From Marsupella aquatica (taxonomy: Eukaryota; Plantae; Marchantiophyta), in the NCBI GenBank assembly GCA_973895155.1, contig OZ316897.1, forward strand, positions 1,328,515 through 1,392,514: DNA of 64,000 bases, written 5' to 3'. Position numbers and translations under genes: made by a program. The notes beneath the pieces were generated by a model. That model saw only the letters and a program-made list of their open reading frames with translations. It did no database searches and had not been told where the DNA came from. Positions 1-64,000 of this stretch are shown piece by piece; the first letter of the stretch is position 1; every line of letters begins with the position of its first letter.

Positions 1-3000
1 ATCCATGTCCTCACTCGTCAGAACATCAAACGTCTTCAATCACATATATCACGGTAGAGGATGTGCGTGCTTTGACAAAAAGTCCAAGTTCCCGCTTCAA
101 TCTTTCACTATTTCTTGAACCCCCACTTGAATAAGTGAACCAATTGCTATATTTTGAGCTGTTGTGTTTGCCACCACTGAAGACAAACAAATTGTCTGGC
201 AAGCGTATTCATTGTGGGACCTACGCAATCCACAGGGTCAGTGGTATTCAAATTTCCCCATTCCTGTGGTTGCTGTTGCTGAAGGAAAGTAGAGTACCAA
301 TGTGGCTGACTCTTCCCTTTCTGTGGGGTTTCATAGATGTCCCTTAAAAATTTATTCAAAAAATTTTAAAAATAGATTTTTAAACTGCAATGGTTGTTGG
401 AATCCATTTTGTCCCAATCTGATAGGTGTCTTTCAAATAGTACATACCCATGCTTAGGGAAGATGTTATCGTAAATTAAGTGCATCCAAATAGGTTGTGT
501 TACCTTGTAAGAAAGGTAGTACATGCTCTCCTACTATTTTGTTTGGATGTTTTTGTCAACGCTCACATGTACTACAGATTGAAAGGAAACATAAAAGAAA
601 AATGCAGTTAAATTGGGGGACATTTAACTAGGGTAATTAAGAGCAAGATTATATATGATTTGGGTTCTAAGGTGTGCTTTTTTTAAGGTAACTAAAAGAT
701 TAACATAGATCAATAGGTGTGACATTAACCAAGCCCATATCAAATATATTCCACAATATATCCACTTATGTCACCAATGGGAGTAGGGTGTATTGTTGGT
801 TTAGACCAAGAAGTCGAGGTGTCTCAATCTTGACTTGGAATTTTCTAAAATCTTTAAACTATCATGACTTGATATCCAAATCTGTAAACTTCTTATTCTA
901 TCTCTTATGTAATAGCAAATTGGATTTTTGTTTCTATGATGGATTATTCTTAGAATGTTTGTTGCAGATACCTACAATAGAGAGAAATTATCCTTAATAT
1001 CCATGTAAGAGAGCATGCATACCAAATTAATCTCATTAAATCCTGTGGGTAAGAACTACAAGGTAAAGATAATTCATTTAGTTTGTTGAAAAACCAATAA
1101 CAAATACAAGGTAAATAATAATTATTGATGTCATATGTGCATGATACTTGCAATAACATAAGTTCAAATTGAAATATATAATTAAGATTGAGAATTTGGT
1201 GAAAGATTATATTCAACAAGAAGATTGGTTCACCTTTTAACCAATGATCTATCTAAAGCTCTAACCTCTACCTTAATTGTTTGGAGCTAAAGTACATTGG
1301 TGTGATCAATGTCAAATCCTAAAGCTAGCATCTCTCCACATCTCATCCACACTAAATATATCTCACTTCTTTGCCTAATACATAAGGGAGTGCATAATAA
1401 TTTGATGTTGCTACATGAAGCTGCACCGTTCTTGATAACAATTGTTTTGTGCAGCTTTATTTGCTTTTGCAAATCATGAGCTCATTAGCAGGGGACCAAA
1501 GCCCGCCACTAAGGTTTATGAGGGTGGACCAGAAAATTCCATCTCTACATCATTTGAGTCGTGCCTCAAGTTTTCAAGACTAACCCAGAGGTCTAGGGAT
1601 CAAATTGCAACTTTTGTGTGCAAGTAAATTAATAACCTTTCGAGGGTAGAAAATAGTGAGGGAGCCGCCATTTCCGTTGTGACATTGAACTCAGAGGCGG
1701 CTTTTGTATTAATTGGGCTCAAATTCACTCAATTGTTGTTGGGTGGCCAAAATCATGCAACCATGTATTAGTTGTTGCAGTCATGGGCAGTTTGGGTACA
1801 GCACCTCAAGAACGTAATCCATGAGGGCATCCCCTTTGGCATACTTATTTGCTAATTGTTTACATATATGGTCATGAAGAGAATTATTACAGTGCTTGCT
1901 TAATTAGTGGTGTTAGAGTACTCAAGAGACAAATTGCCTGGGGTAAAAACTTTTGCTTTTTCCAGGGGTGAGGTCACCCCAATGTCACTCTCATATTACC
2001 CAATTTGGCCCAAAGGCATAGTGGACTCAATTTCAGGTAACTGTTGGTTTTTCAACAATAACTGGAAAATGACAATGGGCATGACTGTCGCAACATGGTT
2101 TTGATCCTTAGAGTAATCATTTTCTGAAAACAACTACTGTAGTAGTACGTCGTGTAATTTAGTCGGACAGCCTTTGTGACTGACCCCCTCGGTCACGGGC
2201 CTGGTTGATATTGTTTTTTATGAATGTAGTCATGTGCGTGGGGGAGGGTGTAGTGTACTTTAACAAGTTTGCCATTGTTGAGAGTAGCAAGGCTTCACCT
2301 TCTCTACATCTATAATATAGAATCCCATGGAGAGGGAATGAAGACCAAGAAATAGTTTTTCATTTCTTGATAGTTTTCTGTCTTTTTTAGAAGGTTTTTA
2401 TTTCTTTCCATTTTAATTTTTTGGGGGAGATTGGGAGATACCTTTTGGGAGTTTTTTCTGATGTATTTATTACTGAGGAGACCATATGTGATTTTTGTCG
2501 GTTGTTGTGTGGTGCAGTTCTTTTTCCTTGGCCAGGGGGGGAGGGAGGGGCAATGTTTCTTAAAATAGGAAAGTTAATTAAGGTGTGTGATCAAGAAGGT
2601 GTGAGTACTCTTGGGTTGGTGGTGGCATGTATGGGGGTGCAAGGCGATTATTTACCTGGCCTCCCTTGAGACCTCCCAATCTCAAGGGCACTTGGATCTC
2701 AATTGATTAAGTATCCTATTAAATTTTGACCCTGAATTCCTTTCATGATGTCCTTCTACCCTCTTGCCTTCCAATTGTGGCCCTCTCCACACTAGCCAGA
2801 TGTAAGGCAAAACCCTGCCCATAAAATAAAGGTCATCTAATTTTATGTGACATTTTTGGTGACCCAACACTCTACTTGCCATATGTCTGTATTAGTCCCA
2901 CCCTAGCTCTCACCTTAGGGCTTACCTAACCATATCAATTTTCCCTTTTGTGTTTTCCATCCCCTATTTCTTTGTTAACTTTTGAAATGTTTGATTGGAT

Positions 3001-3272
3001 GGATTTCTACAGTGGCAACATTTTCTTAGTTTGAAGTCAATTCTGTTTTTACCAAAACAGTCCTTAGTTTTAAATCAATTCTGATTTTACCATTGCCACG
3101 TCTAGCTGGTGCAAAAACAAATTAACTTTTGCACGAGTTACAGAATCTCTCAAGAGTTTGAAAATGGCCCAAATTTCATAAAGGGGTAGTTACATGCACA
3201 AAATTCAAGTCTAAATTAGCGGGGAACAATTATCTATCCGGATCTTGGTACCCGACGGTTGGAAATACTGTA

Positions 3273-3306
3273 AGGGTTTAGGGTCTAAACCCTAAACCCT
3301 AAACCC
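3273..3306. repeat. Short interstitial telomere-type (TTTAGGG/CCCTAAA) repeats in head-to-head orientation
   Basis: AGGGTTTAGGGT followed directly by CTAAACCCTAAACCCTAAACCC. Confidence 0.7.
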
Positions 3307-3329
3307 CGTCCTTCTAAATGTGCAGGCGC

Positions 3330-3680
3330 GGTATGCAAGACCGTATTGGTATGCAAGACCGTATTGCTGCACTGCCGCACTGCCGCAGGCATTGGGAGCG
3401 GAGGGGTGGCACGGTTTGCATGGGAATGGTTCCCAAGTATCCCAAGGCGAGTTGACGCCGACGTGAGGCAAGGGAGGAGCACTGCCACTAGGAGCGTCAA
3501 CCAGGCTTGCTGACGTCAAGCAAGGGAGGAGCGCTGACGCCAGGAGCGCCAACCAGGCTCGCCGACGTGAGGCAAGGGAGGAGCGCCAACGTCAGGAAAG
3601 TCGGCAAAGGAGCACCAACGCCAGGAGAGTCGATGCGAGGGATGAGAGTGGCCGAGGGACCATTGGCGACGTGAGGTGAG
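3330..3680. repeat. GC-rich degenerate tandem repeats
   Basis: GTATGCAAGACCGTATTG x2, then three ~50-bp units containing (GCC/GCT)GACGT..GCAAGGGAGGAGC. Confidence 0.6.
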
Positions 3681-4987
3681 GGAGAAGAGTCAACGCAAGA
3701 CAAGGCTTGACACGGGATAGCATTGGCAGATCCACGGTCAACAAAAATCTGGGAGGGATCGAAACACCATAAACTGTTGGACACATTATAAGGTCATTGC
3801 AATACAGTTACATAATTATAGTTTATGTAAGTGTGTTGTGGGAGGTCCATTGGCAATCCTTAACCCCAAAATGATTAGCAACTTGGACAGCTACACTTAT
3901 TACCCTAATTAGTCACACATAGTATTTTGGAACAAAGGTTTTTGAAAGATGTCACCATAATTAACGTGGGTGAGACTAAATAAGAAGTGAGACTAAATAT
4001 ATGTTATTTTAAATTTGTGATGAGAATGACATTATTTTTGGACAGTGGAAAATTAGGATAATTAAGATTGACATTATTTGTGGACACTGAACATTACTCC
4101 ATTACTCCAATATATAGTCATTGAAGAGAATGAGGAGAATGAACTGAGAGACTCTCCCTTTTATGCTAATCATCTCTAAGTTCCTAATTAATGTCATACC
4201 TAATTTCATTAGCGACTAATTAATATCATACCTAACCTAATTAAAAGCACACCCACCCATTCTTCTAGAATTACTCAAATAAAAATCTATATCTATGTTG
4301 AAAAATGAGTGAGAAGTCCACAAAAGGAATAAAAACACATTTTTTGTTTTGATGTTGACCCCCCTCTTGCAAGAAAAAGGAAAGATTTATAAAACCTGAA
4401 ATCTCTCCATTCTTTGTCTTTATTGTTCCTCCCCTTAAAAGACCCTTAAACCATCCATCGCTCCCCACTTCTAAGATAGAATAGGGGTTAGCTTGTTCGA
4501 TACACTCAACTAGTGTCTGCCCCCTCTAGCAAGAAAAAAATATAAACAAAGACCATTTTGAAAATCTCTCCCCTAAATACCTTAAACCTCTCAGCAATTA
4601 AAGAAAAAATTCTTTAAACCCTTATTATTTCTCCCCTTAAAGTAATCCTCCATCCGGGCCAAAAAAAAAATTTGTCTCTTTTTGTCTTTTTGATTTTCCC
4701 ATTCTTTAAAATACCCTTGGTTCTATATCTGTTTTAATTCTCAAAGAAAATAAAATAATGAGATCAACCATAGGGCATGCTCCTTACACATCGTTTTTTC
4801 TAAAAAAAAGAAGCCCCTTTAAAAATCTTTTCGAGGTGACCAATTTCACCCAAAAACAAAAAGGAAGCCCCTTTAAGAGTCGTACCTTTTCAAGGTGACT
4901 TTGGTCCCAAAGGGAGATATATAAAAGCATTAAGAAATTCTGATAACTAAAAGACAAATACATTAAATGGTGAGAGAATCAAGTACA

Positions 4988-5184
4988 TGTTGTAATAGAC
5001 AACTAAAGGAACACTCAAAGATACTCCAACAAGATAGATTCATTACTATTGATGAGGGGATATATATATCCCCTTGGTTACATGGTAGGCAAATGCCCTT
5101 ATACTGGTCCTATGGTTAGGAGTTCTCATACTATGGTTAAGGGTTCTCGCCCTATGGTTAAGGGGTAAACTAGGGTTTACAACA
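4988..5184 (-). repeat. 3' LTR of copia element 1
   Basis: Direct repeat of 10662-10858; contains the palindrome GGGGATATATATATCCCC. Confidence 0.97.
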
Positions 5185-5688
5185 CTCCCCCTTGGTTAGT
5201 TTATGGAGGAGCATAAAGTAACCACATCTCTTGAACCTAGGGTATAATCCGGTTTAGGGGTCCACCTGTGTGATGTAGCCTCATTAAAACCTCGCCGCTT
5301 TCTTCTCGAGGAAAGAGTGCTACCATCACTTATATAGGTGGTTTCCCATATCTAATGTCCTGGTTAAGCCTTTTTGCCATGTCTTAGTTAGTGTTAATCG
5401 TATGTGCTAAGTGGGGTTATGTGAATGTTCCTAATGGGTGTCTAGTCTCCCCCTCAGCTCGTTGCCTGGTGTGCGCCTCGTGTTGTTCTTCATGTCGTTT
5501 TGCGTATTGCGCTTCGCTTCGTGTTGTGCTTTGGGTTAGTGAGGCCAAGTCGGGCGTTTTTGCGTTGGTTTGTGTTGTTTCACGTCGGGGATGTGGTGTG
5601 GCGCTCGCCGAGTGTGGTGGTCGGGCATCTGGAGGCGGCTTCATCGGGCGACAGCTTCGTCGTTGGGTAATCCTTTCGAGCTTCAGTG

Positions 5689-8600
5689 TTATGAGGTGGG
5701 CTTGATCGTGGACAATCTGCTCATGCCTATGCCTTCGAGGTGCGCTCTGTGCAATCCGGCTGGTAGTGGTTTCGTAAACATGTCTGCTCGATTGTCCTGA
5801 GATTTGATCCATGCAACATTGATACTTTTCCCTTGTTGTTCTTGCGTGAAGAAATACTTGGGGTCAATATGCTTGGTCCTCTCGGTCTTCAGGATTCCGT
5901 TGGTTATCTGGTCGATACACGCCTTATTGTCTTCGTAGATTGTGGTTGGCTCTGTTATCTGTGGTTTACCGGTGCTGGACCTAATATGATTGATAATGCT
6001 TCGTAGCCATACAGCTTCTCTGCACGCCTCGTATAACGCTATGATTTCCGAGTGGTTGGATGACGTTGTGGTCATTGTTTGCTTTGAACTTCGCCAAGAT
6101 ATTGCTGTCGTCCCCTGTAAGAACACGTACCCAGTCTGTGATTTGGAGTCCTGGGGGTCCGACAGGTAGCCGGCATCAGTGTAACCGGTAAGCGTATCGG
6201 GGCTATTCTTAGGAAAGAATAGTCCAAGGTCGATCGTCCCTTGTAGGTATCTCATGATCCTCTTGATGCCGTTCCAATGCCTGATGGTGGGCTGTGCGCT
6301 GTGTCTCGCTAAGAGACTGACGGCGAACGATATGTCAGGTCTCGTCTGGTTCGCTAGATACATAAGGGCGCCCACCGCTGATAGGTACGGTTTTTCTGAT
6401 CCCAGTATGGGTTCGTCTTCTTGGCGCTTCCGAAACATATCTTTGATCGGGTCTAGAGATCTGAGTTCCATCGGGGTGGAGACAGGGTAGGATTTCTGCA
6501 TGTTGAATTGATGAAGTATCTTCTGCGTGTATGTCGATTGGTAAAGGAATATGCCTGTTTCTAAGTGTTCGATCTGCAGGCCTAGGCAGTGGTTGGGTCT
6601 TCCAAGGTCCTTCATCTCGAAGACTCCTTTCAGTGTATGTATTGTGTCTTTCATCATCTGTTTAGTCCCGAATAAGTTCACATCGTCCACGTACAGTGCT
6701 AGTATCAGGACTTCGTCCATATGCTTTTTGATGAAGATGCAGGGGGCCAGTCCGCTATTTGTAAATCCGAGGGCGAGCATCTCTGTCTGGAATTTCTGAT
6801 ACCAGATTCTGCCGCTCTGTTTAAGTCCGTTGATGGAACGTAACACTTGGACTGTAAGTTTTGTTGTTAATTTCTTTCCTCTGGTATGCATTGCCTGTGT
6901 ATTTCCACTTTGCATCAAGAGGGCCTTTGTATCCCCATCAGGTATTATTTGGCTGATGCCCTTTTTAATCTCTGTATTCAGGTTCTGGGACGTCTCCCCC
7001 TGAATGTGCTGCTTGACCCTCTCTATCAGTTCCGGGGGGGCAGTCATGTATATCTCAGTATCGAGTGTGCCGTAAAGGTACGCGGTTACCACGTCCATAA
7101 GGTTATTAACCAGTTTATGGTGGACTGAATGTGCTGTGAGATAGCGATATGTAGTAGCGTCCATTACTGGTGAGTATGTTAATTCGTAGTCCCTGCCCGG
7201 GATTTGTGTGTAGCCTTTGGCTACTAGCCGGGCTCGATATCTTACTACTATGCCTTTCTCATTTCGTTTTTTCAAGAATGTAAATCGAGAGTCGGTGTAA
7301 TGTGTACCTGGTAATGCCATTTTAAATGGTCCGAATACTTGTCGCTTGATGAGGGCGTCCATCTCGGTATGTATTGCTGCTTGCCACTTTGGCCAATCTG
7401 GTTGTTTCTTTGCCTCGTTTATAGTGAGCGGATCAGGAATATCGTTGGTGATTTCCTGTATTACGTTATAGGCAAATTGTTCATCAATTTGGGTTGTCGG
7501 TCGTTTATATATGTTACCTGTTTGCATGTATGTGATTGACATTTCCTCGTTTTCTTCACTCAGTGGGTCGTTTTGATTTATCGCTGTCACGTTAAGTGTG
7601 ATCGCTGGTTCCAGCGCGGGTGTACCCAAGTTTGCTGCTGGAGTTTTACGTTGGCGAGGCTGGGAGTCCTTGATCCCTGGTGGTCTGCCTCGCTTTGCTC
7701 TGGGGGCTGTTACATTGGCCGGTGTCGAGGAGGTTTGTACTCGCGATGGCGCATTAGCTGCTAAGTTGTGGGATCTTGTGACATTTGCAGCGTCGTTAAA
7801 TGAGTCTGGAATCTTTTCGAGCATTTCATGTAGGTGGAGAAGTCTTCTGACTTCTTCGTCTGCCTGCTTGGTTCTGGGGTCATTTCTGTTTTGGTCTGCT
7901 TTCCAATTTATGGGCATTTTCGTTGTGTCCTTGGATTGTGTTGATGCTGTATTCGTGAGCTGTGGGAATTGATCTTCATAAAAATGGCAGTCCTGATGTC
8001 TTGCCTTGAACAGGTCTGCCGTAGTCGGTTCAAGGTATCTAATGATCGAAGTAGAGTCAAACCCAACATAGATACCTGCATTCCGTTGGGGTCCGAGTTT
8101 TGTTCTCTTTGGTCCTAAGATAGGCACCATTACCTGGCATCCGAAAATGCGTAGGTGGGACAGGTCCGGTGGTATGCCGAACGCCAGGTGGTATGGTGTC
8201 TTAGAGTTATATGCTGACGGTCTATATTGGATTAGTGCAGCTGCGTGAAGGATGGCATGTCCCCATGCTGATGTGGGTAAGTTTGACTTCATTAACAGTG
8301 GTCTTGCCACCATTTGAAGTCTCTTAATAACCGACTCAGCTATACCGTTCTGAAAATGAACGTGGGGAACTGGATATTGAGTATCGATGCCCGCTGCCCA
8401 GCAAAAGTCGTCGAATGTTCTTGATGTGAACTCGCCAGCTCCATCTACTCTTAATCTTCTTGTAGGATACTCTGGGAACTGTGCTCTTAATTTAAGAATA
8501 TGTGCTAAGATCCGCGCAAATGCCAAGTTGCGGGTAGATAGCAATGAAATCTGCAGCCATTTAGTTGATGAGTCGATGATTACCAGGAAATATTTGAAAG

Positions 8601-10302
8601 GGCCGCTCGGGGGGTCTATAGGTCCGCAGATATCTGCATTGATCTGCTCTAGGAACTGTGGTATTGAAAATATTGTTTTTGGTATTGATGGTCGTATGGT
8701 CATTTTTCCTTGTGAGCACTCTATGCAGGCTGTTTTTACCTTTGGCTTGACTGTCTTGGGGATTCCTTTGGAGTCCCTTATAATCCTGTTGTACATAGTG
8801 GTACCCGGGTGGCCCAGTCGACAGTGCCAGATGTATGTCATATCCTCTGATTCTTGGTGTATATGGAATGTTTGGATACTGGTTGCGTATAGGCCTGGGG
8901 GGATCAATGCAAATGTTTCTTTAATGGATGGCTTACCCTGTATGTCTTGTATAATCTGTAATGTCTCTGTTTTGCCCTGAGTATTCGTGCGCAGTTGGAG
9001 GTTATTGGATCTGATATCCTGGAAGCTGATGAGGTTTCGGGTTGCTTTCGGGGCATAAATTGCTGACTTCACGGTGATTTTAGTTCCTCCTGGTAGTATA
9101 AATGTGGCTCGTCCTTTGCCTTCTTCTATATGATTAAGTCCTGCTATGGTGGTGATAGCGCGGGATGATGGGGTGATGGCCTCGAAATACTTGCTGTGTT
9201 TTAAGATAGTATGTGAGGTTCCGCTGTCGATGATGCCCGTATCGGGGTCGTCTAATGTCGGGTATTTCCAGTCAGTAAGAGAGGTATGTACTTCTATCTG
9301 TTCTTGTGTTTCTTCTCTCTGAGAGGCAATCAATTCTTCTTCTATCTCCATATAATGTCCTTGGGGGTTTTGTCTGGACTTATTTCTGTCGTTTATGTAT
9401 CTGTGGGCCTCTTGTTCTGTGGCTGCACATGCGTTTCTAATGTGGCCAATTTTGCCACATCGGTAACACATTTTCTGGGAATTGTTTGCAGTGTCGTATT
9501 GGTTGCTTCGTCCTCTTCCTCTATTATTCATGGTGCCTCTGCGCCACGTGTTATTGGATCCGGAGGGTCGGTTATAAGGTTTGCCTTGTCCTCTGAATTG
9601 ATTTCTCCCGCCCCTGAATTGGTTTCTTCCGCCTCTGAATTGAGTTCGTCCGCCCCGGTAATTTCCTCGTTGTTTGTCTTCATAATTGGTGTAGTGGGTT
9701 TCAGGTCGATGTGGTGGGGGGTCTGATCCTGCTGGGCGCTTTCTGGCGTTTTGCAAGGCCACGATCTGTTGCTTCTCTTCCACAAGTAAGTGAGCAATCA
9801 GATCTGAGTACTTAGTGAAACGCATGTTCCTATATTGTGTACCTAATGTGATATTAGATTCAGGGAATGTCGATAGTGTCTTATCGATTCTATCTATGTC
9901 ATTTATTGGATGTCCACACATTTCTAATTGAGATGTAATTCTGCACAGTGCGCTATTGTAATTGGCAATTGTGGTGTGGTCCATGACGCGCAGGTTATGC
10001 CAATCCCTTCTTGCCTCTGGGAGCCATATCTCCCTCATATGATCAAATCGGGCTTTGAGGAGATCCCATAGTTTTCTTGGATTAATTTCGTTCATATACT
10101 CATTCTTTAGTTGAGGGGTTAGATGTTGCCTGAGTAGAAACGCTGCCTTAGCCTTTTGTTTGAGCGTGACATCGATGTCGGTATCTAAGGTGTCTTCAAG
10201 GTCTTGTGATGTAAAGTAAGTTTCGACATCTGTGATCCACGTCAAATAGTTGGATCCGTCGACTTTAAGTGCTGGCCATAATAATTTTTCGACTGTATTC
10301 AT
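5689..10302 (-). CDS. Copia Gag-Pol polyprotein (Gag, CCHC knuckle, protease, integrase, RT, RNase H), ~1537 aa from the first ATG; frame is open from 10416
   Basis: Motifs CYRCGKIGHIRNAC, IIDSGTS, WHCRLGH...CIEC, integrase D(NADIC)-D(VDGAGE)-E(NGIAE), RT RARLVAKG/YVDD, RNase H YTDAG/SNHSE/YEDN/NRADMFTK, in copia order (IN before RT). Confidence 0.97.
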   Translation of the reverse strand: MNTVEKLLWPALKVDGSNYLTWITDVETYFTSQDLEDTLDTDIDVTLKQKAKAAFLLRQHLTPQLKNEYMNEINPRKLWDLLKARFDHMREIWLPEARRDWHNLRVMDHTTIANYNSALCRITSQLEMCGHPINDIDRIDKTLSTFPESNITLGTQYRNMRFTKYSDLIAHLLVEEKQQIVALQNARKRPAGSDPPPHRPETHYTNYEDKQRGNYRGGRTQFRGGRNQFRGGRNQFRGQGKPYNRPSGSNNTWRRGTMNNRGRGRSNQYDTANNSQKMCYRCGKIGHIRNACAATEQEAHRYINDRNKSRQNPQGHYMEIEEELIASQREETQEQIEVHTSLTDWKYPTLDDPDTGIIDSGTSHTILKHSKYFEAITPSSRAITTIAGLNHIEEGKGRATFILPGGTKITVKSAIYAPKATRNLISFQDIRSNNLQLRTNTQGKTETLQIIQDIQGKPSIKETFALIPPGLYATSIQTFHIHQESEDMTYIWHCRLGHPGTTMYNRIIRDSKGIPKTVKPKVKTACIECSQGKMTIRPSIPKTIFSIPQFLEQINADICGPIDPPSGPFKYFLVIIDSSTKWLQISLLSTRNLAFARILAHILKLRAQFPEYPTRRLRVDGAGEFTSRTFDDFCWAAGIDTQYPVPHVHFQNGIAESVIKRLQMVARPLLMKSNLPTSAWGHAILHAAALIQYRPSAYNSKTPYHLAFGIPPDLSHLRIFGCQVMVPILGPKRTKLGPQRNAGIYVGFDSTSIIRYLEPTTADLFKARHQDCHFYEDQFPQLTNTASTQSKDTTKMPINWKADQNRNDPRTKQADEEVRRLLHLHEMLEKIPDSFNDAANVTRSHNLAANAPSRVQTSSTPANVTAPRAKRGRPPGIKDSQPRQRKTPAANLGTPALEPAITLNVTAINQNDPLSEENEEMSITYMQTGNIYKRPTTQIDEQFAYNVIQEITNDIPDPLTINEAKKQPDWPKWQAAIHTEMDALIKRQVFGPFKMALPGTHYTDSRFTFLKKRNEKGIVVRYRARLVAKGYTQIPGRDYELTYSPVMDATTYRYLTAHSVHHKLVNNLMDVVTAYLYGTLDTEIYMTAPPELIERVKQHIQGETSQNLNTEIKKGISQIIPDGDTKALLMQSGNTQAMHTRGKKLTTKLTVQVLRSINGLKQSGRIWYQKFQTEMLALGFTNSGLAPCIFIKKHMDEVLILALYVDDVNLFGTKQMMKDTIHTLKGVFEMKDLGRPNHCLGLQIEHLETGIFLYQSTYTQKILHQFNMQKSYPVSTPMELRSLDPIKDMFRKRQEDEPILGSEKPYLSAVGALMYLANQTRPDISFAVSLLARHSAQPTIRHWNGIKRIMRYLQGTIDLGLFFPKNSPDTLTGYTDAGYLSDPQDSKSQTGYVFLQGTTAISWRSSKQTMTTTSSNHSEIIALYEACREAVWLRSIINHIRSSTGKPQITEPTTIYEDNKACIDQITNGILKTERTKHIDPKYFFTQEQQGKSINVAWIKSQDNRADMFTKPLPAGLHRAHLEGIGMSRLSTIKPTS

Positions 10303-10647
10303 TATTCGGGATGTCAGTTGATTTAAGAACTTTGGTGAAGATTGAATCGAGTGAAGTATCTCGATTGTACAATTGACCGGTTGGAAGCTTGTATATGGAG
10401 CTGAGGGAGCTTTCAATCATGCCAATAAAGTATTAGTCCTTTGGACTCTCGATATGCTGGTCCCGAATTGATGCTCTATGTGAAATTTCGTGTTTTGTAA
10501 AAAAAATTCAACTCTGAGGCAAAAGAATGGAGACCAAGAAAAAAAACGGTTATGGCAGTTTCTAAAAAAAATGCCACTTTACGAGCATTCTCCTCGTGTA
10601 AAACTCGATTGCATCTGCTTGAAAAAAAATGATTTTTAGAGACTGGC

Positions 10648-10661
10648 TCGTGCTGATAACG
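10648..10661 (-). promoter_or_regulatory. Primer binding site complementary to the anticodon arm (5' half) of tRNA-Ile
   Basis: The plus strand reads TCGTGCTGATAACG, matching the plant tRNA-Ile(AAU) anticodon arm TCGTGCTAATAACG (recalled) with G at the inosine wobble position. There is no TGG start, so it is not a 3'-CCA-type PBS. Confidence 0.75.
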
Positions 10662-10858
10662 TGTTGTAATAGACAACTAAAGGAACACTCAAAGATACTC
10701 CAACAAGATAGATTCATTACTATTGATGAGGGGATATATATATCCCCTTGGTTACATGGTAGGCAAATGCCCTTATACTGGTCCTATGGTTAGGAGTTCT
10801 CATACTATGGTTAAGGGTTCTCGCCCTATGGTTAAGGGGTAAACTAGGGTTTACAACA
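10662..10858 (-). repeat. 5' LTR of copia element 1
   Basis: Identical to 4988-5184; followed by TSD GTACA. Confidence 0.97.
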
Positions 10859-11020
10859 GTACACACTTACATTGAGGGGGGAGCATTTAATATAGTTTCA
10901 TTTGTGTTGAATAAAATATACTCAGTGTACTCCAATTTGTCTTGATCTTGAGTATTCCATACACTAAAGAGTGTTAGAATGAGTATATTGTGACTAAAGT
11001 ATATTTGTGTGCCTCTATAG

Positions 11021-11080
11021 TATGTGGAGAAAGCATATGTGGAGAAAACGTATGTGGAGAAAACGTATGCGCAGAAAAAA
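11021..11080. repeat. 15-bp tandem repeat (TATGTGGAGAAAACG-like) x4
   Basis: Directly visible. Confidence 0.8.
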
Positions 11081-12760
11081 AGTTTGGAGCCATTTTGGGC
11101 TCCCACCACAAAGCTGAACTTTAAGTTCAGCCAACAATCCTCGTCGTCTTTGGGATGTCAGCTTCAAAGTAGACTGATCGACCGTGTACCCATTGCCTCA
11201 CCCACTTTCCCAGGGAAGACGTTGCACAATCCTGACACGTGGGATTCCAGATTCAAGGTGAACTGACAACAGTACTACTGAACGACAGTGCTGCTACCAC
11301 CGAGCCAAGTCAGCCAACTTCCCGTTGAAGTTGTTCCACAACCCTTTACTAAGATGGGATCTCAGCTGCCAAGTGGACTGAACAGAATACCGCTCCTGTC
11401 CCCGTTTTACTGGAAGTCGCCTTGTACCATCCATCCCCATTCCACTCACAGATCATATCCCAGCTGGAGTCCATCATTGCACGATCCCAAAAATGGATAG
11501 CACAGCTCCAAACTGGATTGATGACGAACAGGGTATCAATTATTGGAAGGAACGTAGGAACGTTCGACCATACTTCCGGTAATGATAGCATTCCAGTTCC
11601 AAGCTGCGGTGATCAAGGTCACATCATACACTAGATTAAAGTGAAGTGAAGACACTCTCGCGTAGCATGAAGCTCCGTGAGCAAAAAAGAGGTGCAGATG
11701 GGGAATCGGGATTTGACTACCGTAGTCGATGAAAATAACGAGGAGACTGAACAACCACGAGTAACATCATTTCATCCACAGAGATGTAAACAATTTGTAA
11801 TCCACAGAGACTGCACAGAAGCTAATCCATAGAGATTGCACAGAAGCAGGGAGAAGCAAATCTCATCTATTCCGTCTCATATCAAAGAGTGCGTTTGCGA
11901 CCATCACGGCAGTACTGGGACCAGGTGTGTCAATTATCATGCCTTCACCGTAGCGATCGACCTCACTTCAGATCCAGGTGGCAGTGGGCTCAAAGCAACG
12001 GCATGTGGGCCACATCAAAAATTACAGAAATTTTCTTCTATTACGGCGTTCGGCAAGTCCTCTGCGTAGCTCCAATCTATGTCCCTGTAGAGATTGCATT
12101 CAGAGTCATTCACTAATGGGCTAGAGCTCAGATCTCCAAATTCAGTTGCAGCTCAATTTTCTACAGCTGAACAATTCCTAGATTTAACGTTGTTCATTGA
12201 CAGTTTTCTGTGCTGTGAATTTATGCATTGCCTTGTGATTAGAAGATGGGTCACGCCATTTGAAACGATGACTTTCAGGTAATATACAGAAATGATCAAA
12301 TGAACGCCATTTGGATTGCAATTTTTGCAATCAACAACCTCCGTGTCTTTCGGCAAAACAAGCAGCGCACTCAGGAAGTATCCAGATCTCCACCCAGATC
12401 CAGGAATCACCTAACGAATAGCATTACGATTCATGTTCACTCACGGGGTTTCATCATATTACAACTGACAAGCTCCGTTTCCTCTTTTAGAGAACGTCGT
12501 CTCACCTAGCGCACCAATGTGCCATTCAACATTCAAATTTCCGCTTGGCAAAATCGACCCGCGAGCTAGCAGTCCACTTTCTTCATCTCCTGCTTTGTTC
12601 AGCATTTCCATCTTCATCTCCGACCTTGTTCAGCATTTCCAATCCAATAGCGTGCTTCTCCTCGGTCAACTCTACTATAACTACTTTAACGACTTGCTAC
12701 AAATAATAATTTTTTCCTTCATGTGACACCACTTAAGCATTTTAGTAATGACCAATGCAT

Positions 12761-13181
12761 GAACTTAAAGACCTCATGAACACATGAATTTAAAGCCATC
12801 ATGAACACACTGATTATTGGGATCCACATAACCATGTGACACTGTAAGAAGAATCTCCAATTACACCTAACAACACAACCATGTGACACTGTAAGAAGAA
12901 TCTTCAATTACACCTAACAAACGGAAGGAAACCCTGCTTTAGACTTATGGTTGAGTTAGATTAGATGGTCACTGGATCCTTCCAGGGAGGAACAAGTGGA
13001 AGGACTACCAGAAGAATCAACCCAAAACTGTCTGGTCCCGGTCACATACAGGTCACTTTGGAAGTACAATAAAAAAGTGTGTTACAGAGCAAAAAATAAA
13101 GCTCGGGTTGTGTCTATCTGGGTTGTGTGTGTCCATCCGGGTTTTCTTCCAAACGTGTGTGTCCATGAGGGCTTTAAGTTC
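12761..13181. mobile_element. Non-autonomous Mutator-like (MULE) MITE, 421 bp
   Basis: TIRs GAACTTAAAGACCTCATGAACAC and (reverse complement) GAACTTAAAGCCCTCATGGACAC; perfect 9-bp TSD CCAATGCAT (12752-12760, 13182-13190); internal ~48-bp tandem duplication. Confidence 0.85.
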
Positions 13182-13336
13182 CCAATGCATTCATATTAAC
13201 AATTTAGGATTAATTAGTATTGGGTAAGTTAAATAAGAGTAACTGCCTAAATAAGAGTCAACTCACCCCAATTCTACCACAACACACTAAAATGGAACCC
13301 CAACTCTTATTTATATATTTACCTACCACTATAATA

Positions 13337-13680
13337 TGTTGAGCATAGACGACATTCGCAATGGCAAGCCCATGAACCATCCAACGCACAATAGTCGACA
13401 CAGAGAGATACGTGGTTCACCTCCACATGAGGCTACGTCCACGGGAACACACAAGACTTTACTGCACTCTAGGCCGATCGGTCATACCAAACATCCACAG
13501 CACAAGCTCTCCCTATCTCTCAACTAGCTCCGTAACAATGAGCCTAAGTTCCACCCAGGGTCTGGCATCAGCCCTGGCTATATGCACAACAGCACTACCG
13601 CTAACATTAGCTAAGTCCTAACCCGAGTTAGCCTAACTGTAGTTAGCTCATGAGTCACAAGACTAGAGCAATATCTAACA
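13337..13680. mobile_element. Solo LTR (344 bp)
   Basis: TGTT...AACA termini and 5-bp TSD TAATA on both sides (13332-13336, 13681-13685); homologous to 57332-57665. Confidence 0.85.
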
Positions 13681-13689
13681 TAATACTCT

Positions 13690-16250
13690 ATCCCGGGTGT
13701 TTTTTGTCCCTTTAAAAACTCAAGAAAAGTGGGAACCAGTTGTAGCCTTTCATTAAAAAATTGTTCTTCTGGCACCACATATCCAAACCCTTTCTAATTT
13801 CAATTGCCTATGTCCAAGCTGTCCCTAGCCTGCCCAAACTTGACGGAGATGAGAAATTAACTGAAAATTAGCTAAAATTAATTAAACTTGAAATCTAAAG
13901 AAATGGATATTAGCTTATTTTGATAAACTTTGAATTGGATAAACTTGAATATAAATAAAATATATAAAATGTTATAGCTTGGGTTCTAGAACTTAAAGTT
14001 TAGGTTTCTAGAACTTATTGATACGTTGTCCATGAAGGCCCCCATCGACAAGCCAAACTTTGATGGACTGGATTAAGACACAGAGATATGCTTGAATGTT
14101 GTTCTTTACAGTTCTCTCCATAACTATCCTGTCAGGTTATCATTAATTTCTGTCCAACAAATTTTGTCTGTGATTTCATGATCACTTATGTCCAAAAGAT
14201 ATCATGTCACTTACCATAAGAGTCTTGATTGCAAGCTTTGCTTTATTTGGGGGTTTTATTCTCTTATATATTATCCTTTTCCCTCCAGATAGTACTCTAA
14301 CCATGTTTTTAGAGTTCAATAAAAAAAGACAAAAATTAAGGTACATTCAGGTGTTTGAGCACCTCAGCTGGCCTTTATGGTCAATGAAACTATGTGCAGA
14401 CCACTTCACATTTTACTCATAGCACCTCAAGTAGTTCCTTCACTTACTACAAAAAACAAGCTGAACTCAATCTTATTCAAGAATATTATTTATAATGGAC
14501 TGCAAAACCCCCCCAAAAACTGGGAAGCAAACAACCCATGAACCAGATAGTGGAACAATTTACACCAAGGAAACTAGAGTATTGTTCTTGTCACTAGACT
14601 ATAGTAATTTTGCCATTGCAAAGCTAAAGTACATTTTAATTTGCAAAACATTTTTAGGAATCATATTTTTCATAGAATGTCACTCTTGTGACACGGAGGG
14701 TTTTGACTTATTTTGCTGCTGCAAAGCTATCTCAGACTTTATTCTAAGGAGTATTGTTGAGAAATCCTATTTTCCAGAGAGCGTTGTTGTTGTCACAAAG
14801 AGCACTTTAAGTAATTTTTTCACTGTGGAGCTCCAAAAATTTATGTTTTTCAATGAGCGCTCACTGCTCTTGTTACAATAAGCGTTTCGAGTACTTTGTC
14901 ATTGCGAAAGTACTAATAATTTTCAAATAGAAGTTAAATGTAAAATTTCAATTCATTCCATGCATGTTTTCAATTCACTCCAAGGTGCACACATACTTCG
15001 TAATTAAAATGTAGGTAAACAGTCAGTGAGAACATTTATTATCTAGATTATGTCATCATTAGGTGTAAACTGCTCAATTTATGTGTCATAGTCCATGAAG
15101 ATGATGGGAGACAACCTTCCAATCCATCCAAGCTTTGGTTTCTTGGGTTCTATGATGTTATGATGTTTATCTCGCGTCTCCAATTTCTATGTGCAATGCA
15201 CAAGTTATTGAACACCAACACCACCGCAACAACTTTACTTTGCCTTCACATCTTTATCTCATCACTACATTTTTTTCTCACCGTCAACCTTTTTTTCTTT
15301 CTTTGGCAACCGTTTTCACTTGGCTTGACATCTTTTTCTCATCTAGACATCTTTTTCCACTTTGACATCTTACCTTCCCGGTTTCACTGTCGGACAAGAT
15401 GTGTCCTTGTCCGACACGACAACTGACAACTTGTCCATCCAAAAACAGCCTATTTGTCCAATATTCCCTTATATTCCCCGGCTGGGACCAAAAATTCCTG
15501 ACCCATCCCTGGCCCAATCCCGAACTCTCCCAACCCCTCCTGGCCCGGCCTGGCCTGGCTGCTTATTCCCGGCCCTGCTGCGTAGTCCCGGCCCTTCCCG
15601 GCCCGGCCTCCCCTTCCCGGCCCGACCCGGCTCTTTCCCGGCCCGGCTCCCCCCCCTCACCCCCCCCCCCCGGCTCCCACCCCCCCCCCCCCGGCCGATC
15701 CCCCTGGCCCAACACGACCAACCCCCCGACCCTCCTGGCCGAAATAAACATCCTCCCGGACCGATCTATTTGTCCAATATTGCCTATTCCCGGCCCGGCT
15801 CTCTCCCCCGCCCCGACCAGCCCTCCCCGACCAGCCCCCCCGACCAGCCCTCCTCGGCCAATCCCCCGATCCTTCTCCCGGCCGAGCTTCACATCCTCCC
15901 GGCCCGACCCTGTCACCCGGCCGGGATCGACTGGGATCAACCGGGACGACATATGTCATTTGTCATCCCAAATTCTTCTATTTGTCCGACAAGTCCAAAC
16001 CAGGCTTACCTTGTTCTCACCTTGACATCTTTATCTCACCACAATAACTTTCCTTCACCCTCAACATCTTTTCTCTCTTTGACATCTATTCTTCAATCTT
16101 TTCCTCATCTCGACGTACATTCTCACCTCGTCGTCTTTTCTATCCTCAACATCTTCTCTCACCTCAACATCTCTTTCTCTATCGCCATCTTTTCCTTGAC
16201 ATCTTTTATGCAATGCGCAATTCATACTATAATTCAAGATCTACTCTGAA
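13690..16250. repeat. Dispersed repeat family member with a CT-rich degenerate tandem array (TCTCACCTCAACATCTT-like)
   Basis: Segments at ~13700-13910 and ~15170-16250 align by eye with ~63040-64000, e.g. CTCCAATTTCTATGTGCA.TGCAC.AGTT.TTG.ACACCA. Confidence 0.6.
15377..16004. mobile_element. Non-autonomous DNA transposon/MITE with 8-bp TSD (hAT-like), GC-rich interior
   Basis: TSD CTTACCTT at 15369-15376 and 16005-16012; imperfect TIRs CCCGGTTTCAC-TGTCGGACAA and (reverse complement) CCTGGTTTGGACTTGTCGGACAA; interior rich in CCCGG motifs and poly-C. Confidence 0.8.
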
Positions 16251-17550
16251 ACCGTAGGTCTTAATTTCTCTCATAAGAACAAATTTTGATATTTTGATAA
16301 TGCTTATGAATAGAGACAATATGGGGAACCCTTTTGTGCATACTTCAACCTATCACCTTAATTAAAGTCACATGAGTGTGGACTCTCATAAATAGGGGGT
16401 CTCAAATCTTAAAACTTGATGGACCTTAACCACTAGGTTAGGTTACAAAAATGTGCTACCAAATTTACAATCCATAATTTTCTGCCATGACCAATAGTCA
16501 CCTTAGATGCTAGTGAAAAAAAAGTTTAATAACCCTGACGCAAAGAAAAAGCATTTGCCCAAGGCCATCATGAAAGCTATGAGATTTCCTAGGTAGAAAA
16601 CTCTCTTTGTAGAAGACAATTGTACTGTTGTAAATCTCAGGTCTACTCTATGCCACAATGGCATGGAGTGTGTTATGTCACTTATAAAGCGCAAAGGGGA
16701 AGCCTCTAAACCGTGACTCTAAGGCCCCACCAAAGGAAATGTGCCTGCAACAAAGAAGTGCAAAGACATTATGGTATATTATGTATGACGTGAATGAGAG
16801 TATATGTGCATGTAAAGACAATATACACATACATATACTTGAATCATATATTATTATTCCCAGATCGGCAAGACGAAGGGAGATACTCAAGAAGGAAGGA
16901 ACGAACGTTGGTCTGCAATCCACCTCGCTCTTCCCCTCCCCGCCCAGCAATGTAAGTCTCCTTCTCTCAGATTCATTCTTGGAGGTCATCTCTTCTTCCT
17001 CTTCTGTTTTTTTTGGTCCAGATATCTCTTTTTCTGTGTCAGTGACGCGTCTATATTGTCCCTCAATTCCCAGTGATCGGGACAGGGTTGTGGTGGAATT
17101 CATCTCTGCTGTTGTGAATGAGAACGAGTGAATGAATTGCGGGTTCGATGTTTTGTGAATCAGGTTCTGCTATGGTTTAGTCATTTCCTGGCATTGGCAT
17201 GTGCTGCTTTTTGCTGTCTTTCAGCCACCTCTCTTGGGTCCAATTGGATTTGGAATTCCTTCATCCTCAGTTTGCTTGTTTGGTATCGGTTTTCGCAATT
17301 CTTCGGGTTGCTAGGTCGTGCTGTTTCAGAGCAATCCCCAGATTGGACTTTACTTTGGAACAGGTCGAGTAGGGCTTAGAACTTCACGAAAAATTCGGAG
17401 AAGAGTTCTGGAGCCTAGCAGTTTTAGACGCTGTTCCCTGTTCCGCGATCTTTTCCCCTTGCTGATTTGTTTTTTCTTCACAGCTGCGTTCTATGTTCCT
17501 TTCTTCTCAGTGCTGTTCCTGATAAGTGATGTATCGGATATTTTTCGCAG

Positions 17551-17664
17551 ATGATCGACGATCAGGACTTGGGCTTCTTCGCCAACTTTTTGGGGATCTC
17601 CATATTTGTGTTGGTGGTGGCATACCACTACGTGGTAGCGGACCCCAAATTTGATACTCAATGA
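17551..17664 (+). CDS. OST4: Oligosaccharyltransferase subunit 4 (37 aa)
   Basis: Translates [37 protein letters not shown], closely matching plant OST4. The ATG lies directly after the AG of a 5'-UTR intron (GTAAGT donor ~16952). Confidence 0.93.
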
Positions 17665-18751
17665 TGGCTGCTTTTACGAGTGGGTGTCATGGACATCCAC
17701 GCCAAGATTTTGTTCATGGACCGGTACTCTGTATCGGATTGATGATGTATTCCAATCTGATAGCTAAATAAAGATGACGGCATCATCTGCCAACAATTTG
17801 AATGACCTAACTACTTGAAGCCTCGGATCGTGTCATAGTAAGCCGTAGTTCGACATCAGGCCCGACATTCTTATCTTGACTATCATGCAGTTGAGAGGCT
17901 CAGAGAAGCACATTTTGTGGTTTGCCCGTTAGTTTAGTCGCTCTCAATACACGAATACTATCGAGGGGGACCATCGAGGCAGGAGGATGTAGTTAAGGCT
18001 CCAAGCGCAGTCGAAACAGGTGTGCGAAGCAATGGAGAAAGGCCAGATCACGGACCACCATCTGAGCCACACGGTCTCAAGATCGCCTAAGCCGTTAGCT
18101 TGTGAAATCCACCCGAGCAGAATTAGTAAGGGTTTTGGGTTTTTGATTTCCGTGGGTGCTTGTAGCTGCTGACGAACCCTCTCGACCCCGTGAAGACTAT
18201 CGAGATTCAGCATTACAATGCTACAGGTTTCTGCGAATTGTGGATAATCTTGTCAATCTGGCTGCGGCAGCGACGGTAGTCAAGTCATGGACCCCGCAGT
18301 ACTGACCGTGAGAGCGATGTACGCGCCTGTCAAGAAGGGCCCAGTCATCCCTGGCGTCCTTGTGATGGTCTCCGCCTCTCCGTTCCTCTTTCTCTCTTCC
18401 TCCCTCTGTGTGTGTCTCCCTCTCCTACGTTGCTGGTCCTGTGGTCCTTTGGGCTCCTCGTCGACTTTGAATCCCAGTCATTCATACCTTCGTTCTATTC
18501 ATTCGTGCTGCTATTCTCACTTCAATAACCTCTCTGTGACTTCCAGTCATTCTGTTGAATTCCTTCAAACTCTAGACGGTCATGGACTCAAGCAATTTCC
18601 CGCTCCAATCCTTCACTCGAACAACCAGAATCTATCTAGGATCTAGGAGCTGTTTAGTTCATGATTCCTGGCTCAGATGTGCTGCCAGCCTTCTCCCTCT
18701 TGATACTCTCACTTTCCTTACTTGTCTGGGGTTTTTTGGACTCTGAAATTT

Positions 18752-18843
18752 ATGGTCAAGGGATACGTGCAAAACGGGTACCGAATGTTTGAAATGATGG
18801 TGGAGGGATATAATCGGAGCCCGTACTCATGACTGTGTTCTTT
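18752..18843 (+). pseudogene. TFB1: Frameshifted copy of TFB1 exon 1
   Basis: Homologous to 37999-38094 (-) with indels (ATGGTCAAGGG vs ATGGTCGAAGGG); the donor GTGCAT is retained. Confidence 0.8.
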
Positions 18844-19088
18844 GTGCATTGACAATGGTAGCGATTCCCTTGACGAGATAATAGAGCCTCATAATTAAGG
18901 TTTTTGAAACAGATGGACTTGCATTGAAAGAAAGAACGGTGGTTACGCTAACTCGTAACTTCTGTATAGAAACCTTCTCAGTCCTTGAGAATTTTGGTAC
19001 TGATCGATGAAAGGTGTTTTCAATTATCTATTTTCTGAGTGCCTAACCTGTACTTGACTTCTTGGTATCCCGTGCGGACGTTGGACAG

Positions 19089-21620
19089 GATTGGGTTGGG
19101 CAGAGAAAGACCAGTGTTGGATGGCAATTATGGTGGAACTGGGAAGTCGACAGGGATCACTATCCTGGCTGGGAGCAGCTCGTGCAAGAATTTCGTCGAC
19201 ACGGTATCCGAACCATGACCTACTTCAACCCTCTTCTAGCTCCGGTTCGTCTTGTCCTCTACATTTCGTGGTGTGAGACAGACTCACAGCATAGCGAAAC
19301 GGAACTCGTAGGTGTTTATTACTGAGTCGCACAAAAATTATTTTTTAGCTAAGGACTTCATGCTCAAAGCTAAGCTTTCACATAGAATTAAGTGGTTGTA
19401 GATGAGCTTTCCAGAAAGTATAGCCTGACGGTATGGTTGCGTCAGGTCAGAATTTGGGAAGGTTTGAACAATGCAGTTCTGCTATCAAGTAGCCGTTTGG
19501 TCACATCAAGAGCCCTGACTTCGAATCTTCGTTCAGTTTTACGAGGGAAGCATTTACGGTGCACAGCTTTTGACGGGAGATTGGGAATGGAATTTTCATG
19601 TGCAGAGTCATGAAAAGTTGAACAGGCGAAGGGATCTATTTCAGGAAGCTCAGGATCAGGGTTTTCTAGTGGGAAGCAAGCTTGGATCCCCATATATGAT
19701 TCCCAACACGAGCTTTGATGCGGGGATGATTGATTTGACGAATCCTGGTGCTCGAACTTGGCTGAAAGGCATATTCAACGACATGATCCAAACGGGCGTC
19801 CGAGGCTGGATGGCTGATTTTGGAGAGGCTTTGCCATTGGATTCTTCTCTTTCTTCAGGTTTGAACCTCTTAACTATGTTTCTAGGAGCTACCTTCAATA
19901 TATTGTTGTTTTCTCGTCTCTCGTAGGATTTATGCTTGATTGATACATAAGTGAAAGCCTCAGAGTTTGCAAAGATTCCAATGGCAAAGCCTCTAAAGAA
20001 TCTGCCATTCCTGGGTACCTGCTTGTGAAGAAACTCGAAAATTGTGTAAGTGACTGAGGTCTGGCCACTCAATCACTTGTTCGCTGAAGTCCAATTGTTC
20101 CTGCAGACCACTCTTGGCAACCTGGTTCTGTTTGATTTGTCTGATTGCGTTCACGGACGTCAACTTTCAGACGTTTCGTTGTTTCAACTTTCATGAAATA
20201 AAGCGAGAATGGATTTGATTGCAGGAGCAAGCCCGAGGACGATGCACAATCGATACCCCGAGATGTGGGCCGAGCTGAACCGTGAGTTTGCGGAAGAATG
20301 GGAGGCTAAGCAGAAGGAGCGCAAAGAGAGAAAACCGTCAGAGGGCAGAGGTATGTTGATCGAGGACGAGGACGAGGAAAATGAAGATGAGGACGATGAG
20401 AAGCTTGTGTTTTTCACACGAGCCGGCTACAGGGCAAGCGCTCGCTGGAGCACCCTGTTTTGGGAGGGAGATCAGATGGTGAGCTGGCAACGCAACGATG
20501 GGATTAAGAGTGCCGTGACAGGACTTTTGACACGGGGATTGTCTGGATTCTCGCTGATCCACAGCGACATCGGTGGCTATTGCACGGTCGACCTTCCGCT
20601 CCTGCGGTACCGTAGAAGCGAGGAGCTACTCTTGCGATGGATGGAGCTGAACGCCTTTTCAACCATTTTCCGAACACACGAGGTTGGTGAATGGAATTCA
20701 GACAACGGGCTGGAAATTGTACTGATTAGAGTTGAAGAAACCCATACCGAACAGTCAGCTAAACCCAACACGTTTTTTCCGACCTGCAGGGTAATGTACC
20801 GGAAGCAAACAGTCAATTCTACTCTAACGAGCGAACTCTCTATCATTTCTCACGTTTTGCCAAAGTTTACAAAGCTTGGGAATTCTATCGGCGAGCCCTC
20901 GTAAAGGTAAGACCGCTTTCTCTGTCCCGGAGCCATCTGGGCTCTCTACTGCACCCATCTCTTACTGACTGAAAGTCTTCCTTCACATGCTCATCTTGCA
21001 TACAATTCCTTCTTGAACAATCATATCCGCTTTCTTACATTTCCAGAACTGGCATTCTAGAAATCTGCTTGAGAATGACGTGCAGTTGGGAGTTACATAT
21101 ATCCAACTTTCAAGGAAATTTATTGTCAGTCCTAGCTTTTGAAGCTCAGTGTCAGGTGGCCTTATCTATCACGGTAGCCACTCTCGATTGAAAGGGTCTT
21201 GAGGTTGTAGATCAAGTGTTGTCAATGTGGAGCTAGCGCGTTAACGGGTGATCGGTTTTCTTCCAGGAGGCAGCAGCAACCGGATTACCGGTCGTAAGGA
21301 ATCTGTTTCTCCACTACCCACACGACATCCGCGTCCAGAGCTTCACATACCAACAGTTTCTCGTAGGTACTGAGATTCTTGTCGTTCCAGTTCTCGACAA
21401 AGGGTGTAGCCGAGTGCAGGCGTACTTTCCAGCCGGAGAGGTTTTGGAGGAATGGGAGCATTTATGGACAGGGCAAGTGTACGCTTCTTCTCCACAGCAA
21501 GGCTTGGCGGCATGGATCGACGCTCCACTGGGAGAGCCTCCAGTGTTCACTAGAAGGGGCTCCTCCATAGGCAACAGATTCAGAAAAAATCTTGTCACTG
21601 AAGAAATTCTACCGGCCTGA
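19089..21620 (+). CDS. 3' half of a GH31 alpha-glucosidase/sulfoquinovosidase (YihQ)-like gene; exons 19089-19244, 19606-19858, 20225-20682, 20790-20906, 21267-21620; N-terminal exons absent
   Basis: Exons splice in frame (GT-AG) to 445 aa with DWVGQ..WWNWE, nucleophile WMADFGE, acid/base WEGDQ, HSDIGGY, FRTHEGN, QFLVG. Confidence 0.88.
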
Positions 21621-23127
21621 TTGACTGAATCTTCCGTTACAACTCCATTGCATTCTGTATCCATAGGGTTTCTGATCTTTGGAGGCTCAATTCAACCACA
21701 ATGTAAATAATTTTTTAATGGATCCATATCAACACAAGCGAAGTAGAGTCTAATTTCAGGTGATGATATCGATTTTCCTGGCCCGCTCTGGTCAGGGCTC
21801 CAATTGTAGTGAGTTTGATTGATCCAGTTTGAAGGAGATTTAGCAAATTATGAAGAAGTTCAATGGAGGCTTAGGACAATTGAAGTTATTCACAGACCAA
21901 TTTGTCTGATCAGAGCAGACTTGTTTTGGAACATCAAGTTGAGTGTAAGTAAAAGCCCGCATTGGCTCCATTTTGCTGCCGTATTGGCTAGACGAACTGG
22001 AATGATAGACGGCTGGTGTCAAGAGATAGCAATGAGTCCATAACGCTTGCTTGAGCATTCTTCTGTCGCAACCTCTTGACATGCCAAACAAGCTTTTAAA
22101 ACATACTGTTTTACCGTCCCTTATGATCGAAGGGTCATCAATACTATCTAGTCTGTTAAGTGTAAAGAGGCAGTTTGACACTCCCTACTGGTGCTCTACT
22201 TTGGGAAGAAGTGTATGTAAGCTAGAACAGGCAAGTAGCAGATGTCCCGTACAGCTCTAGACTTTTAAATTTTGAAACTAGGCTCCAAGCTCAAGAAATC
22301 AAAATAATTGAGGCTGCCTAGGATATGCTCTACCGTCGACAGAGACCCACCTCCTACAATATGCGGGGAACCAATCTATAACACGAAAATCAAGCAAGCT
22401 TGGAGTCATCAATCTGCCTTTGTACATAACAGCCTAGTCTTTGAAGCTCTCCTGTGCTGGATTTTCGACAATTTGGTACAGCTGGCGAAGGGAAGCATTG
22501 TAGAGCTTGTAGGTCAGTTTCGAAGATTTTGAGCTCGAACTGGTGGAGTTCGTTTGGAAAATCGTTGGATTCCCATAATGCATTGGGACATAGGGCCTAT
22601 TCCAGGGCAACTGACCACACTTCTGCTGCTGGAAAATTTTCACCACAATTCCTGTACAGCATCTCCATGCCTAGATGCCCTTCCATATATCTCATATGGG
22701 GAAACTACGCAAACGTTGAGATCCCTTCGCAGATCAATTTCCGGTGTATCTTGGGATCTTGCAAACCTTTCACACGTTCATGGGATTCACGTGCTTCCGT
22801 TGGTGTACTTTCGAGCTACTTACCCGATATACCAGACCTCCTGGACGTTATTCTCAGAATTCGCACACTGAACTGGGGGAACAAGAAGAATGACGGAAAA
22901 AAATTCCAGCAGGAGTAACTCGTGCAAATTTATTAGTAAGGGAATACAGGAAGCGAAAGCAGATTGGAACTTTGTCTCAATGAGCTAGTTACCACCAGAT
23001 GTGCATCGAGCATAGGCGGCATAAGCTGGCTATATCGTTGGAAACGTAACTTGGAAGTCCTTACCAAAAATTGTACAGGCAGCCTTAGCGCCTCCTCCAT
23101 ACTAGGTACATGGCAATTAAGCAGACC

Positions 23128-25744
23128 TCACTTGTAATCATGCCCGGCATGTTCAGGTCTATGTGAGACCTCGTAGTCAAGGTGGACAAAAGCACGCTCG
23201 ATATCAGGTAAGGATTCCAGCTTGTTCTGTAGGGACTCCCCGATATCATGTGCTTCCTCTAAAGTCATGTCTCTAGGCAGAACAATGTCCACCTCTGCAA
23301 AATAATGCTCTCCAAATGTATATGCTCGAACTGTATCTATTTGGCGAATGTGTTTGTGATGGTTCCAACACAGGTAGGTCAGTTTCTTCAGGTAGTCCGG
23401 ACTTGCAGTCTTACTCGCCAAAGAATTCACATTCTTCTTCACGGCCATTGACCATGTTCGTATTGTGTACAGAGCCAGCTGCATAACGACACAAGCAAAT
23501 GACAATCACTTAGGGAAAATTTTCTCACTCCCTTCAGCTCAAAGAACTTGGAATTGATCTATCTTCCACTGGAAGCAATAGGTAATCCACACATGGGTAC
23601 ATACACACGAAGCGCACCAGCTGAACATGGGAACAAGACAAACTCGCAACGCTTCTGATCCAAGTCAATGCCAGGATCGGAGACTTACCAAAATAGCTCC
23701 CACGGGATCAATCCACCAGCCAAAGAGGGACGCCAAAAGGGCTGCTAGAAGACCGATCACATTGGTGACAACATCAAAGAAGTGATCAAGGGCATATGTT
23801 CTGACAATCTCATTATCAAACAGTCGACAATACAACATGAGACACAGCTTCACTACTGATGCTCCCGCCATGATTCCCACCACCCAAAATCGTTTGGACC
23901 CACGAAGATCAAAAGAGTGATCCTGTAAACAATCATGAGACCCAACGTACAGATAAGTAATAGACCTACAGGAGAGCAACACGAAAGATACTAAGATGCT
24001 ATTAGGAGCTTTGTTCTTTGTTTGCAAAGAAGGACAAGCAGCACTTAGCATCTACCCAGACAGTCAAGAGCAGCATCGATGACCAACAATGACAACGATG
24101 CAGCGCTCCTTCAGGCAAGTCAGCTAACACCTACTTTTGATCGAACTTCTAACATGTAAACCAAGCCAAAAAACCGTCAGAAAATGGAGAGTTCCGGTAC
24201 TTGCCGCGGATACGAGTCTTTTAAGAGATTCATAGATAATCAGTAGACCCAATGTCGCCATAACGGATGCAAAAACCAGAATACCCTGCTCAATGTGTCA
24301 AAACCAGGATGTTACATTAATTAGAAACTAGAACTGCAACTCCTGGTTACAGACTCTACAAAATATTTTACTGGATCGAATGAAACCGTCGCAGATTATA
24401 GGCATAGGGTTACAGGGACAAGTTAGGATATGCAGTCTTTCTGATCGAAGCATGACTCCCTGTCTAGGAAACCCCTAGTACGGAGAGACCTATCATATGC
24501 CTTTCAAGTAACGCCACAGCAGCTAACAGCAATAGGGTTGCCCGTTCTCTTGAAGAAGAAAATCTAGCCTTAGCCTTTCTGAAACAACTGAACATTGACT
24601 GCCAGGACCTGTGCGCTCCTTTTCACAGGGAGAGTATGTTTGAGCGGCAATCAATGTCTATGCTGAATCAATAAACGCGGTCCATGACCAAAAAACTATG
24701 GCATTTAGCAACTTTGAAGGTGAAATGGTTAGAAGAACGTACGATTGGTTGCATCCTGTTCTTGCCGATTGGATACAGATACGGGTTGGGTCTTCTTATC
24801 GAGTGAGACGTGAACCATAGAATGAAGCCTGATAGGAGATCCATGAAGGAATCTAGGGTAGAAGCCAAGATGGCCAGAGATCCACTCTTGACGGATGCAA
24901 ATAGTTTTGCTGCAAACAGTATAAGGTTGACTACATTGGAAATTCGAATCGCACGAACTTCTCCCCTTTCGATTTTTGCCCTTTCGTCCTGCGGTGTTGA
25001 GGAGCAAATTTGCAAAAGGACCGATTAGCTTTATTTGACCTTAATGGAGGGCGGTGTCAATCTGTTGATAATGCAGACGACTCCACAATATTCTACGACA
25101 TTTTACGTCTGTGAGTAAAATTATTGGGGTTGAAATCCGGAATTTCTGAGCTCAAAGACTACTCGATTTGGTCCACACTCATTTCTGTGAACTTCTTCCG
25201 CGTATTTCTTCACTTTCATGCACCTAAGCTTACCTTACCATAGTTGTGGTAGGCCGGTATCCATGCTCTGTGATGTCGTCCATCTCTTTGTACGTATCCA
25301 GCATTTCGTCTTGGTGCCGATAATATTTAGCAACTCCATTGTCAAATCCTGCAAACACATGACATCAGCTTATTACATGCTCGCAATTATATATCATCGC
25401 AAATTGATTCGCAAACCTATATATTGGCTACTCATTAGAAACAGAAACGGCAAGAAGGTATTCTCTGTGAAGCCCAACACTTTATTTACAGAAATTATCA
25501 AATTGGCAAATCATGAACACGGAGTGTGTAGGCATTGGCAGGACGCACCGAACACTTTGAGGCATTTATGTAGGCTCGCTTGCAAAGAATCTGGAGAGTT
25601 TTCGGACATTCTTTCACGGGGGAATCTGTTGTAATTGAGACGCCACGTGAGATCATCTGTCCTGCCGCTGGTCCAGCCCAGCGACTCGTCCTGGATCTCC
25701 TCGCCTGCCCTCCCATCTGACCCTAAGGCCTCCATGTCGGCCAT
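23128..25744 (-). CDS. MTP: Metal tolerance protein, Mn-CDF family (MTP8/MTP9-11 group), 6 exons
   Basis: [77 protein letters not shown]; DxxxD/DxxxD Mn-type motifs. Confidence 0.95.
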
Positions 25745-27169
25745 CACAACAGTAACTCCAGTAGTCCCTTGCCCAGATTTGCCTGTCTGTGCGTCTTTGT
25801 AAAAAGTTGAGACTCAGATCGTTCTTTGTGTCCTAATCGACGCCTTCGATTATAAGGTTACTCACGAATTTTATGATCTAAACGATCAGTCATTCCTGAC
25901 AGGTGCGACCTCCATTTGAAATGTTCACTTCCAATTCAAAGGCAAGTGCACTGAAGAGTGATCGCTACAGGGGCCCGTTGTTCAGGACCGATTTCCCATT
26001 CGGATCCGATTCGGAGGCTCAATGTGATCTCTGGAAGGCTCCTTTGCTTGTCCGATCTCCAATTCAAAGGCTCCTTCCACTTGCATGAATACCCCACTCG
26101 ACGGCCTTCAGACGGATGTCAGCACAACTTCTTCTGCTCCTCGGAAAGACGCACGTCATCGCCTTGCACTCGATCCAGGAATTGATTGGATGCCACGTAC
26201 ATCGGAATCAGACGTCACCTGGGATCGGATACCACCTGCAAAACGAATGACATGGCCGATCAGATCAACAATAAAATACCGCACCACGACATCATGAGCA
26301 GGATTGGCACGGTAGTGTCTGTACAGTACTAATAATAATGAGAAAAATTAATTGTTTCTAGCAGATTATTTTGCAGTACTCCGACAGTCAAAACGGATTC
26401 ACGTTCGTGGCGAGATAATTGTTTCTCGCAGATTATTTTGCAGTACTCCGACAGTCAAAACGGATTCACGTTCGTGGCGAGATTCTGTCTTCTGGGGCAA
26501 GCCTTTCATTCAGGATTAGTAGGGCGTATGCTGCACGCATTGCTGATTCATCCAATGTTTTCGTTTCAGTTTTCCGACAGCAGAATCTTGTACCTATCCA
26601 CAGAGTGTGGTTCATTAAGAATTAGGCAAGTGAATAAGATGCAATTTAATGGGTCCTACAAAACAATGGCCGATGATGACCTTTTGAGAGGCGTGAGAAC
26701 ACTGAACGAGAAGAAGGCTCAAGCAGTCACGTGCATCCCCCGCTCAAGCAACTCGTTTAACTCCTAACATACAGTAGTAGTCACCGCGTTGTGCTGGAGC
26801 AACTTTTTCTAAATCCCGTCAATCCCGTCCTGGTGCACGCCGACCTTTGCTTCTCCTGCGTTTCGTCTCCAAATCATGCGAGCTGCTTGAATTCTTTCAG
26901 TGTGGGTGCTCTTGAAGTACTGGAGTGAAGTTTTCTCATGGCAAAACCAAAGGGAAGGAATCAGCAGGATTTGAGACAATCACCGAGACATTTGAATTCG
27001 AAGACAGGCTCTATTTTCAACCGATTGATTCGATAATCAACCGAATGACATCACCGATCAGACCACTCCAGTACTCTAAATGAACTGGAATGAAGTTCTT
27101 CTCATGGCAAAACCGAAAGGCTTGAATCAGGAAACTTTGCGCACTTCGCAGGTACTACTCCCGACTGTC

Positions 27170-27385
27170 ATCTACAATACGATTCGCTTCGTGATCTCGT
27201 GAGGTAATTGCAATTCTGTGCATCCTGTCTTCTAGAAATCGATTCGCTTTGTGATTCCGCGTGGGCTACTGTACTATTCTCTACATCCTGTCTTCTAGAA
27301 ATCGATTCGTTTCGTGATCCTCGCGCAACTGAAGGCTTAGTTTGCAATTCTGTACATCATGTCTACTAAAATCGATTCGTTTCAT
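27170..27385. repeat. ~60-bp tandem repeat x4 (core CTAGAAATCGATTCG.TT.GTGAT)
   Basis: Visible units; the inverted paralogue at ~48365-48517 has about 3 units and abuts the copia insertion. Confidence 0.7.
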
Positions 27386-27911
27386 CAGCAGAGCTCTCGC
27401 TTCGTCGTTGGCTGGCATCATGCAGAGCCAAGCTTCTGTAGCAACCCAGCAGATCTCATACACTCCCCTCTTCCCTCGAATTTCCCCGAACACAACTCGA
27501 AGATGAAGAATTTTGGGTCCTGTGACAACAAACATATATGAATTGGAACCCTGGGTCTATTTTCATTTTTTATACTCCCACTCATATATCAAGAGGGCCT
27601 ATATTCATTTTTATACTTGCACTCATATATCAAAGTGTAAAAAAACAAAAGGAGCCCCAACCACACAGGCCAAAGACCCAATCAAGGGGTGAAGGCAAGG
27701 AGCGAAATGAGCTATGTACACATCATTGTTGGGCATGGCTGATGAAATAACTGTGACAACAAGATTGAACACCACTGGAAAATGTTACATCGTGAATTCA
27801 GGGAGCTCTTTCAAATTTAACTAAAATAAAAGTTTAAAGACACCATGGCTAACTCACCCTCACTCAACAAGAGTGTGGTCCATAAGTCGTGCTCGAAGTC
27901 ATGCGGCTAAT

Positions 27912-28995
27912 TTAGATTGCTGCTAGTTCTTGCGGTCCTCTGATCTCCTGGTGTTGTTCCGATCTCTTGTGCGCATGCGATTTGATGGGCAATGTTGTGG
28001 GTGACAAGAGGAAACATTGTCGAACTATGTAGTGCAAAAAGCAATACACTTCAAGAACTTCTTCCTCCTTGTATGCCAAAATATCCAGCAGATACACTTT
28101 ACTGACCCAAAGTCGCCCATCATGATCAATGGAGATGAATTTCCAGACTGATGCATTGGAGAAGGTCCCCCACACCATGCAATTGGGTCTCCTCTCTCGG
28201 TGAAGACATGCTGTCCGGCGTAGCACTGCCAAATGGCCACATTGTCCCAGGAACAGCTTCCCCCTACTGCTATGAGATGGGAATCACTGGGTTGTGAGTA
28301 GTCCTTGATGCCCCTCCCTCCAACATGTCCAATCAGGTAATCAAGAACACCGCTGAGCTTGCAGTCCTGGCCGTCCATCAATCCTGGACCAGACTCCATC
28401 TTCACTTCACAAAAGATGCGCAGCTTAGACTCAAACTCAGCCTGGCTAATAACATCTTGTAGGAAAAGATCTAGGATAGTGCGCAGACTGGCCTCGGAGT
28501 TCATTGACCAAACTCTAGACTTCTGAATGACAAAGGACATGAAGCACTGAGAAGGGCGAATGTTGTTGTCAAAATCATCAACAATCCACGTTTTCTCAGT
28601 ACATATGACACCTGCGATGCCTGCAATTTGATGTAAATTGGCTTCAGTGAAACTCACACTCCATGTTTTGGTCGGGCTAATGGTTTTGAGGAAATCGAAC
28701 CCCTGTTCCAACGTCTGAATCTGCCATTGATGCAGCTGGATCCGGCTTTCAAACCGCGAGAGCTGCCTTTGGAGATCTTGGAAGCGCTCATTCTCAATGC
28801 ATTCGAGCTCAGTCTTCTCTTCATCTGTAGAGTTGTTCTTGATCCTTAGCTGTACTGGAGCGATGTGTTGATTTCTATTTCAATGCGCCCAATTTTGTCG
28901 TGAAGTGAGTTGATGCATCTGTTGATGAGCGTGATTTGTTCATAAGCGACCAACATTCTACCTTGCAAATCCTCAGGCTTAAAAGAGCCCTCCAT
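27912..28995 (-). pseudogene. Frameshifted copy of the coiled-coil + PD-(D/E)XK-like gene
   Basis: Three ORF pieces (28846-29082, 28025-28711, 27912-28232) align to the 46273-47463 protein; small deletions cause the frameshifts. Confidence 0.9.
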
Positions 28996-31124
28996 TTTAC
29001 CGTGACGTCCAGTCCTAGCAGAGCCAAAATTGAGACAAGCGAATGCGACAGCAAGAGGTAGAGAATCTGCAATCTGTTTCACAGTGCAAAATTGTCAACA
29101 TAGGGCCACTTTGGTACCGACACCTAACCTATTCCGTTCAACTTTACTATGAAACTTAATCCAGTGGAACTGGACCGTTAAACCTTCCACCAACGGATCA
29201 AGTGATCTACCCGAGTGATCTACCCGAGTTAGATTGCTGACCTTGAACAAACAGATAAGCAGCTCGGAAAGCAGCTCCTAGTTTCGAATTGGCAACAGCA
29301 AACACACTCAAACCGACGACAGTTGAATTGCTCTTATTGTATATTCTTGTATATCGAAGAAGCAAAGAAAGACATAGCCGAACAGGCAGAGGTTGGAAAA
29401 TAACGACGAGTGTTGGGCTCTGCCGTGTGCGTGGGTTGCTTCGACCTCAACACACGGTTCCAACGTCGTTTTGTGACACACAAGAGGAGACCTTCACTCA
29501 TTCGTCCAATTCGTCCAACATGATTGACATGACCAGTGAGGATATGAATTCACAAATAGGGGATACTTTTTGACTTCTGACGGAGAGAGAGTAAAAATTC
29601 CAGTAGAAGACCTTTGTTCCCCTTGCAAGCTATTGGCACCCGACACTTTGGTAGGTTTCCCACGGGAAAGGCAAACATCTTTTGGAGAGAAAAAGAAAAT
29701 TCTATGAATACAAAAAATATGTCGGGCGATGCAAAGAATATACAATGGGCGACAAACATAAATAAAGTTTAAATGATGGCTAAAAAGAAGCATTGTGATA
29801 TAGGGTTGAATCACCTTAAACAACAAGTATCTGCACTCACAAATGGAAAATGAAACACCTCACCTTCAAAAACACGAAAGATGGAAGGGGGTGGGCAAGG
29901 GTTAAACTTGGCCCCATAAACTTGACCAAAACCTAACAGAGAAACAAAAGATAACACCGCCCCCATCCCTCCAACATTATTAAAAAATAGGAAAACAAAG
30001 TGACTAAAATTAAAATTAAACTAATCAAAATAATATATGTATGCTCCTTATCATAAACCTCCCATCTAGGCTTTTGTAGGTGTCTCCTATGTAGTAAAGT
30101 ATAGGCGTATAGGTATAAGTGTATCACCTCTATCATCATATTTTGATAAATCAATTTATTATTGTATGATATAATTCATACATGTAATGAACTCTAATAA
30201 CCTATGGTACATAGCTCCCCTCATCAGATAATATGACGTTCAACGGCACCCCATTGTACACAATCCAATGGTGACAAAAAAGGCCCAAAATGTCTTTAGT
30301 GGCCATTTTTATTCACTGGCTTCACATATCATAGAAGTAGATTGAGAGACCTACAAATTACCAAGGATGTCTATCTCCTTTTTTCGTTGGCCTCATCAAT
30401 GCTAGATATACTCTGCAGAAAAAGAGGGTTTGGCTGACTTCCATCCGAACTGCAAAAAATCTATCAGAGCATTTTGGCTAACATGGAGGTCCATCTTGGT
30501 TTCAATTTCCATTCACCCTCTTCGTTTGAGTTTCGAGTTTGTCCTCGCTGGCCCTCCTCAAGTTTGACTGGGTTGTACGGTGTTTGGCACTTGTTAATAA
30601 ATTAGTCTTTTTGGTTGTTCGAATGAAGATAAGAGGCATAGAGAGGACGATTTGACCAGATCACCACATGATATTTAATCAACCTTAGTCCTTTGTGTTG
30701 ATTACTCATCTTTTCTGCCTCAATTGCAGAGTGATTTCTATGGATAGGCATACCCCAAGATAAAACCATAGCCCAATGCCATGAATTGTGTTCAAAGCTC
30801 TAAAATACAGAATCACAATTTGGCAATAGATCCTACATCCCACTTCACAGACCCAATGCGAGGTATAGGCGGGTCAAGTATAACGAGTTGAAGTGTACTC
30901 CTGAACTCCTAATGTGCTCCAAGTCGTTCGCTTCTCTCGTAGACTAAAGATGCAGGCCCTAAAAGTGAAATTTCTCCACCCAGTGCCCATAAGATACGAT
31001 CAAGTATCATGACACAAAAATGAGGACAAAACTTCGGCTCTGAAATTTCAACCTTGTATGTTGCACATCTGTGTTTGGGAGGTACACAACTTAGCCCCGC
31101 CCATATTCCCAAGAGAACTGTAAC

Positions 31125-34100
31125 TCAGGCCGTCACCAGGTTGGGAGAAAATACACCATTCTGCTGGCCATTCGGGACATGTTTCATGCCTGTCTTCGCA
31201 GCCCTCCTTTGGGCATGCTCTTCGTAGTGAGCAAACGCAGTATCAAGTGCCTTTCATCATATAAAAACAATTGTCTCATCATTCATTCTTCTTTAAGGGG
31301 ACTGCAAGACCTGGTCCTGGTTAGAAGAAGTTGAATAGCAAAAGACAGACGAGGCAAGAAGCAATTATAGCAGGAAAAACTCCAAAGAGCAGGCAAAATA
31401 AGACTAACCCTCCCTATGACGAATGAAAATTGCAAACTTGATAACAGACTCTCTGACGACTTGGAATCGGGGCACTTGCATGTCGCACACCTGAAGCATG
31501 GGATGCACAAGCTGCGATATGTGATGCCGGTGTTCTGCAGGGGCTGCATCCTTGATGCTCTGCACTTTCAATGTGTTATTTCCTTCATCATTTAACTTGA
31601 AGAGTAGGCTTGTCAGTAGAGAGGCCAACAGTAACAGGTTTCGGTTGTAAGTTCATTTCCCTAGGAAGCAACTCAAAGCCGTCATAACCTCCTAATACTT
31701 TGATAACCCCTGGTACGCTTACAACCAGTTCTGCAATTTGCCGTTTTATGACAACAAAATCTGACAAACCCATCCTCTTACAAGTAATTAAACAGTGAAC
31801 CATACATTCGCAGCCATCACATTTTGGAGTACAACCAACGAGCGTTTTACAAGAAGAGAAGAGGCTTGTATATGCACCTGGACTCGACTGTAATGTTGTG
31901 ACATTGCCTCCTTCAGCCGGTTAACCTAGACAGGGCAATTAAAATAGGGGCGTCATACATCAGATTAAAGCAGCTGCTATTCCGAAAGACCATACAATCT
32001 GTCGGCCCCCTTCTATATCAACCAGGGAGTGTACACCCACATAATTCCGATGTGAGCCTGCAGCTTGAACAATCTCCAAAGCAATAGCTGCCAACAAAAT
32101 TATCCGCGCAACCTTTCCGAACAGACAACAAAAAGACGACATTGTGCGAGCTCTTAAGAGGGTAACAAGATCTATAACTACAAAAAGATTCCTTCAACCC
32201 TGGTATAGATCTTCCACGAGATCAAGTTAAAAAAGGCTAAAAAGGTCTCTCACCTTATTTACAAGAGCAGGTGAGGTCAAAGGATATGATGCCCAAAAAT
32301 GCCGGAGCAGTTCATTTCCCGTCGCTGATTGCTGCATTGTTAACAACGTTCGCATCAGTATCTCACATAGGCGATAAGCTATTCGTATCTCAGCAGGGCT
32401 TTCAGAGTCAAATATGAGATTCTCATGAACAACGTAGGGCTCATCTATCCCTTGAGTATCTTCTCTTCAATACGCTTGGGTACCTGATGTGCACGCTTGT
32501 GGTCAATCTACCTTAGTATACTGTGTTTGCTGACTGTTTGATCATTGCAGCTTTTCTGGGTAGACTATGTACAGTACTGGTCATAGGATGCTGTGTAGAT
32601 TAAAATGGCTGTCATTCGTTCAATTTAGCTTTACCTGTAGTATCTCATCTTTCATTGCCCGAGGAAGATTGTCCAGCACGTTTTTTTCCGCAGTTTTGCC
32701 CAAAGTATACCTGGTAGAAGATGCATCTCTATTCAGGTCATTCATAACCTGTCGCAACACAAGTCCGAACTCACCAGAATTAAAAGGAGCAATCTTGCAT
32801 CCTCGGAGAAAAGACTGCTATGTTGTGCAACCAGATCAGGGCCTAGAAAATGAGTATAGATTCAAGCTAGGTTGATAATTGAATTAAAAGGTAAGACAGC
32901 GAGCAGATTTATGGCTTATCTTGGGATTTAGACTTACTTTCAAAGCTACTTCTGGTGTCATCACTGTCTCAGGCAATCCGTTTCTTTCGAATGCAGCTAA
33001 CTGTTCATGAAAGCATTCTAATGCCTCTGAAGGGTCGGATGAAGTTGGTCCTTGTGGTCCAGCATCTCCAGTAGCACCAGCCTGTTGTGACTCGAAGTAT
33101 TTTCGGGGATCCTGCATCAGAAAGAATAAAATGACCTCAAAGACCAGATCTCCAATTTCCTGCAAGCACAGCCTATACGAGGCAGCCAAAGTGCAGCTCG
33201 TGAAAAAATAGAATAGACTAAAGCCACGGGCACGGAAAAGTAATGCAAGCTACATAAGAGCTTGGTCTCGCTATCTAGCGATTTCCCCAGGTTACACAAC
33301 CCTGATCCTTGAAGGCAATACCTTTCTCCACCGACAAAGGAAGCTAAGTAAGGAGGCAGTTAAAAAAGCTTCGCGTTAAACGGTTGGAGCAAAACGATAG
33401 CATCAAAATCCACTTCAACGGATTAGCCACCGTCATGGACAGAGAGAATACAGACCTGGATGCAAAGAGGAACCAGTTCAGGCTCATGCGGTCCTTCTAA
33501 ATCTTCATTCACCGTCATTTGGTGTATTCTCTCCAACCGTCGTTTTTTAAAATCAACTGTATTCTTCTCTGCCTCAACTGTTCACATTACAAAGGCATCT
33601 ACGTTAGAACATCCCCATTCAATATCCGACGACTCGCAGAACCAAGGTAAGAGACCGTGCAGCAAACCTCAAAAACCAATTGTGTCTGACGGCAATGTAA
33701 AGAGTTTGTGCAACGCTCACAAACAACCCACGATACTACTGACAGCCTCACCTTGCTGAGCGATAGCAAGTGCCTGTGCCACTGATGCGGTGTCCTTCGC
33801 ATTCTGTAATGCATCTGACAGGTGACAAGAATCAACACTTCAGACGTTAAAAATACGAGTGGCAGAGGTTCACTTCGCAAACCAGATAAAAACATGTGCG
33901 ACTATTAAGATTCACAGAATAAACGTTTTTCAGACGTCCAAATGTCTGAACACAGCATGAACATGAGACGGGAATCACACAACCTAGCGGACAGCCGTCA
34001 AGGACTACAGCAGCATGTCTATTTATGTCGTTCATAATGCTCCTCTTCCTTGGCGCTGTACCGATTTCCTCGGGCTCCTTATTTCCATCTCTTAGGATCC

Positions 34101-37100
34101 CATGCCCCTACAGGTCGCAGATATTTGCACTAGTTAAAAGGACAGCACTTACTACACCAAGCTGCAAGAGGGTTGGCAATGTTGCTATTACACCCCTAAC
34201 GGTCGGTCAGTGTACACGGTCATCAAATGTGAGAGCAATCAACGTTGGGGAACAGGTACTTGTTTCAGTATTCCTAGAACCTTTGGACATGAGAGCGTAG
34301 TATCAACCATGCATCTCCACAAAATTGCCTCATAACATGCTCATAAACAAACTGGACCGTTTACTGACAGATTCACACATCAGGCACAGCTAATTACTTC
34401 ATCACGTTAGAGGAGTACTATTATAAATGATGTGTACGACAAACGTTAGTGCCCAGACATTCAAGTCCGGACCTCCATTATATCAGACCAAAGTTCTAGG
34501 GAAAATTCAGGTTGCAAACTACATTGCGCTTATACAGGAAATTTAGAAACGACATTACCGGCAAGTGTGTGTAGTCGTCTGCTAAGTCTGCTTCCATGTC
34601 CAGTGTCGGGTCCACCTTTTTAATCTGTCATCAAGGAAGCTCGAATTATGTGGGAGGTTGAAGTAAAACCTAGGAGCTAAACTGCTCCATACTGCAGTGA
34701 TCATTTCAAAACTGAGCTGATCCTCAAACAGACTCCTCTCAACGATCTTGGAGATCGTGTAGAAGAGCACGGGTCTGCAGTATAGCTATGCAAAAGTAAG
34801 ATTATAAGAGGCCCTCGTAAGGTTAGACACCAAATGGCTGTATCTCATCATTTAGCAAATTATTAGCAAAACGATCTCCCTAAACCAGGCAACTACCTTT
34901 CGCTGCGATTCACTCAAAATGATGTCATCCTCCTTTGTAAAGAGTGCAAGATCCTCATCGTCTGCTGCCTCAGCTGCTGCAGCTGCTTGGTTTTTGGTTC
35001 TATAGAGGTACTCCGCTCTACAATACTTTGTCCAAAACTCGACCTCAGTCATCTGCACAATTTCCAACAGGGAAAATCCCAGTTCAATCATTACTTTCAA
35101 ACACACCGTGTGGTAAAGAGCTGATCAGCTGTGTTATTAACTATAGTGAGCACCCCAGAATAGAATCTGGGAGAAAGAGTCAAAGCAATGCCCTACTCTG
35201 GAAGACTGACTCCAAGGACAACACCAACGAATGTCAAACGCTTCAAAGACAAATCAGTTAATCGAAGGTGAAAGTTCTAACTCAACTCCTCCAACTTCAA
35301 GCAGAAAATTCGAAGCAAAATCGGCCTATAGCCAAGAACCACAGCATTGATCTCCTATGATGATCTCGAGGACAATATTTAGGAGCATGCCTTGTTTGGA
35401 ACGTTCAATAGGAAGGCACGATGCACCGCTGGCTTCTCCGCAAAAATCTGCAAACGAACATCATGGAAGTATCGCGATATTACTCAAGCTCCTTAAATAT
35501 AGAGTCCCCAACAAGCTTTATTAGACACAATGAGCAAACTGCTCAAGTGAGAAGCTATTGTAAACCAGATCAATCCAACTAACGATTAGCGACCCAAAAC
35601 ATTTAAGGACTTGCATGTAACGTTAGACTCCTTTCTGGCCAGACCAGGCTCAAGACGTAGTCAAATTATTTGCACTTGCGCTGCCTTGGGTCTAGACCGA
35701 ATACCTGATGAATGATCTCTGGCGTGAGATTAAATGTGACTTTGTTGGTCTGCAGTGAACAAACTCTAGCATCATCAAACTGCCTGAGAAGGAGATCGCA
35801 CGAACGCAGATGCCTGCATATTACAAAAGAAAAAGATACAATTGACCATGTTCTGTTCTATGAAGCAAACCTCAATTTTTGGATCAAAGTTTCTGAAGCC
35901 AAGCGTGGGGCTACAAAAGTATACTTACTCGTCCATCGGTCAACGGACGAACATCTGCAAGCATGGCGCTCTTGAGACCTGTTCTTTGTTTTGGAGCTCG
36001 AGCTTCATCATCATCTAGCATATGCTGCACTCCCACCAATTGTGTCAGGAAGCCGCATTTGACCACCATCCTTCATTGCTTAGTGGCAGTACTTTCTACA
36101 TAGTTGTCTATAAACAATTGTCTCAAGAACCATAGATCTGCCGGTCAAGAAATTTACTGCATAAGTCATCAAAGCCTCCCAGAAGGTATTCATGACAAGG
36201 GAGCCAGACAAGCCAAAAAACAGATAACCTACGTGACATAGAAAGCTCTAATGGACTTGCAAGAATCAAGCCCAAGATTCAGATATACACTACAAAATCA
36301 TTTTGCAGATCACTATTGGGCCCATAAATTGCGAAGTTCCAGCAACATCGTGATTTCTCATTTCCAAGTTCCCCACTTCTAGGATCAAAATTAACCTGAC
36401 GACACGTTAAGATCATTTTCAAGATCGGCGAACTTCGTGAAAGAAGCAGAATTTAAACTATGGTGATTCAAACAATTTGAGTCATCAACCTTTCTCGCGT
36501 TCCAAAAGTCTGCTTCTGAGAGAACTCCGCCGATAACGAGTTGCGAATGCAACTTCTGCAACTCACTGCCAGATTTATGCCACAATGAGCGTCTTTCAAA
36601 AACAGTGTAGACACGCACATAGTATCCATTCGCACTATCGTTCATAGGATGATCCATATCCAACGTTCATGCAATTGATCCAAGATCAAATTTCACTTCA
36701 ACGAAGGAGAATCACAGCCACCCATCCTACGTTCCTTTCGCAAACTCCTTTGTCCTAGCATCACTCTTCCAAGTATATTTAACTTACCTGTCTGTCTGCA
36801 ACAGTTTCATCCGGCGCTCCATTTCAGCCTGATCAAATTGATCAAGTTGATGTGACAAGGAGGCCCCAGATGGCTTTGCAGGTTGACCTCCGGCTTGTAT
36901 TGTTGTAGACGGCTTGGAAGGCTGTCCCCCAGCCTGTACTCCAGATCCATTTTGCTTGCCAAGAATTTTGGCTACAAGCACAATAAATCAACTTGTATAG
37001 TTGCCACTACGGAATCAGGTGTAACTCATAACATGACTCCTACTAAGCCCCACAGAACTAACGAGAGGAGAGAAGTGTAAGTTTAAGTAATTATGTGCAC

Positions 37101-38094
37101 AGTGTCAAGTATTCTAGGCTGCATATCAGAGAGAAAACGTAAGAACTTATTTGGTCCCAGAAAACGAGGGGCGCTGCTCTTAAACAATACAATCCAAAGA
37201 GAGTCCTGTCAATGGGTTCTGAAACAGGACTCACCAACGTGGTCCCGGCAAATATCTCTGTCCGGAAAACCATCAAATTCAAAGACGAAACCATCAGCCT
37301 GCAAACATGAACAAGGACGAGTACCATCACGCCTAAGCACATTAGGTTCCCAACTGACGACATATAATCAAATCAGACCAACAAAGGGTGAAGTTACGAC
37401 AGTCCGTCTTCGTGGCACAATTTTAGAAGTTTTAGCAATCCGTACGGCAGGCTTGCCAAGTTGCTTGCATACCTTCGCATCTCCGCCTTTTGACAAATTT
37501 AACAGTGCCTTCTTGGTACCCTTGTTGAAGAAATGAGCTGGCACAAGCACTTCTACATTGTAAGAAACCATAAAGCACATCTCACTTTGCAGAGTCTGGT
37601 GAACGAACAGTATCTAATATACTCTCAAGCTAAACCCTAAACCCTTGTCATCCCCTGCTGAAGAAGCAAGAGAGGGTCAGCAATTAGAGCACTATGCTGG
37701 CAATCCAAAAACAAGTGCCACGAGGAGCAGATTCAAAATCTCCTTTCCAATGCTAAATCTGCATATCACCTTTGATTATTAAAAAAGGATGATCCACCGG
37801 AGTCGATATTTTTGGATCATTAGACATCCATTTGAATCGTGTCTCCGTCTGGAAAGACCATATCACAATCAGAAACAATACTGCATCGCCCCATGTGCCA
37901 AAAGTTCCTTTCTTTCAATGCAAGTCCATCTGTTTTCAACACCTTAATTATGAGGCTCTACTATCTCGTCAAGGGAATCGCTACCATTGTCAATGCACAA
38001 AGAACACAGTCATGGGTACGGGCACCGATTTCTTCTTATATCCCTCCACCATTATTTCATTCGGTACCCGTTTTGCACGTATCCCTTCGACCAT
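31125..38094 (-). CDS. TFB1: General transcription and DNA repair factor IIH subunit TFB1 (p62/GTF2H1), multi-exon
   Basis: Exon peptides MVEGIRAK..., TETRFKWMSNDP, HFFNKGTKKALLNL (PH domain), EMERRMKLLQTD/ELQKLHSQLVIGGVLSEADFWNARK and MTEVEFWTKYCRAEYL (BSD domains), DPRKYFESQQ, last exon ALDTAFAHYEE...VTA*. Confidence 0.92.
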
Positions 38095-39986
38095 AAATTT
38101 CCTAGACAAGTAAGGAAACTGAGAGTATCAAGAGGGAGAAGGCTGGCAGCACATCTCAGCCAGGAATCATGAACTAAACAGCTCCTAGACCTAGTTAGAT
38201 CCTGGTTGTTCGAGTGAAGGATTGGAGCGGGAAATGCATGAGTCCATGAACGTCCAAAAGTTTGAAGGAATTCAACAGAATGACTGGAAGACACAGAGAG
38301 GTTATTGAAGTGAGAATAGCAGCACGAATGAAAAGAACGAAGGCATGAATGAATGGGATTCAAAGTCGACGAGGAGCCCAAAGGACCACAAGACCAGCAA
38401 TGTAGGAGAGGGAGACAGACACAGAGGGAGGAAGAGAGAAAGAGGAACGGAGAGGCGGAGAGGCGGAGACCATCATAAGGACGCCAGGGATGACTGGGCC
38501 CTTCTTGACAGGCGCGTACTTCGCTCTCACGGTCAGCACTGCGGGGTCCATGACTTATCGCCGTCGCTGCCGCAGCCAGATTGACAAGATTATCCACAAT
38601 TCGCAGAAACCTGTAGCATTGTAATGCTGAATCTCGATAGTCTTCACGGGGTCGAGAGGGTTCGTCAGCAGCTACAAGCACCCACGAAAATCAAAAACCC
38701 AAAACCCTTACTAATTCTGCTCGGGTGGATTTCACAAGCTAACGGCTTAGGCGATCTTGAGACCGTGTGGCTCAGATGGTGGCCCGTGATCTGGCCTTTC
38801 TCCATTGCTTCGCACACCTGTTTCGACTGCGCTTGGAGCCTTAACTACATCCTCCTGCCTCGATGGTCCCCCTCGATAGTATTCGTGTATTGAGAGCGAC
38901 TAAACTAACGGGCAAACCACAAAATGTGCTTCTCTGAGCCTCTCAACTGCATGATAGTCAATATAAGAATGTCGGGCCTGATGTCGAACTACGGCTTACT
39001 ATGACACGATCCGAGGCTTCAAGTAGTTAGGTCATTCAAATTGTTGGCAGATGATGCCGTCATCTTTATTTAGCTATCAGATTGGAATACATCATCAATC
39101 CGATACAGAGTACCGGTCCATGAACAAAATCTTGGCGTGGATGTCCATGACACCCACTCGTAAAAGCATCCATCATTGAGTATCAAATTGGGGGTCCGCT
39201 ACCACGTAGTGGTAAGCCACCACCAACACAAATATGGAGATCCCCAAAAAGTTGGCGAAGAAGCCCAAGTCCTGATCGTCGATCATCTGCGAAAAATATC
39301 CGATACATCACTTATCAGGAACAGCACTGCAAGAAGAAAGGAACATAGAACGCAGCTGTGAAGAAACAACAAATCAGTAAGGGGAAAAGATCGCGGAACA
39401 GGGAACAGCGTCTAAAACTGCTAGGCTCCAGAACTCTTCTCCGAATTTTTCGTGAAGTTCTAAGCCCTACTCGACCTGTTCCAAAGTAAAGTCCAATCGG
39501 GGGATTGCTCTGAAACAGCACGACCTAGCAACCCGAAGAATTGCGAAAACCGATACCAAACGAAGCAAACCGAGGATGAAGGAATTCCAAATCCAATTGG
39601 ACCCAAGAGAGGTGGCTGAAAGACAGCAAAAAGCAGCACATGCCAATGCCAGGACATGACTAAACCATAGCAGAACCTGATTCACAAAACATCGAACCCG
39701 CAATTCATTCACTCGTTCTCGTTCACAACAGCAGAGATGAATTCCACCAGAACCCTGTCCCGATCACTGGGAATTGAGGGACAATACAGACGCGTGACTG
39801 ACACAGAAAAAGAGATATCTGGACCAAAAAAAACAGAAGAGGAAGAAGAGATGACCTCCAAGAATGAATCTGAGAGAAGGAGACTTACATTGCTGGGCGG
39901 GGAGGGGAAGAGCAAGGTGGATTGCAGACCAACGTTCGTTCCTTCCTTCTTGAGTTTCTCTCCCTTCGTCTTGCCGATCTGGGAAT
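37904..39986 (-). repeat. Segmental duplication A' (source copy; contiguous with intact TFB1)
   Basis: Inverted match to 16856-18937. Confidence 0.95.
39173..39286 (-). CDS. OST4: Oligosaccharyltransferase subunit 4 (37 aa), second copy
   Basis: [37 protein letters not shown]; one amino-acid difference (K/Q) from 17551-17664. Confidence 0.93.
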
Positions 39987-40684
39987 GTCTCTCTGTTTGT
40001 GGCTTGTCACGTTAATAATACTCTGAAGGAAAAGCACTCTGCTGGAGGAAGGAGAAAGGACGGCGAGCAAGGGCGGCTACTAGCACGATCCGGTTCCATG
40101 CGTGAGGGGCTGGACTAAATTAAGGGCCACCTCGTATGTGGGCAGCCCTGGAGAATTCGGCACTCAATTTGACTTATGCCAGCATATGATAGGTCATGAG
40201 CCCTACACCCGTGCATTGCACGGTGCAAGGAGGGCCGGCCGTGTTTATTTTTTGCTTGTGAAGTGACTTGATATTTTGTCCATCCAATTCTTGACATGAG
40301 CAATTTTATGTGAGTTGGTAGACACATTTTGACCATAACCTTTCATGAAGGCTTCAAAAAGAGGTGCGTTTCTCTTTTTGATGGGGTTCAATTAGTGTGA
40401 TTGCTAAAACTGTTCTCTTGTATAGCTAAATCAATGCATGCACTCTATTCTATACTTTCAAATCTAATTTTCACACACATAATATATATCATAACCGTGT
40501 TTATTTTAAAATAAATGATGAAAAAGTTAAAAAATATAGCATTATCCGATCTGGATGTGAAAGTATTAGTATATTATAAATATTCCACAACACTTAAACC
40601 TTTTATTTGAATAATCATAGATTAGACAATCTTAACAAACCTCTTAAGAATAGAGTCCAAGTGTTCAGGCAAAGTCTGGTACTT

Positions 40685-41509
40685 TGGATGAGAGTCATGA
40701 TAAATGATGAGTATTGGTTTATGTTGTGGCAAACTTGGGTCGGAGCAGGCAACACCAGTGGGGACTTGGGCCGGAGCGGGCAAAAACAAGTGAAGGGTGT
40801 CAGAACATAAACTCGAAGTCGATGACACAAAGTTGATCGAGCCGGGGCATGTGACAATATGGTAGAGTTTTGGTTCATGTTCTGGCAAACTCGGGCCGGA
40901 GCGGGCAGCAACATCGGGGACTGGGACAGGCAGTGTATAGGGTCCCAAGAAGATCGGGGAGCATTAACGCGGTGTAGATTTAACACGCGGTTGTGTAGGC
41001 CTGAGCTTTCATTGCAGAATTCAAGACATCACATGAGACATTCAATGTGCTCCTCTGAAAGACATTGCCAGAATTAAGAATTTTGTGCTGCTATTGGAAG
41101 GGAAGTTTGACTTGAGGTACATTATGAGAAACCTTGTTTTAGACTTGAAGAGTGACAATATTCAGAGGGTACTAAAGCAACACCCATCCACACATTTTGA
41201 CTTTGAGTCCCTATTCTTGACTGTAAATGCATTGGTTTTATAATGTACCAATTAATGCACCGCAATTTGAAGGCATTGCCAAATCTACTTGTCAGCTTAG
41301 GATGAACAAATAGGAGGGAAAACAATGGAAAACTGAAAAGCCACATTTGAGATAACCAAAAAAGGATAAAAAGTGGGATAGAAAAGAGAAAAAGAAAATA
41401 ACCCTTTGGATGTGTTGTGATTGATATATATGTTTTTGGGTGAATTTTTTGAATTTTCTATTCAATTGACAAATTTTTGAAATAACCATGGGTAGAAAGA
41501 AACTCTTCA
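40685..41509 (+). repeat. Segmental duplication C (direct copy at 56336-57169)
   Basis: Match from TGGATGAGAGTCATGATAAAT to GGTAGAAAGAAACTCTTCA. Confidence 0.93.
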
Positions 41510-44309
41510 TGAGTCATCCAACTGGAGTTGAACCATGAGAGTCGTACTCCAGAGCCTCTAGTCCTATTCTGACCCAGATCTAGATTTGTGAAGCGCACGG
41601 CACGTGAAAATTTCCTTACGCGCATAAATTGAGTGCAAAGGCTAGTACATCAAAGGGAAGCATCCCAAGGAATGCCAAATACCCTACAAATGATCAAACC
41701 AACCAGCTAGAATAGATACAAGCCAGGTAACTGTACTTAATCTATGGACATCGGAACGCTGCATAAAGTTAAAAAGGAATCAATTTATGTTCGAGTGCAG
41801 GGCACAAGACCTCCTTGTCAAAGCTTTCATCACAGTACAATCAAGGAGGAGACACAAAGGAACTGGAAAATGGGGAGGAGGCACAAAAAATATATATATA
41901 TCAAACTGCCAAAAAGTAGGAAGGGTTGAACCGGGAGACATGAACCCACGGGCCAAAAACCCATTCAAGGGGGGACAAGAAAAAGGCCAAAAAGCTGAAA
42001 AGAGTGGGCACTAGCCCGGTGTAAGGAAAACAAAAGACACACAAACCAAAACTCTACCTATCTGCAAACTGAAGACCCTGGTAGAGCTTGGGCGTAAACT
42101 GCATAGGAGGGTCAAGCAAGGGAATCCAACTAGATGCCCGGATTCCAACTGCCTCTCCCCTACGGAGAAAGGGGAGGGAGGAGGATAGAGGTGGATTTGT
42201 CCGCTGTAATCCTCACGCATGCCCCTCATCCTCCCACCCTTAGGCTAGTACTTTTTGCAAACAATTGCACAAAGTCCAACCATGATCTACCCAGTCAATT
42301 TGACGTTTGTGACAATTGCCAAAGACTACTAAGGGAAGCTGAAATTATTTATTATAATGTCAAGTAGGTAAATGTGCCACTTTTTTGTATGAAAGCCCAG
42401 GCAGAGGAGAAAAAGACTTGATAAGCTCTTCCAGGGAAACCCATCACTAGGCCCCTACTAGCTTTCAAAAATGATTGCTAGGCCCGCTTTCTCATCACGG
42501 ATGTGGTCACTATTGTGGTCAGGGATTCCGTGACTCCAACATGGTACAACCGCACCAAGTACTCTAATCAACCTCCAAATGTACTACTCCTGATGTGCTC
42601 GTGCACTTATTCTGGTACTCTGCAAGGGTACAGTCTCTCCAAACACAACGGTACAGTCTCTCCAAACACAATTTGATATTGGCCTGTGGGGCACTCTATT
42701 CAATTGTGCGCTTGGGGCATTGTGTTTGAGTTTTGATTATCTGTTTTTGTTTTTTTTGTACTTGCACGACGTTGTCTTCAAATGTTGGCTAGTTTGGCTA
42801 AATTGCCAAGAAAAATTTAAGAATATACCCATAGTTTCATGGAATAGTCTTGGAATATTCCTAGATTTGGCTTAAAAACCTCCTATGATTCTTATAATTT
42901 TCAAAACTGCATCAAGACACAACTAATATTCTTTCACAAAAATTTGTGAGTTTTCCACTAAATCCAATAAGAAACCCTATACTTTTTTGTGTATGATAGG
43001 TCAAAAGTAAATATTAAGTGACTGGGGACCCCGGGCAATGTTATATCTTACACATCTACATCTTTTGCGTAACGAATTCTTTTACGCAACCACATCTTCT
43101 CCGCAAATGACATCTTTTACAAAATGACATATTTTATGCAAACAACACCTATTGCTCAACACTCAAATATTAACTAGTCTTGCATGATTATGGTTGCACT
43201 GTGCGCAGGTTTAAGAGATGTCATTGACATCTTTAATTAGTCAGCAATGATGCCCTCCGCAAATGTAAGAACTAGAGGACACGGGAGAGGACAACAAACT
43301 ACTAACATGTTGCTTGGGCGTTAACCATATTTGACTCGATATTTGATCCACGGTTCACTTAGAATGTCTTGAGACCCTTCCCTTTTATACCCTCAGATAA
43401 TGCATTGAAAGGTAGGGACCAAAATTTCTGGACAAGTTTCTAAAGAACTCATCAATGACTCTGAAGTGAGTCCAACAAGACCCAGAGAGGCATGGCTGTG
43501 TGATAGCTCACTTGAGTGAAAAATAGCTCACTTGATTGTAAACGAACAGGTCTTCGGTCCATTTAGGTGGGGTTTCATAGATTTTCCCGTGACAAAAAAA
43601 TGTGAGTCCACCAAGGACCCACTTCCTCTCCCAAACACATGCTCCCCAAAATACCAAAGTTGTCCAAATAAATGGACAAGTTTGCCAAAAATGAAGGTGC
43701 CTGGAAAACATATTCAAGGCTTCCTTAGCAAAAGTGAAACATTTTGGCTTCCAAAAGTAGTCATCAGTCTTTTCCTGGTGTAAATTGACTGATGACTTTA
43801 TGCAATCCATGGGGATGAGCAAAACAAACCCCTCAGTCCATCAGGCTTAATACTTGCATGGCATAAGAGCCCGTTTTCAAAGCTTTCATCACAGCTAGTA
43901 CAGTTGAGCAATTTAATTTTGCATATCTTGTTTCCAGTTTTTAGTCTGCAGGTGATAGCAAGCTAGCAGGGAGTCTCAAACTTTAGGTCTGCAAAAGGAT
44001 CCCTGGCCCAAAAGTACCAGTTTCAGTCTGAGGTCACAAGTGTGCAGACAAGCTTTTTTGTGTCCACCATTTTAGTTCTGGGAATATGATCTTGACCGCG
44101 ACCGGAGGCAAAAGGGACATGTTTGAGGCGCCCTACTAGTAAAGAGAAGAAAACATTGCCAGGATGCATACAATGTTGCATCACAATCAGAGAGATGAAA
44201 AATCTTGCTCTCTTAGTCAATTGTGTCAATAAAATGTTCTCATTTTAGAAAGTGATCTGTATCTTGAACTCGAATAATCCAGATACAGATAATTTCCTAA
44301 CGTTTTAAA

Positions 44310-44432
44310 TATCCTGTCTTTCAAGGATGTAACCAAGTAGTCTGTTCAAAGGAATGAATGTAATTAACTCAATATCGTGTCTTTCAAGGATGTAACCAAG
44401 TATTTTGTTCAAAGGAATGAATGTAATTAACT
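44310..44432. repeat. ~64-bp tandem duplication
   Basis: TGTCTTTCAAGGATGTAACCAAGTA...GAATGTAATTAACT x2. Confidence 0.8.
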
Positions 44433-45291
44433 TTCCATTGTACCATACAGATTGTTCACAGCAGTTCATGAGTTCGTAAAGAACTAGGAACAGGAATGAT
44501 TGTCGGCCAAACTCCCAAACAGTGTGCCAAAGGTATGGACTAAGAAGCTTGTCGCTTCAGATAATAAAAACTGCGTATAGGATCGAGACTGTTTATATTA
44601 GGCCCAACTCCCATGTGAAGCGTCCCAAGAAATGAGACCTTAAACTGATATAATATTGTGATATGTATGAATGCAAGTTTCCAGGCATTTCCCTCTCCAA
44701 CGCCAGTCCTGACGCCGATTTTCCAGGGGTCCCTTGGGCCGGAAAGTTTCCGGCCCTTGCAGGTCGCGACCTCTGAGAGCCTAATAAAACAAAATGATTA
44801 TCGTGACACATATGCAGTGTGTCTCTTCAGTAAACTGTGAGTCACCCTGCAAACTGGCCTGCATTCGATAAGCGAGCAAGTGAGGATTCTGTCACATCGA
44901 ACCACCCTTCGACTGCTACCGACCTCGCACCTCACGGAGTGATTGCACCTCAGAGAGTGATCCAAATTTCTTCTTGCGACAGCATTCGAAGTCTATCGCT
45001 TTTCAACACTGCGATCAGCACGAGGGATCTCGACTCTCAAGGCTAGCTACCGACACTGTTTCAGTCCTGACCAGGTACTTATTGAATGTACACCACTGTC
45101 GTTCTTTCGCCAGCAAACTTTAGTCCCTGGTTTACAAACCGAATAGTTTACTAGTGCGCCTTGGGAACGTGTCAGTGGTGCCGCCCATGAACCATATTCG
45201 AATTAGGGTTGTCGCCGACCGGCAGGCGCTGCGCACTGCAAGTGAAAATTGGTAACCTATCGCAGGTTAACCATCTGCCCTGCGGGAAGGG

Positions 45292-45396
45292 GTCGCTTCG
45301 TAGACTAAAGGTATATATTTTACGCATTAAACAAGACGAGATCGTCGCTTCGTAGACTAAAGGTACATATTTTACGCGTTAAAGAAGACGAGATCG
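45292..45396. repeat. ~53-bp tandem duplication
   Basis: GTCGCTTCGTAGACTAAAGGTA.ATATTTTACGC.TTAAA.AAGACGAGATCG x2. Confidence 0.8.
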
Positions 45397-46359
45397 AGTT
45401 GTCCCCGCAACGATCGGAAAAACGTATGAAGGGGATACGTGCAAACGAACCGGACGCTATATCGGTGTTCGCTTCTATTCTGGTGTATTCACTGCTATTT
45501 CGATGCGTCTGTCCCTCTTATTGCTGCTCCGTGCTCAGTGCTGATTTGGCCCTGGATTTGATTTCAGCCTCGGTGTTTGATGCTCAGAGTTTTTGCAGGT
45601 GGGCGCTACTGGGCTGTTGCTCGATGCTAGTTGTGCTGTCTTCTGCTGGATTCTGTAAGGGGCCCTCTATGCTGTTTACTCGTGCTATTCTCGCTTCTGC
45701 TCACTTCTTGCGGCGGCCCTCTATGCTGTTTACTCGTGCTATTCTCGCTGCTGCTCTCTGTGGGCTCGTTGCTCGCTGTCAGTTAGGAATTTTTACTCTC
45801 TCTCCGTCAGAAGTCAAAAACTATCCGCTATTCGTGAATTCATATCCTCACGGGTCATGTCAATCATGTTGGACAAATGAATGTGTCATCTTGTGTGCCA
45901 CAAAACGACGTTGGAACCGAGCGTTAGGTCGAACCGAAGGTTGAGGTCGAGGCAACCACGCACACGGCAGAGCCTAACACTCGTCGTTATTTTCCAACCT
46001 CTGCCTGTTCGGCTATGTCTTTCGTTGCTTCTTCGACATACAAGAAGAGCAATTCAATTGTCGTCGGTTTGCTTGTGTTTGCTGTTGCCAATTAGAAACT
46101 AGGACCTGCTTATCTGTTTGTTCAAGGTCAGCAATCTAACTCCGGTATATCGCTTGATCTGTTTGTGGAAGGTTTCACGGTCCAGTTCCACTGGATTAAG
46201 TTTCATAGTAAAGTTGAACGGAATAGGTTAGGTGTTGGTACCAAAGTGGCCCTCTGTTGACAGTTTTGCACGGTGAAACAGATTGCAGATTCTCTATCTC
46301 CAGCTGTCTCATTCGCTTGTCTCAATTTTGGCTCTGCTAGGGCTGGGCGTCACGGTAAA

Positions 46360-47463
46360 ATGGAGGGCTCTGTTAAGCCCAAGGATTTGCAAGGTAGAAT
46401 GTTGGTCGCTTATGAACAAATGACGCTCTACAACAGACACATCAACTCTCTTCACGACGAAATTGGGCACATCGAAATAGAAATTAGCACATCTCTCCAG
46501 AGGAAATTACAGCTGAGGATCAAGAGCAACTCTACAGATGAAGAGAAGACTGAGCTCGAACGCATTGAGAATAAGCGCTTCCAAAATCTCCAAAGGCAGC
46601 TCTTGCGGTGTGAAAGCCAGATCCAGCTGCATCAATGGCAGATCCAGATGTTGGAACAGCAGCTCGATTTCCTCAAAACAATTAGCCCGGCCAAAACACG
46701 GAGTGTGAGTTTCAGTGAAGCCGATTTACATCAAATTGCAGGCATCACAGGTGTCATATTTACCGAGGAAACGTGGATTGTTGATGATTTTGACAACAAC
46801 GTTTGCCCTTCTCAGTGCTTCATGTCCTTCTTGATTCAGAAGTCTAGAGTTTGGTCAATGAACTCCGAGGCGAGTCTACGCACTGTCCTAGATGTTTTCC
46901 TACAAGATGTTATTAGCCAGGCTGAGTTCGAGTCTAAGCTGCGCATCTTCTGTGAAGTGAAAATGGAGTCTGGTCCAGGATTGATGGACGGCCAGGACTG
47001 CAAGCTCAGCGGTGTTCTTGATTACCTGATTGGACATGTTGGAGGGAGGGGCATCAAGGACTACTCACAACCCAGTGATTCCCATCTCATAGCAGTAGGG
47101 GGAAGGTGTTCATGGGACAATGTGGCCATTTGGCAGTGCTATGCCGGAGCAGCATGTCTTCACCGAGAGAGGAGAGATGCACGCAAACCCAATTGCAGGG
47201 TGTGGGGGATCTTCTCCAATGCATCATTCTGGAAATTCATCTTCATTGACCATGATGGACGACTTCGGGTCAGTAAAGTGTATGTGCTTGATATTTCGGC
47301 ATACAAGGAGGAAGAAGTTCTTGAAGTGTATCGCTTTTTGCACTACATAGTTCGACAATGTTTCCTCTCGTCACCCACAACATTGCCCATCAAGTCGTAT
47401 GTGCACAAGAGATCAGAACAACACCAGGAGATTAGAGGACAGCAAGAACTAGCAGTAATCTAA
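46360..47463 (+). CDS. Intronless coiled-coil + restriction-endonuclease-like (PD-(D/E)XK, Crinkler-type REase) protein, ~367 aa, probably catalytically impaired
   Basis: N-terminal heptad-rich region, then NSEASLRTVLDVFL, IFCE, LSGVLDY, LIAVGGR (position of VEAK), WQCYA, VWGIFSNASFWKFIFIDHDG. The pattern is typical of fungal/oomycete REase-fold proteins (recognised by eye; no HMM run). Confidence 0.7.
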   Translation: MEGSVKPKDLQGRMLVAYEQMTLYNRHINSLHDEIGHIEIEISTSLQRKLQLRIKSNSTDEEKTELERIENKRFQNLQRQLLRCESQIQLHQWQIQMLEQQLDFLKTISPAKTRSVSFSEADLHQIAGITGVIFTEETWIVDDFDNNVCPSQCFMSFLIQKSRVWSMNSEASLRTVLDVFLQDVISQAEFESKLRIFCEVKMESGPGLMDGQDCKLSGVLDYLIGHVGGRGIKDYSQPSDSHLIAVGGRCSWDNVAIWQCYAGAACLHRERRDARKPNCRVWGIFSNASFWKFIFIDHDGRLRVSKVYVLDISAYKEEEVLEVYRFLHYIVRQCFLSSPTTLPIKSYVHKRSEQHQEIRGQQELAVI

Positions 47464-47679
47464 ATTAGCCGTAGGACTTATGTACCACACTCTTGTTGAG
47501 TGAGTGAGTCAAAGTTTAAAGAGCTCCCTGAATTCATGATATACCATTTTCCAGTGGTGTTCAATTTGTTGTCACCTCCCTGGTCCCTGGGACTATTTGG
47601 CTCCTTGGCTTTCGCTCCTTGCCTTCCCCCCTTGATTGGGTCGTTTGGCTTGTGTGATTGGGGCTCCTTGTGTTTTTGA

Positions 47680-48185
47680 GTGCAAGTATAAAAATGAATA
47701 TTGATCCTCATGATATGTATGAGTACAAGTATAAAACATGAAGTTGATATATGAATATAAGTATAAAAAATGAATGATGATATATGACTGCAAATATAAA
47801 GAATAAAATTGATATATGAATTATGAATGTAAGTATAAAAAAAGAATAAAGTTGATATATGAAAGCAAGTATAAAAAAAATGAATAATGATATATGAGGG
47901 TAAAGAATGAAGATGATATATGAATGCAAATATAAAAAATAAATATTGATTATTGATATATGAGTGTAAATTGATATATGAGTGTAAATATAAAAAATGA
48001 AATTGATACATGATTGCAAATATAAAAAATGAATATTGATTTGTTGATATATGAATGTCATATAAAAAATGAATATTGATTTGTTGATATATAAATATAA
48101 ATATAAAGTTCATATATGAGTGCAAGTATAAAGTTATATATGAGTGCGAGTATAAAGTTCATATATGAGTGCAAGTATAAAAATT
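47680..48185. repeat. AT-rich degenerate tandem repeat (TATATGA.TG(C/T)AA(G/A)TATAAA units)
   Basis: ~500-bp array; only 2-3 units at the paralogous site ~27560-27635. Confidence 0.85.
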
Positions 48186-48783
48186 GAAAATAGACCCTTT
48201 GTTCCAATTCAAATATGTTTCTTGGCACAAGACCCAAAATTCTTCATTTTCGAAGAGTATTCGAGGGAATTCGAGGGAAGAAGGGAGTGTAGAGATCTGC
48301 TGGGTGCTACAGATGCTTGGCTTTCTGCATGCTGCCAGCCAACGACGAAGCGAGAGCTCTGCTCATGAAACGAATCGATTTCTAGAAGACAGGATGTAGA
48401 GAATTGCAAACTAACCCACGCGAGATCACAAAGCGAATCGATTTCTAAAAGACAGGATGCACAGAATTGCAAACTTACCCTCACGAGATCACGAAGCGAA
48501 TCGTATTGTAGAGGACATGTTAAGTTTACGACGTTCATCCGGTGTACATACGCCACTTGCTGTTCCTTTGTCTGTTCCCCTTTCGCTTAGGTGTTATCTG
48601 GGGGGGCCTGTATATGTGTGATTACCGTTAGATCTAGGGCTAATCTTACTTACGGTCCGATTAGTATTCACTGATCTGGTGCGGTGCATTCTCTCGCCGA
48701 CCACTCTCTTAAGGTCCAATTCACTGTTCATTCTGTATTCTTGCTGTGTAAATTATGGGAAGCTGCGCTCGTCAGTTTCTTCA

Positions 48784-48795
48784 TGGTATCAGAGC
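48784..48795 (+). promoter_or_regulatory. Primer binding site, tRNA-iMet
   Basis: TGGTATCAGAGC immediately after the 5' LTR. Confidence 0.95.
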
Positions 48796-48844
48796 ACAGA
48801 CTGCCAGAGCACGATCGTGGTGAGAATCTCCCAGCGTTACTCGC

Positions 48845-51800
48845 ATGCTGAGCAGAATGGCTGGCGGCCCACAGCGATCATCACAGAGCAGCGGCTCCCA
48901 AGCTGCCTCACTAGGTAGCAGCACACAGCAAGCATCGCCAAGCACTGGACCTCCTGCAGCTCAGAATGTCCACTACGAGTTTGACAAAGGCCTTGTCTAT
49001 GTAGACAAGGACAAGCTCGATGGCAGTAAGAATTTCATCGGGTGGTCCTTCAAGGTGGAGCGACAATTCCGCAAGGATAAAGTGTGGTTCGAGCTGGTCA
49101 GTCCAGACCCCACAAAGCCAATGCAACTCACGCCAGAGCAAATCGAAGAAAAGAAGGAAAGAGCAATCTACATCTTCTCTCAGACGGTCAAGGATCACAT
49201 CTTCCCTATCGTGAAGAAGTACATTGACGATCCAGCCAAGATATGGCTGCAGCTGAAATCGCGTTTTGAATCCGCGGCCATGGGTAAGCAGCTCATCCTC
49301 AGGGATAAACTGTCTAAGATGCACATGTCCGAAGGGAGTAGTGTTGAGGAATACATTCGTGAGATTGACAACTTGGTGATGCAGCTAGGTGACATCAATT
49401 TTGTTATAGAAGATAAGGAACTAATCCGCACCACTCTCAAAGGATTACCTGCGAGCTGGAAGCCATTTATCATGTCGTTTGGTACCTTGCTGCATCAGTT
49501 CCCGACACTGTCATTCTCAGACCTTATTGGTCACCTTGAGGCCGAAGAAATGCAACAGGCTTTACAGAGCAACGACACCGAAGAAGCACTGATGACTAGC
49601 TACAACACCCAGCGTGGTGGCCCTTTTCGTGGACGTGGCAGAGGCAGAAACAACTATCGTGGACGGGGACGAAGCGCACCTTCTTTAGCCAGGAAGACCG
49701 AAGCCTGCAATTTCTGTGGGCATATGGGTCACTGGGAAGGGGAATGCCTCAAGAAGATTGAGAGCCAAATCAAGGGCCTACAAATCAAGCATGCGGACAT
49801 TAAGAAGGGCATGCACCATGCAAACGTGGCTGAGACGGTGGAACCTGAAGAATGTGAGTCTGACAGCGATCCCGACAGAAGCATCTTAGAAGTTAATCTC
49901 ACATAATTCAAAGCTAGTCAAGATTGGCTAGTTGATTCAGGTGCTAGTACTCATGTAACTGGGAACAATAGTACTCTTAGTCATGTTGTTCCATACGCAT
50001 CCACCTCCAATGTAACTACTGCCTCTGGTGCACGCATTCCAGTTGCTGGAAGAGGCAGCACTAAGTTCAATGGAAATAAAGTGGTCAAAAAGGTTTTGTA
50101 CGTTCCTGGTATGACTCGCAATCTCTTGTCAGTTGGTCAGTTGGCTGATGAAGGCCACAATGTATTATTTAATTCCCGTCATTGCTACGTGTTGGATAAA
50201 GAAGATCCTAATAAGATCTTTCTGAGGGCAACAAGGGATAGACACAATAGTCTATACCGACTAGACTCGTCTATCCAGGGCAATGCCAAGCTGTGCTCTG
50301 AAATACACATTTCATTAGTAGACAGCACGGACGAGCATGCCAGCAGTCCTCCATCCAACACACCTACGAGCAATGATGACAGTGAGACACAAAGCGATGT
50401 GTCACCTCTTGAGCTATGGCACCGAAGGCTCAGTCACGTGAACTTCCGCAGAGTTTACAACATGTCTTCAAACGAGTTGGTTGAAGGTCTGCCCAAGCTG
50501 CCATTGGAGGATCATGTCTGTGATACATGCATCATGGGGAAACAACATCGAGAGCGCATACCCAAGAAATCTGCCAACAGGTCAACCAAACCACTGCAAT
50601 TGGTTCATACGGATCTCTGTGGCCCCTTCATTGTTTCATCTCTTTCTAAAGCAAAATATTTGCTTACATTCACGGATGATTTCTCTCGCTACACATGGGT
50701 GTATTTCCTGAAAGCCAAAAGTGAAGCCTTGTTAAAGTTCAAAGACTTTAAAGCTATGGTCGAAAATGAATTCGACAGCAAAATTCAATGTGTTCGATCA
50801 GATCGAGGAGGTGAATACTTGTCCAACGAATTCTGCCAATTTTGCGACAGACAAGGGATCAAGAGGCAACTCACAGCGGCTCGCACACCTCAGCAAAATG
50901 GAGTAGCAGAAAGGAAAAACCGAACACTGCTCGAAGCAGCACGCAGCGCCCACATTGCGAGTGGAGCTCCCATGTTCCTATGGGATGAGCTCATTCAATC
51001 AGCCACGTATGTGCTCAACAGGTGTGACACTTCCTCTTTGACCTCCTCCACACCTTTCCAGCAATTATACAATGCCAAGCCTGACCTGTCTAGTCTAAGA
51101 ATTATTGGATGCCTGGCGTACGTTCATGTTCCTAGTGAACTGAGACATAAACTGTCAGCAAAGTCCATTCGGACTGCATTGGTGGGATATGACGAGAAAT
51201 CGAAAGCATACAGATGCTATGATCCTATCAAAAGAAAAATCTACATCAGTCGTGATGTTGTGTTCAATGAGTTAAAGATGTTTGACTTCAACATCAAACC
51301 ATCTCAAGCCACTGCAGAATTACCATTGATTTCACCGGCTCAGTCCATTTATATCTCTCCTGCAACATAGGAACAAAATTCCTACTCTGCATCCGAACCT
51401 GCATCTCCTGACTCTGTGCCTGTAGATCCTAGTAATAGTACTGACTCCAACTTAGAGCCACTTGAGCCAGTTGATTCTTCTCTTGAAGTTGAGCCCGCAC
51501 CAGCTGACTCTACCCCTACGAGCACATTACCATTGCCATCCCCAATTCGCAGGCAGTCATCTCGTGCAAGGGAACTCCCAGTTCGTCTACGCCAAGATTA
51601 CGTGTTGGATTTTCGACCCAGCAACCCTGATGTCTGCCTAGTCGAGACTACCGACCCTGTGAATGAAAACATCTCATTCCAGCAAGCCCGTTTGGACCCT
51701 CAGTGGAATGCAGCTATGAAAGTAGAATTTGATTCTCTGATCGAAAATGAGACATGGGTCCTCACTGCACTCCCACCAGGAAAGAGGGCCATCTCTGCTA

Positions 51801-53314
51801 GGTGGCTGTACAGGGCAAAGCCAGAAGTAAACCCCACTCGCACTCGACTGAAAGCTCGCCTGGTGGCTCGTGGTATTGAACAGCGCTTTGGAGTTGATTT
51901 TGAGGACACTTTCGCACCGGTTGTCAAGTGGTCAACCATTAGACTGGTTATTGCACTCGCTGCAACTCTTGGCTGGTCCATCAGCCAAATGGATGTCATC
52001 ACGGCTTTCTTGAATGGCAAGCTCAAGGAACTAATCTACATGGTGCAACCACCAGGATTTGAGGTCCCAGGATCCGAACACCTTGTGTGCCAGCTAAATC
52101 GATCCATCTATGGCTTAAAGCAGTCCCCGCGTGCATGGTATGAGGAAGTTGATCGGTTCCTTCGCTCAAAAGGGTGGACCCGGAGCACTGCTGATCATAA
52201 TTTGTACTTCATCAACTAAGGAGGGAAAATTGTTCTTCTACTTATTTTCGTTGATGACCTACTCATCACTGGCAATGACGATGCCAAAATTGATGAGGTC
52301 AAAGCACAACTCAGCCAACAGTACAAAATGAAGGATCTGGGCAAAGTCACCAGGTATTTGGGAATAGATTTTGTAGATGTGGCCGATGGAATGTTCATCC
52401 ATCAACGTGACTACTGCCAAAGCTTTCTGGAGGAATTTGAAATGCAAGACTGCAAAGGAGCAGCGACTCCTCTACCCGAAGGATTTGATGTATCGGCTGA
52501 TACGCTATCACCTGACGTGGATGCCACTCACTACTGCAAGTTAGTTGGCAAGTTGATCTACTTAACTAACACCAGACCGGATTTGGCATATGCAGTGGGG
52601 ATTCTCAGCAGATTTATGTCATCTCCACAACAAAAACACATGGATGCTGCAAGGCACGTCCTCAGATACATCAAATCCACCATTGATTTCGGCTTACTCT
52701 TCCAGAGAACTGGAACTTTGTCTCTCTCGGGCTACACTGACTCAGACCATGCTGCTTGCAAAGACACTCGAAGATCCATTGGGGCCTATGTGTTCCAATT
52801 TGCTGGGGGCACTGTTACTTGGGCGAGCAAACGACAAGCAACGGTCTCACAGAGTACAACTGAGGCTGAGTACAGAGCCCTATCGGAAGGAGCTCGAGAA
52901 GCTGTCTTCCTTAGGCGTCTGCTCTCAGAGTTGAGCTTCATCCCAGAAATTCGGGTGGCATTGAATTGCCAAAATCAGGAGGTGATTTCAAATCTGTCAG
53001 TGGCCAGTCAACCCACCTTGCAAGATGCTCATCTAAACCTACATTGCGACAACCAAGCCTCAATTAATTTGGCGAAGAACCCCATCTTCCATGCTCGGAC
53101 CAAGCACATCGAACTCCAGCACCATTACATCAGGGAAAGAGTCCTGGAAGGAGAAGTGACGCTTAAGTACATTCCCACTGCAGAGCAACCTGCAGATATC
53201 CTTACAAAATCCCTTCCAAGATGGAAGTTTGAGAAACATCGTGAATTCCTTGGCATGAAGTCCCTGCGCGACATTCTACCTACCCTGGGTAACGCAGCTA
53301 CTCGGGATGCGTAG
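48845..53314 (+). pseudogene. Copia gag-pol in one reading frame with three in-frame stops (49904 TAA, 51368 TAG, 52217 TAA)
   Basis: CNFCGHMGHWEGEC, WLVDSGAS, LWHRRLSH..CDTC, HTDLCG/SDRGGE/NGVAE, KARLVARG, FVDD, YTDSD/TEAEY/CDNQ/ADILTK. Confidence 0.93.
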
Positions 53315-53759
53315 CATCGTGATATACCTCTAAGCAGTATTCACATCTATATAGCTGACCACCAAAATTGCCTTGCCCCATGCTTCGAAATCGGTGCCCA
53401 TGGACTGCGTGGTCCCCTGCTCGCTGCAACTTCTCCTGCAAGTATCGTTCTGCCTCGCTTCTCGACTTGAAGGACTTGTACACCTGACCCTTATACCCCT
53501 TTACTTGTGGCTCACAGTCCTCCCAGGAATCATACAAGCCTGGAACATATCCCCGCACCACTGCATAGTACTTTCGCCTTGTGGTATGGTCACTGAAGTA
53601 GCGGGATGTTGGCACAACTGGCTGTATCGTGTGCTGTGCACCCTGTACATCAGGCGCTCGGGTGACTTTCACCATTACCTGTTTGCCCTGCTCCCCTATC
53701 TGTGGCTCGTCCTCTCTCTCGCCCTGGTGCTCTTCTACCTCAGTCGCACTCACATTCAA
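53298..53759 (-). CDS. Antisense accessory ORF with an RNase H1 N-terminal (hybrid-binding)/caulimovirus viroplasmin domain; first ATG at 53675 (125 aa)
   Basis: KYYAVVRGYVPGLYDSWEDCEPQVKGYKGQVYKSFKSRSEAERYL (53439-53573) matches the Cauli_VI consensus YYAV..G..PG.Y..W..C...V.G......K.F....EA..(Y/F); C-terminal H..H.HRF...YRCEYC. Confidence 0.85.
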   Translation of the reverse strand: MNVSATEVEEHQGEREDEPQIGEQGKQVMVKVTRAPDVQGAQHTIQPVVPTSRYFSDHTTRRKYYAVVRGYVPGLYDSWEDCEPQVKGYKGQVYKSFKSRSEAERYLQEKLQRAGDHAVHGHRFRSMGQGNFGGQLYRCEYCLEVYHDATHPE

Positions 53760-55581
53760 CTTCCATTGTACATACTGGAATTTGAGTCTCGACCATATCT
53801 CCCAGCACCTTGAGTACCAACCTTATCGTACCCAACAACACCCAGAGCACTTGCAGGCCCACTCTGCTTACGTCCATTCTCCCCACTTGCTCTGTGCATT
53901 TGATGGATTACCGGTCGGGAGGGGGTGTTAAGTTTACGACGTTCATCCGGTGTACATACGCCACTTGCTGTTCCTTTGTCTGTTCCCCCTTTGCTTAGGT
54001 GTTATCTGGGGGGGCCTGTATATGTGTGATTACCGTTAGATCTAGGGTTAATCTTACTTACGGTCCGATTAGTATTCACTGATCTGGTGCGGTGCATTCT
54101 CTCGCCGACCACTCTCTTAAGGTCCAATTCACTGTTCATTCTGTATTCTTGCTGTGTAAATTATGGGAAGCTGCGCTCGTCAGTTTCTTCAGACAGTCGG
54201 GAGTACCTGCGAAGTGGGCAAAGTTTGCTGATTCAAGCCTTTCGGTTTTGCCATGAGAAGAACTTCATTGCAGTTCTTTTAGAGTACTGGAGTGGTATTT
54301 TCTAGTTGGTCTGATCGGTGATGTCATTCGGTTGATTATCGAATCAATCGGTTGAAAATAGAGCTTTTGTTCGAATTCAAATGTCTCGGTGATTGTCTCA
54401 AATCCTTGCTGATTCCTGCCTTTTGGTCTTGCCATGAGAAAAACTTCACTCCAGTACTTCAAGAGCACCCACACTGAAAGAATTCAAGCAGCTCGCATGA
54501 TTTGGAGACGAAACGCAGAAGAAGCAAAGGTCGGCGTGCACCAGGGCAACGCGGTGACTACTACTGTATGTTAGGAGTTAAACGAGTTGCTTGAGCGGGG
54601 GATGCTCGTGAAGGCTTGAGCCTTCTTCTCGTTCAGTGTTCTCACACCTTTCAAAAGGTCATCATCGGCCATTGTTTTGTAGGACCCATTAAATTGCATC
54701 TTAGTCACTTGCCTAATTCTTAATGGACCACACTCTGTGGATAGGTATAAGATTCTTCTGCTGTCGGAAAACTGAAACGAAAACATTGGATGAATCAGCA
54801 ATGCGTGCAGCATACGCCCTACTAATCCCTGAATGAAAGGCTTGCCCCAGAAGACAGCCTACTAATCCCGGAATCCCCAGAAGACAGAAGCTCGCGACGA
54901 ACGTGACTCCGTGTTGACTGTTGTCTGTTGTAGTACTTCAAAATAATCTGCGAGAAACAATTAATTTTTCTCATAATTATTAGTACTGTACAGACTCTTC
55001 TGTTGGTCATGATGTTTGGTGGCGGTATTTTCTTGTTGATCTGATCGGTGATGTCATTCGTTTTGCAGGTGGTATCCGATCCCAGGCGACGTCTGATTCC
55101 GATATAGTGGCATCCGATCAATTCCTGGATCGAGTGCAAGGCGATGACGTGTGCGTCGTCTTTCCAAGGAGCAGAAGAAGTTGTGCTGACATCCGTCTGA
55201 AGGCCGTTGAATGGGGTATTCATGCAAGTGGAAGGAGCCTTTGAATTGGAGATCGGACAAGCAAAGGAGCCCTCCAGAGATCACATTGAGCCTCCGAATC
55301 GGATCCGAATGGGAAATCGGTACTGAATGACGGGCCCCTGTAGCGATCACTCTCCAGTGCACTTGCCTTTGAATTGGAAGTGAACATTTCAAATGGAGGT
55401 CGTACCTGTCAGGAAGGACTGATCGTTTAGATCATAAAATTCGTGAGTGAGCTTATAATCGAAGGCGTAGATTAGGACACAAAGAACGATCTGAGTCTCT
55501 CAACTTTTTACAAGGACTCACAGAGGCAAATCTGGGCAAGGGACTACTGGAGCTACTGTAGTTACTTAGGTGCAGGTCGTT

Positions 55582-56110
55582 ATGATGGCCGACATGGAGG
55601 CCCTAGGGTCAGATGGGAGGGGCAGGCGAGGAGATCCAGGACGAGTCGCTGGGCTGGACCAGCGCCAGGACAGATGATCTCACGTGGCGTCTCAATTACA
55701 ACAGATTCCTCCGTGAAAGAATGTCCGAAAACTCTCCAGACTCTTTTGCAAGCGAGCCTGCATAAATGCCTCATGGTGTTCGGTGCGTCCTGCCAATGCC
55801 TATGCACTCCGTGTTCATGATTTGCCAATTTGATAATTTTGTGTAAATAAAGTGTTGGGTTTGACAGAGAATACCTTCTTGCCGTTTCTGTTTCTGTTGA
55901 GTAGTTGATATATAGGTTGCTATATAGGTTTGCGAATCAATTTGAGATGATAGGTAATTTGCGATGAGCATGTAACAAGCTGATGTCGTGTGTTCTGCAG
56001 GATTTGACAATGGAGTTGCTAAATATTATCGGCACCAAGACGAAATGCTGGATACGTACAAAGAGATGGACGACATCACAGAGCATGGATACCGGCCTAC
56101 CACAACTATG
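55582..56110 (+). pseudogene. MTP: Truncated, frameshifted MTP fragment (exons 1-2 only)
   Basis: Copy of the MTP 5' end with an extra G in exon 1 (GATGGGAGGGGCAGG); the duplication ends in intron 2. Confidence 0.9.
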
Positions 56111-56335
56111 GTAAGGTAAGCTAAGGTGCATGAAAGTGAAGAAATACGCGGAAGAAGTTCACAGAAATGAGTGTGGACCAAGTCGAGTAGTCTTTGAGCT
56201 CAGAAATTCCGGATTTCAACGCCAATAATTTTACTCACAGACGTAAAGTGTCGTGGAGTCGTCTGCACTATCAACAGATTGACACCGCCTTCCCATTAAG
56301 GTCAAATAAAGCTAGTCGGTCCTATATGAATGATA

Positions 56336-57169
56336 TGGATGAGAGTCATGATAAATCATAGAGTATTGGTTTATGTTGTGGCAAACTTGGGTCGGAGCAG
56401 GCAACACCAATGGGGACTTGGGCCGGAGCAGGAGAAAACAAGTGAACGGTGCCAGAACATAAACTCGAAGTCGATGACACAAAGTTGATCAAGCCGGGGC
56501 ATGTGACAATATGGTAGAGTTTTGGTTTATGTTCTGACAAACTCGGGCCGGAGCAAGCAGCAACATCGGGGACTTGGACGGGCAGTGTATGGGGTCCCAA
56601 GAAGATCGGGGAGCTTTAACGCGCGGTTGTGTAGGCCTGAGCTTTCATTGCAGAATTCAAGACATCACAGGAGACATTCAATGTGCTCCATTGAAAGACA
56701 TTCAATGTGCTGCACAAAGACATTGCCAGAATTAAGAATTTTTGTGCTGCTATTGGAAGGGAAGTTTGACTTGAGGTACATTATGAGGAACCTTGTTTTA
56801 CATTTGAAGAGTGACAATATTCAGAGGGTACTAAAGCAACACCCATCCACACATTTGACCTTGAGTCCCTATTCTTGATTGTAAATGCATTGGTTTTATA
56901 ATGTACCAATTAATGCACCGCAATTTGAAGGCATTGCCAAATCTACTTGTCAGCTCAGGATGAACAAACAGGAGGGAAAACAATGGAAAACTGAAAAGCC
57001 ACATTTGAGATAACCAAAAATGGATAAAAAGTGGGATAGAAAAGGTAAAAAGAAAATAACCTTTGGATGTGTTGTGATTGATATATATGTTTTTGGTGAA
57101 TTATTTTTATGAATTTTCTATTCAATTGACAAATTTTTGAAATACCCATGGGTAGAAAGAAACTCTTCA
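56336..57169 (+). repeat. Segmental duplication C' (direct copy of 40685-41509)
   Basis: Joined to the end of B' by a 12-nt filler ATATGAATGATA. Confidence 0.93.
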
Positions 57170-57331
57170 ATTACCATAACATTTACCAACCAAGGCATTG
57201 TGAGAAACCCTTAAGGCCAGAGGAGTCACAAGAAAATGTAAAAAACCCTGGGTAGAAATACCAAGGAAATGTAGGAAACTCTTCAGCTACTTTGGACAGA
57301 CAAACAGTTTACATGGGTTGTATGGACATAG

Positions 57332-57665
57332 TGTTGAACATAGACGACATTCACAATGGTAAGCTCATGACACACATTTAATGTGCAAGTAGTGGACAGG
57401 TTCACCTCATTGAGGTTACGTCCACAAAAACACACAAGAGAGTTTTATTGAACTCTAAACCCTTCAGTCATACGGAGTCTCCACAATGTAAACTCACTTT
57501 ATCTCTCAAGTGACTCCATAACAATGAACCATAGTTCCACTTATCCAAGCAAGCATTGTTTATGATATAGTGTGCAACTTTGTTAACCTAATCACGTCTC
57601 TGACTATGATTAACCTAACTATAGTTACATGTTACAACCCTAGACCTAAGACTAAATACCTAACG
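57332..57665. mobile_element. Diverged solo LTR, same family as 13337-13680
   Basis: Starts TGTTGAACATAGACGACATTC, ends TAACG (CA mutated), 5-bp TSD CATAG on both sides. Confidence 0.8.
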
Positions 57666-58344
57666 CATAGAAATACCATTCAAGGAAAAAAAAATTCATG
57701 AGACCAAACCATAAATAATATCCTCCTGTTGTCAATGGAGTTGAACATGTCATCAACTAAAACCCATTGCATTCAGAATCCTCCATTTAATTTTTGTCCT
57801 CTCATCTCCATATCCAAGCCTACTCTAATCTGCAACTCTTCATTGTCGAACTGGAGTTCTCAAATTAATTTTTTAATGGCAAAACGTTGTTTGATGGAGC
57901 AACACAGACAGCACAAAGGATTGGTAGTATTTGGACATAATGCTCTTTATATTGTAGCCCCCATCCATTGTGTTAAGGGGTCTTGTGTTTGAATAAAGGC
58001 CCTCTTTGAATCCTTGGAGCATAATCACTAAATCTTCTCTCTAATTATATACAAAACACTCTTGCTAAAGTTGGAACACAACTTGCATGGGCCAAAAGGG
58101 AAAACAAAAAGACACCCAAGGGACAATATTTGAATTGGAAGTCTGGTCTTACTCTTTGACTATGAGGTCCAGGCCTTGTTTTAGGGGGAAAACAGTACAC
58201 TCCCCCTCAAGACAGGAAATTCTATACCATATATTCATGTATTGGTTGAAAACAAATTCATTTTGTAGTCCCCCTATCCCTTTAATTTTTTAAGGGGAAA
58301 TCTTTGATTAAGGGGAAATCTCTGGAAGCTCAGAGAGAGATAAT

Positions 58345-58510
58345 AGAAACCAGTTATAACATTTGAACCCAAGACCTAAGAGTCCCTACTCAAGTGAACT
58401 ACCACACAACTATGGCTTTCACAAAGAGTGAGGTCCAAGTGAGGTCCGAGAAACCAGTTTCAACATTTGAACCCAAGACCCAAGAGTACCTACTCAAGTG
58501 AACCACCACC
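58345..58510 (-). repeat. Two ~60-bp direct repeats with a Pol III B-box-like motif (possible SINE heads)
   Basis: AGAAACCAGTT..AACATTTGAACCCAAGACC.AAGAGT.CCTACTCAAGTGAAC.ACCAC x2; the minus strand has GGTTCAAAT. Confidence 0.45.
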
Positions 58511-58946
58511 AAACCATTCCTGTTTGGGCTCCATCCTTTTAATTTTAAGTCTAGTACATTTTAGCAATTAAAAATGATGGTCACATGGACTGCTTTCTTG
58601 GCCCTCCCATTCCACCAAGACGGTTGGCCCTCATTTTTTGGGAAAACCGGAGATGGAATGGGTACACCCATAGCTTGCTGCTCAGAACCTTGGGGAGATA
58701 CTTTAGGCTGTCAGACTCAAATGCCACACTTCGCACCATAAATTTGGACTTGCTAGTTGGCATGCAAGAAGCGGACAATTTAAATGTATTGGAGTTAAAT
58801 TGTAACGATAGTGGTTACCAATTGCATCTTATCTGTAACCCAAGTACATCCCGTTGCACAGATATGACTGAGGCAAGTGAAAACCAGTTAAAGCTATTCT
58901 TACAAAGAGGATAAGATGTCCAATTTTCTGAAACGTAAGACCCCAC

Positions 58947-61900
58947 TCACCGTCGTCTCCGTGCAGATATTCGACAATCAAAGCATTTCCTATGGGAGTT
59001 GTTAGAATGGCTGTGAAGATTGTGGAAAGTTTCATTTTTTGTCACTACTCTGTGTGATGGTGTGACTTCAAGATTTCTGTCTGAGTGCACTTCCTGACCA
59101 CCTATCTGCAAATGAAATTGTTCTGATAAGACCCGAAGAACTGATGCATTTTGGACTTTAAGATCGTCAATAAGCTCCTGATGCTTGAGAAGCTGCAAAG
59201 AATACACACAATTGAATGTTAGAATTGGCTGCAAGCCAGAGAAAACTGTGTTCGTTCATGACCAGTCAGTGATCAGCCAGCTGACTTAGAGGAAACTTCA
59301 AAAGCCTTCCATGAAATTAACTTTGGAGTCCATTCATGTCAAACTTTTTTCGAACTTCTCACATTATTGCTTGTCAGCTTTGCGCCTCTGATCCAACGTT
59401 GCTATGATTACAGGAAGTGTCAATTTCACATCACATTGCTACTCAAAGGTTGCTTGGAGAAGCTCCAAACGATGATACTGTACTATTTCGTTGGAAAATG
59501 GGGCTCCAAAACATTTGCGTCAAATCGTAAAACACGCTACCGCAGGCCTTCGCCAGACAGAGCCCTAAACGAGCAAGGTTCACTCTAGATTTGGAAATGG
59601 GTGTAGATTTCTTGGTAGAAGAAACAGCAGGTGCTCAAGTTTAGAGGGAGCCCTGGGGCAGCAAGCATCAAATAGTGCAGCCAAGGTAAAAAATATACCG
59701 TGCGAAGGATCTCATTTTCTTGGCGCAATTCGTGTACCTGCGGCCAAGCATCAGTGCAGTTAAAGGTTAAACTCCACTAGAGTTATCAAAACAAAGTTTA
59801 GTTGGACGACCTTGGCTCCTGTAGATAAGAAACAATGTAGGGCACTTTCCTAAAAGCATAAAACAACTAAAACATCACAAGGAGACAAACCAGAGGGGTA
59901 AATATCCTGCTTCGCAAAGATCCAAATAAACAATTCCTATACTACGGTGTCTTCTGGACACGAGGTACTAAGCTCACCCTAAAGTTGGCCCGTCCGCTAG
60001 ATTCAAACTCAGTTCCAAACTTTAATTTATGTGAGATTAGGAAGAAAAGATAACAAACTTAAATGTAACTTGAGCCCACCAACCTCTCCAGTTCCCCCCG
60101 ATGACATTACTGTGGTAGGTTCAGAGGGAGCTTCACTCAGTACATAGCCACTTGACTTGTTAGGAGCTGCTACTTTGATCCCAGGGAAGCTTTCCTCAGC
60201 AGTACTCTCCTGTTGAGATTCGGTCGGAACATTATCTGTAGCTTCATGAGCTTCACTCTCTGCACTCGGCAGATGTTGTTGTAGCCGGCTTGCTGCTGCT
60301 GATAGCCTTTCCTGTAAAGTGAGCAAGCTAGTGAGGTCCTAGACAAAATTCACAGCAATAATGATCCAATAGAGAATACCTTACTAGCAAAACCGCAGGC
60401 GAAACATTAGTAATTTAGCTGTAACGATATTGACAACTAGACATGCAAGAAAGTGAAATTTCCCCTCATCAAACTAGAACGCCTGCAAGTCAACTGATCG
60501 AACTTGTGAGCAATCCTGATTTCTTGTCCAGAAAGGTCAAGACAATGGAAACTCAGAACTGGCCAAAAACAAACCTGAAGAGAGTGTACAAGTTGTTGAG
60601 AAACACCTGGTTTCAGTGCTATGCCTACCACAGGATGTGAGACTTATGCATCAGTATTTGCCCTACACAGCAGAAGCAATCCAGCACTGCGTCAAGCTGC
60701 TAGACCGATTTAAAGTTATCCAATGACTGACTGATCACCGACAAACAATTTTTTACGCAATAGCAAAATTGTGCATGAGGCCTAGAACTAAGTCTACTGC
60801 ATCCAAGCAAAGCTAATTTGAAATAGAAATAGTGCCTGCAATTCAGTAGCATTTGAGTTTTCCAAGTTATCACTAAAGGTTCGAGGTATGCAAATTGAGG
60901 TTATTCCTTTGCCACGAACATGCATCAAGGAACAGGGGCTTGATGCAAGTGGTGGGTTTCGGATTACTCACCCACTCCAAACCCACGGCCAATGCCGACT
61001 CCACAGCCAACACCAGCATTCAGGTTTTTTATGCCAAGTTTTCTCAGCTGTAAAATCAGCATGGAGCACAACGTCAGATTCTGTCACGAGTGAAGCTCGT
61101 CATATACTTAATATGCTTGAGAAACAAGGGTAAGCTGAGGGTACAAGTCTTCTGGAATTCTGCGGTGCTAGAAAGGGACTCCCCCTACCATGCCAAAAGC
61201 TTTGTGGCTCACTCCTCCAAAAGCTTGAGAGCCTGCCCTGCTTGTTGCACTCATCATCTCTCCCAGTACTGGAATTGAACCTGATCCCCACGATATGATT
61301 CCAGTGTATCGTCATGGCATAGAGACGGTTTTTTGCAATCAGCAATCTACTCCTACTCAAGACCAAAATCCAAGTCAGATGAAATAGTTGCTATTGGGCC
61401 CTGAAGTTCAGTATTACAAATCCAGACAACAAAAGAAGAATCCACCAGAAAGACAGTATGAAGGATAACACCTTGGGTTCAAACGTAAATTGCTTCCCGC
61501 CAAAAAAACCTTGATTTCAGTAGATTTCAAAAGTTCTTATTTCAAGGCTCAGGGAAGAAGAGTTGCAATAACTCATGAACCCTAGCAATCGAAGGATTTT
61601 GGGGAGCCCCAGAGAGGACTGCGTCTAAAGGCGACGGGAGAGATCAAGACCGCACTTCGTAGCGATGCTCAGGTGAAGACCATGGACGCCACTACCACTA
61701 CTTCACGACAGGTTGGAATGGGCCCTCACTCAGGAATTTATCAGCTAAAACAGTGGACCACAGCGAGGCTTCGTGAGGACTTCAAACACAATTTAAAAGT
61801 TCAACGGTTTTAGCGAGATCTTATTTCGCATTCGATGGGAAAGAAAGATTCGCGTTGTTTAGATCCTACATTGGAGGAAGGATATTCAAAGAAAATGATA

Positions 61901-62378
61901 GCCCAAAAGTTGTGGGGCCTATTTCATCTGTGATAGAATCGAATCAGGTCCTAGAAGTGCGAGATTGAGAGGCAGACCTTTAGATACAAATGTTCACTCG
62001 AAAGAACAGTAAGATTATAATTCAGCTCGGAAAGTGAGGAAGCGGGATATCACTCGATGAGCAAATTGACAGACAAAGCACGTGATGCCCCGTTTACTTG
62101 GCATGACTCCTACGAAGAGCCATCTTCCACTGAGGAACAGAGTAGAGATGCAAAAACAGAGGAAGCTCAAGATAATCTTCAAGAGCGAGAAATTGAGAAA
62201 TAAACGATGGCCAACGAAGCTTCAAAGTACCTAGAGCGATGGGGTAGCCCACACCAAGTCCGATTCCACAACCGACCCCAAAGCCAGTCATGAGCTGCCC
62301 AATTTTCAGAGTGAAAGTATTTCTCGCTTGGGCGCTCATAGTTGCTGAGTTGCTCATCAATGGAAGAATGCTCTCCAT
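58947..62378 (-). CDS. Conserved plant protein of unknown function (glycine-zipper N-terminus, coiled coil, C-terminal CxxC/basic tail), ~7 exons
   Basis: Exon peptides FTLKIGQLMTGFGVGCGIGLGVGYPIALG, SIPVLGEMMSATSRAG, LRKLGIKNLNAGVGCGVGIGRGFGVG, IALKPG, VHELRQENEILRT, LLKHQELIDDL...CFDCRISARRRR* with GT-AG junctions. Confidence 0.85.
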
Positions 62379-63039
62379 TAATCACAGTGAATTCAGCTGC
62401 GCCTCATTCTGCTCAGTCGTCTTGAGGATTCAACTTCTTTCAAAATAGACTACAGACAGAAAACAGGATTGCTGCTGGGCATAGGACTTGGGCCCAGAGC
62501 ACAGTCCCACACCAATCCAATCCCACCGCTTGCAACGTAATTTCGAGAACACAAGGAGGAGGCAAGGCAAGGCTTGTTTCGGGCTGTTTCCCTTCTTTCT
62601 TTTTACTAGCCCCTACTACCCCTTCGTCCCTTTTTTTTTTCTCGTTTTACTAGCCAATGCTACCTCTTCTTTGAACCTAGTAGGCAACAATAAAATCAAG
62701 AACTATAATACAAGGTTGCGCCTTTTTATGCAGCGGTAGTCATTCAAAGCGGTCGTCTTTCAAAAATACAGTGCCAAGAAAAGAAGTAACCAATAAACAG
62801 AAGGGATAAAACCAAAAGCAAATTAAATATAGTGTGAACCAAAAAGTACAGTAAATCTTTTCACACAAACAGTAATCAATTGGTGTACACAAAAAACAAA
62901 AAATGTAACTAACCCTCTTGCATGCACTTTTCACACAAATAATGGTGGGAACAAAAGACAAGAATGTACCTAACCCAGTTGTATGCAAGAGTATCATAAG
63001 TGATATATACCATATCCTCTAAAAATGGATATGGTATTA

Positions 63040-64000
63040 TTTACAAACTCAAGAAAAAATGGGAACAATCCTAGGTCTTAAGTAAAAATTTGTTTTTCTG
63101 TAAATGTAGGATCCATCCATATCTCTATTAATCTGGATTACCTCTGCCCAAGCTACCCATAACCTACCTCAACCCAACCAAGATAAAAAATTAAAAAATT
63201 GAATATTATTAAAAAATAATTATTCAAATTGAGACTTAAAGAATTGGATAAGAACTTTAAAGTTTGAAAAAACTTGAGTATTAATAATGTATATATGATA
63301 TTAATTTCTCAAAAAATTTAAAATTTAAAATATTTTTTTCTATCACTTGGTTGTGCTTGGACTCTGTGTTGCGGTGACTATTATCTCAGCCTCCAATTTC
63401 TATGTGCAGTGCACGAGTTGTTGCACACCACCACAACAACTCTACCTTGCCTTGACATATTTTTCTCATCTCGCCATTTTTTCTGACATTGACATTTTAT
63501 CTCATGACAATTTTTTCTCACCCTCAACATCGTTTAGGTCTTTGATATATTTTCTCACCTGACTTGACATCTTTTCTCACCTTGACATCATTATCTCACC
63601 ACAACATCTTTCCCTCATCCTCGACATATTTTCTCTCCTCAACGTTCTTTTCTCACCTCGCCATGTTTTTTCTCTCCTCAACATCACCTCGACTTCTTTG
63701 TCTCACCTCAACATCTCTTTATGTCATTGACATTTGTTTTCACCTGACCTATTTCTCAACTTCACATTTTTATCTCACCACAACATCTTTCCCTCACCCT
63801 CAACATCTTTTCCTCATCTTTACATATTTTTCTCACATCGCCATCTTTTCTCTCCTTGACATAGTTTTTGCTCTACTTCTTTTTCTTAGCTCAACATCTC
63901 TTTTTCTCATCAACATCTTTGTTCACCTCCACATCTTTTTCTCACCTCCACTTCTTTTTCTCACTTCAACTTCTTTTTCTCACCTCAACATATTTCTCTC
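63040..64000. repeat. Dispersed repeat with CT-rich degenerate tandem array (runs off the window end)
   Basis: TCTCACCTCAACATCTT-like units; homologous to 13690-16250. Confidence 0.7.

Follow-up and report, generated by a model that had tools for sequence, protein, structure and literature searches.

An antisense accessory gene, probably under selection, for an RNase H1-type hybrid-binding domain in a copia retrotransposon of the liverwort Marsupella aquatica

The stretch of DNA analysed here, which we call the window, comprises 64,000 nucleotides of Marsupella aquatica (contig OZ316897.1). At positions 48518-54191 it contains a complete copia element, which encloses an open reading frame (ORF) on the opposite strand. 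The element is flanked by a 4-bp target-site duplication (TSD; 48514-48517, with the same four bases at 54192-54195) and bounded by two 266-bp long terminal repeats (LTRs) of the TG...CA type, the 5' LTR at 48518-48783 and the 3' LTR at 53926-54191, which differ at three positions (98.9% identity). The primer-binding site (PBS; 48784-48795), presumably of the tRNA-Met type, adjoins the 5' LTR, and the polypurine tract (PPT; 53917-53925) is a purine run abutting the 3' LTR. On the plus strand, gag-pol (48824-53314) occupies a single frame in the copia order gag, protease, integrase, reverse transcriptase (RT) and RNase H, with Pfam matches to Retrotran_gag_2, Pol_BBD, gag_pre-integrs, rve, SH3_retrovirus and RVT_2. 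Ahead of the terminal stop of pol (53312-53314), this frame is interrupted by the three stops of the original prediction (49904, 51368 and 52217). The LTR pair, PBS, PPT, TSD and a domain order with RVT_2 are those of a Ty1/copia element, and the best named relative of its pol comes from another liverwort, Calypogeia fissa (48%).

The element sits in a repeat of about 4.6 kb, of which the window holds two inverted copies (25017-29601, and 45786-48517 plus 54192-56323) that are 81-92% alike, depending on the piece. The first of these is a paralogous empty site, in which the four bases of the TSD occur once, near 27166-27169, which sets the length of the duplication at 4 bp. The TSD is 5 bp as a rule in plant copia lineages and also in the Bryco elements, which use a half-tRNA-Met PBS (accessible parts of PMC6317226), against 4 bp here. 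The repeat itself encodes an ORF of 284-400 codons (28028-28879 and 46261-47463) that has no Pfam match and is likely an unrecognised transposon-borne gene, and within it lies an AT-rich, degenerate tandem array with units of about 25-40 bp (47690-48181). Elsewhere in the window, we observed a pair of 2.1-kb inverted repeats, 95.7% identical and 19 kb apart (16856-18934 and 37908-39986), and a plus-strand match to glycosyl hydrolase family 31 (20197-20901; E 1.4e-19), which probably represents a host gene exon.

Between pol and the PPT, inside the LTRs, the minus strand is open for 174 codons from stop to stop (53298-53822) and encodes a linker, a hybrid-binding domain and a His/Cys tail. The stop of this frame (53298-53300) lies within the end of pol, so that the two genes overlap tail to tail by 17 nt. 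Location, orientation and overlap are as originally predicted, but the start assumed there, at TTG 53759, is unlikely. In four of four runs, the main contig of the sister copies is one base shorter than the window at position 53781. Directly upstream, in what is a different frame in the window copy, lies a minus-strand piece consisting of an ATG and 32 codons (53782-53877), whose hydrophobic product (best 19-residue mean hydropathy 1.79) is probably the true N-terminal part of the protein. Given this indel, the ATG and the hydropathy, it appears likely that the family gene starts at ATG 53877 and comprises about 192 codons, which compares with 196-232 residues in the longer homologs; the similarity of the upstream piece to the N-termini of these homologs was not significant in N-terminal profile and pairwise tests (best P 0.30). 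Since the window carries the extra base and the other frame is open from ATG 53877, its copy is frameshifted, a lesion overlooked before. Together with the stops in gag-pol, this leaves the window copy dead in both genes. Three stops and a frameshift seem many for an element with LTRs as similar as these; the interior may decay fast, the LTRs may have undergone conversion, or the assembly may contain errors. The original argument that the domain is free of stops, in contrast to the three in gag-pol, is void: at the stop frequency of gag-pol, a stretch of 44 codons would contain only 0.09 stops on average. Because a mere 48 bp separate ATG 53877 from the 3' LTR, the promoter of the antisense gene likely resides in this LTR, on the minus strand of which a simple pattern search yielded no canonical TATA element.

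The domain itself (53442-53573, minus strand; ORF residues 84-127) matches the Cauli_VI / RNase H1 hybrid-binding profile (PF01693) at 44 of 44 positions, scoring 68.9 bits against a cut-off of 21 (E 4.4e-19), and no second Pfam family was found in the ORF at E<=1. Among solved structures, its closest relative by sequence is yeast RNase H1 (1qhk, E 2.7e-8), followed by the human hybrid-binding domain (HBD; 3bsu, E 0.002). The same fold is predicted in models of homologs, one of which (P0005) superimposes on 3bsu with 0.5 Å over 46 columns; a homolog model also matches 1qhk (Z 5.0, 2.4 Å over 47) and, in a viral structure library, viroplasmin proteins (10 matches at E<=0.001). The family assignment of the original prediction is thereby borne out. 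The residues by which human HBD contacts the DNA strand are enumerated in the accessible part of PMC9603397. All 11 rows scored share Y29 and W43, and nine have F or Y in the place of F58; the window protein retains Y29, W43, F58 (as Y) and K59, and has S, V and Y in place of K60, R57 and R35. As these last three are not kept, its affinity or preference may differ from that of human HBD. A catalytic domain, which in cellular RNase H1 follows the grip domain, is absent, in line with the earlier reading: the Pfam scan returned no RNase H match for the ORF, the scanned homologs or the distant relative L019 described below, and the catalytic motif [YF][TV]DG[SA] occurs in none of 12 family rows, compared with 50 of 155 proteins examined. 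A predicted complex between the element's RNase H domain and the ORF product, with a score of 0.00, speaks neither for nor against an interaction.

Downstream of the domain, the minus strand encodes a tail with the pattern H-x4-H-x16-C-x2-C (53334-53411), which is predicted to form a helix followed by a hairpin with the CxxC motif and which is a putative zinc site. Its ligands would resemble those of a C2H2 finger in permuted order; scores with the Pfam profile zf-H2C2_2 are well under the cut-off (E 0.1-0.4), and a fold search with the tail as part of a longer model gave no clear match among 48,161 chains. The His/Cys cluster noted originally is present and exact in the window and in seven of ten homolog clusters; P0273 lacks the first His and has an extra Cys, and two clusters have no tail. 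It is not a general feature, as had been overlooked, since it is missing from the distant family of L018 and L019.

Homologs of the ORF product were collected in several searches, one of them represented by the best 150 of 7,961 matches, most of which cover the small domain alone, and fall into at least ten clusters (P0002, P0003, P0128, P0129, P0135, P0144, P0273, P0279, P0280 and P0281). Nine of these were compared with the window protein over domain and tail and are 38-64% identical to it, and all nine homologs scanned pass the PF01693 cut-off; the one named homolog among the matches listed is, again, from Calypogeia fissa. In AlphaFold models of P0005 and P0128, the chain begins with a long helix, which a disordered linker connects to the hybrid-binding fold, and the helix with the CxxC hairpin comes last. 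In four of seven homolog rows, the N-terminal 19-residue hydropathy is high (2.61, 2.54, 2.11 and 1.65), and the three rows below 1.4 are possibly short gene calls. The predicted family protein thus has some 190-230 residues and would consist of a hydrophobic helix, a disordered linker, a hybrid-binding fold and a zinc-like tail. A scan of metagenome contigs with the ORF alignment gave 194 pattern matches, none of which was confirmed. Separately, we noted 17 viral contigs (L001-L017) that encode the same small domain with 43-58% identity, mostly as the domain alone.

Evidence that this gene is maintained comes from sister copies, whose contigs represent three subfamilies that are 80-86% alike over their aligned parts. 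The main contigs of four of four runs span the ORF. In one subfamily, a 767-base contig of about 85% identity leads from the end of pol through the ORF to the PPT region across two joints, so that this subfamily shares the layout. Another pol contig, about 81% alike, diverges after 53276 and ends in 30 loose bases, in which a glutamate codon is followed by a minus-strand stop that overlaps the pol-frame stop by 14 nt; the parallel to the 17-nt overlap in the window is only a hint. One further run, X5, which bears the same species label as X2, contains next to none of the sequence words, which is no proof of absence.

Variants were assigned to the subfamilies by contig depth. The lists are partial (one shows 40 of 164 rows, and variants at contig ends are omitted; for the domain region they hold 12 of 16, 9 of 19-20 and 11 of 22 variants per subfamily), and their 40 unique variants fall on codon positions 1, 2 and 3 in the ratio 3/9/28. 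Among these 40, 24 are synonymous, where 21-30% would be expected (P<=8e-5), which corresponds to a crude omega of 0.18-0.29 from these partial lists and agrees with the purifying selection between sister copies that had been predicted. The signal stems from the domain, with 17 of its 25 listed variants synonymous; for the tail alone, the excess is not significant (7 of 15, P 0.13). In one of the three subfamily contigs, the domain is interrupted by a stop. Two sense frames were considered and rejected as the selected gene: the ORF at 53355-53813 has no Pfam match and only 4 of 40 variants are synonymous in it, and the sense frame with common third positions (23 of 40 synonymous) contains, where it crosses the domain, no ORF that reaches 60 codons.

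An independent line of evidence is provided by metagenome contigs that were scanned for the RNase H motif of the lineage only, ignoring the ORF. In both loci retrieved in this way, L018 and L019, pol is followed by a Cauli_VI ORF in antisense orientation; the two loci, 86-89% alike, come from a single assembly and were hence counted as one family. In L019, the antisense frame has 215 codons, matches Cauli_VI with E 1.1e-10 and ends 18 nt from the pol stop, and in L018 the last 57 codons of the gene are present. Over these 57 codons, 12 of 23 differences between the two loci are synonymous (P 0.01-0.02). The RNase H of L019 is 60% identical to that of the window and groups with it (support 99/93) within a lineage clade of ten RNase H rows (support 98/96), which includes the Calypogeia protein; the tree was built from 35 of 122 rows that we selected ourselves, and P0026 lacks the region. 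A mark of this lineage is an insert of about 24 residues in RNase H (approximately 52940-53040, plus strand), which increases the spacing between motifs to 54-57 residues in seven lineage rows, compared with 31-33 in most other copia elements. We observed that the insert, which is found in the window, P0006-P0013, L018 and L019, precedes the second catalytic aspartate motif and resembles a duplication of that strand and helix.

The lineage may have acquired the domain in a single old capture or in two separate ones. Identity between the domain of L019 and row one of the family alignment is a mere 27%, and L019 lacks the tail; in a tree of 364 short domains, L019 and P0273 do not group with the window family, and the domains are too short to decide their origin. 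As a control, the window contains a second copia element of a different lineage (4985-10858), which has no hybrid-binding ORF. This minus-strand element is very young, with 200-bp LTRs of 99.5% identity, a single frame of 1575 codons and a 3' region of 508 bp. Viral contigs yielded no match to the pol motif of the lineage.

Taken together, the synonymous excess, the sister contigs, the homolog clusters and the two independently retrieved loci make it highly probable that the ORF is a selected, element-borne accessory gene, as originally proposed, and not a one-off capture. The possibility that a host RNase H1 exon came to lie between the LTRs by chance is contradicted by the sister-copy contigs and by the layout of L018 and L019.

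What might such a gene do? We tentatively favour a role as a clamp that does not cut, is probably tethered to a membrane and shields the hybrids of reverse transcription from host RNase H. Transcription of the reverse strand would start in the 3' LTR, and the hydrophobic N-terminal helix would tether the protein at the membrane where particles assemble or unpack. There, it would grip the RNA:cDNA hybrids of the element in trans, without cutting, and compete with host RNases H1 and H2, so that copying intermediates would be protected. In yeast lacking cellular RNases H1 and H2, Ty1 RNA:cDNA hybrids increase and mobility rises about 12.5-fold (accessible text of PMC4214602); as the cellular enzymes limit hybrids and mobility there, a nuclease-free grip would favour the element. 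The kept residues Y29 and W43, the absent nuclease motif, the synonymous excess, the linkage to the element and the hydrophobic N-termini speak for this clamp. Against it, reverse transcription proceeds inside particles, possibly out of reach of a membrane-tethered protein, the window protein lacks K60, R57 and R35, some of the ten homolog clusters could be host genes, and the homologous domain of caulimovirus P6 binds double-stranded RNA (dsRNA) as well as hybrids (PMC5902531, in the part accessible).

This dual specificity in vitro leads to the next reading, in which the protein binds dsRNA, including the duplex of convergent sense and antisense transcripts, and keeps it from Dicer-like enzymes. 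By their geometry, two tail-to-tail genes in one transcribed unit give rise to complementary RNAs, and the loss of K60, a hybrid-contact lysine, would fit such a target. Yet the original prediction had drawn this role from the analogy to P6 of cauliflower mosaic virus, and it is this analogy that is weakened: according to the accessible passages, P6 suppresses RNAi even without the domain homologous to this one (PMC5902531), and suppression maps to P6 residues 80-110 (PMC5670102). Moreover, a likely membrane tether is ill-suited to silencing at the level of chromatin, and we regard anti-silencing as doubtful.

Further down the scale, the gene may be a passenger or even a brake, that is, a hitchhiking RNase H1 fragment, a self-limiting copy-number factor, or a member of a host gene family that some elements acquired. 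The divergent, ungrouped domain of L019 is compatible with separate captures, homologs may lie outside elements, and purifying selection would be expected for a brake just as for an accessory gene. Pure hitchhiking, however, is contradicted by the synonymous excess and by the fixed position of the ORF in families whose RNase H differs by 40%, and as a whole this reading strikes us as improbable. We give equally little credence to a divided RNase H1, whose grip domain, as a separate protein, would make the RT-RNase H more processive or accurate in trans. In RNase H1, the domain serves the catalytic domain to which it is linked (bioRxiv 10.1101/572842, accessible part), and the lineage-specific insert in RNase H could be a docking site; but a protein with its own mRNA and a hydrophobic N-terminus has no obvious way into particles, and insert and ORF are seen together in no more than two families among the ten lineage rows.

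Slightly less probable still is a scaffold in the manner of P6, which would boost translation and assembly, either through contacts with TOR or ribosomal proteins or as the nucleus of a replication focus at a membrane. TOR, eL18 and eL13 are partners of the same P6 domain (PMC5902531, as far as accessible), and the viroplasmin matches of the homolog model point in this direction, but only the domain of about 50 residues is clearly common to P6, and the closest solved structure by sequence is yeast RNase H1. Finally, guidance of the integration complex to R-loops, whose levels shift Ty1 integration in yeast mutants (PMC4214602, accessible part), is very unlikely, given that the protein is not fused to integrase, that its likely N-terminal membrane helix argues against a free nuclear role and that the single insertion seen sits inside another repeat.

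Returning to the clamp, the full version of this reading, a liverwort copia lineage with a long-held counter-defence gene whose product is a membrane-tethered, nuclease-free RNase H1 decoy guarding hybrids, is a possibility to which we give less than even weight. If true, no antisense accessory gene of a plant LTR retrotransposon before it would have had a defined substrate, and it would be one instance among several in which unrelated mobile elements, such as caulimoviruses, Helitrons and other copia elements, recruited this domain. It would also indicate that the pressure exerted by host RNase H suffices to select for a counter-gene.

What is new is that a copia lineage possesses an antisense accessory ORF whose product contains a hybrid-binding domain; this ORF is real, linked to the lineage and very probably selected. 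As the original prediction had supposed, we found no copia element with such a gene in print within the full-text literature searched, which largely leaves out subscription journals; the accessible parts of PMC4408406 and PMC6338049 contain nothing on one. The main survey of extra ORFs in plant elements applied a threshold of 250 codons, which would miss the ORF in the window, and pfam01693 is not among the domains seen in at least five elements in the portions of its supplements 4 and 5 at hand (PMC6317226). For antisense ORFs behind pol (eORF-3'R) in copia, the same portions give 1%, in SIRE, and the rows for Bianca and Ikeros hold two values in ambiguous columns.

Compared with known systems, the gene combines features of several. 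It shares with the HBD of RNase H1 (3bsu, 1qhk; PF01693) the full profile, the predicted fold and contacts of the Y29/W43/F58 type, but has a hydrophobic N-terminal helix and, in the window family, a His/Cys tail instead of a catalytic domain, and K60, R57 and R35 are not kept. Like P6/TAV of caulimoviruses, it places the domain in a separate, nuclease-free gene of a reverse-transcribing plant element; P6, however, has 520 residues with several further domains, including self-association, transactivation and RNA-binding regions (PMC5670102, accessible part), whereas the homologs described here do not exceed 232 residues, clearly have only the small domain in common with it and belong to an integrating copia element. 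The Pleurotus ostreatus Helitron gene capE is likewise a pfam01693 gene within a transposon, described as captured cargo of one DNA-transposon copy; the accessible text mentions neither selection on it nor its presence across a lineage (PMC4289320). The env-like ORFs of SIRE and Athila resemble it as extra ORFs behind pol with a hydrophobic segment, but these are in sense orientation, and the texts consulted describe no hybrid-binding domain in any of them.

The closest parallel is offered by the antisense ORFs between pol and the 3' LTR of Ty3/gypsy elements (aORF-3R or eORF-3'R), whose function is unclear (PMC7264820, PMC11963269, in their accessible parts). With Grande gene23, RIRE2, Retand, PvRetro13 and Boty, the gene shares position, orientation and presence across family copies (same sources): it lies antisense between pol and the 3' LTR, is found in the main contigs and shows a synonymous excess. 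Those systems differ in that they belong to Ty3/gypsy, that their 3' regions are long and that their domains are TRP28, SMC-like or unassigned, whereas we describe a copia element with a 3' region of about 600 bp and a domain of known biochemistry; the Retand-type TRP28 (PF04195) had no match in the ORF or the scanned homologs. Antisense accessory genes would thus extend to a copia lineage, at a size under the length threshold of the main survey. Moreover, the function of antisense extra ORFs is considered open partly since their products resemble nothing of known activity (PMC7264820, accessible part), whereas the product described here contains a domain whose complexes with RNA:DNA have been solved and whose contacts are known, which makes the function of an antisense ORF testable by point mutants.
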